Below, in pieces: positions 1-64,000 of a stretch of 64,000 nucleotides of DNA. Each line of letters starts with the position of its first letter. Position 1 is the stretch's first letter. The translations under genes were made by a program, and so were the position numbers. Origin of the DNA: Phoronis australis (Eukaryota > Animalia > Phoronida); NCBI GenBank assembly GCA_002633005.1, contig NMRA01000136.1:708944-772943 (forward strand), written 5' to 3'. The notes beneath the pieces are model-generated. The model was not told where the DNA came from, made no database searches, and was given only the letters and a program-made list of their open reading frames with translations.

Positions 1-112
1 GTTCTTGCGAGAGGAGACGGGCAAACAGCTGGAGGTAGTGGAAGGCTTGGTGGAAGATGTACACCTGTGGGATGTTTACCTAGGTCTGAAGGAGTCTATC
101 ACTACCATACAG
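1..112 (+). CDS. dynein-like exon 1 (partial; tail/DHC_N2)
   Basis: FLREETGKQLEVVEGLVEDVHLWDVYLGLKESITTIQ then CAG|GTATGG. Confidence 0.8.
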
Positions 113-3100
113 GTATGGGTAGTGAGGAGAGTTGTGATGAATGATGTGCTGTAATAATGGAAATTATTATCAATTTTATCTTAACATTCTTGGGAGTATT
201 AGATGGCTATAATAATCTACAATAAAGTTTTCTCAAATTTGACTCAAAGTAACCGCCAGCATTGTCATTTATCATATTCAAAAAACCCTACTGCTTTGTC
301 AAAAAATGCATGAAATTTCATTAGCAATGACAAATGTACAATGTAAACATCCAAATAATGATTTCAATCTTCTGTTCATTTTTGTTGAAAATGGCAATAA
401 AATAACATTTCACTGTTGTGCCACATTACATTCAAAACTGAAGAAAGTTTACTACCATAGACAGTCAAGTCAGCATATTGTACCAACTAACAGACACGTT
501 ACCTGTCCTTGTGGTACCATTATCTCTGCTCCCTTTCCGCAAATAATAAGTGATGTACATAAGGTACTTAGTAGAAGTTGTTGTTTGTGCTGTCCAGATC
601 CAGTTTGTTATACACCATTCAGATTTACTGGGTGTAAAAACAGTTTTAGTAGCATCTAATGTGTGTGTGTAGTGACATTGCAAGCAGTGCTTAATCATCG
701 TTACTGCTTTGTGTTTTGGTTTATTTGCAAATTGTTTGTAACCTTTCTCTCCTTTGTTGTGGTAGGCGTGTCTACCACTGATAGATGACCTCAGTAACCC
801 TGCAATGAGAACGCGTCATTGGAAGCAGCTAGTGAGAGTGACGGGTGGTGCCCTGCAAATAGACAATGACACACTGAAGAGAATGACCTTGGGTGAACTA
901 CTAGGACTGGGGCTACAAAGTAAGTTTGAATCTGAGTACAAAAACTGCTATGACATCTTCATGTAATATTTTGAGTTGATTTGTGGTTTGATTTTTGTAT
1001 TTTCAAAGCTGTAATGTGCAAATATTGTGAAAATATTCTGAAGTAGTGTTCATAATGCTAAACCAAATTCAAATTATTGTGCTCAGGGATTCAGCAATGA
1101 AACAACTTTTGCATTTAGGGACTTAATTTATTGAGGTTTGCAATTTTAAAGGATCAGAGTGGAAACTACTTTTAACTATAATTTAACTTAATTTCTTTTG
1201 TTAAAGCAATCAGTCTTAACTCAAATTAATGACTGTTTCACATTTATGAAGCATCATATATTATGTAATTCTTGTTTTTCCAAGGACATGTGGATGACGT
1301 GAGAGCCATCGTCCAGCGTGCGGTCAAGGATTTGACCATAGAGAAGTCACTGAAAACCTACGAAGAGGTGTGGCTCAGCAAGGTGTTTGAACTCCGCCCT
1401 CACGTACGGAACAAACAGATCAGTCAGGAACTGGTGTCCACTCACGGAGATCAGCCATTGGACAGTCAAAGCGAGAGATCTCCCAGCGAGATGTCCTCTC
1501 ATCCACCGTTAACAAGTCGCACCAATCCACTGACTAGCCGAGTGTCCAATCACAGCGTGCACAGCAGGAATAGACGGTCAAGCATATCATCGCTGCCACA
1601 GTCACTGATCAATGCTGGAGAGGTATGGGCAGATAATTTCTGCTAACTGTATTTATTGTTAGTAGTTTATAATAAGAGATATACAGTATGAATATTCCTT
1701 TCAAAGTAATGCCTTTTGTTAAATATATACTTCCTCAATATTTACCGACCAAAAAAGAATTAAACCATTTAATCTTATAAAAAATTGGTCTCCTAACATT
1801 TTTACCATAAGAGGATTTAATTTCCATTTCCAACCAGAACATCAAAACCAACACCAACTCAAGAAAACACTCTGGAGTTTAACCAACTTTAAAATTGCAA
1901 ATTTGAGAGTGACACTTGAATGCATCACCTGTAACCTGATTTGCCGCCTCAATTGGCAACAATTCAAGATTGGATAACCGTGGAAAATATTCTTAAAACC
2001 AGCAGAGCTTCAGTTAAAGGCGAAGGCAACCTTTTTTCATGTCATTTTTAGCAAAAATAAGGTTTGTTGATTATCCCAAACATATTTTTCACTTATTTAC
2101 TGCTTTTCGTAATTTAATCAATTACTCGTCTTCTACTCCGGAAGTGACGTTTTGGGAGGCAAGAATTTTGCGCCAATTTCTTTTCATATAGTCTGACTGT
2201 GAGAGCAGTCGAGTCAGTCATTGTTCTACCTCGGTTGTGATAAGTTCGGTCGTTGTTTGCTTTTGCTTATGAGTCAGTCAACATGCCACGCTGTTGCTGC
2301 GTACTGGGGTGTACTCATTATCGTCTCACGTACAGAGGAAGAACTGTCCCACTTGTCCGAGTGTCCCGCGACACACTCCCACTGGAGGGTGATCTGAGCA
2401 CCCAAACTGCTTACATCCTGCCGTATGACTCCCTCGCCACACACCTGGCACCTTCCAAATAGCTCCATTACAAGTCCACAATAAACTTATCAAATTTAGG
2501 CTCACCGATCTGTTCATTGGATGACGAACTGTCCTCTTCATTGGGTGTCGAACTGGACCCGTATTCACTCCCACTACTCAACATCGCTGCAGGGCTGCTT
2601 ACAGGCTCTGCGATAGAGACAACAGCACAGGACGAATCACTGCTAGTTCCCGGAATTGCACGCAATGGGGTACGTTTGGAGGCATGGGTGACAGTAGATG
2701 AAGTGCCTCCAGTCACTGTACATAGTGGCCACAGCTCACGAGGCTTCTGGCTTCAAAAACGCAGTTCTCGGGGTTGGCGATGGGGCACTGCCGGGAATCA
2801 ACAGCGACGGTATGGTACCCTTCTTCAGGCGTTGTTTCGCAGGGACCTTCATCAATTCAGCGTACATATCTGTCATAATCTGACGGTAGAAAATGTTTGC
2901 CACACACTCAGTAACCCTCCACTGCTTTGTACGTTGCGTGGATGGGTAGCGCTGCGTTCTTCACATGAACGAGCTAGCCAAGTACGGCGAAGTGTGTCAT
3001 CCTTCGGAAAGCGACGCAAGGTACCTAAAGCGCGTGTGAGACGATAATGAGTACATCCCGGCACGCAGCAACAGCGTGGCATGTTGACTGACTTGTAAAC

Positions 3101-6100
3101 AAAAGCAAACAACGACCGAACTTATCAAAAACGAGGTAGAACAATGAATGACTCAAAAGCTCTCACAGTCAGAATATAATGAAAAGAAATTGGCACGAAA
3201 CTCTTGCCTCCCAGAACGTCACTTCTGGAGTAGAGGACGAGAAATTAATCAAACTACGAAAAGCTGTTAATTAGGTGAAAAATGTGTCTGGAATAATCAA
3301 CGAACCTTATTTTTACTAAAAGTGACATGAAAAAATGTTGCCTTTGCCTTTAAGAATACAACATTGACAGCTAAACAGCATTGAAACCTCCCTGTAAATT
3401 CAAGTACGTACATACTAGACTTTGTTTCACAAAATTCTCTCTTACAGGAGGTGTCTGACCTTTACCTTCTGAAAAACACAGACCCTATCTTTGAGGAGTT
3501 AGAACACCACCAGATAGCGCTACAAGCTATGCAGGCCAGTAGCGCTGCTGGCTCATTCCTTGACGAAGTTGTCAAGTGGCAGAAACGGCTTCAGACAATC
3601 GAGGCGGTGATGAGCACATGGTTGAATGTTCAGGAGAAATGGGTTGAGTTGGAAGAGGTATAGCCATTGTTTATATTGTGCAGAGATGGGATAATCTTGT
3701 TATTAGAGATTTTTTGTCTGATTGCTGGGCAGTGTAATGAAGTGTTGAATTTTTAATGTATTATTACAAATACATGAGTTGTAAATGGGGGATTGGCATA
3801 CTGTGAAATAAGAGACAGTGTATCAAATTATTTCAGGGTCTTGTGTAAAATCTCTGAACTGAGATTCAACTCGAAGTTTTACCACTCACACTGCATGATT
3901 CAAGTTTATTAAGTTCAGTCAAAGTGTCACATGTACTTGGTCAAATATCAAGTCGAGTTTTGAGTACAGAGATTGAACCCAGTGCCCTGATCAGTGGTGA
4001 GAATTTTTATTATGTAATGTTCTGGTCTTAATGAAAACATTGGCCTTTGGTACCATAGCCTGTGAAAGTTTTGTATTTGATTTTTTTTGCATTTTGTTCA
4101 AATTAAGATCTTTCTCACCAAAAAGGTAAGTTATGCATGGGACCCTATGTAGAAACCATTATAATAGTTAGCATTTCCCTATCAGTACAACAGACACTGA
4201 AGTATGACCATGTTGCTCCTTGTATCATATTTTTATTAAGACTACTGATGATAAGCTCATTGTACTAACACTACTACGTTTTAATGCTTACTAACTATTA
4301 ACTAATCTAGTTCCTCTTCCCTAGCTAGTTCAATTGTCAAAGGTATCTGGGTGGTATTAGATGTGGTGTCATTCTTTGAATATTTGTTTTCTTGATAACG
4401 TAAATTGTAGAAATTAATTTAGTAAGTCATTTCTTTTATGAATTTGTGCAAAATCTGGCATGTTTTGGTCAATGTTTGTCTGATATTTCTAGTTTGTGAT
4501 ATTCCTATACATCATTTCTCTTTTTAATTTGCCAGGACGTATAGGCAGTAGGTCATTTTGCACTTTGCATGAATTACACTGTCGTCTGTTGCACCCAGTT
4601 TGCAGTCTCAAAAACAAATTTATAATATATTTTTGAAGGTGTTAACTTGACAAGTTTAAATTTGAATATTTTTATGTAAGCTTATTTGCAATGTGTACGG
4701 AAATTGCATGCAAATCCTGTTGTACTATGCAAACTCTATATCTACAGCTGAGCTGTTGTTTTGAGAGGGAAAGTCTGATGCACGCAGTGTTTTCATGAAT
4801 ACCTGTCATGCTACTGGGTGTTTCTTGATTGTTAGTTTACACATGCGCAGATAGGTGTCTCTTGTTAAATATCACTGAACATGCAAAAGTATTTTACTAC
4901 ATGTGATCTTTTCTTATATCACAATTGAAATCACTCTGATACTGCACCTGTATTGAACGCAGTGCTACTCTATGTGGTACTCTGACATAGTGAGTTTCAT
5001 CATACACATTAGGTTCGTCCTTATTTCCTTTCCCATATCCTGTCACATCTAGTACAGGTTTGTAGAATATTTTGCTTTTCATTGGCAATGGCGTGCTCAT
5101 ACTTCTTTTGTCAGATTGCTTCTGAAATTTTCATGTCGTGCTCATGTTTTGTACTCAGTCAAACAAGGGTAAAACAAAATTAATTTTTTTGAAGCATTAC
5201 CTTAATATGTGATTCCCTGCTTGATGGTTATGCTAATGACGATATATCTACCATTACACACCATAATTTTTCTTTCTGTCTCGCCCTGTCTTACAGGTGT
5301 ATAGTGGTGCTGATGTCCGCCACACCCTCGCAAGTGATTCCAACATGTTCGCCAACACAAACCGCGACTTCCGCATGTTGATGCAAGCCACGGAGAAAAA
5401 TCCTAATGTTCTCCAGTGCTGCTCAAGAAAACGTAAATATTTTGTTGAATAAACAATATTTAAAACTATTGGAAGTTTGAATAACCTGTTGTACTTTAAT
5501 TTCTTGTAATGAAAATTCAGCCTAAAGAAATCAATAAATTAATCACTGTTTTAGTGTAATGTAGCCTGAAATTATACAGAGGATAGAGATAAACATTTAT
5601 TGGCTGAAATTCATTTCCATTTTGTTCAAGAGCATATCCTCATATTTAAGCTGTGTTTCATCATTTTGTAACATATCAAATGCTTTCGCAATTTTACAGC
5701 TCTTTCATTTATAGTTGTCCTGTTTGGCAGGCAGTTGCAGTCTGATTAACAGGAGGTCTCCTTTTGATCAGGTGTTGATACTGGCAAATTTTCCTCATAA
5801 GTCTAGAGTAGTTTGGCAGTGGCGCTTCTCGTTTGCACAATTTGTTATCAATACATTACAGTTACTTAATCTTTGAATGGACACTAGCCTCTACTTCTGC
5901 TATATTCATTTTTATTATTCGTCTGTTCTCCGAAGAGCAGGAATAGAGTATTTAACAAGTGTAAACCATTGGGTCCATGATTCTTGACTATAACTACTGG
6001 CTTACACTCTGAGTGGGTTGTGACCAAGTGTGACCTGTTGATGTAATTGTTAGCCTTGTATTATCTTATTTCTGGCTGAAGATGAAACGTGACCAGTCTT

Positions 6101-9100
6101 GAACTATAGCCGACTTCTTGTATCAGTATCCCTTCAATGTCTGTTGCTGATCTATTCAATTCTTGCTCTTTGGGTGACTTACAAGTATTCCAGGGGTTCA
6201 AGCAAATGTCTGTGAAATAACATATAGACAAGAATGTCATGTAGTCAAGAAAAACCCAGCAAATGAGAAATTTCCATATTTGTAACAGTAACTCTCGACC
6301 ACTTCTTTCACACACCCACTTCATTTCACACACCCAAATTATGAGGCAAAATAACTTCCTGCCATTTGATGGAAATTTACTTATAAGCAGTCACAAAATT
6401 CCTTAAAATTTAAACATTTATGACTGTGAATTCACATACAGTCACTTTAATGTTTATTCACAGATATTCTGGCTATACTGGAGAAGATGGATATCAATCT
6501 GTCACACTGTCGACGCACTCTACTGAATCACCTGGAGAGAAGGAGACAGAAGTTCCCACGATTCTACTTCCTGTCTATTGAGGATGTACTACACATTGTT
6601 TGTAATGGTATGTTCTCGTATTAGCGTAATTATGTAATTTAAGTTGAACATTCACTGGTTGCCATTAACTACATTCAGTAAAATTGACATTATTGATTGT
6701 ATGGCTGAAAAAGTGCAGTTATGGGCTTATTGTAGGATGGAATTTTTGAAATTATTAGATTGACTAGAGCTATAAAACAACAAAATCCACTTTGTTTTTG
6801 TGATTATGTTATAAATTGGCTTATTCTCACCATTGTGTGCTAGACATTCACTGACATCAAGGCAAGTGTCTTAACCTGCTGCTTAACACATAAGATTTGG
6901 CTCAGTGGTAGAATGTTCAGCTGCTGCTACTGGAGAGCTATTGGGCTCGATTCTGCGTGACTGCAAATGTTTGACAACTACTTGTTTCAGTGAAAATGTC
7001 ACCCTTAAATTAAAGTTATTCTTTAGCAGGTTTATGTTAATTTGCATTGTGTGACAAGATGAGTGCAGATAATTCAGAATTTAAAAATTTTCAAATAAAA
7101 CCATGCAGTCAAGCAAAATGACATGTCTGACTGACTTTTTGACTTTAGTGTGCTTTAGTTTTGAAAAATGCAATGAGCTTTTTCATCTGTGGAAAAGAGT
7201 TTGTTTGACATGCAACTCATCTTGTTTTGCGAACAAAATCAAGATGTTAAATTTCAACATTGCGTTTGGCAGCCATTTTGATTTTTTTGATCTAATCAGT
7301 AGATTGTCACATTCAGTAAGCCTTAAGTCACTTGTCTTAAATTAACTTTACTTTCATTACTCATTACACCTGGACTGCTGCTCATTTATTTCCTTTATTT
7401 CAAAGTGTAGGCTACAGTTTCACTTAAAATTTATTGCCTGTCTTCCGAATGTTGCACTCCCCCATTGGATTATGACCTGAACCAGGTGAACCTCTACATC
7501 AGTAAACTGTTTAATGCACTCCCCCTTTAGGCTATGACCTGAACCAGGTGAACCTCGACATCAATAAACTGTTTAAATGCACTCCCCCTTTAGGCTATGA
7601 CCTGGACCAGTTGAACTTCTACATACTGTTTAATGCATTCCCCCTTTAGGCTATGACCTGAACCAGGTGAACCTCTACATCAGTAAACTGTTTGAGAATG
7701 TTGGCAGAATTGTGTTTGATGAGGTGGAAGACAATGACAAATACAACTTTGAGATCACGGCAGTTCAGAGTTTTATGGGAGAAAGACTTCTGTTCAAGCA
7801 GGTAACACATTAGCCTTGTGAGTCATTGGTTATTGCAGTTAGCTTTCTGCTATTGCTGCCAAATGTGTGCAATTGTTTTGTTATAATTTTAAATTTGTTT
7901 TAGCATGTCTGGATTTCCTGTTTTGCATGTTCACTTTTCTGAGCAAAACGATATTATCTTTAAATGCCATATTCTGTGTGTTTCGTAAATTATTTGCTTT
8001 TTAAAGTCATTTGTTCTAAACATGACTGCATGAAAATGAGATTTTATTTTTAAAATAGCTCAGAACATGAATATTGGAATCTTTGAAAATTCGTAGTAGG
8101 TGGACTACAAATTGCTGCTTGACAGATCGTCAATCAGGTTGATAGCATGAACCATTTGTTAGATGACTGGATGAACAACAATATGAATGATGCAAAAGCA
8201 TGTCGCATGTGATATTGTTTTTAATAGAGTGGTTACCGCCATAACCAAGTCATACTGTCCATTTTCCTATACCGATATTGCCTATTGCCTATAGTTTTAC
8301 TAATAACTTGATAACAACGCTATTTACAGCCTGTCCCGTGCGAGGGTAACATTGAGACATGGTTGAACCACTTCATCCAAGCCATCAAATCAGGTTTGCA
8401 GTATCAGCTGGCGTTGGCCATGGGTCTCGAAAAACCTCCGCCACCCAAGGTGAGAGAGATTCGTAGTGCTGGTTCACGCAAGGTTGTCATGCAGAAGACC
8501 AGCGGCAGGGATAGCAATCTATCTAAGAAAGGTAAACTCTGCAATTTAGTAAAAAAGCACACTTGTCTACTAGATGCTAGCATAAAAAAATAATGCTCTC
8601 CTGGTTATAAGCATAATAAATCCTCTCTTGGTTATTAGCATATTATAATAAATTCTCTCCTTGTTATAAGCATAATAAATGTACTCTTGAGTGTAAGGCA
8701 GCATAATTAATGTACACCGTCCTGTGTATTTCCGTGTGGTTTTGATTTTCCTTTTGATGTCTGTTTTGCGTGTTAAAAATGTGTGAAGAATGTCAATGGT
8801 TTCTGAAGTTATTGGAATCAACCCTGTTTCTGTTTTACATAATATTAGTTGAAAAAACATGGAGTTTTTCTCAATAGACATCGCCCAGCTTTATGCTGAT
8901 GGTGGGTTAGGGAACAATTAGGGGAACATAGTTACAGAGATTTGGACTCACTGATAGACATAATTAAGCAATACTTTATATTTGGCAACTGCGCTCATGT
9001 GTGAACTTTTAATACAGTTCTCTTGCATGGAACTTGTATTAGTTTTGTGTCATTCCTGATAGGCTATCGTCTGTAATGAACTAGAGGAAGTACCACATTT

Positions 9101-12100
9101 TTATCTGATATTTGTTTCATTGGTTGTGAAAGCCTTCAACCTCCAATTGAGTTAATACAGCTTTCTTGCCAAACTACATTTTGACTAGATTGTAATGTCT
9201 TCAATTACCATACTGCATTTCATAGCAATTGTAATTAAATGTGACTGAAAAAAACCAGCAACCATTTGATATGCTTGTTTGTGACTACTGTTGCCAATAA
9301 CTGTCCTGTATTCAAGAATTTCATCCACAGAACGGAGCAGTAGTCGCCAAGGTAGTAAACCAGGCAGTCGCCAGGGCCGGCATTCTGGAACCAATCAGCA
9401 GTTGACCTCTGAGCCAGCTGAGTCAAAGTCTCTGGGCAATGAGAACACAGGCTCCTGGACTCTTGATCACGTGACAGAGATAGTATATCTAGCTACGTTG
9501 ATCAATATGACTCATCAAGTTGGAGAGTCTCTGTCAGTGACAGATTCCGGTGATAAAGATGCCATTCAGGTCAGTAGGGACTGTGACATATGCTCCTCAT
9601 TAGAGCTAAGGCTAATTGCTACTCTAACTGACCTATCGCCAGGATTATGACTGATGGCTTAACTGACCAATCAGAACGCAGCATTCTTGAAGCACCTACT
9701 TAGAGCTGTATCCAGTCGGGCAACTTGACCCATCCGTGCCAAGTTCCACTAATTCAGTTTATTTCCACACGGTCATGTGTGCCCTATCCTCTTGTTCCTG
9801 GGGCAACTTGCACTAAAAGTGCCTCCCAGGACTCAACTTAGGTATCAGATAAGTTGCCTACCAGTAGCCACTAATTCCCATATCTGATGGTTTTGTCCAA
9901 TGAACGTAAACAATAGGGGCTTGGTGACCTGTCTCCACTCCAGTATACCAATTGAAGTTTACAGCACATTGAGCCAAAACGTGACAAAGTGACAAGACTG
10001 CACCAGTCTTCTATTTGTGTTCATGTTCAAGTTGTGGTGGATTATTTGCGTCATTAAATAATAAAATTGTCCTCTTTTTGCAGACTGCTGTAGCCAAGAT
10101 CAATGCCAGCCTCCAACAGAGTGTGTTGATGCTAAAGGGACTGGAGGGAGAGAAAGAGGTTCGACAGAAGAAGTCAAAGTCACTGAGTGATGGTCAGTAT
10201 ATGGGGGGGTTGTGTGAAACTGTGGATGAATATTGTCGCTTGTATCACTTTATGAATGATGTCTTCTAGTGTGACCAACCAGAAAGAAGAAAGAGGGTTG
10301 CGGCTCCTCGCCATTTGGAGGTGCATGTCACCTTGTAGAAGATGACATTTGTCTAGTGATAAATCTGCAGGATTTTTATTGGATTTTTTGTAGTTCTATC
10401 ATTTTCTGTGAAGTATCTGTTGTGTATTAAACATACTTAGTGAATTTCACCTGGTTGTGTTCTGACTTGTGTTTAAGTGCGCTCTGCACGTGAAGCCAAG
10501 GAAAAGAGTGAGACCTTGTCAGAGAGTGCCTCCCAGTATGGTCGTGGGAGCCAGGCTGCTTCTCATGTGGGATCCATGTATGACCTGAATATGGAGAGCA
10601 AATCTCCCATACCTGAGGAGTCTGCTACTGATGGTAATGGATGTAAGTGCACAAGTTTAACAAAACGTTCTNGTGCATGTCACCTTGTAGAAGATGACGT
10701 TTTTCTAGTGATAAATCTGCAGAATTTTTATTGGATCCTTTGTAGTTCTATCATTTTCTGTGAAGTATCTGTTATGTATTAAACATACTTAGTGAATTTC
10801 ACCTGGTTGTGTTCTGACTTGTGTTTAAGTGCGCTCTGCACGTGAAGCCAAGGAAAAGAGTGAGACCTTGTCAGAGAGTGCCTCCCAGTATGGTCGTGGG
10901 AGCCAGGCTGCTTCTCATGTGGGATCCATGTATGACCTGAATATGGAGAGCAAATCTCCCATACCTGAGGAGTCTGCTACTGATGGTAATGGATGTAAGT
11001 GCACAAGTTTAACAAAACGTTCTCGAGAAAGTTTGTTGAAATAGGAAACCAAAGTGTCTTTGTCCTGACACAGTTTCTAATTCTGGTGTGGATGGTAGGC
11101 AAAGTTGATAGGAACGAATGTCAATTTCTTTAATTTATTCATGACATTTGATGACATGATGGTTGCAAACAGTGTAAAATATACTGAGGAATTTTCTTAG
11201 TGCATTAAATCCATACAAAGATCCAAACTATATTCATAAAATTACTTATCACTATCTAGTGACAAGGTGTATTTGACACCGCTGTGTCATCAATTAGCGA
11301 TTTGTCTCAGTTGCTTTTTCAAAGTTATTGTGGGAACTGACAAGGAAATCAGAAGAAGATGTAATAATTTGAAAATTATGTGACATTTGGTCAAACGTGT
11401 CATTTTTTATTGTAAAGATGTTAATTCTTTTGAAACCACACAATTATAAAACTGTATCATACTTAGTTCTTCAAGTTTTCACACAAGACGCAGCCTGTCA
11501 ATGAATCAATACAATCATGCTTTCTAAACCTATTCTGACTATAACCCTTGGTCTCTCAACTAATATTAATTACTACACAGCTTATTGATATTTAATGCTG
11601 ATTTCTGACATACTGTGTGTCTTATGATGTTGCTTGACATATTATAACCGTTCTCATCCAGCTTTAGTTGAACCAACAACTGCAGAACCTGTGGACACCA
11701 TGAACTTGATGAATAGCATGTCTATTGTGACCAGCAGCAAGGCCAAGGATGAAGAGGTGAGCTCCTGACAATGGATACATAGTATCATTTAATGCATTGT
11801 TTCTTGACTGGAGAACTAACAGTTACTGTAGTTGGTCGAGATAGGGCAAAATAGTGCTTAATTCTGGTAAGTGGTGATTGGTTCACTAGTAAGACCATTG
11901 TTCTGTTTGTAAGTGGTGATTGGTTCACTAGTAAGATCATTGTTCTGTTTGTAAGTGGTGTTTGGTTCAATAGTAAGACCATTGTTNAAGTGGTGATTGG
12001 TTTGTTAGTAAGACCATTGTTCTGTTTGTAAGTGGTGATTGGTTAGCTAGTAAGACCATAGTTCTGTTTATAAGTGGTGATTGGTTCACTAGTAAGAGCA

Positions 12101-15100
12101 TTGTTCTGTTTGTAAGTGGTGATTGGTTCACTAGTAAGACCATTCTGTTTGTAAGTAGTGATTGGTTCACTAGTAAGACCATTGTTCTGTTTGTAATAAG
12201 AAATGCAGAAATAGTTCAACTTATTCTCACTGTGTCATTGAACACTAAACCAATGTTTCATGAGGAGAACCGACTCTGTTTACAGGTGACTTCACGAATG
12301 TTACCTTAAGTTTATGAAACAAACAACTAGTAACAAATTACAATGACATGTCTAGCCAGAAGTCACCTTCATCCATTGTACCTGGCCCAGATGTCGCCTT
12401 CATCCATTGTACCTGGCCCAGATGTCACCTTCATCCATTGTACCTGGCCCAGATGTCACCTTCATCCATTGTACCAGGCCTAGATGTCACCTTCATCCAT
12501 TGTACCTGGCCCAGATGTCGCCTTCATCAATTGTACCTGGCCCAGATGTCACCTTCATCCATTGTACCTTGCCCAGATGTCACCATCATCCATTCATTGT
12601 ACATGACCCAGATGTCACTGTCATCCATTGTACCTTGCCCAGATGTCACCTTTATGCACTGTACCTGGATAGACTAAAATGTTACATGAGATGTCTTAAT
12701 ACACAGTCGTAATATTTTGCAGGTGATTGAAGATGACGTGGATGAGAGTGAACTGAAACTGATGCTGTTCCCCAGCCAGATTCACAAGATCAGCTGTGTG
12801 ATCTCACTGTTAGCCCACCAGAGGGACCTATTACAGAGGCTGGCACAGTCTGCTGACAACAAGGGACTAGTCAACTCATTTGAGTGGCGCTCTCAGCTGC
12901 AGTATTCAATGGACAATGAGAATCTGAGCGTGACTGTGCAGGTAAGGGGCTGGTATGAGAAGGAAATACATTGTCTTCCACTAAGCTTATGTGTGATGCG
13001 CAGTATTCCTGGCTTACTACGAGAAAGTGTTACGTCAGCTTTCTAACTTAGTGAATGTTACAATAAATCTCATTTTTTGTAATAAAATTTATTTGGGACT
13101 GCAACAGACATTTCTGCTGTTGTTGCTCATAATTTTTTCTTTAAAATTTCAATTTTTACACATTACCATCAATACCCAGAAAAGGTTTCCTCAAACTTGA
13201 ACTGCAAATTTAGTAGAAAGAAATGTGGGATTCCAAAGTGTAAAAGAAGAATTATAAAGTGTTGAAAAATGTACTGTTTTTTCAGTGAACCGATCTTATG
13301 AGCAGATATGTGTTTATTGAATACTGAATGAAAATTTTGAGATTGAAATCTTAATTTTGCATTTTCATATTGGTTTAAAATATGTTTTTTTGGTAATTGT
13401 TCACCTATTTTGCACAAAAATATTTGCCAAAGTTGTCATTTTTCAAAAACTAATTACCTTGTTGTAAATAATGGAATGTTTACCAAATGTTGGTTTGTGA
13501 CATCTACCGTGACATCTACAGTGCTCAAAACAAGTGAATAGTTATCTAAAATCTATTTCACCTTAAGTTTATTCTTATTGAAAATATTGACCGAAAGTAT
13601 TGTTTGCTAAACAGGTGAAGAATTACGGCAATTATAATGATCACATGGCTTCTTTTAATTGTTTATGACATCCTCCGCCTTTATCTATGTCTAGTGCCTG
13701 GATGCTCAGTTTGACTATGGCTATGAGTTGTTTATAACATCCTCCACCTTTATCTATGTCTAGTGCCTGGATGCTCAGTTTGACTATGGCTATGAGTACC
13801 TGGGGTCATCCAACCGTGAGGTCATCATCCCTAGCACAGAGAGAGCTTTCCTCAGTCTGACCCAGGCAGTCAAGGCACACTTGGCCGGGCTGTGTATGGG
13901 TCTACCTGGTAGTGGTAAACTGTCCACAGTGCATGAGTTGAGTCGCTGTGTTGGAAGAGCACTGTATACGTTCAACTGTACCAGTTCCTACGACCATGTC
14001 TTGCTCAGTGACGTGTTCAAGGGACTTGCTGCCACAGGTGTGTACAAATTTCATTGTTTTGGTATTCTAAAATGTGACAGGTTTTGCTCAAAACTGTGTA
14101 TGGAATAGAGTGTTTAATATCACAATGCTGCAGTATTGCCTTTGCCTAAAGATGTAATATAAGATCATATGCTAATAAACGTAATGATTACTCAATGAAA
14201 CTTCATTTTCTATATACAATATCATGTTTATCATGTATAATGTACATATTATCTGTTTGTCTCAGTGGCAGACGGAATCCTTTTCTGAAACTGCTTGTGC
14301 CTCTTTGAACAAACTGCCTGCTCTTTAAGTGCAAGTTAGGCTTTTTTATTTGATACCTTGAAAGCGCTCCCATAACTGCTTCAATCAGATGATCTTAGTG
14401 TCCAAAAGGTTCCTTTTTGTGAAGCAATTTCATAAGGTTTTGCATAGAAAAAATTCATGATTTCATGCCGCCTTGTACATTGTACATTTCAAAATGCCTT
14501 GAAGCCTGCATAATGAGGAATTACGCTCTTAGTAATTAATAGTCAGTTTATTGTTGGTATATTGTTGAAAGACTATAATGTTAAATTTGGCTGTTGTTAT
14601 TTATTGACTACCCAGAATAGTGTCTAATATTCTAACCATTCAACAAAATGTTCATTTCAGGCTCCTGGGTTGCCTTCAACAACATTCGCCACATGACAGA
14701 CTCTGTCCTCAGTGTTCTTGCTCACTTGCTCTCCCGCCTTCTGGATGCCATGAGAGAGGGCAAGGCCACCGTGAATTACGAATCCGAGGAGTTGACCTTA
14801 TCCCCCGTGGGAGCATGCTTTGGCATTCTCGACAGTTGCATTGTTGCTCCAGCCACAGGACCGGAGCGACTTCTGTTGTTCAACTCGGCAGCTACATCAA
14901 TACCACCAGTTGTGTTGAAACAGTTCAGAGTTGTCTCTGTAGCAAAACCAGACCTCAAACTTATGGTGGAAGTTCTTCTGTTGAGTCAAGGTAAATGAGT
15001 GCTTACATCAAACTGAGTGACATTTTCACCTTAAAGAATACTGTAAAATTTCTTCAATTTTGGATAAAAACTAAAATATTCCTAAGGCTCACGTTTTTCA

Positions 15101-18100
15101 AGTACATTGCTGCACTCTGCTCAAAATTTCCCAGAATTGCTTTTCAACATGTGAACTTTAGTACACAAAATTATTTTTTGTTGAGAATTTTGAAGTTTGT
15201 CCCCAGCATTGTGCTGTAAACTGGAGAATTTTTACCTTAATATTATGTTGCATCTATGGCTTAAGTCGACCTTTGAAGCATTAGCAGTTGTTGTTGGCAG
15301 TGTCACAAGAGGAATGACAAATCACATTAACCCTGTCTGGCATCACCATTCATTACTTATAGCCACCACCATGAGTATGAGTGATTAATATTTCACTTTG
15401 TACATGCAGAGTTCAAGTTCAAGTGTATTTTTCCAACAATGATACATTAACAGACGGACTATATCTAATAGCCAAATGCAAGTTTCAATCCTTATTTTCT
15501 GTTGGTGCTGATCGCCACATTTTACTTGAAATTCACATAACTTTTCTCAACCAAATTTAAGCAGGTCACAAGGTTCTTTCCTTGTTAAAAAGTAAATGAT
15601 CTGAGCCAGAAGTTATTAGTCCTATTGATTTAACATGGATTGCTTGTGTCAGGCTTCACCAATGCCACTGAGCTGGCGCACAAGACCAACCTGTTGTATG
15701 ATGTCTGTCGGAAACTGCTGAGTACGACAACTGTGATTAAAGAAGAGATGAAGCTGGGTGCAGAATGTAACGAGGGACAACATGGTTGGAGTGTGCAGAC
15801 TATGAAGTATGTCAGCTATGAGGCTGGAGCTTTATTGGACCAACTGGTGTGTAAGGCTGTGGAGGTCAAAGGTGAGTTGTAAAGGTCAAGCAGGGGTACT
15901 TTTAGGGTCAACATATGGCTGGTGCAACTCGCTGTGTAACTAAAAACTACCTTGGTGTTGAAATGTCAAGTGTAGGAATAGATTTGATTGCAAAAGGATA
16001 CTGCAGTTATTGACATCTAGATTACTAGCAGTGCACAAACAAGGCTGGATAAGTCATCCCTTGGACAAGTGTGTTACGTTGCCGGGTAATGTTGCATACT
16101 TTATGTGGCACTAGCTGTCTAATTTCTCAATGGTGCTGTTGCACTGATCAAACATGCTATGAACTTTCAATTACAATCAACTTCTATTAACAGAGAATGT
16201 GTTAGATGATGAACCAAGTGAAAAGCATGAAGTTGAAGACCAAGAGAAGGGTGAGTGTGTGTGTCGTCTTCAGTGGCTGCAACCAACTGTAATAAGTTCT
16301 TATTTATTGGTGTCAGTCACTGAAGCCACTGTTTATGTACTGTCTTATGGGATGTACCCATGTCGTACTTTTTAATGATTGTGCTGCACTACAAGACAAA
16401 AGTAATCAGACAATACAGCAACAGTACAAGGTAAAAGTAATCAGACAATACAATATACAGTACCAGACAAAAGTAATCAAACAATACAGCTACGGTACCA
16501 AACAAAAGTAATCAGACAATACAATATACAGTACCAGACAAAAGTAATCAAACAATACAGCTACGATACCAAACAAAAGTAATCAGACAATACAATATAC
16601 AGTACCAGACAAAAGTAATCAAACAATACAGCTACGATACCAAACAAAAGTAATCAGACAATACAATATACAGTACCAGACAAAAGTAATCAAACAATAC
16701 AGCTACAGTACAAGGTAAAAGTAATCAGACAATACAATATACAGTACCAGACAAAAGTAATCAAACAATACAGCTACGGTACCAAACAAAAGTAATCGGA
16801 CAAAATACCGTTTCCTTGTCATGACAGCTAATTCTGGTTACAGCAAAAACGACTGGTAGCAACCATCAAGGCCTAGTTACAGAATGGTTTATAGCCACCT
16901 TAATTCCCCCCTCATTCTTGGTCATAAAGAAGGACTATTCTGACATTGAATGACAGGCAATTCCCTTTCATTTTCTCTCAATACTTTTGGCTTGCACTCT
17001 ATGTCTAAGACATGAAAATTCATGCTAAATTCACTGGGAAGTTTAAGAAATTGAGGTTGCATTTCGCTGTACAGTTTTCATTGTAGCTTTAAATAGTGTT
17101 TACCTTACGTGTTTGATTGAATCTAAGATTTTTTTTACTTATTATGCTAGTTCTCAGTTGAAATTGAAATATGCAAGATGTGTTTCATTCTGTTGAATAT
17201 ACATTAAAGTAACACAGTTTGGAGAAAGAGAACAACACTTAATACAGCTGTGTACAGTATGTGGTGTCTCAGCATGGCAACACAGCCTTGGATAGTAATC
17301 TCGATGACAATCTGCAATTCAATTCTTCTTATCACATTTACAGTCAATGGTAGAAAGTATCTGCCTAAGCCAGAGGAAATGAAAACGATGGAGGACCAAG
17401 CCATGGTCACTGCCCTGCGTAACGCCTTCATGCCCCGCCTGTTGGACAAAGAGGGTACCATCTTCTCCACTCTCCTTGATGACTTCTGGCCTGACACTGA
17501 CGTACCCATGAATTTTGGTGGCGCCCCTCCACAAACAGATGTGTTGATCGATTCGCGGGCTCTGTCTAAGCTCACTGGAAAATCCATGTCAGCTGTTAAG
17601 GGACACTCTCAGAATCGAGATCACAGTTCGCTCCATCCAACATCATTTAGAGGTGGGTTAAAACTACATAAAATCTACCTATGCCAAAACCACGGTCCAT
17701 TATGTATATATATATGTATATGTATGTAACTTGTGCTGAACTACCAAGACTTCTTTATATCATAACTGTATGATGGCTTAATAAAATTTCCATTTCATTA
17801 CCTTGCCGCTAAATTTTGCCATTGTTCCCCATCATGTTGTCCGGCTGCACTCAGCTGTCATGATGGAGTTCTATTGGCTCTCAGCCATCATTACAGGCAA
17901 TTACAGGTACTTTTGCCATGTACAGTATATGGTACAAAAACTGATGTAAGTTGTAAACCTGCTTGGTATGTTTTGATTTTTACATTGTGGTGATCTGTTG
18001 TATAACTTATGAATGGTAGTTACTTCTTTCAGATGATATGTTTAAAGTTATCATTGATACAAATTATATCCAAGTTCAATTAACCATCCAATTTTTTTAC

Positions 18101-21100
18101 ATCTTTGTTTACTTGTTGGATGCATAATAATGCTGTAAGTATAATTAATTTCATTAAGTTCAATCTTTTAAGTGTTTTGTTTCCTTTGCATGCCATTTCA
18201 TCAGTAACTAGTATTCTTTACTTTTTGTTGTGCTACAACTTTCGTTTCAGTTGATTTTAGTGAAATTCTGATTTTTGGTTTCCCAGACAATTACAGTTTG
18301 GTGTTGTAAAAGAATTCTATTCTTATTTAAATATCTCTTAGTAACTAATTGTTAGTTATGAGTAGTTTACCTACCCTGTTCTCTGGTTTTGATCACCTGA
18401 CCTCGGTGGCTAGCATATATTATATTGCCTACTGTTGATTTCACATAAATCTGTATTCTCTTTACTTCGTAAAATGCATAGTCATCAGACTTTCAATTTC
18501 CATCTAACTAACACTCAGTGGAAGTAGTACAAAACACAATTTTTCCAAACAACCAAGTTTAGTGTGAGGAATTAGCTGAGACTCATAGCTGAACACATCT
18601 ATCCCCAGACTGTTATACTTCAGCAAGTCTTGAACTCAGTCATATCTCAGTGAAAACTCTAACACTCTAGTACTTCACTCTTCTTTGACCCAAGAAGGAA
18701 ATTAATGCAAGCAAACTGTGCATACATTTGGAGACTTGATTTTTTGCAGAAATGGGAATCAGTGACAATTCTGCCATGTATGACTAGATATTTTTAATGC
18801 AATGATTAGAAGGTTGTTAATTTTGTGCGTGTACAGACGGCATATCTTAGTGAAGTGGTTATTGTCATTTTATTTTTGCAAACATCCAGTTATTAGTTTT
18901 CGTTACAAAATTCTACACTTGAATGCCTCATCGATGTCATAAGGTGTTATTCTGTCTGCTTGCACTGTCTTATGTTGCCATGTTTTATGTTATTCCAGAA
19001 TCCCTCCATTTAACCCTGAACACTCCGGTTGTCCGTTTACAAGGGGGTGCCGCTGGCAAGTACACAGCCTATATCGATGATGGCGACAAGCAGCCAATAG
19101 AAGACATCAACGATGCCATTGCCGTGGCAACGTCAGAACTTAATCTGATGCCAGGATCTTCATTCCAATCGAGAGTCGCACAGTTATCTCATTTGAACAC
19201 ATCTCATCAAACGGTATTTGTTTTGTTTGTTGTTTTTCTTCTTCCTGTTACACCAACATTTGGTTTAGTGATGCTATCGGTGGATATCACTTATAGTTAT
19301 AAATACAGGGATTTTGTATGATGGTTACTGTAACAAAATGCAGGGAGTGCAAATTTGAGCAATAACATTGTAATCTTGGATACCCCATGTTGTTAACTTT
19401 AGAGTGGAATGAAGCCACGGAGAGAAATCACAGTTTCCTCATGAACTGTGATTTATCACACATTGGTGCTTTTTCTTGGATAGAAATAACATGAACATCG
19501 ACTTGAATGACCTCTTTATTTTGTTAAAGATCTTGTGACATATTTCTTTAGAATAGTCGTTTTGTTTTGGTGGTGGATCATTTTGTCCAAAATTGATGCA
19601 ATTTTACAATACATTGAGAAATTGTTAGATTATCTAAACCAATTTAACAAGTTTATAAAACAAAATTCACTTAATAGTGTTAAAGAACTAAAACATCATG
19701 CAAATTTTTAAGTTAAATTAGAAATTTACGATAATTGTGTTATGGAATTTTTCCACTAATTATTGCTAATTTTGCATTAATTTTCAGATTGTTGTTTGTG
19801 GTCCTTCTGGATGTGGAAAGTCTGAATGTATCAAGACATTTGCTGTGGCCGAGAGGGAGAGAGGCAAGACAATCAACATACAGAGTATCTTTACCAAGGC
19901 TGTGGAGACTAGGGAGCTCTTGGGTTACACTGATCCTCAGACAAAGTAAGTCACCGTGGAGACCAGGCAGTTTGGGCTATACTGATCATCTGGGGCAGAT
20001 TAAGTCACTGGAGATCACACAATTCCTGGTCTATGCTGATCACCATGGACTGATTAAGTCGCAGGAGACCAAGCAATTTCTGGACTAGTGATCATCAGCA
20101 AGAGCCACTGTAGAGATCCAGACATGTCATGCAGCTATTCTGAATTTAGTTAAGGAATAGAATCTATTTTCAGTAGCAATCTAATGTACAATTTGTTTGT
20201 AAGAATATCCGCTCACTGACAGGGCTTGTTGAAAAAATTTCAAAATGTTTCACACTGAAAATTACAGCCATTGACGACGGTGTTTAAGTCTCTTTGCTTA
20301 CTCAGCTGAATTTTGAATATAACTTGGAAGGTTGTTATGAGATTGCACTTAATAAACATTTCTGTATTTTCCTCGAAGGTCTGTGTTTGAATCAACATAA
20401 ATTTGTGAGTTTTTGAGTTTGCATATTTGATAACCAGCAAACTCCTGCACTAAACCATTGCCTTCTAAATGTTCCCATTTATCAATTATAGAGAATGGAA
20501 AGATGGTGTATTTCCATCTATGCTGCGCAAGTTCTGTGTCCAGCCTTGCAACCAGACTAATGACTTGGTAGCCAAGGCTGAAATGAAGGTGATACTCTTA
20601 GATGGCAAGGTAAGAGTAGAGATTGTCTCTCTAGCTGTATGAGTGACTTCAAGTACTTGTTCCTGGTATTCTTCTGATTTTATTGGTTAAGCCACATTAG
20701 TGAGCTAGGGTAGAGGTAATAAAAACAATGTTGTAGCTTAAATGGACTGAAATATTTGTCATGAAATTGAAAAGGAGGCTGAACTAAGCTTTGATTGGTT
20801 ATAATCTGAACAAAAAGTCAAAGTTATAAACTGAAATCCTTTACCCATGTTCAGTGACATTTTACCACAATTCAAAAATTGATAAGTAAAATGAAAGTCA
20901 TTGATTGGTTGGATTCTGTTCTCTATCACCCTGAATTTGCTTTACTTGCCAAATGATTTTATTGAATAGTATATTAGGTGACATTACTTTGTGCATGTAT
21001 TGGTCCAATTTGTTGACAAGTTAGTTTGTCTTCAGCTACATATTTTGCATGTATTTCCTGTTCTCATTGTCTTATCTTAGTTCTTGACTTATTGATCTCG

Positions 21101-24100
21101 CAATATGGCGGACAAAGAAATTCCATTTTGTAAATTTCTCTTCAAAACTAAAGATTAAGAACATTTTAGTCTAATGCTAGCATGGAGTGTAGTGTGTAGG
21201 TGTCATAAAGTAACATTGCTGAAACTCCCATTATTTGTTAAAAGGTAATCAGCCTTTGAAAAATTGAAAAAAAGCTATATTGTGTCACATGAAGTGAAAG
21301 CTACTAAACAATTCCTTTATTCTCAAGATATTGTAATGTAATGTTTTCTCTGCAATGGTAAGTTGTTTTTAACATTCCTTGACAGTTTGACCCCGTTCAG
21401 CTGGAGCTCATGGAGAGCATCCTTCACAACGACGGCTCTGTAATCCTGGCCAACAATGAGCGCCTTCTAGTGGCAGACACCATGCGCTTTATCTGGGAGC
21501 TGGACTCACTGGACCACATCAGTCCCTTCATCCTCACCAATGTTGGCCTGTTGGCAATGACGCACCAGGATGCCAACTGGAGGCTCATGTTGACACACTG
21601 GTTAAACAACCAGCCAGATGGTGGGTGCATGAACACGGCATTAGCTTAAGTGGCAGCTTCTCATTAAATCTTTGAATAAATTATGTAAATTAACTTTGCC
21701 TGCAAACAATCCCTAGCCTGTAGAGGAGCCTGCCACAACAATTGAGTAATTGAGGATGCCAAATTCAAGACATCAGACAGTTCAGTTTCAAAATTTTGTT
21801 TACTTAATTGTAACCTTTTAGAAATGCTTTGACTTTAAAATGAAGACCTTTTATGTAATATTTAAATCTTGTTCATGTAAGATTTTTGTATCATATTGAT
21901 GGGAGCTATGGTTTTCTTTTGGATGAGAAGTTTGTGTTATGTTGTCCATGCCTAGGTAGTCACTGGATAGCTCTCATTTGCTGAATATAGGGTTTCAGCT
22001 TTAGTGGGCCCGTTATGACTGTTGTGAAGCTATCTTCGATCAGTTTTTTCCCTCACCAGACGTATGAGTTGTCTCTGTGCGAGTGTTTATGGTAATAGAT
22101 TTCATCTGGGCTACTGTGTGTTACAGACATCCGTGAGGTGCTCCAAAGTTTCTGTGAGGTGTACGTGGAGAAGGCCTTACACTATCTGATGCAGTGTACC
22201 CGACCACCCATCGCTGGTGAGCACCAGGGGGCCAAGACGATGCCGCACTACCAGAGACTCATCTCACACTCACCTGAGAATATGATCACCACGTTTTGCA
22301 ACCTCATGGATGTAGGTTAAAGCTAACGTTATTGTGTCATGTGTATTCACCTGTAAGACCACCGTGGTCACATGACCAGCGAGAAGTGTCTCCTGCACAT
22401 TGATTGTGTTACACTGTATCATATTTATAACTCTCATGGAATGTTTCTCATCACTATGATCTCTACATTTAAGCAAAATTGGCCTGGTTAATATGCCTGT
22501 ATTTAATACATTATTTCTAAATTTAGATAAAAAAGTAGCCCAAACAATACTATGCTTGCCAAATTGAAGCTGTCTTCAAGTCTTGTTACATAAGTGTCTG
22601 TTGACTGGACAAGTATACTTTCTTACCTGCCTTACTAAAAGTTAAGTTCTGAGATCTGTGTAGTTTTCCTGTCAAATTCTGTTCATTGTGGATAGAAATT
22701 GCTAGGTCAACACATGGTATTTTAAAGATGAGAAGCATGGGTTTGGAGAGTTTGTACCTTGATATGACTTTTTAGTTTTGCTGTTTATACTTGTTCAGGG
22801 TATGTTTTTGTTGAAAATGGAAACAATTATGGAAGTTTTGAAAGCTTTTTGGCAGTTGCTCAAGTGTAAGTCAATCAGATTCATATATTAAATATTCTCT
22901 GTCTGGTTGAGATTCAGTGTGAAGTCTCAAATGGTATCTTTTGACACCCTATCAGTTTACAAGCTTGTATTGTTTAGTTAACCTTATATTAGCCATTTTT
23001 ACTTGATTTTTAACAGAATTTTATAATGCTTTTATACAATAGGAAAATAATGAAATCCTAGTCTACTGCCAGCCATTGTGTCTTTCACTACTCTTAGCAT
23101 TCATCATCACTTCAGTGTAGGGTTGATTGTTCTGTAGGCTTTGACCGGTCACCTAGACAACCTGAGTGATGTACAGCTGGAGAGGTACTTCAACTACGCC
23201 TGTATCTGGTCATTTGCTGGTACCCTTGACTCTGAGTACAGGGATCACTTCAGCTCCTGGTGGAAACAAGAGTTTGAGAAATATGTCGATTACCCAGAGA
23301 ATGGCACAGTAAGAACTACAATATAGTCTGGACTTTGTGTTGTGTTAATTAATTGAATGTATATACGTGTGTTGCCCAGTGTCATTTGTGGTGATGTCTG
23401 GTTGAACAAAATTTAGATATTGATAGTGTCAATGTACTGCACCAATGTTAATCTGATAAATTTTGTTGGGGTTATAATATAAGATTCATGAGTTGATTCT
23501 GAAAATCTTAATTGACTTGGTAAATTGATCATTTTCATAAGCTTATTCATGTCATTTATATGGAACTGGCCGCCATGAAATCGATAATTGACAGATGGTC
23601 ATATTTGTTCGTATAATTAACCATTATCATCAGCACCACCACCAGATTCAGGGTTTGATTGATATTTGATTTATATTACAGGTGTTTGATTTCATGGTGG
23701 AGGGAGAAAACCATACTTTTGCCCACTGGAAGAACTATGTGTCCCCTTACAATGGAACGCCTCATGCAGGCATACCTACTAATGCTTTCGTTTTCACTGT
23801 CGAGTATCAGGTAATCCACCGTTAACTATTATAATAGTTCTATGCTGATAAATTATGCAAGCTTTCTCTAATTAATATGTTATATCAACTGCATGTTAAA
23901 GTGACAGTAAACCTAGTATTGCTTTCTGACAAAAAGTAAGTGTTGTTTTAGGCCACTTACTGTTTTAAAATTGATCTCAAATTGTTGCTTAGTAAAATTT
24001 GAAGTTATTTCAGGGCTTCAAATAAAATCTGACGATTTTTTATTGCTTGAGATCAAGCTTATTACATTTCAGGCCACATTGCAACCTGAGATTTTATGAA

Positions 24101-27100
24101 CTTTTTGTGAAGAAGTCATGAACTGTCAGTTGTATAAACTGACAATATAATGCAGCAAGTAGCCTAAAGTCAAAAGTTGTTTTTGACAGAAAGCATGTGT
24201 TTAATACCGTTTTAATAAATGTAATATGCTATGTACCTTGTAAAAGTGTCTTTAATAAAGACAACTAATGCAACAGTTGTATGGCCACTTTTTTCAAACT
24301 CATCTTTTGCATGGAATGAGGCAATACTCATTTACGAGGGTCGCAGATTTTAATAATGAGTTTGATACTCACTATTCAGTGAAGAATACAAAGTCGCAAA
24401 ATGCGGGACCCCCGAAAGTGATGGTTACGCGCCATGAGGACACATGCGATTAAGACAGCACTGACCAGTCGCATTAATTCGAAATTTGTGCATTCCACAT
24501 TGACTCTATGCATGCAGCTCTTCATGTTAAAACCTCCAGCAATACAAAATAAATGTCCACGAAGGCAATACAAATGACAAGGCACACAAAATCATGAGCT
24601 GTTTGATGTAATGTTCTGTCTGTGTTTACAGCAAGTCTACCACATACTCAGTCTGTTGTCTGATGCTGGTAAACCTATTATGCTTGTTGGTGAGCATGGC
24701 TGTGGCAAGTCCTTGCTGACTATGGAGCGGATACAGGCTGTTTGTGGAGGGGAGGTGGCTGAAGTGCTCTCACTGGTTGTCAACTGTAATAAGTATGTAC
24801 TAGGCTTTGAATATGTGGTACTGTGCACACTAAGTCGCGCATTTTTGGCAGTGCTTGAAGGGAGATTGCGATGGACATTGTACCGGTGATTCGTCATTTT
24901 GTCACTACACTGATAGCATATTGTCTGTGGTAAAAATATTATATTTTGTATGAATTTAAAACTTAGGTTCCATGCAATTTTATTCCAGTATACAGGATGA
25001 TTTAGTTTTGCAATAGAAATATTTCTTGATTACTTTCACTCGTTGTGATTGTATTGCTAAATTTTCAACTTAACCTGCATGTTTTTGTTTTGCTTCTAAG
25101 TTTGTTTCCTTGTTTATGCATGAATTACATTAAAGGAATATAAAGTATAAAAAATTCTCCAAATATGTCACTTGTCAAATGTGCTGTTGGAATTGATGAC
25201 ATTTTCATAGCATATTGTGTAACACCTTATCTGTAGGTTCACCAATGCTCGACTACTGTACAACCGAATGGACGAGAAGTTGGAGTGGAAACACGGCCGG
25301 ACCTACGTACCCAAGGGTAACAAGAAGCTTATGTGTCTCATTGATGACCTGAACTTGGCACAGGTGAGATGTGTGTTACTTTCTGTGGCTGTTAACTGGC
25401 TGAATTATGAAAACTATCAAGATTAATGGTGTTTCTGATAGCATTGTAACCAAAGACGATGATTTGTACTAGGTTGGTTCATAGGTATGTTTTTAATGGC
25501 TTTGTCAACTTTTTGTGTTATCTCATACATTTTTCCCACAGGTTGACAAGAATGGAGACCAGACTGCTGTTGAGCTTGTCAGGCAACACCTTGATGAGGG
25601 TGGTTTTTATGATGTCGACTCGTTCTCGTGGCGATACGTGAGGAATGTCAGCTACGTCAGCACAGTGAACCCTACCAATAGTGGTTCTACACCGAGACTG
25701 AGTCAGAGGCTTCTCCGACATTTTGCATTGTTTGGGGTGCCTTATCCGCAGTGAGTAGCATTTTATCTTAATTTGTAACTGTGGTAAATTTTAAACATAA
25801 TTGTGACTTTATTAATTGACTACTTTGTTGAGAGTTGCTTTTAGCGAATATATGTTCTGTTATATTGCTTTTGGTTCCTTTTACTCTGAAATGCCTTATA
25901 ATTTTAAGCCATTGACATATTTGTTTCAAAATAATTGTTATATTTTTATAGCAGTTGCGGTGATCAGAAATATCTGCATTCATTGATATTTTATACTTTA
26001 TTATTTTATGGCACGCTGTAATTGGGCAGTGGCTTCAGGTTATGTAGGACCTTAATAAACGACCTCCACTCTAAGTCAAATATCGGAAAAACTTTTCAGT
26101 AAAATCAGCTGTGGGATTATGTTTTGTGAGTGTACCTTTCTTACACGGGAAAATTTGACTTAAAAAATGTGGTCGCGTGACAATAATAAAGACATAGTAG
26201 CAAGAAGCATATATTTTTAGAGTCCTCTGTCTTTCTCCTTTCATAAAATAATACTTTTAATGGCTGACAAAGCATACAGTTTTTTGATATTTGAAGTCGT
26301 TTACTAAGGTCCTAGATAACCTTAAATTTTACTTCTGGAATTAGAAATAATGTGAATAAAAGACTGTTAAACAGTGCAGTTCAAATGTTGGGATCTCAGC
26401 ATGCATCTTGAATCATTAACGTGTGTTCCAACTACAGGGCTAGTGAGCTGCAGACTATCTTCTCCACCCTGCTTCAGACTCACTTCATCACACCTGAGAT
26501 GACCTCCACTGTCAACATCAGTGCCCCAGCAGCACAGCACTTGGGTATACATGATGAGAAGGTGAGCTATTTGTATGGACATAATGGAATGATCTCATAC
26601 TCATGGACTAAGTGGGATGCGTTTTCATACACATGGAAGTTGTAGGATGTTCTCTTACACGTGGGCATATTGAAATGCGCTCATATATAATTATGGACAT
26701 ATTAATGAGGTGCTCTCATACATGTACAGGTAGTACATATTAATAGACGGGATGCTCTCATACCCATGAACATATTAAGCAATGCTCTCCTAAACATGGA
26801 CATAATGGGATGCCCTAATACACATGGACATAGTGGGGTGCTCTAATACACATGGACATAGTGGGGTGCTCTCATACACATGGACATAACCGGATGCTTT
26901 CATACACTTGGATATAATGGGGGTGCTCTCATACACATGGACATAACCGGATGCTTTCATACACTTGGATATAATGGGGGTGCTCTCATACACGTGAACA
27001 TAGTGGGATGCTCTGATACACATGGACATAACAGGATGCTCATAATTAGACATAATGGCATGCTGTCACACACATGGACGTAGTGAGATTCCCTAATACA

Positions 27101-30100
27101 CATAGACATAGTGGGGTGCTCTCATACACATGGATATAGTGGGGTGCTCTAATACACATGGACATAGTGGGGTGCTCTCATACACATGGATATAGTGGGA
27201 GTGGTTCCGTTAGATCCACATGTATTCACACACACACCAGTGGCTAGGATTTAATTTGAACGAGTAACAACTGCTCATGCAAAAATAGCCGTGATCTTGA
27301 AATTCACCAAAATTAATTAATGCTTAATGTTATGAGGAGAATATGACTGTTAAAAACAAATATTTTGTTGGTTTTAATGGTTTGAATAGAGCATGAATTT
27401 AAAACTGTTTCACCATAATCTCTCATACATCGGTATGATTTTGGACATTGTAAACTTGCTGTATTGTATGGATTGTATTACTATTGAAACATTAGAGAAT
27501 GCCCAAGTTTGTTAGGAATGCCTATTGAGAATGCACTATGTCAATGTTTTGGTGTGGTTAGAATTAGCGTAACACAAGAGATTGTTTGAAGATTTGAAAC
27601 ACTGCAACAGGGTTCTAGTTGCACTATTGTACAGGTTGTGTTAGTGAGTCTTAATTGCTTAAAGGTAACGCGTGACTCAAGTGAAGATGCTTTCTGTTCT
27701 TCAGTGCACATAGGCAAGATCGGTGCTGTCTGATAGATATTTGCCAAAAACAGATTATACAACTCCTGCTTGTTTTAAAGTCCTGCGCAGTGCTAACTTA
27801 AACCAGGGTTGAAAAGTTTAAACTTAAATAAAATAAAGTTAATTGTGGCCATTTAGAGTAATTGGAATCTCTAACTTGCCTTATTAAAGAACCAAATGAA
27901 ATAGGTCGTCAAGAAATCAAAATGTTGCTTTTAACAGTTGGTATACTCTTAGTAAATACTGGTAGTGTGGCGTTACCATGACCACCTGCCTACTCTAAGT
28001 TAAGGTATAAAGCATATTCAGTAACAAGTGATCAACTTCTCCGTTAAATGAGGACAATTTGAGCTTGGTGGTCTGTCTCCACTCTGGTATATTAAGGAGC
28101 TGATATTGGATTGGGATTGTCCACATGTAAGGATTCATCTCAAGACAAGTCTTGGCTATGGCTTTGGTAATTCATGGCTGCATTATTTCTATATTTTGCT
28201 CCTCAAACGTTTGAAATTCCTTAAATTAGGATTGTGTAATAACTGAACTTTTAAGTAAACACAGTGCACTGTGTTTGTACATGCACAGGTACACTTGCAA
28301 ACACCATCTTCACTTAATCTCACACTCTAAGCTTTACTTATCGACTCAAAAGGTGAAAGCCATTCAGCTATTACACCCATCAAGCCGTGGACTAGCTGTA
28401 GTTATGCGGTCAAGTGATCAGTGTGAGTCTGAGTGGATTAAAATGAGAAAGGTGAACAAAGGCATAGCTTGTTGATTGCTTGCTTGTTGAAAATTTTGTT
28501 GTTGGAATATCACATTGTAGAAAGTTGGTTTTGTGTTACTTTGTAAGAGATGAAAAACAGTCTGGTTAAAACCTTAGAAATACCATTCATGCAGCACGTG
28601 AACCAGTGATGTGTACAATCTTAATGGATGGAATAACTTTATATAGATTTTGATGATATCGAAGCTATGTAATTCTTTCCAATCACTTACTTTTTAACAA
28701 ACATTTAAACCAAAACATTGCTTTGTAAGCCTTTCAAACTGGTCTTTTCGTGCCATGATGGTATGTGCTTCATCTTTTAGTTGTGGTAATAGAGAGCTAA
28801 CCTTTGATGGAATTAAAGTGATCAAATTTGAAAATACTGGTGAGCCCTATGGTTTTCTGAAGCTTTTTACTCTCAAGTAACCTGAATTCCTATCCTGAGT
28901 TCAGAAACAAAAGTCCTATCCTGTTAAGGAAAATTGGAATCTGATTTTGTAAGATTTTTATTTTGTTTTTTGGACAGCTCAACTGAAGAAATTACAGCTT
29001 TAAATGTGAGAGATAATGTGCAATTAACAATATTTTACATATAATCCTGTCAAAATATTAAATTTGAAGCCCGGGGAATGTTAACTCTTTCACAATGCTT
29101 TTTGTCAGTTCAGCATATGTTACTTACTACAAAAGGTATTTTGGAATTTTAGGTCGATTTCTAGAAAAATGAAATCATAAAGTTTAAATAACAATTTCTC
29201 AAATGAGATGTGTGATGAAGTGAGCAAGCTACAGAGATAGTGTCCAACCCAAGTAAACTGCGTTCCCTCTCCTTTCAGTTTTCATAACTGTACTTATTGG
29301 TCACAAGTCACCTGCACATTGTCAGTCCCAGTTCAGACTCATGACAATTTGGCATAAGCTTTGATGCCACAAACTTAAAGAAAACTTACAGCAATTCACC
29401 CAGTGTAACTCACGGATTGTGTGACTTGCTCATAGTATCTCATTTCCAGTTTGTTTTCATAAAATAGATTCCAAATACTTGTAAGATTATTGAAATATGC
29501 CAAATTGACTAACAGTGCCTTCAAAAAAGCACCATTCCCTTTTAAGTTGTCGTTTGTCCAACAAAATCCCTACAGACTTGATATAGTACACGCTACAAAA
29601 CTCATTTTTTGTCCAAGAGGAAGATCGAAACCATGGAAACGCAACCAACAGTTCTTCTCTGCCGGGCTACATCTGCACAACATTCTGGGTTTGGCTATTC
29701 CAAACCAAAGGGGGTAATAAAACAATTATTTCCTCAGCCAGTTCCATAAACCATGTTTGCCTACATGGGCCACCTAGGACAGTTGTATGACTAAAAGAAA
29801 GGCTCATAAATAACTACTTTCACTGACCTTCATGTCAGTTTCAAAAGGCCTGTTGTGTGTGAATGACACTCTTGAGTTACTGTACCTCCAAAATTCTAAA
29901 TCTCATATGGGCTTGTTACCCCCTACAAGCCCACAATGAATGTCAGTATCATTTAACCATACTGTTTTCCTCGAAGCTAACTCACTGTTCACATTGTGTG
30001 TGTGCCAATTCTAGGATGATGAAGAATGGAGGGTAAGATTGAACAGTCATGGTTTGTAGATGTTGTGACTCTGGTAGTAACATTGCTGTTCTGTAGCTGA

Positions 30101-33100
30101 CACTGTCATTTTGCATGGCCATGTCATTATTCCGGTATATGTTGCCTGCCACAAGGATCAGCACTTTTTCATCACCAGTGTCATAATATCCTGAGTGCAC
30201 ATAAATGATAGTGCGGTTATTTGAACATTGCACATCTTGGTTTCTGCTCTTTTGCAGTCTGTAAATTGGGATTTTTTACACCAACTATTATCGTTTCATT
30301 GCAAAACAAGCTGGTGCACAACTTAGTAGTGTCCTTTTGCTATTACTGACTCATCTTGTATTCTCTGCAATGCGCATTAATCTGATAACTTTGCACGGTA
30401 GTAGGAACATATGGCTTATTATTCATTTGTTTGGCTCGTTTGGTATGTGAGACATAAACTATTACTTAATGTTTTGTTTGATTGCAGTGAACTAACCCAT
30501 TTTGGTAATCTCTTAAACAATCTACTTCTTGACAAATTGGAATACACAAAAACGGTTTGATTGGAATACACAAAAACGGTTTGATTGTATAGGTTATGGC
30601 AACTAAACCTGGTTTCACTTTTAGTACAGAGGTTTTCTGACAGAGCCCCCCCCCCCGTCTAAGACAAAAGCCCCATGGAGACTTTCAAAAACAAGGTTTG
30701 AAAAAGCCCACAAGGAGCTCTCCTGGAATTATTTGTTTGTCTTGTGCATATGTAAGATATGGCCGCAATGTCAATATTTTATCAAATGGTTTTTAAAAAG
30801 TGCTTTGAAATATTTCAAGTTGATCACTTTTCTATAGAAATGTGGTCAGACTTCTGTTATATTGTCCAAGTTGCTTACAAAGCCAAACCATCCTCGTGTA
30901 ACATACCTGTACAACACATGGCCATATATGGATGCTGCGGGTGGCAATACAAGTCTCTAAAAGAGCGCCATCAATTTTTTGGAAAGCCCCAATTGGGATA
31001 TTTTTTAGCACTCTGTCACTTCGGTAATATGAACATTTCCAATGTGTATGAACACCAGTTTGAGTTGATGTCGAATGAATTTCTGTCACAGTGTGTATTG
31101 GTCACTCACTGTTTGCACTTGATTGAAGAGACTGCAGTGTTTGGTGATGGTGAGAAGTGGCATCTTCCAGTTAGACTGCTAGTTTTAAATTTTCATTTTT
31201 CAAAAGTTTTTAATATAAGTGATATTTCAATTATATTGTGTTTTATTCATTCTTTTCAAACTTAAACACTGGATGTCCATTGCTCATTGATACAGGGTGA
31301 CCCAGAGAAAGCATACCTGGATGAAAAAAATCCCTTTTCTAATCCTACTTAAAGTCATGAACTTCGGTTTGTGGATGACCTTTCAATTATACAAGTCTGT
31401 TTGGATTGATTTTCCTGTTATTTCCAAAAGAATTGAAGTACATAATTGTGTGGGCATTCTGGGCTCACCTATTCATGGATCCAAATGGGGAATTCAAACA
31501 ATTACTTTCCTAAGCAGGACCATAAATCTTTGTTAAGGTATGTTTAGTTACATAGTCCAACTACAACAGTTGCATACTAAAGGCACGTCTCACAAGGAAC
31601 TGCTTTCACTGACCTTGCCTGTCAATTTCAAAAGACCTATTAAGCAACACCCTTGATTTACAACCCTTAGCAAAATTCTGAGGCCCAGTATGTGGACTAG
31701 TTACCTCCTTTGTTCGGGGTCATTTTTGGGTCACCTTGTATACACACCAGTAGACTAATCACAATTTTGTCAATAATGTTTAGTACCAAATCAAATGCCT
31801 GTTTGTGTTACATGAGCATTTATTTAGTGCACTGTGCACTGCACTAAACTTCCAGTATCTTCACCTGTACACATTAACTGACTGATTGATATCTAATATC
31901 CCTTTTGAAACAGTTTACATTTACCATGTGTTGGACCTTTTACAATACAGGTACACAATGTCATAAAGGATGAGGAAGAGCTTCTGAAGAAGCTCATCAA
32001 ACTTGTGGTTTGTGTCAACATCGAGTTACAAACTCGCATGCGTGGCATGTTTCTGCCAACAGCCCAGAGGTGTCACTACATATTCACCATGAAAGACCTT
32101 GCAACAATATTCAGGTAACACATGCCATAAAACTGTGGTATGTGATTTGTAGAAGTTGCTCAATATATTCACATTCAGAATCTTTAATTTTTAACTTGTA
32201 CCTCTTATTGAAAGGTGTAGTCATTAAGTTGTTATCAAAGAAATTGTATATAGTAGCAAGTTGAAAGTATCGTTGGCTTTCTCGAAAGTTACTTCACTCT
32301 ATGTTAATACTCAACATTTATTCATTTTGCAGAAATTTGACCCTGTCGTTGCGTCCTGGCTGTAGTCGAACCAATTTCCTGTTACTATGGCAACACGAGT
32401 GTAACTGGGTGTACAACAAGAGAATGGTGTCCAGCGTAGACCGTGACAGATATGACACGGCCTTCGCCACTGCTGTCCGGAAGGATTTCACTGATGATGA
32501 ACAGGTAAATACTCTCATCTGTCATGTTGACTCTAACAATGCATAAGTTGTACACCTTTTTATAAGCACCAACTATCCTTTGTAAATTCCAGGATAGTTT
32601 CAATAGATGGTTGTACCAATAAGCTAACTTGTTCTAGAGATAAATGTAGCCATTCTGTGTCTTTCCTCACAACTTAAAATAAAAATTGTTATTGCATATC
32701 TCACCATGTAAACTACATGACTTGTTTTGACTCGTCACTGCGTTGAGATTGAATTTTGTCATGATAATGAATTTGGCTTACTTGTGTCGAGTTTGAAAAC
32801 CTAGTGCAATGGCTACAACCCCATCTTTCATTTCACCCTCTCACTCAGATCAACTTGCTTATCAACATTGACAAGCCAGTGTTCAGCAACTTGATGGAGC
32901 AGGATTCTGGTGCTGTCACTGCGGGTTACTCCAGTATCAGCCGGATTAGCGACACCATCACCGAGGAGGACTTAAAGACGGATGGTTTCAGATCTGGAGT
33001 GTCATGGGATGACTTGAAAGTACTGATGGAGCGAGGGGTTGAGGAATACAACAAGAACCACCCTCGCATCAAACTGCACCTCTACAGGGTAATGAAATGG

Positions 33101-36100
33101 CTTGAATGATTAGAGGATTTGGACGATATTATAATTATTAATTTCCATCATTCTAGGAATGTAGCATGAAAAGAATTGTGCCACATCAATATGATCATCT
33201 ACAGGGATGTTCATTGGAATTTTGGTTGAATAAGAAACAGTCTGTGGATCTTTTGTTGTATTGTTCAGATTCTGAATATTTGTTGGTTGTTTTCAGGGTG
33301 GGTAAATGAAAATGAAATGAAATGTTAAATAAATATAAATATTTTGCTTCATTGGAGAAGCTGATAACTATTGCAAATTTCAACATAACTTTTACTTTTT
33401 TTATTTACTTGGTTCCCTGATAAACAATCTATCATGATAAACATTTCAACTCCTTTGCAGATGGTGATTGAAAAAGTGTGCCGGCTAGCCCGCATCATTG
33501 CCTCGCCACATGAGGTTGCACACTGCCACCTGGTGGGCGATGGAAGCCCTGGCCGGTGTACGATTCTTGCCCAGTTGGCTGCCCATCTGTGTGGCCACTC
33601 TGTGTTCAAGATAAACCCCGTGTCCACGGTGGGGTCTACTGAAGACCGGATGGAGCAGTTCAAGGCTGATCTGGTGGCTGGGTACACTCGCGCTGGTGTT
33701 AGGGTAAGTGGGCCTCTTTTAGGAAAGTCATTGCTGAGGTCATGGTATTTTATTTTATTAGTATGCTGCATGATGATGTTCCTCAAGTGTTAATACGAAC
33801 TAAAGTACTGTAGAACGTAGTTTCGACCTTATAAAAAGATTAAGAATTTCATTTACACTTATCGTACATACAATCTGGTTTGTTTTCATGTTAGGTTGAG
33901 GCAGTTTATGTATTCCCAAGCTAGAGTAGATTGGGACAACATTTAAATTGTCAGTCAGTTTATCCAGGCCTTGGCTGTTACATCCGCATTCATGCTTATT
34001 TCGTTTTCTCTCTCTTTCTACATTCGGAACACTACTTTTGATAGGAGAAGAATACTTCCAGAGGAGAACTTGATTTTCTTTAAAAAAGTATTGTGAGGTT
34101 GCCTTATACACAATACAGAGTGCTTATCCGGGCCTACTGCACCAGACACCCGATACCATTTTTTGTTTATTAATGTACTCATATAACACAGACTTATACA
34201 CAAACTAAGACCAAGCTGAGGAGCTAGACACTTGACTCTGTGAGGTCTCATGGGATTTGAAGCCTTGAGAACAGGAGGCAGACACTCAACCTACTGTCTC
34301 AAATTGTTTAATCATGATATTCTTATTTGATGAATAACTTTGTTGTATCTACTGTCATTTGTGACCAGTTAGGCTTCAAAGAGACACCTTCTATTACCCA
34401 CACTTTCCGAAATCATGTGAGACATTGAATGTGAGTTGTTTTTTCTGCAGAGTGAGAAGCTTCTGCTCATCCTAAGTGAAGAAGAACTTCTAGAGGAGAA
34501 CTTCCTGGTCTTCATCACTGAGTTTGTGGTGAATGGTGCCATCAGTCATCTGTTCAGCTATGAGGAGACAACGACCATTATTAACTCTATCAGGACCGAG
34601 GTGACTCAGGCTGGCCTTACTTACACCAGGGAGGTGGCTTGGGACTTCTTCCTCAAGTAAGAGCGTCTAACAAAGCATCAACTTCTGTGGTTTTCAGGAA
34701 ACAAGTTGTCAACTAGCTTCTTGATGAAATTTTAAACTTAAGCTAGAAATTTCAGCTAAGTAATAACAGCTAATTTAGACGAGTTCCTTTGATGATTTTC
34801 ACCATTTGTACATCTCACCAGTGAAAATTTGAATCTCAGTAGTATTTACATTTTATTTATATCTTAACAATTACACAATTGTGAATAGAAGGGGGAGTAT
34901 ATAATTCAGAGATTACTCAAATATTGTCAAATAACTCACCATAGCCAAATGTGGAATGGATATTTTATGTGTTCTTAATAAAATGTAAGGGAATCTTGAT
35001 GAACATTTCAGAACTGTGCGCAACAACTTCCGCGTGTGCCTCATCTCCACTGGAGGCGGAGCCAGTTTCCAGCGGAGATGCCGTGAGTTCTCCCAGCTGA
35101 CCAAGAACGTCAACTTCTTCTGGTTCTCTCACTGGTCCAGAACTAAGCTGGTGGAGCATGCTGCCTATCAACTGTCAGGTAGGTTAGATTGACAAGGGGT
35201 ATCAGTGGGGAGTGGTTACAATTAGTTAATATTATGCATTTGTAAGAATGTGAACTACACTCATATTTCCCACATAGACGTCAGCTGTGGCTGGTATTCA
35301 CTTATGGTGGACCTGCAAGCAGCGCTGGAGCTGCAGTGCAGTCTACTGGTTTGAAAAGCTCATAGGAAGCAGTTACCCTACATCCCCGTTTTGGTTCATA
35401 TGAATTCACTTAAAAATATTTTTCGATAACTTTGATCATCCAAAACTGCCTGTGTAAGTGACAATTGTACAGAATTAATTGCCTCTAGCTAGTGGTTGTA
35501 TACAGCCACAACAATTGTCTAAAATCACAGTGAGATCATTCGAATGCCTAACCAATCCAGTGCTTAAACGTTGCTGTGTTCCATAGATTTCCTTACCACA
35601 TGCCAGATATTCCTTGTCTGAATATTGCTTGGTTATTGTTTTCACCCAATTACCATGATTGTAGGCCTTCAGTGGATGCCTGGTATTCACCGTGAGAACA
35701 TCTCGCACATGTTGGCATCAATGCATTTGGTGATCCGCCAGCAGGACGGACAGGAGCAGGGTGTGGGGGACTATAGTCATCTGACCAACACAACCTATGA
35801 GAAGTTTGTTGAAAGGTATCACTAGTTTGTTGTAAGAGAAGGGAATCCCTCGGGTCTCTTACTTGAAGTTACTTATTAAGCTCCAGCCAGAAATTTTGTC
35901 TAACGTCCCACGCAATTGTTTGAAGAAACTAATAAATTGAATCTTTTGTATTGTTTAGATTCATAACTCTGGCCAATCGTCAGTACCACGGTGTTGTCTC
36001 CAGCCACAACATGGTCACCTCAGCTCTATCTCAAATCAAAGAGGAGGACCGCAGAGTTGACAAATTACAGAAATCTCTCAACCATGAGTGTGTTGTCTTG

Positions 36101-39100
36101 GAGGAACGTAAGGCTGTAAGTCTTCTCTCAGAATATTTTGATTAAAGTAGTGTTGTGTAAATATGTCTTAGGCTAGTTACATACTGTTTGTTCATTAAAT
36201 ATGTGTTTTACACACTACTATATGTTGTAGATTGAACATTGCTTTAAAAACCCGGTATGCTAGCTAGCACCTACTTCCAGTGTCTGGTGTCTGAACTAGT
36301 TTGTTCAACCATGTGATGAGCCAGTCAACCCAACTTATTTAGCCTCGTCTTGAACAATTACAGAGTTCTTCGCAAGCCTAGATGTCACTGAGTGGAGAAT
36401 AGATTGACATCAATCTGCTACATTTAGGCGTTCAGATTTGACAGAAAGCATCAGTATAGCAGATTTTAGTAACTGTATGTGTCTGTTTTTGTTTCAGGGC
36501 ACAGTTAAGATATTGTCTCAGATAGGCCAGGACACAGCTATTACAGAGCAACAGGTGAAAATTGTCAAGCAGCAGATGGACAAGATTCAAAGACTAAAAA
36601 AGGTATTCCTTAGATTTTATTCTCAAACCAAAGGAGCTGCTGTGGTTGCGTGCATTGGGCGGTTTTCAGCCACGTTATACCTAGGGTTTTCTTTATAGTC
36701 GCACCTACTTTGTATCCTATTTAAGAGGGTTTGCCTTATTTCTGAAAATAGCTCTCTTTTACACAATATTTTTTAACAAAATTGGTATACTTACACAATT
36801 GAACTTTATCTTTGAACATTGTCAATATATAACTAAGTTTAAATATTTAATATTAACATTATTTGAAAGCTTTTGCATTTACACTCGTCTGTATGTGTCT
36901 TGTTGCAGCTGTTACCAGAATACCAAGTGGCTCACGAACGTGCTGTATTCAAGGCCATCGGCATTGTTGGCAACACTAAGAAGATTGTCAAAGAAATGAA
37001 CATTGAGAGTCTGGGAGAACTGAGAGCTATGCAGAAACCCAACATTGACATTGAAGACTTGATGGCAGCCATTATCATGATATGTAAGGGAAGGGGGGAT
37101 GGATATCAGCTGTGAATTTCATTGATGCCATTGTGATGTCAGGCTTACATGAATCTGTAATTCTCAAGTACTAACTAGAATATTTTCAAGCGTAATCAGT
37201 TTGTTTGTCTAATACTAGGTAGTATCTAGTGATAACTAAATAGCATACAAAGTTCTGCAAGGTTTTCACTGTATTTATATGTCCTTGTATGCGCAAACTT
37301 TTTGATCCAAAAGCTACTTGGTGGTGTAAAATTGTCTAAAGCGGTCTAGTGTAATGCAATTATCTCTATTGACATAGTGTTTATTGTCATTGCAGTGAAG
37401 AATCCATCAGCTGATCTCACCTGGCAGAAGGGTGCTAAGAGACAGATGGCCAATCTGGAGCGTTTCATTGAGGAGCTTCAATCATTTGATGAGAATGTGC
37501 TACCAGAGCCAACACTGAACTTGGTGGAGCCATACTTGAAGAAGCCATCGTTTGAGGGAGAGGCTATGTTGAAGAAAACCAACAATGCTGCCTGTCAATC
37601 ACTGTGTGATTGGGTGAAGGGTGTGGTCAGGTAGGCATAGCCTTTCTCTTATGAGAAGTGCTTGTGATGAAGTAGTTTGCTTCATTGTCAGTTTTGGTAA
37701 TCAAGGATCTTGACTACAATCTGCAATTGTCAGCAGTAGAAATTTGATAACTGCTATGTTCAGGAATGCCAGCCCATATTGCTTTTGCATAAAACTTGCT
37801 AAATTGACTTTTTCAAGTAATGGTATTTGGTGTTTGTTTGCACAAAGGTACAACCGAATGATGATCTCAAAAGTCAAACCACTTCACACCAAAGTGGAAA
37901 AGACCACTCATGCTGTCGACAATGCTGAAAATAAAATGGCGACTCTTGAAAACAAGCGAAAGGCACTTGAGGTGCGTCTTGCCGACCTAGCTCGGGGATT
38001 CGAAGAAGCGACAATTGATAAGAATAATCAGGATGAGAAGACGAGAAACATGTCGAAAATGCTGGAGCTTGCTGACCGCTTGCGTCGAGTGTTGAGCCGA
38101 GAGCATGCTCGCTGTGATCAGATCTTTCATTCGTTGCCACGTCGTGAGATGGCGGTGCCAGGAAGCTGCGCCATTGCCGCAGGCTTCGTGTCCTATCTCG
38201 GACCCTATCATTACAATTTCCGCCGTGTCATGCTGTCATTCCATTGGCCAAAATGTCTGAAGGAAAGAGGTATTCCTCTGGTGATTGACACCATAGATGA
38301 TATCAAAGGTAAGATTATTGTTTTTTGCTTGCTACAGAATTCTGACACATGATACTAGGGTTCACCATTCATGAGGCTGATTGATTTTTCCTTTTCAACT
38401 GTTTTGTGCTTTTTCCTTTCATGTCTGAGTCTTTTCTGAAAAGATTACTGATTAATTCATTACTTTTTTATTTTTGTAGGACGCATAATATTGTTTTCTA
38501 TGGAAGGTCTTCGTCGCCCTGGTGGCATGGTAGCCAATGACTATGAGCAAAACTATGATTCTGATGATGACGATGCTGAATTTGAGAATGAAACATTGAT
38601 TCTTGAGCAGGAAGGAGCAAGTCGTGCTCTGTCACAGGTTATTTCTGAGGCAAGAGAAGAAGACTATGGAGAGAAAGAGGAAGGTGAGGAACAAGAAGGA
38701 ATGGATGAGGGTGGTGAAGAGAAGATTGCACATGAGACTCATGAGACTGAGAACATGGAAAAGGATACATTGGAGGCAAAGAAAAGGGAAAGTGGGGAAA
38801 AGGAAGAGGAAGTTGGAGAAAGTGGAAGCAAGGAAGTTGGAGAAAGTGGGAGCAAGGAAGTTGGAGAAAGTGGGAGCAAGGAAGATGTTGTAGGGCAAAG
38901 TAGGGAAAAGATGAAGAGCGGCAGTGAGAGTGGATCTAAATCAAAGTTAAGTAAATCAGAGAGTGAGGCAGAGAGTGAGGCCAAGGTGAAGACTGGGTCA
39001 GAGAACGAAGGAAGTAAAAGTTCAAAGGTCAGCAGCAGAAGCGAAGAGAAGGTGAAAAGTCAAGCCGAGAGTAAAGAATCTAAGAGTAGTGTTGAAAGTG

Positions 39101-42100
39101 CAGAACATTCAGATGGCAAGACAAAGAAGGAAAAGGGTGCTGTGGACAGTGAAGAATCAGGTAATTTGCTCAATTATAATGTATTCATCAAGTGGATTGT
39201 GAAAAAAAAAGTTTGGTATTGGTATTCTGGTGTATGTTAAACTGAATCACCAACCAGGATCCTCTCTGATCCCCGCCTACACCATATAGGACAATTACAA
39301 TATGTTGGCCAAATAGTGTGCCAAACCCCAATATTAAATTTGTGGGGTGAAATGGAAGTTTCAGTTACTCATATAGTTGCAAACGAAAGAACACTGATGC
39401 TGCAGTACCAGTTAAGAGGGTTGGCACTCTCTGACCACGTACAACAGTACTGTACTTAACACTTAAGACACTTGTACCTTTGTTTGATGTTCGAAGAACT
39501 GCAACTATCCATCAGACCCAGGTCTCTCATGAATGAACTCTTCTTGTTAATGTAAGTATTCTCCAGTGTGATCAAGGTTGGGCCTTGTACCAAATTTTAG
39601 AAACTCAGTATCCCAAATTTTAGGTACTATCTCTTATGATCTTTTTTGCAGTTCATACATTTATTTACCCAGAAAGCATATTATTAGTGAACATGGCTAG
39701 GGTTGGGTAACCTCAGGTACATATCCTTACACTATATATTACAATACATAATACAGAACAAATTATTTATAATTATTTTGAAAAAGGAACTCTTAGTAAT
39801 TGAGAATATTATGAGAGAGGAATAGAAGAAAGGAGGTGGGAATGGACTTTCATACACTCATTCACAGACACATTCGCTGGAATTAATTTAATATTTAAAT
39901 TATATTTACATTACATTGACTTAAAAGTCAGTTTTATTATTAGGGTATGAAGAAGTGGTTCACTTTCATTGTTTTGTTCATTTTAGCAGTATAAGTTTCA
40001 CAATAACTGAATGACAATTTAATACCTGTAGTGGATGTCAAATTTGTATTTTTTTGCTGTTGTACAGACAGTAGTGGAGACAACATCAACCAGAACGCGT
40101 TCCCGGCGGGCCAGAGACCCACCAACAATGCCCTGTCAGTAGTGGAGGAGAGGTCAGAACCCTATGAGATGGAAGAAGTTGCCATAGATGCAACCTCTGT
40201 CCAGTCGATGGAGACCATCCCTATGTTAACCACGTCCGAGTATAATAAGTATGTGAAGAGTCTAGTGATGGTTCTGGTTGGGCAGAAGACTTACAACGAG
40301 TGGCTTAAGAAAGGTGCGTCTTGGTAGTACTTTTATGTTGGGCTTCTGTTGTTTGGGGGTTTGAGAACAGAGATGACTGTCTGTGATAACCATGACTACT
40401 TGTTCATGGCAACTTTAGATACTGCGAACTAGAAAATTAAATCTGTCACTGAAAATAATTATAAATGGAACTTTTTCATTGTGTGAAGAGCAAAAATCGG
40501 TTAACTACACAATCAGAAACACCATTTATCAGAGTGATCTTAATACCACAAAGAACGCAGTGAAATTTGAATTGGCAAGTGTCTCATGAATCAGGTACTG
40601 ATGACCAACAGTGACTTTACTCTTTGTTGAAATAAAGTTGAGACACAGCCAATATGCGCTCTCTGCTTTGACAACTTGTGGGTAAGATGATGTTTGCACT
40701 TGGCTGGATGGACGTGTGTAAAAGTAGCTAGTGACTGATAGTTCAATGAAGGTTCCTTACAATAAACTATCAAGCTGTTGTTAATGTTGATGTTGGAGTT
40801 TTGTCAATCCATGATTAGAGATGCCTTTAGTCTTTGTCAGGTGAGTGCTCTACTAAAATGCATTGTGGGTAATATCTGACTCGGAATTACTTGAAAAGCA
40901 GTTGAAGATAAAACTGTCGTACCTTTAGTCAAAATAATCTCAGAATAAATTAAACAGACAGTTGTCCTGTGCTTGAAATCTCTCATTTATACAGTCCTTT
41001 ATTCCCTTCCAGATTTTGCTCTTCGGCAGATGGAGAATGCTGCTATAATAGCCACGTCTTGGCAGCGGCCCCCTCTATTGATTGATCCGTACGGTGAGGG
41101 TATCACACAATTGAAGTGGCTTAACAAACACTTGTTTGACAAGAAAACTGTGGTGGTGGACATGGAGTTCAGGTAAGGGACCACAGGATAAGGGATGTAG
41201 TCTTGACAAATTTGTTGTTCATAATTATTGGGTTTGTTGCAGTGGTGATGCTTTGTTGAATTTTTGTTTTAAATTATAATTTGAAGCACGAGTTTAATCC
41301 TCAGTGTACGTGGTATCGTTTATCTCTGAATTGTGAGGTTGAAAATCTAACATTTTGATCGTTACGTAAATACTCACCAATCTCATAATATGGCTGAAAT
41401 GTTATTTGATTATTTTTCATGAGAGATATTTAGCACCAAATTGCTTGCTTTCCGTGTTCAGAATTTTGTTCCATAGGTACTACCCGACATTTGTTTTGAA
41501 AAATTGTTAGCATTGACAACAGTGTTAGAAGCCCTTGAAAATGAAAAGCAGACTTTTGTCAATTACTTTCCATGAAGCAATTCCTACGCTAACATTTGGG
41601 GTTTTGTTACCCAAACACCTAAGCGACCTTACACCAGACTGTCGGTATCCTTATTGATTCAGAATTAATGCATGTGGCTTAGCCGCACTGCTGAATAAAC
41701 TCTATTCACTAATTTCTTATAATGTATGAATATTAAAAATTTGGCGAACATGGCTAATACTTACTTTTCAATTTTAGAAACTGTCATGTAGGTCGTTTGC
41801 CTTACTTATTGTTTGTTTTTTGACTTTGAAACTAGTACGCTAAACATGTGTGTTGCTTATGACTGCAATTATCTCCCTCAATACACATTTAGTCAAGCTC
41901 AGGAATAGCAAATACCTCCTTTCAAACTGTGACGGCACTTTCACGTCTTTCGAATTCACTGGATGGGGTATACAGTGCACGCTTTCTCATCCACTTGCAT
42001 GCAAATCCTGTTAGTGTAAGATTTGCCTAATGTAAAATTGGTGAGGTTTTATTGAAAATAGAAAATTGCTTTCCAAAATTTGATCCTTGTTTCACATAAT

Positions 42101-45100
42101 AACGGGTTTTAGTTTCAGGATTAGTTTCATTCTTCTCTGTTAATGATTTGCCTTATTTTTCATTTACCATTTAGGTGGTAAGTCAGTGCTTTCATTTGTT
42201 AGTCAAGGTTTTGGTTTGCTAGTACAAAATATAGTATTTTCACCATAGTTTGAAGGGTTCAATTTCTGTTTGCTTATAATTTCACGGGTGCATGTTGGGG
42301 CACACTCTTTACTAGCCTCACCCTCTGACTTGTCTTTCTTATTACTTCTCTGTTTGCACACTTCTGGTCATATTTCGCTTTTGTATCAATCCTTGTTTAG
42401 AGGTTTCTACTTGGTCGCACTGTCGGGGAATTTATTGCTCTCATTTCAATACCCTGAGGCTATCTTCTTTTTACCTTGTTTTGTTTGAAAAATCTTGTAC
42501 ACTTTTTAGTCGAGAGGAGTGCCTATTGCCATAGTTTGTAGACACTATGTGTATTAAACGGGGGTGCCCAAGTGTTGGTAGGCTCTGTTTTTTACTATAC
42601 CAGTGGGTGCATGCTATGCAACTCAATGCTTGTATATCTCCAAGATTTTTTTAGTAAGAACTGTCATTTGTAAAAATGCAAAGTGCATATTTTTCAAATG
42701 ATTTCTATCTTGTTTAAACTAATCTTGCATTTTGCTTTTGCTGTCAATGTTGAATTCTTAACCAAGGTTTTTGGAGCATTTCTTAGTAATTATGTTCATA
42801 CCATCTTGAATTCTTGCCAAATGAGCTGGCAATGCTGGCAATGCAGGCTCTGCTATTTGTAACCCACAATTTTAGGGTTGGCCAATTTCAATTAACTCTG
42901 GAGTGTATTCTTGAATCTCTGATGATTTTTGTTCTTTCTGGTACCAAAAATAAGAATTCGATCACAGAAAGAAATTTATTATGACACTGAATTTCATTTT
43001 TTTTTGTCAAGCTAAACAGGATGACATGCAGCTGTAATTGTTACCTGTAGATTCAATTACTTATTAGATGATGCATTTAATTATCATTTATCCTTATGTG
43101 AAGTATTTGAATACGAACTATGCCTTACTTGAATATTCGTCCTGACATTGTGAAGTTGACTGCAGGCTCGATCTATTGATATCCAATTCCCATAAAACTT
43201 GCGGCGCACTCTTCTGGTGTTCCTCAATAACAACTCCAGGGAACTGAGCCATGAGCCACATAACTTGAATTTGATGCTGCTGTGCATATATCCTCTCTGT
43301 TTCCAGGCTCAAGCCATAGAGTGATTAAATTAGTATTGGCAACTGTTTACAGGCTTGAGCCCCAAGTACTGGTCCATATTGAGCGAGGCATCATCAAAGG
43401 TCGACACGTGCTCCTCAAGAACTGTGAGGAGAAACTGGACTCGATGATCAAACCTCTGATACATCACTGTAACACATCTAAAGAGAACATGCAGGAGGAA
43501 GGTGATTGTCTTATGGGTCTTCTCTTAGATGCTGTAAACTCTTTAAGTACTTTAGATATGAAAACGCCTCAAGAGTGGAACTTTATTGTAATATAATCAT
43601 TCTTATCATAACTTAGACTGAAAAGGTGGAGAATATGTTCCACTATTTGACAAATATGTGTTTTTTCAGTAAATATTTACCGTAGTCACATTTTTAATGC
43701 TGTATGGGGTCTTTTGCGGCAGAGATAAATTTGGTTTTCACACTTAACGATAATGTCTGGAATATTGAAATGTATTAAGTTCATTCTACCTATTGCCTGA
43801 TGATGTGACAGGCAGTCATGACATATAGCTACTGTGCTTTTTTGTTTGTTTGTTATGTCTCTCGGTATTTTACTTCATACCTGCACACCTGAAGAAAGAA
43901 GACTGTTCCGAAATTATGAACGTACCAGTATCAAGCTCGCCTAGAAAAAGTCTAGTCCTGTCTTTAGTGAAGTTTATAAAGAAAGGGATGCTATCGAACT
44001 ATACTTTGTCTAATATCGTAAGAATGAACGGGCAAACGAGTAAGGAAAAATTACTATTGAGGCCAATTCCTGTGAATACAAATTCATCTAATGTTTGTTT
44101 TCACTTACCCTCCACAGAGCCTCGTATGATCTTCTTTGCTGGTCGTCGTGTCCTTTGCCATCCCCAGTTCTGCCTCCATCTCTCCTCATCCTTGCTCAAG
44201 CCTAACTATAATGCTGTCGTTGCCTCCACATCCTCCATTGTCAACTACGGCTACTCAAACGAGACTCTCAGCGACGACCTGTTGATGAGAGCCTTCCAAC
44301 GGCTTCGACCAGAACTGTATCATGAGCGCAAACTTGCCCTGCATAGCATCCACGCTCAGAAGAAGGTTCTCAATGATATTATGGAGTACGCCAGGCAGGA
44401 AGTGTACCAGCGAGTGCTGTCCACACCGGAACATGCTATCTGGAAAGAGTCGGACGTCTCACTCATATTTGACGGCGTCACCAGAAAGTTTCAGGTGAGA
44501 GAAGTTGAAGTGAAATGTCCAATGTTGTATAGTATTGCAGGGGTTACTCCCACAGAAGAGGTATACGGGACGTGTCGCTCAGAAGGAAGACTTTCATAGG
44601 CAGTCTCCCCATGAAATGTTGGCTTTTCTGGCAAAGTTTCCTTCGAAAGGGTCGCCTTTTTCTGACAAAACACCCTTCAAACGTTTCTGAACATTTGGGA
44701 ATTCGAAACTCTATAAAAGGCTCCATTTCTAACTTGGCATATCCACAGGAGGGCTTTCTATAGAATTCAGAATTTTAGTTGGAAATGATGATTTTGTCAA
44801 AATGGTATCTCTTCTTGTACTGTTCAAGAATACGCAAGGGTTGAGTTAAATTATGAAATTAACCCCTGCAAAGGGTGGTGCTTCTGAAGCAAAGCCCTAC
44901 ATAAGGGTGACTTTTTGACGCAATTTCTCAACAAATGGGTTTCCTTTTTTTCCACTCCCCGATTGGGTGAGTGTCCTAATTTTCAAGCCATGCCCCATCA
45001 AAATATAGTCAAATACCCCTCATGTTACTGATGTTTAGATTGAACCATACTTTGTTGACTCATCTAAAGACAACACATCTTCTTGATGATAGTTTGAATT

Positions 45101-48100
45101 ACTTTCGAGGTTTCCAACATGTTTGTTATTAAAGGTGTTCTTGTTGAAGTTGAACATAATGATATTTCTTAACACCACAATACGTCTGTGGTGATGTTTT
45201 TCATTACTATATCATATTAGGTGAACTTATCAGCATAATTATTGGATATTAAGTTAGTATTATTAGTTAGTACAGTTAAATCTCAACTTCTGTTTTGCTC
45301 AGTTTCAGTTAAAACAAATTCATTGAATGTAAAAATGTCATAAAAAACTTTGAGTGACTTTAACATGTCCTTAACCGTTGATAGACTCCTACGTATTTGA
45401 TTCGACTTCGAGATTCTGATGTGATAGAGAGCAGCTCAGTGGAAGAGGTGCAATGAGTTCTCATGTTACACAATATTTTATTGGTTGTGTTAACTTGATG
45501 TTGATTTTATACTAACATTCTAATTTTCTGAATAGTTTTGATTTGTGCTGTTTAAACAGTGCCACGTATTCTGAAATCTGTGTTGAAAACTTAATGATTT
45601 ACATTTTTTTAGCTTTTCAATTGTCTTGACTTGGAATCTCTCAATTTTCCAATTATTACATTTTACTCTTGGAGATGTTTGTGGTAATTCAAATACTATA
45701 GTTGACATGTGACAAGATTTTCTTTTTTTATTTTGTGACATGGGTAATCTATAAGCATCCCCATAATCTATAAGCATCCCCATAATCTATAAGCATCCCC
45801 ATAATCTATAAGCATCCCCATAATCTATAAGCATCCCCATAATCTATAAGCATCCCCATAATCTATAAGCATCCCCAGCCTATGGAATGGGTGTTAAACC
45901 TTGATCATTGATTTTGATTGCAGAAAATCCTTGAAGACTTGAATCCTGCAATTCACATTGGCTTAAAGTGTTTTAGTAATGTGAAAAAGGTTAAGCGTCG
46001 ATTAGTTCATCAGTTTAGTTGATCTGTTGGTGTTTTGTTTCTGCTGCATAGTTGTAATTTTGTTGGTTGTGAACGATGTCGTGAATGGTGAGAGCTAGCT
46101 TTGGACTTTAGATGGCATTGATGGTTGTGGGAAACTTTAAACTTTAGTAAAATTTAGTTGCTGTTGCATTGGATGGTTGAACTTACTCGAAAAGTTAAGA
46201 TTGAGTGAAAAACTGAGCTTGAACTCACCGTTGCATTCAGTGTATATCTTTAGCAAGCCATTTTAAGTTTTAAAAATAATTTACATCCTGAGACGGACAT
46301 TCATGCCTGAAGGTATATATGCTTTGGTTGGTGTTAACTAACTGGGCAAGACTCAATTGCTACACATCTGCCGAGCATGATTGGCACATATTACTATCTA
46401 TGGCTCATTAGGTGTCTAGCGAAATCATACATTAGTTTTAGGCTGTGCTCAGGTTTTCTGGACAAGGTAATTGGTTTCTGCCCTACTGGATAATATTCCA
46501 TGTCGGGCCACTGTTTTATGACAGGCCAGTCAGCAGAATACAGAAACTGTATTACAAAGCTGTACAGTATGGGTATATTGTGTACAGATCTTGACCCTTC
46601 TCTTTGTAAAGTGTGATGACTGAATTTGATAGGGATATGACATACTGTATGATAAATTTACATTGCTGCAATCCTGTGAATTTTGTGTTCGACGTTCTGT
46701 ACATGACTGATCTAACAATTTGAATGCATTCAAACGATCACTGATAAACTTCTATAGCTCATCTGGTCTAATATCAATTTTGTTAAGCTGTGTGCTTAAA
46801 CTATTTCCTCTTGCAGATTTACCAACAGCTAAAGGACACCAAAGCCATACTTAAGGCTTTGAACCAACTTAAGGAGGAGCTTCTCCCCATCGCACGGCGG
46901 GGGGCCATGCTGTATAACATCGTCACTAGTCTGGCAGCCATCCAGCGAGAGTATCAGTTTTCACTGTTCTCTTTCCGCAAATACTTTGATGAAGCCGTCG
47001 GTGAAGACTTCCCCGATGGTGCAAGCGAGGACAGTGAGAGTGACCATGTAAGGAAGTGATGAATGCTTTCAAAGTCACCTATTCAGGACACATTTTGGCG
47101 CACAAGAGAGATTTTATTTTTTCATAACCCACTTAGGGCTTAGAAGGATAACTAGTCTGCAGACAGTTTTAAAATTTGGGTGTCATTCACACACAGCAGG
47201 CAATATCAGTGATGGCAGTTCTTTGTGAACCCTGCTCTAATGTACTGTCCCAGCTGAACTGTGTAACTAAACATACTTTGACAAAGGGTTTATTTATGGT
47301 CCTGGATGAGAAGATATTAAGTATTTTTTACCCCCTATGGATAACTGAATAGCTGAGCCCTGAATGTGACGCTGAGCAGCACCATCAAAATGATTTGTTT
47401 TCAATTTTTTTGCAATCAGACTATTGGAAAATTTGTGGGCATTCACATATTAAAATGCTAGAAACTTTTGAAAATTAAAATGCCTTTTGGTTAATTTTCC
47501 CCATTACTTTAGTATGTAATTAAATGCGATTCTATATTTGTTCTGTACATGAAATGTCATTTCTGTTGCCTGATTTCTCATCGTTTTTCAACAAAAAATT
47601 CTGTAAATAAGTTGCTCATTCCTCACATCTTAGTTTCAAATTATGAAGTACTAACAATTGACTAATAGCATGTTATTGTTTTTATACTACTCATCTTCCC
47701 TCACTGCCAAAACATTTTGGATTTTATAAACAGTTTCTATCTGCTTCTTCCAAATTTTCTGCCTTTGTCTTGCAGCAGTGTTCATAGTTTTTGGGGAGTT
47801 GTACCTAAATTATCTGTAAATGAACACGCACAGCATGGGAGTCTATTGCTACACATTTTGACCAAGAGGACCTGGTGTAGAGCATAGTCAGCCCCAAGTA
47901 CAATACATACAATCATCATAACTGGCAATAAAAACTGATAAGTTCCTGTTGCACTAGCGCAGTGTGTTCTCTTAAAATCCCCTAGAACCCTTGTGTCGAC
48001 TCTTCCACTTTTGTTATAGGAGTTTAACGATGGTGACAGTGAGCATGATGTGATGGGGACTGTAAACAATGCACCCAGTAGCAGGGCCAGTACACACCAC

Positions 48101-51100
48101 AGTGATGCGGCAGGTAGAAGAACTAGTAAGTATCTGAATTTAATACATCATGTTCTCCTTGATTTTCTTGTGGTTAGAGACTAGTGTGATATCTGTCTTC
48201 CTTGCCGTCTGTTGTATGAAAATAGAGTTGTACCTTCTTTGGTTCCATTGTTTGGATTCATTCCGCTAGGAATGATTGACTTTCCATAATCTCCCACAAG
48301 TGACTATAACTAATGCAATAGAAAGGTCCATGTGGTCTGAGATTCAACCTTTTGTCACTGCATACAAATCAATTTGTGAAACATAGTTTATCTTGATTAT
48401 AATATGTAATGCTATGCAATAATGTACATTAATTTATAACTGTATGCAATGCAGTGTTGTGCTTCACTCTCTGATGTTTTTAGCTGAAGCTGATGTTGAA
48501 GCAGGCACTGATGCTGATGCTGCCACTGACGCAGAAGGTGAAGACTATCCGGCTGACTTTGATTCTGACACCAAAGATACGAGTGCAGAATCGTCGCCCA
48601 AGAAGCAGCCGTCTGAGGAACTTAAAGATGGCGGCTCCGATACTGGCCTCAGCACCGTCAGGGAGGATGTGGCAGAGGCTGAGGAGGGGACGCAGGCAGA
48701 TGACGCCACACAGCAAGAGGATCCAGAACCAGCAGAGGGGGAGGAGGACACACATCTCCCTATTGATATACCTGAAGCACCAGTCTTCCCGTCAGAAGGA
48801 GTAGAATACACGAGTCTGTCAGTGAACCAGATCAAACAGACTGTAGATACTCTAACTGCCAACTTCTTTGAGAAAGTTTATTTGTAAGTAATATGCAGAT
48901 AATTTGATTTTTCAGCCTAGTTACATCTCTTGGTAAACTAAAAGGGAGTTGTCAGGACTTTATTTTGACTTTGACATGATTGCCCTTGCCTTTGGTTATT
49001 AGCTCTTTGTTTTTGTCAATGTGGTAAGTGTTGTATAGTTGCACTTAATAACTGAAACTTGGCGAGTAGTCCAGGTCTGCCTCATCCAGGTAGAGTAACA
49101 AGCTGCTCTAGTGAAACTCATGTGTGAACATTACTTAAGAAAGTTAATCAAACATTAATTGCCACTTACTCTGTGTGTATATCCAATTGTGTGTATATTT
49201 GTGTGTTGTTCAGGCGTCTTCATGAAGAACATCGCCTTTTGTTTGCTGCCCTGGTCTGTCTCAACATACAACAAGAGGCTGGGGATAGATTTACTGAAGA
49301 AGAGATGCAACTCATTTTGCAAGGTAAGCATGCCTTCCATCAGAGGAAGAGACAACTTTGGATGTAGACTACAAACTGTAACTTTTGAAATTGGTCTCAA
49401 ATTGTTCGTTATGGGCAATTGGAGATAACTTCATGCTTTTGAAGGAACTAACAGGTCGTTATTGCTTGCGGCACAAGCTGGTGTGTCGCGGCATGTCATT
49501 TTATGTATCGAGTGTGGTCTTAAAGGAATAATGTATGACAGTTCTTTGCTAAGCCAGAAAACACGTCTCAGCCGAGTAAAGAACAAGTTGACATTAACTT
49601 GATAGCAGTAAGGTTTATTAGTTCACAAGCTTGCTTCTCGAACAGAATTCAGGCTCAATATGCTGCAGTTGAGTTTTCAAAAAGATGTTGGCGAATTTTT
49701 AAAATTTTGTCTGACTTTGTTATGACAAAAACCCAAAAGAAAACCATGCAAAAATAACTGCTTGGAAATTGTGCTTCGAAATTTTCTCTAATTTTGACAA
49801 GAAGTTTTGCCAACTGTATTGTACATTGAAGACACAGCTTTACAGGTTTGCTCCTTTCATTTATTTGATGCAAAAATATTGACTCAACTTCGATTGTTTA
49901 TAAGTATGAAAAGGTCAAAAATAAATAGTACAAACGTTGTTGTCATGTATTCAACAAGATATGGTACTAAGAAGAGCATATCATTTGTGTGATAACCACT
50001 ACTCTTGGCTAGCTAATTGGTCCACATTTTTACCTGAGGAGTTTGAGACGGCAGTGAGATTCAAACCCTCATATACCTGGATGTTGTCAATCTACCAACT
50101 ACTTGCTTTATAGTGACATTTAATTAATGCAGCCGTAGGTGAGACTTCTCTTACTTTTATGTGAAATGGGTGCATTGCTTTATATTTACTAGGTGGAGAT
50201 ATTAAAGAACGAAATCCTCTTTTTATTTTGTGAATTGATGAAATGCTGTTTACCAGTATTGGTAGAGTTCCTTTGATTTGAGTCCCACCTAACCTGAATG
50301 CTTAAATTTCTGCAAACGACCATTGTTTCAGTAGTGCCATGGCTGGTGTATTCTGTGATACCTATTGTACATTGCAGTAAACTCGCACATAGTTTCTGTG
50401 TTCATAAATAATTATTCATGTTATTACCCACAATCCTTCTCTCAGGTAACCCTGGCCTGGGCATGCAGTTGACCTTGGATGACTTTGAATGTGAAAGTCC
50501 AGTGCCTGACTGGATCCCTGCAGACAAGTGGGATGACATCCTGGCTTTGTCTGTACTGCCCGGTCCCCTGGACAACTTGTGTGTCCACATTGCTGACCAT
50601 CCAGATGACTGGCTGCAGTGGTACAAGTCTGATGTACCTGAGATGGAGAACCCACCATTACCTGATGGAGGTAGGCTGAATCTGGCTGTATGCATGAATG
50701 GTGTCATTAAACTGAATACAATAATGTGCATTTTAGGTAACATGTAAAACAGCTATGGTCAGTTATTTCACACAAGATTAATTGCCATTTTTCAATTTTC
50801 TGTGGTTGTTTTACTTGCCAGTGGATGAAAGACATAAGCTGAATACGGCAATGTGAATTTTGTAACTTCTAAAAAAAATACGGTCAGTTATCTCATGCCA
50901 ATTTAGGTTCCACCTTTTTTAGTTTTCAATGGTTGTTTTCCTTGTTACCAATTATAAAAAAATTCAAAGTTATTTTTCAAGTGACGTTAATTTTGTAATT
51001 CGAAATTCCACATACTAATCCATTGCTCCACCATTTTGTATGCTAACTTTCTCTTAATGTAAAGCTCAAGTTTGTACTCTAACTACCGCAGTTTTTCCAA

Positions 51101-54100
51101 ACCAGTTCAGTTCCAATCTTATGGTGGAAATCCTGACAGAAATAAAACCAAGTTAGTAGATATAAATTATTACATACTATTAGATAACAAAAACTGATCT
51201 CAAATTTTTGTTGATTTTTCAATGAGAAGACTTGCTTGACTATTTTTTTAAAAGTAATATATACTTTATTTTTATTTTGTATGGAGTGAAGATAATATTT
51301 GACATAGGATGGCCTTTTGTTGATGCGGTATAGATGTCATTGTTTAAGCCTGTACTGAGTTTACCAGGAGTACAATATCTATTCACAATCAATGTGGGTT
51401 TATTGCTTCCAACATATTTTCTCTTTGCTTAGAATACAAATCCTTGTATTGCATTTAATCTATAGTTAGCCTGTTTAGTTAAAACTGTCAGAATCTATTG
51501 TTTAACTATCCATGTTATGATAATGTTTATGTAAACCAATTTTACCAAATAATGTATGGAAGTGCCAATATGTAGAGTTGAATGTTGTTGTTGCCAATCC
51601 TTTGTTTGTAACTATGTAGTTCAAAGTCATTATGAAGTAAAAACTCTTTCTATTTAATCTAGTGAAATCATTCCCTTCCTTTCCCTGGATTCCCTGTTCA
51701 ATCAGAAATGTTTGCACACTCCAGCATTCTAGGACTATATGAAGTTAGTCCTCTAACACCAAACTAATAGTTATTTCCCCTCTCTTCAGTTGACCTCGCC
51801 ACCAATGCTGGTGTCGATACAGAGACAGCTGCTGATGATGGAATAGACAACCAGACACAGACACAGACAGATGGAGTGCTGTTCAGTGACTTCCACCATC
51901 TTCTGCTGGTACGCATGATGCGACCCGACCGGTTCCCTATAGCTCTGTCACAGTACGTATGTCGCCACATGGAGCTCATCCCCGCCAGGAACCGTAGACC
52001 AACATTCGCTGACGTTGTCAACATAATTGGTGACCACCACTTAGGACTCCTGGTGTTGACTCCGCCCAACCCGACAACCCGCAACCGACAGACAGCATCT
52101 GAAATTAAGATGTCCGTACACCCGACTGAGATTCTGTTTAAGGTGGCAAAGGTTAGTTTCAAATAATTACTTTTTTGTAACTTTATGTTGCAGCATACTC
52201 TGTAAAAGGTTTTAGATATTTAAATTATGCTGCTCCAGTAGAAAGTCTGCCTATTTCATTGCATTGTGTACTTAATGAATGGATGGGTACAATACTGCTG
52301 ATGTTAAGGTGCATGTTCAAGGCCCTCAACCTTCGATTTTAGGGCCGAATACTGATCCTATTCCCCTCTGAAAAATATTGGAAAAATCGCACGAAATTCT
52401 CATCATGAGGCCCAAAAATTGATTGAAAATTTTCCCTCGAGGTTTGAGTTATTTGTAACTTACACAGGTGACAATTTGAAAGAGCACAAAATATTAGGTT
52501 TTGGCTACTTGAGGCGTAGCCTTTGAGGGTTTGCAACAGGGTGGGGGAACTGTTGATGGTGATGGGGAGGTAGAATTTTCCCATCATCCCCAAAATTTCC
52601 CCTTTCCAAAGGCACAGGCAACTTTCCTATTCGATGAAGAAGGGCCCTGATTAGGGAATCTGATTAAAGGTCCTGTTGTGTGGAGTAGAGCAACTGACCT
52701 ATCGGCAGGATTTTGAGTGACAGCTTAACTGACCAGTCAGAACGCAGCATTCTTGACACACCTTCGTTTCCAAGCTGCCATTTTACCTGACAAACATCAC
52801 GTTGCCGGGTAAAACTTATTGTTTGTTTGTCAACATTACGCAAGGAGGCGGAGCTTGCGATATGTCAGTTACAACCTTAGCGGTGGCTTCACAGCAATAA
52901 ATCATTTGATCATAAGTTGATAAATCGTGGATTAAAATTTGTGATGAAGTTAGGTTAGGATCATTTTTGCCCGAAGAAATACTGGGATTAGCAGAAATAT
53001 ATGCACTAAAGCTTGTCATTTGACTGGTACAATGGTTATAGTAAATCTTTGAACCATGGGAAATAACTGGCCTGCGAGTGTCTGATGCGACAAAACATCA
53101 CGCGGACGCTTAACAATAGACTACTATTAAGTCTTGAAAATCAACCCTCTCTTGTTGAGGATCTTTGTAAGTTTTGAAATATTATACTTGGAGATTGTGG
53201 TAAATACTGCTCATAGTAATTTGAACTATATGAAGCTCTTTGTTTAGATAAAGCCAAACTTTGTTATTTTGTTATTTACAGTGTAAACTCCAGACCTATT
53301 TTTTCGTCATATTTCTAACGCCATTTTCAAAGTTCTAATAAATAGTAATTCCATAACGGTTCGTCAAATGAAAGCATTCTATCATTGTTGTGCTGTACTG
53401 ATCAACACAGGCCATGGATATTGCTGTGGAGTACATATCTCTAAGTGACGGCTGTCTGAAGTACCTAGAGGTAGTTCTTGCCGATGTGGAGAAGAAAGAC
53501 TGTTGGCTCATTGTAGACAATCTGCACCTGGCCCCGGACTCTGTATTGAAACGGTTGAAGGGAATGTTGCACCGGCTCAAGCTGAATCGAGGTAAGACTT
53601 AGAGGGAAGTGATTAGTTCAATGAAATTGATCTTGGATGCTGTATGTAGAAGGGAGATGAAATGGTCAGGAATTGGTAATGCAATACAAGGGTGTGGANA
53701 GGTTTTAGATATTTAAATTATGCTGCTCCAGTAGAAAGTCTGCCTATTTCATTGCATTGTGTACTTAATGAATGGATGGGTACAATACTGCTGATGTTAA
53801 GATGCATGTTCAGGGCCCTCAACCTTCGATTTTAGGGCCGAATACTGATCCTATTCCCCTCTGAAAAATATTGGAAAAATCGCACGAAATTCTCATCATG
53901 AGGCCCAAAAATTGATTGAAAATTTTCCCTCGAGGTTTGAGTTACTTGTAACTTACACAGGTGACAATTTGAAAGAGCACAAAATATTATTAGGTTTTGG
54001 CTACTTGAGGCGTAGCCTGTGAGGGTTGCAACAGGGTGGGGGAACTGTTGATGGTGGTGGGGAGGTAGAATTTTCCCATCATCCCCAAAATTTCCCCTTT

Positions 54101-57100
54101 CCAAAGGCACAAGCAACTTTCCTATTCGATGAAGAAGGGCCTTGATTAAGGAATCTGATTAAAGGTCCTGTTGTGTGGAGTAGAGCAACTGACCTATCGG
54201 CAGGATTTTGAGTGACAGCTTAACTGACCAATCAGAACGCAGCATTCTTGACACACCTTCGTTTCCAAGCTGCCATTTTACCTGACAAACAACACGTTGC
54301 CGGGTAAAACTCATTGTTTTTTTGTCAACATTAAGCAAGGGGGCGGAGCTTGCGATATGTCAGTTACAACCTTAAGCGGTGGCTTCACAGCAATAAATCA
54401 TTTGATCATAAGTTGATAAATCGTGGATTAAAATTTGTGATGAAGTTAGGTTAGGATTATTTTTGCCGGAAGAAATACTGGGATTAGCAGAAATATATGC
54501 ACTAAAGCTTATCACTTGACTGGTACAATGGTTATAGTAAATCTTTGAACCATGGGAAATAACTGGCCTGCGAGTGTCTGATGCGACAAAACATCACGCG
54601 AACGCTTAACAATAGACTACTATTAAGTCTTGAAAATCAACCCTCTCTTGTTGAGGACCTTTGTAAGTTTTGAAATGTTATACTTGGAGATTGTGGTAAA
54701 TACTGCTCATAGTAATTTGAACTATATGAAGCTCTTTGTTTATATAAAGCCAAACTTTGTTATTGTTATATACAGTGTAAACTCCAGACCTATTTTTTCG
54801 TCATATTTCTTACGCCATTTTCAAAGTTCTAATAAATAGTAATGCCATAACGGTTCGTCAAATGAAAGCATTCTGTCATAATTATTGTGTTGTACTGATC
54901 AACACAGGCCATGGATATTGCTGTGGAGTACATATCTCTAAGTGACGGCTGTCTGAAGTACCTAGAGGTAGTTCTTGCCGATGTGGAGAAGAAAGACTGT
55001 TGGCTCATTGTAGACAATCTGCACCTGGCCCCGGACTCTGTATTGAAACGGTTGAAGGGAATGTTGCACCGGCTCAAGCTGAATCGAGGTAAGACTTAGA
55101 GGGAAGTGATTAGTTCAATGAAATTGATCTTGGATGCTGTATGTAGAAGGGAGATGAAATGGTCGGGAATTGGTAATGCAATACAAGGGTGTGGAAACGA
55201 CTCCATGACCAGGCCTCTAAATTCCAGCTGAGATATCCTAGTCCCCATTCCTGGACCAAGAAACACCAAACCTGTGATGCAAATCTGCAGACAGTGCGGT
55301 CCTAAACGGCACACACATGTGCAGAGAATACTCAAACCTGGTGACAAAACTCCATGTCCGGGGACCAAACTCCAGAAGCAGATAATGGGCCCTGGTTGAA
55401 AACCTTTATTTTTTTAAATTTTGAGATAAATTTCAAAATATAAGTTTTCCAAGCTTCTCACATCGAAATTTAAAATTTTCTGTGATTAGGGAGACCATAT
55501 GAGTGGTGACGAATCAGAAATATGTATTATCAGTTAATCTTCAAGTCATGCTTGGTTCTTGCTAGACTCAGAAGAATGAGAGGGTTTTATTGTCACATAT
55601 TCATGGTATGCCACCGTTGGAAGAGTCCATTATTTGTTCTTGACTATACTTTTTGCCTCCTGACTATAGATGTAGATGGGCCTCCAGACTCAAGCCCCAA
55701 GTCCTGCGTGTGGGTGATTAGTGAACCGTCAGACCGTATCCCCTCCAGTCTGATACAATCACTGTCTAAGATGGCCTGGGACCAAGTGAGCATGGCATTA
55801 GTTGAGGAACAAACTGATGAGCCGGAGTGGAGCCTGGACTTTAGGAATATACAGCCAGCTCTCAACAATGGTAAGCTTTCTATCATATCAATGGTGTGCT
55901 ATAAGCTGTAACTCTGTGGCCTTGTGTCTACTGAATTAAAAATTTTTGTTAAATTCATATGGTACCAGATGTTTTCATCTAGTACTAGGTTATAACCACT
56001 GTTGCCAAACCACCCTCAGAGACAGCTGTTAAAACTGGTTTGAAAGTGTTCAAACTGTCATTTATAACACTTTTAAATTGGTTTGAAATTTATAACTAAA
56101 TTGGTTTGAAATTTATAACCGCTTTGGTATGAATAGGGTATAAAAGTTGCACGATTTAGTTGTTTTTATTATGCAGCTAGTAATAAAATTTCTTCCTTGT
56201 CCAGCCATTGTGTCCAGCTTAGCAAGTGTCTCCAGTGGTCAGTGGGACGTGGTCAGTGGTCAGAGTGCCACAATCAAGCTTGCTGTCTACAGTGTCTGCG
56301 TGGTGCAGGGCATCCTGCAGACTCGCCAGATGTTTGGTACCCGTGGTGCCTCCCAGTGGTACCCGTACTCACACGCACAGATAGATCAGGCTATACAACT
56401 GTTGTGTGGCGGATTATTGGCTGACACCAAAGATGGGGAACCAACTATTGAGGCAATATGCAAGGCTGTCTCAAATGTGAGTATAAACAGAATGTCATCC
56501 CAAAACTGAATAACTTTTCACCAGGTTTTTGCTTATGGTTTATATTTGACACATGCCGATTCCATGGTGCAAGTCTCTACTTTGTTAATAGATATATACT
56601 GCAACAGCCGTAGTCCACCTCCGGCATTATCATAAAAGCTGATATGTTAGATTTTTTTGAGTAAAGCAGAGCAGTAATCACATTTCAGCTGTGACTTTAA
56701 CCCATTGAAGCCTGTTAGATTAATGGCCTATGTAACAGGTTCATCATTTTTGGTAAAAACGTAGCGATAATAATATTTCAGTGTTAGTATAAACGTAGCA
56801 ACACTGCTGTTTCTCTGGTTTGCATTGTATGGGTTTCCAGACAAGTATTTTTTATGACAAAATACAAGGTTGCTGCTCACAGGGAGTTAAATAACCTTTG
56901 GTTTTTGTGCTGACAATTTTTGTCAGAGCTCTTAAAATCTTGTGTTTTGTCCTAAAAGTGAACACTAAATTATGACCTCTATTTTACCCTTGATTATTTT
57001 AGCTGATCTTTACCAATGTGTTGATGTGTGACTGGGACGTGTCCTACATGACTGGACTTGTTGAACATGTGATAACATCCATCATGAACACACAAGCAGA

Positions 57101-60100
57101 CAGTGTTCTGATGAACGGAATAGCATTACCAACACCACCAGCAAATATTGGTGAGCCAGCAGTTGTTTCTGTGTAAACTTTTTATTCCTAGTTAAAACTG
57201 TTTCTCTAAAAAATCAAAATGCTGCAGCTACAAACCCACCATTGTTTCTCCTATTGTTCCTTATCATATTCCTCGTATTTTAGTAAAGGGATTTCTGGGC
57301 GTGGGAAAACTTAGCGTTCATTTTTGGCTTTAGACATGGTTCAAAACATTAACTACAGTTTGATCCACCTGTGTGTTAAGCATGTCATCATACAATAATG
57401 AAGTGCCAGGGTCCTACATAACCTTTAAGTCAAAATCAGCATAAACGTATTGCATTATTTCATTGCTGAATGAATTTTCAGTCCAGTCTAAATAATTCAA
57501 AGCCTCCTATTGGACAAATATGTGAACCATGTTCTCCATATTTCCAGAGCCTTGTGACTATGCCAGTTGGTACAGAGAGAAGACTCAGGATACCACATAC
57601 ACTGTTGATGCACTGTCTCTAGATGTCAGTGATGAGAAGATGTACAATGAAGCCAGGTAAAAACGAAAATAAATGAGTTTAAAAAGTTTTATGTGAAGTA
57701 GTGAAAAAATAACGACAAAATTAATAAAGATTTCATTAGATATTTGGATTTTGTATTTACGAACAAATTTGCACAAAGGTTGGAGCTTGTACCATTGTCT
57801 ACATTTAATTTGCTAGCGTAGCTACCTGAAGGTAAATTAAGCATTGTTTTAGAAATGTGACTATCACCATCAGACATCCCATTTCACACAATGTGAGTGC
57901 TAGTTTGATATTTTGATATTTTGCGATGGTGACAAAAAATTGAGTTTTGAAATAAGGCAAGTGGACGCTTCGTGATCTTTATGATTATACTGTGTTGGAG
58001 CTGATAGCTGTTATTTGTGGCTGAATAATCCGCTTAATTCTTATTTTACCTCACTTTAAAGTTGGCCATTTTTGGCCTACTCAAGCAACGTTCAATAGAA
58101 TATCTGAACTAAATTCTTTATTCTTTTTGCAGTGCACTGCAGTTCATGAGCCAGCTCAGTCGATTGTACATTGCCTATAATAGTGATGAGCCTGTCACCA
58201 AGTCATCCACATCCTCTGTACACCTCAACCAGCTGCGCACGGCCCTTGACCTGTGCCAGGAGATGCTGCCCCCTCTACTGGAGTTAGGAGACATGCCTGT
58301 GGACGCTAAGATTCTAGAGTTCAGCTTCCCCTACCACAGGCCCAGTGTTCTGAGTCTGGCCAGTGCTGAGAATATATTGATGCCAGAGACACTGGGATTC
58401 GTGCTGTTACAGGTACTGTTGTGGACAGTCATTTTTCACACATGGTCAACAAGAAAAATTCTATTTTATCAAATTTTACCATAACAAAGGTTAAGAAAAA
58501 TTAGTTCACTAGAATGGTTTGGGTAAAGTAACAAATCAACGTTTAGCAATTGATGTTCCATTATTTACAGCAAGGGGATCTTTCTCCGAAGAATGGAGAC
58601 TGTTTTCTGGCAACTTTGTGTCAAATTGTATCTCATTTCTAGTTTCAAAGTATAGTCACGTCAAGTGGATCAAACAGCTGTGTTTGGGTTATGGGTCACC
58701 TTTTGTATAAACTAATCAAATACTTTCATTTCTCTGTTTCATGTTAGGAGTGTCGCTGGCTCAACTCTCTACTGTGCCATGTCAGACAGTCTGTGTATGA
58801 CGTGCAGCAATGCCTGCTGAGTGGTCCAGACAGCTTTGAGCCCCGCCTCCTTCCCACAGTACATGCCCTTCAGGAGGAGATAATCCCCTCCTCTTGGATC
58901 CACCCTAACAGGCAGCCCAACACACACACACTCATCACATGGTTGGAAGGTGAGTTAACAGTTGTCTACAGTGAGATCTAGACAGTCTATAAAGTATGAA
59001 TTGTTATAATTGTGANTGCCTATAATAGTGATGAGCCTGTCACCAAGTCATCCACATCCTCTGTACACCTCAACCAGCTGCGCACGGCCCTTGACCTGTG
59101 CCAGGAGATGTTGCCCCCTCTACTGGAGTTAGGAGACATGCCTGTGGATGCTAAGATTCTAGAGTTCAGCTTCCCCTACCACAGGCCCAGTGTTCTGAGT
59201 CTGGCCAGTGCTGAGAATATATTGATGCCAGAGACACTGGGATTTGTGCTGTTACAGGTACTGTTGTGGACAGTCATTTTTCACACATGGTCAACAAGAA
59301 AAATTCTATTTTATCAAATTTTACCATAACAAAGGTTAAGAAAAATTAGTTCACTAGAATGGTTTGGGTAAAGTAACAAATCAACGTTTAGCAATTAATG
59401 TTCCATTATTTACAGCAAGGGGATCTTTCTCCAAAGAATGGAGACTGTTTTCTGGCAACTTTGTGTCAAATTATATCTCATTTCTAGTTTCAAAGTATAG
59501 TCACATCAAGTGGATCAAACAGCTGTGTTTGGGTTATGGGTCACCTTTTGTATAAACTAATCAAATACTTTCTCATTTCTCTGTTTCATGTTAGGAGTGT
59601 CGCTGGCTCAACTCTCTACTGTGCCATGTCAGACAGTCTGTGTATGACGTGCAACAATGCCTGCTGAGTGGTCCAGACAGCTTTGAGCCCCGCCTCCTTC
59701 CCACAGTACATGCCCTTCAGGAGGAGATAATCCCCTCCTCTTGGATCCACCCTAACAGGCAGCCCAACACACACACACTCATCACATGGTTGGAAGGTGA
59801 GTTAACAGTTGTCTACAGTGAGATCTAGACAGTCTATAAAGTATGAATTGTTATAATTGTGATCCCCAGTAATGTATTTTAATTTTTATTATCCCCGGAT
59901 AAATTGCATTTCTCCCTTGCAACATTTGGTCAAGTAATTATTCATATTTCCTTCCTACAGTTGATGATTTTAGGATTAAACAGAAATGCAGATATTCATT
60001 TTCACCATTTTCTTGCTAGTAAATGTTGCAAATTTCCTTTGTAAAATGGCTATGATGTCTTTGTATTGTTTTAAAAAGCATATATCAATTTTCATTAAAC

Positions 60101-62996
60101 CATTATCCTGTACCCTTAATATTGTAATATAAACATTCATTTGTATAAAAGACACAAAATTATTTTGTGTATCCTGCAGTTCAACCTGATTGGAACTGAC
60201 TCTACTAGGTTGAATGCAGGTGTTAGAATTAGTAAAACACTGTCTTTATAATATTTGTACATGACCACATTCTACTCAGTGTTCATACGTTTCCCCAGAC
60301 ATGAAGAATCGGCGTTCCCAGTTGCATGAGTGGGTTAAGCGTGGCATGGTACCACAGTTCTTTGACGGCGTTGCCAGTAATGTGATCTCAAGGGGCCGCT
60401 TAAGGTCTGTGTGGCTAGGGGGACTAGTCAATCCACAGGCACTGTTCATGTCCATAAGACAGGAGAAGGCAGTGATCAGTCACTGTCTGCTGGACGAGGT
60501 AGGCTGTGGTGAAGGTGTGATGCTTTTGTTTAATACTTCTGTCCGATACGTTATTGCCCTGTTCCAAGAGCACTTATTAGGTATACCGGCGCAAATTATT
60601 ATGAATTGTAATGAATATATGAGACAGTCGTTAGTTGGAAAAACTTATCATATGGATAAAATGATTTGAACTTTTAACACAGACTTTAATAATTTCATAA
60701 ATCACTTACCGTAAAATGTCACTGCTTTAGGTCACAATAGTGTTCTTCACTCCTCCATCATTCTGTTCACTCTACGTCATTTTATCATCATCTTCCATAT
60801 CGTATTTACCAGTTTCAGCCTTATTGCTTGAAAGCCTACATGGTGCCCATTATTAATGTCTGTTGAATTTTTGACTTTATTACAACTATTTTATCAATTC
60901 CAACGACTTGGGCTACACTCACTTACTATTGCTGTCACGTACACATATCACTTCTTGCCTATAGGTGGTGCTAGCATGTGAGGTGTGTGCAGGTGAAGAC
61001 ATGGAGCGGGAGAGAAGTGATGATGATCCTGGGTTCTTTGTCACTGGACTCTACCTACAGGGTGCCAGCTGGGACAGTCAGAGTCAGAGTCTCATGGAGG
61101 CCAGGTGGGCTAGTTTAGGATTTGATTTCCAGATGAATAGGTCGAGTAAAAGGAGCATTAAATGTTCATGCGCAACCCAAATCTTGATTTACGATCGTAA
61201 CACATCACCAATTTAGGACATAAAATTTGGCTGGCAAGTTAACTTTTATTTTCTCATTTTCCACGAAGGGTGTTTTTAGTAATGTTCACGTTTTGTGCCA
61301 CAGCTACCATTAGACAACAAAGTACAGAAAAATTGAGTCAAATACTGGAATTTTCAATTGGGTTAGCACCGTTGGGTCCATCTCATGGACTTGAGTTTGG
61401 CTAGTGGTGTTATTATTGTTCTCGCCAATAGGTGGCGTTGTAATCAGACGTGGCATCGAGGTCAGGACACTATCCCATAAGTGTCACTAACTCAAGTAAA
61501 CAAATTCCAGTAATATGTTTTCTGTATTTTGTTACCTCAATTGGATGTCTCAAAACTTTCACGCTTCCATCAGACAGTAATTTGGGAAGCTTTTAAAAAA
61601 TGATACAATTGCAATGTTAGTCGATATTTTTATTTGAAATTGATGAGATTTTACTGTATTTAGACAAACTTTCACTAAGTGATGGTTGTTTTGTCCTTTA
61701 CTCTTCAGCTTAGTCATATTCATTTTACTTGTCCTCTTGCACCAACTTCAGTTTTACTATAGTCTATGTCATATTTTTTGTTTCTTTGACAAACAATTTT
61801 ACCTGAAGTATTTATTTAAGTTGGTATAAATCTGCATTCAGCTTGTCAAAAATGCTTTTTAATTTGCTGCTATAAAAGTGGCCTCAACTTGTTCCTTACT
61901 CAGGTGAGAAAATGTTTTTGAACTTGGAAAGAAGTGTTATTGTTTGAAGTCCTATTCAGTGCAGTGTGTCTCCTGCAGCAGTGCAGCTGTCAGTCATTTC
62001 CAATCCCTGAAATTTCCTCTAATTTGAGTTAAAAACAAGTCAAGATAAGTTTCATAGCGATATTAGTGACCTTAATTAGAAGTTACTGGCAATATTTTTA
62101 TGACAAACTGGTTTAATCCTGTACAGTAGCTTTAAAATTAAATTAAAATTTAAACATCTGTCATTGTTATTGTGCAAGTGTTGTGGTTTGTACTGGAACT
62201 ATGCTTAGATTATATTTCACAATTAGTTAGAATGGTTTATTATATAACTCTTACCAAACAGCTCTATTTGAAATGTGACTCATATGCATGTGGTCTTGTG
62301 TATTGCAAAAGCCTGTTGTTGAACAGTAGTTCATCAACACCCAATAAAGTAGTATTCGAGGAAAGACGTCTTCCTCACTATCAACATAAATATTATGAAA
62401 GTCAACAACAGATATCATTTTATCACAAAGTTTGTAAAACCAAGAATCTGGTGTACAGTTGTGTATTCCATTGTTGCCCAAAGGCATTGGGTAATAGTAA
62501 CTTACAGGGTGTTGCAGATTTTGAGAACCAGTTTGATGATGCATGTTATTCAGTGGAGGAAACTGGGACCTCAGTTAATGACTATTACTGATTTTTTTTA
62601 CTGAACCATGTTGCACGTTTCAGTGCTGCTCACCACCCCATGCCACCGGTGTATGTGACCGCTGTTGCTAAATCTGAGCTTGAAAACAACAATTCCGCAC
62701 TGGTTGCTGACCAACAAGAGTCAACCAATAACAGTGCTGACAACAAAACAACAGAAGCCAAGAATGATGGCAGTGAGGAGCCGGTGTTCACATACAACTG
62801 CCCTGTGTTTGTGAACAAAGGCAGGCAGATGTCTTTCATGAATGTACCATTGACTAGCCGAGAACCAATTGAACGTTGGAGTATGGGTGGTACTGCACTG
62901 ATTGTTGATCCAGGTAAGAAATTGAAGGACATTAGTGCACAACGGATCTATAATCTGAAAATTTGTAAATCAATTTCACACCAGTTTCAGGAGTGA
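1..62996 (+). CDS. Divergent dynein heavy chain-like gene (axonemal-type affinity, degenerate AAA1; possibly DNHD1-like or another divergent class), 5'-truncated by window, 62 exons
   Basis: Ordered dynein motifs across exons: LPLIDDLSNPAMRTRHW, FPRFYFLS, FEWRSQLQY, YGYEYLG, AAA2 GPSGCGKS, AAA3 GEHGCGKS/LIDDLN/RLLRHF, LLWQHEC, MTBD (ELRAMQKP...CQSLCDWV), AAA5 RPPLLIDPYG, RMMRPDR, WLIVDNLHLA, VWLGGLVNPQ, GLYLQGASWD, YNCPVF. All junctions GT-AG and phase-compatible; about 12.9 kb CDS in window. Confidence 0.95.
766..919 (+). CDS. dynein-like exon 2 (DHC_N2)
   Basis: ACLPLIDDLSNPAMRTRHWKQLVRVTG, typical DHC_N2 motif; TAG| and |GTAAGT. Confidence 0.92.
1285..1622 (+). CDS. dynein-like exon 3 (DHC_N2 plus Ser/Arg-rich insertion)
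   Basis: HVDDVRAIVQRAVKDLTIEKSLKTYEEVW...; phase 1 to 0. Confidence 0.88.
2138..2150 (+). promoter_or_regulatory. ETS-CRE composite motif within transposon arm
   Basis: CCGGAAGTGACGT about 140 bp upstream of THAP ATG at 2283; one-mismatch mirror copy at ~3216-3228. Confidence 0.4.
2274..3082 (-). pseudogene. Truncated, frameshifted THAP-domain transposase fragment
   Basis: THAP C2CH signature split over frames; downstream CxxC...C..GH..W zinc-ribbon-like segment; no DDE core present. Confidence 0.7.
3448..3657 (+). CDS. dynein-like exon 4 (linker)
   Basis: EVSDLYLLKNTDPIFEELEHHQIALQAM...WLNVQEKWVELEE. Confidence 0.9.
3833..3990. mobile_element. Putative MITE (~158 bp)
   Basis: Imperfect terminal inverted repeats TCAGGGTCTTGTGTAAAATCTCTGAACT / AGTACAGAGATTGAACCCAGTGCCCTGA. 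Confidence 0.45.
5297..5432 (+). CDS. dynein-like exon 5
   Basis: VYSGADVRHTLASDSNMFANTNRDFRMLMQATEKNPNVLQCC. Confidence 0.88.
6464..6607 (+). CDS. dynein-like exon 6 (linker)
   Basis: HLERRRQKFPRFYFLSIEDVLHI, hallmark dynein motif. Confidence 0.95.
6895..6965 (+). mobile_element. Degenerate tRNA-derived SINE head
   Basis: A-box-like TGGCTCAGTGG and B-box-like GGCTCGATTCT at tRNA spacing; no cloverleaf. Confidence 0.35.
7453..7693 (+). repeat. ~56-63 bp tandem repeat x4 spanning the exon 7 splice acceptor
   Basis: Unit ~TGCACTCCCCCTTTAG|GCTATGACCTGAACCAGGTGAACCTCTACATCAGTAAACTGTTT. Confidence 0.9.
7650..7801 (+). CDS. dynein-like exon 7
   Basis: GYDLNQVNLYISKLFENVGRIVF...ITAVQSFMGERLLF. 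Confidence 0.88.
8330..8531 (+). CDS. dynein-like exon 8
   Basis: PVPCEGNIETWLNHFIQAIK (cf. GxVExWL) then a basic/Pro-rich insertion. Confidence 0.88.
8580..8712. repeat. ~28 bp degenerate minisatellite x4
   Basis: GCATAATAAATTCTCTCCTTGTTATAA-like units. Confidence 0.6.
9331..9569 (+). CDS. dynein-like exon 9
   Basis: ERSSSRQGSKPGSRQG...WTLDHVTEIVYLATLINMT; phase 1 to 0. Confidence 0.8.
9628..9697 (+). repeat. Interspersed repeat fragment (CCAAT-containing), related copies at ~52692-52762 and ~54188-54258
   Basis: ACTGACCTATCG.CAGGATT.TGA.TGA..GCTTAACTGACCAATCAGAACGCAGCATTCTTGA shared. Confidence 0.7.
10084..10192 (+). CDS. dynein-like exon 10
   Basis: TAVAKINASLQQSVLMLKGLEGEKEVRQKKSKSLSD; CAG| and G|GTCAGT. 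Confidence 0.78.
10478..10642 (+). CDS. dynein-like exon 11 (insertion exon, copy 1)
   Basis: VRSAREAKEKSETLSESASQYGRG...; symmetric phase 1-1, 165 nt. Confidence 0.72.
10830..10994 (+). CDS. dynein-like exon 11 duplicate (likely allelic/assembly overlap)
   Basis: Identical exon 352 bp downstream, across N at 10672. Confidence 0.45.
11662..11756 (+). CDS. dynein-like exon 12 (insertion exon)
   Basis: SLVEPTTAEPVDTMNLMNSMSIVTSSKAKDEE; restores phase 1 to 0 between exons 11 and 13. Confidence 0.72.
11867..12196. repeat. 42 bp minisatellite (contains assembly N at 11987)
   Basis: GTAAGTGGTGATTGGTTCACTAGTAAGACCATTGTTCTGTTT units. Confidence 0.92.
12357..12668. repeat. 31 bp minisatellite, ~10 copies
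   Basis: CAGATGTCACCTTCATCCATTGTACCTGGCC units. Confidence 0.92.
12723..12941 (+). CDS. dynein-like exon 13 (end of linker)
   Basis: KISCVISLLAHQRDLL...SFEWRSQLQY. Confidence 0.92.
13663..13797 (+). repeat. 69 bp tandem duplication of exon 14 acceptor region
   Basis: CATCCTCC.CCTTTATCTATGTCTAG|TGCCTGGATGCTCAGTTTGACTATGGCTATGAGT twice. Confidence 0.9.
13764..14037 (+). CDS. dynein-like exon 14 (AAA1, degenerate Walker A)
   Basis: FDYGYEYLGSSNREVIIPSTERAF...GLPGSGKLSTV...FNC...FKGLAATG. Confidence 0.93.
14661..14990 (+). CDS. dynein-like exon 15 (AAA1, degenerate Walker B/sensor I)
   Basis: GSWVAFNNIRHM..SVLSVLA...FRVVSVAKPDLKLMVEVLLLSQG. Confidence 0.92.
15653..15871 (+). CDS. dynein-like exon 16 (AAA1 lid)
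   Basis: GFTNATELAHKTNLLYDVCRKLLS...HGWSVQTMKYVSYEAG. Confidence 0.88.
16194..16250 (+). CDS. dynein-like exon 17 (small acidic exon)
   Basis: ENVLDDEPSEKHEVEDQEK; CAG| and G|GTGAGT; symmetric phase 1-1. Confidence 0.62.
16393..16800. repeat. Minisatellite with 71 bp higher-order unit (36+35 bp monomers)
   Basis: CAAAAGTAATCAGACAATACAATATACAGTACCAGA alternating with CAAAAGTAATCAAACAATACAGCTACGATACCAAA. Confidence 0.92.
17344..17652 (+). CDS. dynein-like exon 18
   Basis: EDQAMVTALRNAFMPRLLDKEGTIFSTLLDDFWP (cf. ALRDxNxPKxxxxDxxxFxxLIxDLFP). Confidence 0.9.
18999..19213 (+). CDS. dynein-like exon 19
   Basis: DINDAIAVATSELNLMPGSSFQSRVAQLSHLNTSHQT. Confidence 0.82.
19788..19945 (+). CDS. dynein-like exon 20 (AAA2 P-loop)
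   Basis: IVVCGPSGCGKSECI...TKAVETGELLGYTDPQT. Confidence 0.92.
19902..20116 (+). repeat. Degenerate ~53 bp tandem repeat x4 derived from exon 20 3' end and donor
   Basis: Units GGAGA...TGG..TA..CTGATC......(G/T)TAAGTC(A/G)C. Confidence 0.6.
20492..20609 (+). CDS. dynein-like exon 21 (AAA2)
   Basis: EWKDGVFPSMLR...KVILLDG. Confidence 0.92.
21386..21620 (+). CDS. dynein-like exon 22 (AAA2)
   Basis: DPVQLELMESILHNDGSVILANNERL...FIWELDSLDHISPFILTNVG...W..W. Confidence 0.92.
22127..22311 (+). CDS. dynein-like exon 23
   Basis: IREVLQSFCEVYVEKALHYL...NMITTFCNLMD. Confidence 0.85.
23138..23308 (+). CDS. dynein-like exon 24
   Basis: YFNYACIWSFAGTLDSEYRDHFSSW...YPENGT. Confidence 0.9.
23682..23810 (+). 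CDS. dynein-like exon 25
   Basis: VFDFMVEGENHTFAHWKNYVSPY...FVFTVEYQ. Confidence 0.88.
24263..24453. mobile_element. Possible palindromic MITE relic
   Basis: Imperfect inverted pairs TAATGCA...ATGGC / GCCAT...TGCGATTA and CGAGGGTCGCAGATTT / AAATGCGGGACCCCCG. Confidence 0.3.
24632..24792 (+). CDS. dynein-like exon 26 (AAA3 P-loop)
   Basis: GKPIMLVGEHGCGKSLL. Confidence 0.93.
25237..25363 (+). CDS. dynein-like exon 27 (AAA3 Walker B)
   Basis: LEWKHGRTYVPKGNKKLMCLIDDLNLA. Confidence 0.93.
25542..25750 (+). CDS. dynein-like exon 28 (AAA3)
   Basis: VDKNGDQTAVELVRQHLDEGGFYD...TVNP...RLLRHF. Confidence 0.93.
26438..26561 (+). CDS. dynein-like exon 29
   Basis: SELQTIFSTLLQTHF. Confidence 0.85.
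26575..27200. repeat. ~28-29 bp minisatellite, degenerate at 5' end
   Basis: CATGGACATAGTGGGGTGCTCTCATACA units. Confidence 0.88.
29752..29922 (+). repeat. Diverged ~170 bp dispersed repeat, copy 1
   Basis: Aligns by eye with 31539-31708 (shared CTTTCACTGACCTT..TGTCA.TTTCAAAAG.CCT, CAAAATTCT). Confidence 0.65.
30536..30586. repeat. 24 bp tandem duplication
   Basis: ATTGGAATACACAAAAACGGTTTG x2. Confidence 0.85.
30630..31260. mobile_element. Possible decayed Mutator/MULE-like element fragment
   Basis: GACAAAAGCCCC / GAAAAAGCCC subterminal-type motifs; minus-strand broken frames faintly resemble WNVH...HPxIW-type transposase C-terminus. Confidence 0.25.
31539..31708 (+). repeat. Diverged ~170 bp dispersed repeat, copy 2
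   Basis: Direct-orientation homolog of 29752-29922. Confidence 0.65.
31951..32114 (+). CDS. dynein-like exon 30 (AAA3 lid)
   Basis: FLPTAQRCHYIFTMKDLATIF (cf. FLPTPxKxHYxFNLRDL). Confidence 0.92.
32333..32504 (+). CDS. dynein-like exon 31
   Basis: LLWQHECNWVYNKRMVSSVDR. Confidence 0.92.
32849..33088 (+). CDS. dynein-like exon 32
   Basis: KPVFSNLM...SWDDLKVLMERGVEEYNKNHPRIKLHLY. Confidence 0.88.
33461..33703 (+). CDS. dynein-like exon 33 (AAA4, degenerate P-loop)
   Basis: EKVCRLARIIASP...HLVGDGSPGRCTILAQLAAHL...FKADL...AG. Confidence 0.92.
34451..34656 (+). CDS. dynein-like exon 34 (AAA4)
   Basis: EENFLVFITEFVVNGAISHLFSYEE...WDFF. Confidence 0.9.
35012..35178 (+). CDS. dynein-like exon 35 (AAA4)
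   Basis: VRNNFRVCLIS...FQRRCREFSQL...WFSHWSRTKL. Confidence 0.9.
35665..35815 (+). CDS. dynein-like exon 36
   Basis: NISHMLASMH...HLTNTTYEKFVE. Confidence 0.85.
35959..36115 (+). CDS. dynein-like exon 37 (stalk CC1)
   Basis: ALSQIKEEDRRVDKLQKSLNHECVVLEERK coiled coil. Confidence 0.85.
36498..36602 (+). CDS. dynein-like exon 38 (stalk CC1)
   Basis: TVKILSQIGQDTAITEQQVKIV. Confidence 0.85.
36909..37083 (+). CDS. dynein-like exon 39 (CC1/MTBD)
   Basis: MNIESLGELRAMQKPNIDIEDLMAAIIMI. Confidence 0.88.
37396..37630 (+). CDS. dynein-like exon 40 (MTBD)
   Basis: DLTWQKGAKRQMANLERFIEELQSFD...PYLKKPSF...ACQSLCDWVKGV. Confidence 0.92.
37848..38308 (+). CDS. dynein-like exon 41 (stalk CC2)
   Basis: KVKPL...LADRL..L..E..R...GSCAIAAGFVSYLGPYHYNFR...W...L...GIP. 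Confidence 0.92.
38480..39160 (+). CDS. dynein-like exon 42 (E/K/S-rich low-complexity insertion)
   Basis: 681 nt open frame with TAG| acceptor and G|GTAATT donor, phase 1-1; (E/K)EVGESGS x3. Confidence 0.8.
40068..40313 (+). CDS. dynein-like exon 43
   Basis: ...YVKSLVMVLVGQKTYNEWLKK. Confidence 0.82.
41013..41172 (+). CDS. dynein-like exon 44 (AAA5)
   Basis: MENAAIIATSWQRPPLLIDPYGEGITQLKW. Confidence 0.92.
43353..43501 (+). CDS. dynein-like exon 45 (AAA5)
   Basis: IERGIIKGRHVLLKNCEEKLDSMIKPLI. Confidence 0.9.
44118..44494 (+). CDS. dynein-like exon 46 (AAA5/buttress)
   Basis: HPQFCLHLSSSLLKPNY...IVNY...LSDDLL...RPEL. Confidence 0.9.
44539..45020. mobile_element. Possible non-autonomous DNA transposon relic
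   Basis: Ends GGGGTTACTCCC...TATACGGG and AGTCAAATACCCCT form a short inverted pair; composition differs from flanking intron. Confidence 0.25.
45745..45877. repeat. 19 bp perfect minisatellite x7
   Basis: TAATCTATAAGCATCCCCA units. Confidence 0.95.
46817..47047 (+). CDS. dynein-like exon 47
   Basis: LLPIARRGAMLYNIVTSLAAIQREYQFSLFSF. Confidence 0.92.
48020..48125 (+). CDS. dynein-like exon 48 (insertion exon; alternative donor after 48113)
   Basis: EFNDGDSEHDVMGTVNNAPSSRASTHHSDAA; needed for phase 0 to 1. Confidence 0.7.
48484..48883 (+). CDS. dynein-like exon 49 (acidic insertion then AAA5 lid)
   Basis: D/E-rich then IKQTVDTLTANFFEKVY. Confidence 0.85.
49214..49323 (+). CDS. dynein-like exon 50
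   Basis: RLHEEHRLLFAALVCLNI...EEMQLILQG. Confidence 0.9.
50446..50670 (+). CDS. dynein-like exon 51
   Basis: PDWIPADKWDDILALS...WLQWYKSDVPE..PLP. Confidence 0.92.
50756..51005. repeat. Old ~125 bp tandem duplication
   Basis: Two diverged units starting GGTCAGTTAT and ending AATTTTGTAA. Confidence 0.5.
51790..52151 (+). CDS. dynein-like exon 52 (AAA6 start)
   Basis: FHHLLLVRMMRPDRFPIALSQYV. Confidence 0.9.
52318..52649. mobile_element. Possible MITE with CAGGGCCC-type termini (second copy ~53811-54144)
   Basis: CA(A/G)GGCCCTCAACCTTCGA ... TCGATGAAGAAGGGCCCTG; no clear TSD. Confidence 0.35.
53411..53591 (+). CDS. dynein-like exon 53 (AAA6, copy 1)
   Basis: VEYISLSDG...CWLIVDNLHLAPDSV. Confidence 0.8.
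54908..55088 (+). CDS. dynein-like exon 53 duplicate (likely allelic/assembly overlap)
   Basis: Identical exon within ~1.5 kb duplication across N at 53699. Confidence 0.5.
55670..55870 (+). CDS. dynein-like exon 54 (AAA6)
   Basis: CVWVISEPSDRIPSSLIQSLSK. Confidence 0.88.
56205..56476 (+). CDS. dynein-like exon 55 (AAA6 lid)
   Basis: VQGILQTRQMFGTRGASQWYPYS (cf. HAVxQERRKFGxxGWNxxYxF). Confidence 0.88.
57003..57150 (+). CDS. dynein-like exon 56
   Basis: LIFTNVLMCDWDVSYMTGLVEH...LPTPP. Confidence 0.8.
57548..57656 (+). CDS. dynein-like exon 57
   Basis: PCDYASWYREK...ALSLDVSDEKMYNEA; phase 1 to 2. Confidence 0.75.
58133..58412 (+). CDS. dynein-like exon 58 (C-terminal domain)
   Basis: ...MLPPLL...PETLGFVLLQ. 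Confidence 0.88.
58748..58949 (+). CDS. dynein-like exon 59
   Basis: ECRWLNSLLCHVRQSV...IPSSW...LITWLE. Confidence 0.88.
59017..59862 (+). repeat. Duplicate of 58172-59015 (partial exon 58 plus exon 59 copy 59595-59796), likely assembly overlap
   Basis: Begins exactly after N at 59016, mid-exon, without acceptor; few SNPs. Confidence 0.85.
60299..60498 (+). CDS. dynein-like exon 60
   Basis: RRSQLHEW...SVWLGGLVNPQALFMSIRQ...LD. Confidence 0.92.
60965..61104 (+). CDS. dynein-like exon 61
   Basis: GFFVTGLYLQGASWD. Confidence 0.93.
62624..62996 (+). CDS. dynein-like exon 62 (C-terminus; may instead splice after 62913)
   Basis: PMPPVYV...YNCPVFVNKGR...VPL...WSMGGTALIVD; stop at 62994-62996 or donor CAG|GTAAGA. 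Confidence 0.88.
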
Positions 62997-64000
62997 TCAT
63001 GAAATGAGATGCATGGACCTTGGATGGGAAGCTTTCATCATTGTACTAAGAAATTGCTCTTCCCGTCACAATCCTGCCAAATCAGTGCTTAATGCATTTT
63101 TGTGTATTTACTACCTGTTTGAAGATAGATTATTCTCATCCAAGGTCTGTAATTCCCATTCTTTGATCAACCCTGAGTTGGGGAAGCTCTACACCCAGGT
63201 CGAGTATTTTACGGCTTGAATGGAAAAGGTTATCTGATCATTTGTTTTTTACATTTTGATTTCCAATGTGTTAATGGGACATTATCAGCGAGAAAACTGA
63301 TTTCCTGGGATGAGTCTCAGTGTGGAATCTATACTAGAATCCTATGATGTAATCTAAACCTCATTCAATGGGTAGAAGTCAGTATTTTAAGTGTATTTGT
63401 TTGTTTAAGTTCATGGCTTTTATTTCAAGGAATTTTTAGCAGACGATGGCAAGACTTGGCGATTTGTTGTAAAATCCAAAAAACAAAGAAGTTTTAATGT
63501 TTTATAGCTCTGGTCAAAGCTAAGAACTTCAGAAATTTTATCCTATTCAACATAAATCCAAAATGCCGTTTTGGCCATAAAACCAATAATGCCCTTTTAA
63601 GATTATAGAACATGTGTTACAAGATAAATGTCATAGTTAATGCATGCGATTATCAGTTGCAGAAGTCAAGCTATCTTGTTTGAAAGAGGTTTTATTAGGG
63701 GTTTAAAACTTGTGGGCTATTTAATGCAATCTCTTAAGTCAGTTGATTTTGCGAAATTAACATTAATTTTGTGTTAGTTTGAATGTTTGAGCTTTGACTG
63801 TATTCTATAAATTTGTATGTGACGTAATTAGGAAAACTGCACTGGCCTGGTAAGTATTGTTGTAGTGAACAACAACTGAGAGCTTGACATGTTGTTGTTT
63901 TGAGCCTTCAACCTGATCCTGCCTGGTGAACAATGAGATAAAACTCACATTAAATCTAATCAAGTTTCACTCAATTCGTATTAAACATCAGCTGTGAACT

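Follow-up and report, generated by a model that had tools for sequence, protein, structure and literature searches.

The stretch of DNA that we analyzed (the window) comprises 64,000 nucleotides of the Phoronis australis assembly GCA_002633005.1 (contig NMRA01000136.1). A dynein heavy chain gene runs off both ends of it, leaving the C-terminal extension and the larger part of the N-terminal tail outside. Our model, for which exon boundaries were chosen by eye and then snapped to splice sites by a script, has 63 exons and 4,304 codons with zero stops, GT at 63/63 donors and AG at 62/62 acceptors. This agrees with a preliminary description of about 4,300 open codons with good splice sites; the long multi-exon frame described there stands, while the count of 62 exons becomes 63. 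The features of the gene, in window coordinates, are as follows.

2..62913, + strand: dynein heavy chain gene, 63 exons, with exon joints seen in RNA
1285..7801, + strand: linker region, exons 3-7, Pfam DHC_N2, ~60% identity to orthologs
8330..11756, + strand: insertion of low complexity after the linker and before AAA1, exons 8-12
13785..13805, + strand: AAA1 N-loop YGYEYLG, kept
13899..13922, + strand: AAA1 Walker A GLPGSGKL, with its lysine but without the threonine
14666..14689, + strand: AAA1 Walker B WVAFNNIR, Asn in place of both acidic residues
14819..14851, + strand: AAA1 sensor I FGILDSCIVAP, without the Asn; a loop insertion of 14 residues shared by the class comes after it
15781..15798, + strand: AAA1 sensor II HGWSVQ, without the Arg; an insertion of ~15 residues shared by the class comes before it
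19800..19823, + strand: AAA2 Walker A GPSGCGKS, intact
21521..21547, + strand: AAA2 arginine finger towards AAA1, SPFILTNVG, Arg replaced by Asn
24689..25354, + strand: AAA3 Walker A GEHGCGKS and Walker B LIDDLN, like working axonemal chains
33536..33559, + strand: AAA4 P-loop GDGSPGRC, degenerate
35959..38308, + strand: stalk CC1, microtubule-binding domain (MTBD) and CC2, exons 38-42, normal length
38480..40313, + strand: acidic insertion of low complexity where AAA5 starts, exons 43-44
48020..48883, + strand: another acidic insertion within the AAA5 region, exons 49-50
62624..62913, + strand: end of the C-sequence, with a splice donor leading to a further in-frame exon beyond the window, where the C-terminal extension begins

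The gene is transcribed and spliced, as seen in two of three raw RNA runs carrying the same species label, a check of the kind that the preliminary description had proposed. The exons carrying Walker A and Walker B are both covered by RNA reads, and the joint that connects them is not among the joints listed (15 of 27). Reads continue in frame past the usual end of a dynein heavy chain and into sequence resembling the oyster extension, with 17 and 15 loose read ends behind 62914 in the RNA runs. Purifying selection acts on the gene, 24 of 28 exonic read differences being synonymous (22-28% expected, P < 1e-9). A six-frame scan of the whole window found no hidden canonical AAA1 motif, so alternative exons carrying GKT or DE motifs, the transcripts that would have overturned the first reading, were rejected.

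All five of the motifs first noted lie where they had been placed and share one reading frame. Alignments to PDB structures hold the Walker A and arginine-finger register relative to working dyneins. For Walker B and sensor I the PDB alignments are weak alone (E 0.16-0.5), Pfam AAA_6 matches with E 9.6e-9, and the register of all five motifs also holds in a 96-row alignment. Column tallies across the clade described below place these losses in the whole family: the catalytic Walker B glutamate is present in 0/37 clade members versus 50/54 other dyneins, the Walker A Thr/Ser in 2/35 versus 54/54, the sensor I Asn in 3/36 versus 51/54, the sensor II Arg in 2/38 versus 52/54, and the arginine finger in 5/41 (echinoderms and amphioxus) versus 55/55. 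The original statement that every catalytic motif is lost is right for Walker B, both sensors and the arginine finger, and too strong for the Walker A lysine and the N-loop, which are kept. That lysine is present in 28/35 clade members, and two corals of the clade keep GKT.

Motility is driven by AAA1, and both the glutamate and the arginine finger are required for hydrolysis, according to excerpts of PMC6103457 and PMC3704981. AAA1 of this chain would, with high probability, perform neither hydrolysis nor a power stroke. Nucleotide binding at AAA1 may survive because the Walker A lysine and the N-loop are kept; across the clade, the frequency of the lysine, the GKT of the two corals and the few remaining fingers make ATP binding likely and slow turnover possible. 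The other sites of the ring are unevenly preserved. The AAA2 lysine is present in 40/40 clade members, the AAA3 Walker A lysine in 41/41 and the AAA3 Walker B DD in 38/38, and the AAA4 lysine is found in 0/40 versus 39/55 other dyneins. Two segments are enlarged: 413 residues separate the linker from AAA1 versus ~230 in working dyneins, and the AAA5 segment is 821 residues long in our model and 484-821 in 36 measurable clade members, versus 339-418 in 52 other dyneins.

The clade comprises 41 related animal sequences including this gene, ranging from corals to frogs. Word-based, non-exhaustive searches returned named members from animals only, and no amniote ortholog appeared in them. In motor trees the outer-arm beta chains (class 4; DNAH9, DNAH11 and DNAH17) are the nearest group, as sister or parent of the clade, and the grouping with beta stands at 100. 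The tails of orthologs match the beta chain best in 29/29 cases, with beta scores ~1.7 to 3.3 times those of gamma; the tail of this gene itself lies beyond the window. By these trees and tails the clade evidently derives from outer-arm beta dynein. It is not a working class 4 chain: identity to beta chains is ~25%, and the GKT, DE, sensors and arginine finger that are intact in beta are not intact here. A C-terminal extension of 184-731 residues is present in 29/33 measurable orthologs, versus 6-35 residues in 46 other dyneins; the short ones belong to three members of the cnidarian branch and one truncated record.

These properties correspond to DHC13, described by Kollmar (2016, PMC5100056) as a metazoan class with a class-4-like tail, a longer AAA5 and a low-complexity C-terminal extension. 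The same study gives lengths of 4,800-6,000 residues for classes 11-13, close to the 5,200-6,100 residues of the orthologs here. Judged by Kollmar's description, no difference was found, and the gene fits class 13 in its long AAA5, its C-terminal extension and the beta-type tails of its orthologs. It had been suggested from the outset that the gene might belong to a known divergent group; as an ortholog it is ordinary, its class being named already though little studied, and its novelty is lowered as foreseen. Kollmar states that ATP sites and microtubule-binding sites were not analyzed in detail (PMC5100056), and a dead AAA1, a lost AAA4 P-loop and a conserved tip can thus be added to that description. 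The family itself is already known, and in our literature search we found no paper stating that class-13 AAA1 is dead.

An affinity to DNHD1 (class 11), the group named as a candidate in the preliminary description, is not supported. DNHD1 resembles this gene in its missing AAA1 Walker B residues and its many insertions, but it is found in humans. In one starfish, an ortholog of this gene (45% identity to our model) coexists with a distinct DNHD1-like gene (20-28%; P0103), whose Walker B is LNTNLN-like with no DE and whose tail, unrelated to class-13 tails, matches DNAH6. This one DNHD1-like protein fell outside the clade in motor trees (AU test p 0.046 with AAA1 omitted, borderline); it grouped with single-headed inner arms when AAA1 was omitted and was left without clear placement in a 535-column tree that included AAA1.

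The stalk is of normal length. The segment is 359-361 residues long in 35/37 members (359 in this gene) versus 358 in sea urchin beta, and the tip retains its length, helices and basic residues at aligned positions. Among class pairs (n = 5), identity is 62-74% in the MTBD and 34-53% in AAA1L; among beta pairs (n = 3), it is 81-96% in AAA1L and 66-78% in the MTBD. Judged by these identities, the order of conservation is reversed relative to working beta chains, with the MTBD as the most conserved part. The geometry of the tip may differ, since the CC1 proline, displaced by 15 residues to the start of exon 40 in this gene, lies 34 residues before the first MTBD helix motif in 34/37 members versus 19 in 11/16 other dyneins, and CC2 has one additional residue in 35/37 members. 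Stalk prolines have been linked to the direction of dynein movement. In our view the tip is likely to have kept its ability to bind microtubules, and a partner other than the microtubule could account for its conservation.

The stalk and tip of an oyster ortholog were modeled as continuous helices (pLDDT 81) and matched dynein chains in axonemal structures. In the AAA1-AAA2 model of the Lingula ortholog (pLDDT 67.6), the fold is that of dynein AAA domains (Foldseek E 1.6e-38); both insertions flanking the pocket have pLDDT < 50 and domain orientation is unreliable (TM 0.36), which makes this model uninformative on pocket occlusion. Both fold alignments included one or two working dyneins, and the ESM Atlas returned generic dynein clusters only.

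The best functional model for the gene is DNAHX, which was found to be non-motile by cryo-EM (Chai et al. 2025 preprint, PMC11785096) and occurs in aquatic animals as far as frogs; it too is a long chain rich in insertions, with a degenerate AAA1. The gene is nevertheless not a DNAHX. DNAHX retains Walker B in AAA1, which is lost here, so the degeneracy arose by different changes; it comes from a DNAH8/5-type (class 3) chain rather than from beta, as judged by tails and by motor trees without a DNAHX sequence; and it carries insertions in the stalk, MTBD and AAA4S, where this gene has a normal 359-residue stalk and a normal AAA4S. One DNAHX or class 12 feature was judged by the length of its segment, which is 58 residues in our model, 56-60 in 38/41 members and 59 in sea urchin beta; the feature is absent here. 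One sequence with an AAA4S insertion, P0064, was dropped as a stand-in for DNAHX because its GKT is retained and it groups with the gamma chains.

In phi particles DNAHX is joined to another chain. Its authors favor a single-headed inner-arm partner, and 60% of their particles were monomers (PMC11785096), two points that speak against a pairing with class 13. A class-12/class-13 heterodimer was proposed by Kollmar (PMC5100056), the mass spectrometry of the DNAHX study contains a minor 'DNAH9' (PMC11785096), and the sea urchin class-13 ortholog bears the RefSeq name 'DNAH9'. In Lytechinus variegatus the class-13 sequence is XP_041471110.1 and the beta chain XP_041473968.1. It is likely that the chain is axonemal and pairs with one of gamma type. 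That the partner is DNAHX, which we take to be class 12, is a more tentative suggestion. Equally speculative is the fuller picture of class 13 as the second heavy chain of dynein-X, an engine-dead copy of the two-headed outer arm in aquatic animals, in which DNAHX would be gripless and class 13 would hold on at a changed angle. In flagella this copy would serve as a passive spacer or brake, and land vertebrates would have lost it.

A degraded AAA1 together with a microtubule-binding tip that is the best preserved part makes a passive tether or brake likely, rather than an engine. We therefore favor, with some reserve, a non-motile microtubule tether or brake whose tail is probably docked into a two-headed outer-arm-like complex in cilia or sperm flagella. 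AAA1, having lost the residues that split ATP, would give no hydrolysis and no power stroke; the ring would stay folded, nucleotide in AAA2 and AAA3 presumably acting as a structural cofactor; the conserved tip would hold the microtubule while the tail docks the chain. Part of PMC3704981 suggests that, within a heterodimer, a head with a dead AAA1 serves as a tether. An assembly or transport scaffold is a less probable alternative, in which the dead head keeps a working dynein in a closed, phi-like state and the tip makes head-to-head or adaptor contacts. Its attraction comes from the phi particles of DNAHX, whose proposed role is delivery of a working dynein into the cilium in a closed state (PMC11785096), and the displaced CC1 proline and the strongly conserved linker and stalk would suit a fixed shape. 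The stalk and tip of DNAHX are disrupted, however, whereas the class-13 tip is preserved, and track binding is thus the simpler explanation.

The tether or brake would also account for the chain better than a rewired slow motor or switch, in which ATP turnover at AAA3 or at a residual AAA1 would switch the affinity for microtubules, with no power stroke of the classical kind. The intact Walker motifs of AAA3, its stronger conservation relative to AAA1 and its regulation of release in dynein-1 (described in sections of PMC6103457) are all compatible with such a switch, but working beta chains have the same DD form in AAA3, which gives no sign of a gain; with the AAA4 P-loop lost and motility dependent on AAA1 (same sections), we regard this as improbable. 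Least credible of all is a decaying duplicate on its way to becoming a pseudogene, a 'ghost gene' view that part of PMC8754002 puts for DNHD1 and with which the lack of amniote hits would fit. It is largely refuted by the open frame, the spliced transcripts, the synonymous bias, and retention, at an unchanging stalk length, in animals as far apart as corals and frogs. The maintained, non-motile dynein-fold protein first proposed thus gains from the transcripts, the variation and the shared loss across animals, its non-motility being read from sequence.

An entire class of animal dyneins thus appears to consist of pseudo-ATPases in which the grip on the microtubule is protected. This mirrors DNAHX, and cilia may therefore use passive dynein-shaped parts. 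The identity of the DNAHX partner becomes testable on existing data, namely the minor 'DNAH9' peptides and the 8-angstrom map. The analysis also flags a misannotation, as class-13 orthologs are filed in databases as 'dynein beta chain-like', 'DNAH9' or 'DNAH17'.

The window holds one intron-rich gene on the plus strand, with most of the gene inside. Our model has 63 exons and 4,304 codons; it is stop-free, uses GT-AG splice sites throughout and is open at both ends. Exon limits were chosen by eye and then snapped to splice sites by script, and exons that the assembly gives more than once next to N gaps entered the model as a single copy. The preliminary description counted 62 exons; a 99-nt exon within AAA3 probably accounts for the difference. 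Features of the locus, in window coordinates:

2014-3353: intronic element with inverted arms of ~330 nt each (84-91% complementary) and a 706-nt core; it looks like a non-autonomous DNA transposon, and a 194-aa frame overlapping it had no Pfam match
7453-7693: tandem repeat, 62 bp x 4, copying the exon 7 acceptor and first codons
10321-11023, 53411-55088 and 58133-59797: near-identical exon repeats adjoining single-N gaps, probably assembly duplicates
13659-13797: tandem repeat, 69 bp x 2, copying the exon 14 acceptor and first codons; the upstream acceptor, if used, reads into a stop
28353-28451: the 99-nt in-frame AAA3 exon; 12 and 5 reads back its 5' joint, and the 3' end is inferred
38807-38884: 24-bp coding repeat, 3.2 copies, within an acidic AAA5 insertion

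Reads that jump back from 59255 to 58746 fit one real copy of the exons repeated there.

All five altered AAA1-related motifs reported earlier were found in place, and they align in register with working dyneins. The broader claim that every catalytic motif of AAA1 is lost needs one correction: AAA1 retains its Walker A lysine and its N-loop. Scanning all six frames across the window, we found no canonical AAA1 motif and no other canonical AAA1 exon.

The gene is real and maintained, as had been proposed. Raw reads from two RNA runs of the same species label (X1 and X2) cover the exons, all in one orientation, which is consistent with sense transcripts, and spliced reads in both runs fall on expected joints of the CDS among those listed. 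Between 12500 and 32400, at least 12 of 19 expected joints were seen among the 15 of 27 joint rows listed, at 3-18 reads in each run; those 15 rows do not include the one that links the Walker A exon to the Walker B exon. All eight expected joints were seen in 55600-64000, one via the duplicated copy. Since a third run, X3, gave 24 reads in this region versus 344 and 276 in the others, expression varies with the sample. Synonymous changes made up 24 of 28 exonic read differences (10 from a listing of 40 of the 184 differences in the first region, 16 from the second region and 2 from its joint table) versus 22-28% expected; together with the stop-free frame and spliced reads, this supports maintenance. 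At the last exon, 17 and 15 reads continue in frame into another exon, whose start, read by hand, resembles the oyster ortholog's extension.

Searches yielded 55 other dyneins and 40 long orthologous proteins, the latter including some redundancy and fragments, from a brachiopod, an annelid, a nemertean, molluscs, echinoderms, amphioxus, tunicates, sturgeon, gar, frogs and corals. Identity to the model is 32-53% for the orthologs and 26% for the best of the other dyneins. Checked against the dynein classes, the clade joins outer-arm beta (class 4): FastTree (95 rows after excluding 1 fragment; 1,566 columns) gave support of 1.0 both to the clade and to its union with beta, and IQ-TREE (26 chosen rows, AAA1 removed) gave 100 to each. 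The row nearest to the model is Lingula. A DNHD1-like identity had been suggested. The single DNHD1-like row was not placed with 535 columns including AAA1, and with AAA1 removed its union with the clade was narrowly rejected (p 0.046, one DNHD1-like row). The tails settle the question against DNHD1, because beta is the best match for 29/29 ortholog tails, and the tail of the DNHD1-like protein matches DNAH6.

Kollmar 2016 (PMC5100056) describes class 13 as a metazoan group whose members have a lengthened AAA5, end in a low-complexity C-terminal extension and carry a tail like that of class 4. The gene and its orthologs between them show all three sequence features, the tail being seen in the orthologs. 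The gene adds a member to a class that is known but unstudied, and we are confident that this is class 13, judging by Kollmar's described features rather than his sequences. By his own remark, detailed ATP-site analysis was left out (PMC5100056).

Site tallies exclude rows with a gap at the site and take the other dyneins for comparison. In AAA1, the Walker B Glu is kept in 0/37 clade members versus 50/54 other dyneins, the Walker A Thr/Ser in 2/35 versus 54/54, the sensor I Asn in 3/36 versus 51/54 and the sensor II Arg in 2/38 versus 52/54; the arginine finger is kept in 5/41 versus 55/55. The AAA1 Walker A lysine persists in 28/35 clade members, and P-loop lysines in 40/40 for AAA2, 41/41 for AAA3 and 0/40 for AAA4. 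Two insertions flank the AAA1 pocket. One brings the sensor-I segment to 32-41 aa in 36/37 members versus 23-26 aa in the other dyneins, and the other brings the pre-sensor-II segment to 24-40 aa versus 15-16.

Stalk length is unchanged in the clade. The conserved proline at the junction of CC1, one of the two stalk coiled coils, has a role in stalk angle; in the clade it lies 15 residues farther from the tip, and CC2 is longer by one residue. Conservation of this proline is described in PMC3704981. The most conserved domain is the microtubule-binding domain in 5/5 class pairs and AAA1 in 3/3 beta pairs.

AAA1 hydrolysis powers dynein and requires the Walker B glutamate and arginine finger (excerpts of PMC6103457 and PMC3704981), so the class-13 protein, judged from sequence, would have no power stroke. 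Because selection is seen on the tip, linker, AAA2 and AAA3, the ring may stay folded in a fixed shape and still grip the microtubule. A beta-type tail could place the chain in an outer-arm-like pair, where it might act as a tether or brake; the main rival to that role is a transport scaffold.

Kollmar suggests a heterodimer of classes 12 and 13 (PMC5100056). DNAHX, the dynein-X chain, is described in a preprint as non-motile and DNAH8-like with a disrupted stalk, and as paired with a second chain whose stalk is normal (PMC11785096). Judging by the descriptions, DNAHX would be class 12. The class-13 chain is a candidate for the DNAHX partner. Two beta-type chains, 'DNAH17' (34.83%) and 'DNAH9' (3.18%), were listed by mass spectrometry in that study, although Kollmar assigns the purple urchin one class-4 gene (PMC5100056); its class-13 ortholog is 'dynein heavy chain 9' in RefSeq. 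The ortholog in the study species, L. variegatus (XP_041471110.1), shares these dead motifs and, across 2,712 aa, has 48.8% identity with the model. Against the pairing, the text consulted gives 'DNAH9' no accession, this ortholog carries another RefSeq name, the authors prefer an inner-arm partner, and the other fits all scored alike (PMC11785096).

Non-motile dyneins already described include DNAHX (PMC11785096) and, by prediction, DNHD1 (PMC11785096, PMC8754002). In literature outside subscription journals and book chapters, we found no statement that class 13 lacks AAA1 catalysis. What gives the finding its value is that the pattern spans the class and that the partner lead can be tested. 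Among the proteins from our searches, P0107, P0081, P0087, P0139, P0148 and P0151 are clade members or their 90% cluster mates labeled DNAH9 or DNAH17 in databases, and such labels can hide the clade in proteomics. P0062, P0064 and P0102 are further long-branch dyneins among the matches; AAA1 motifs are altered as well in P0062 (mayfly, near DNAH10) and in P0064 (gamma-like).
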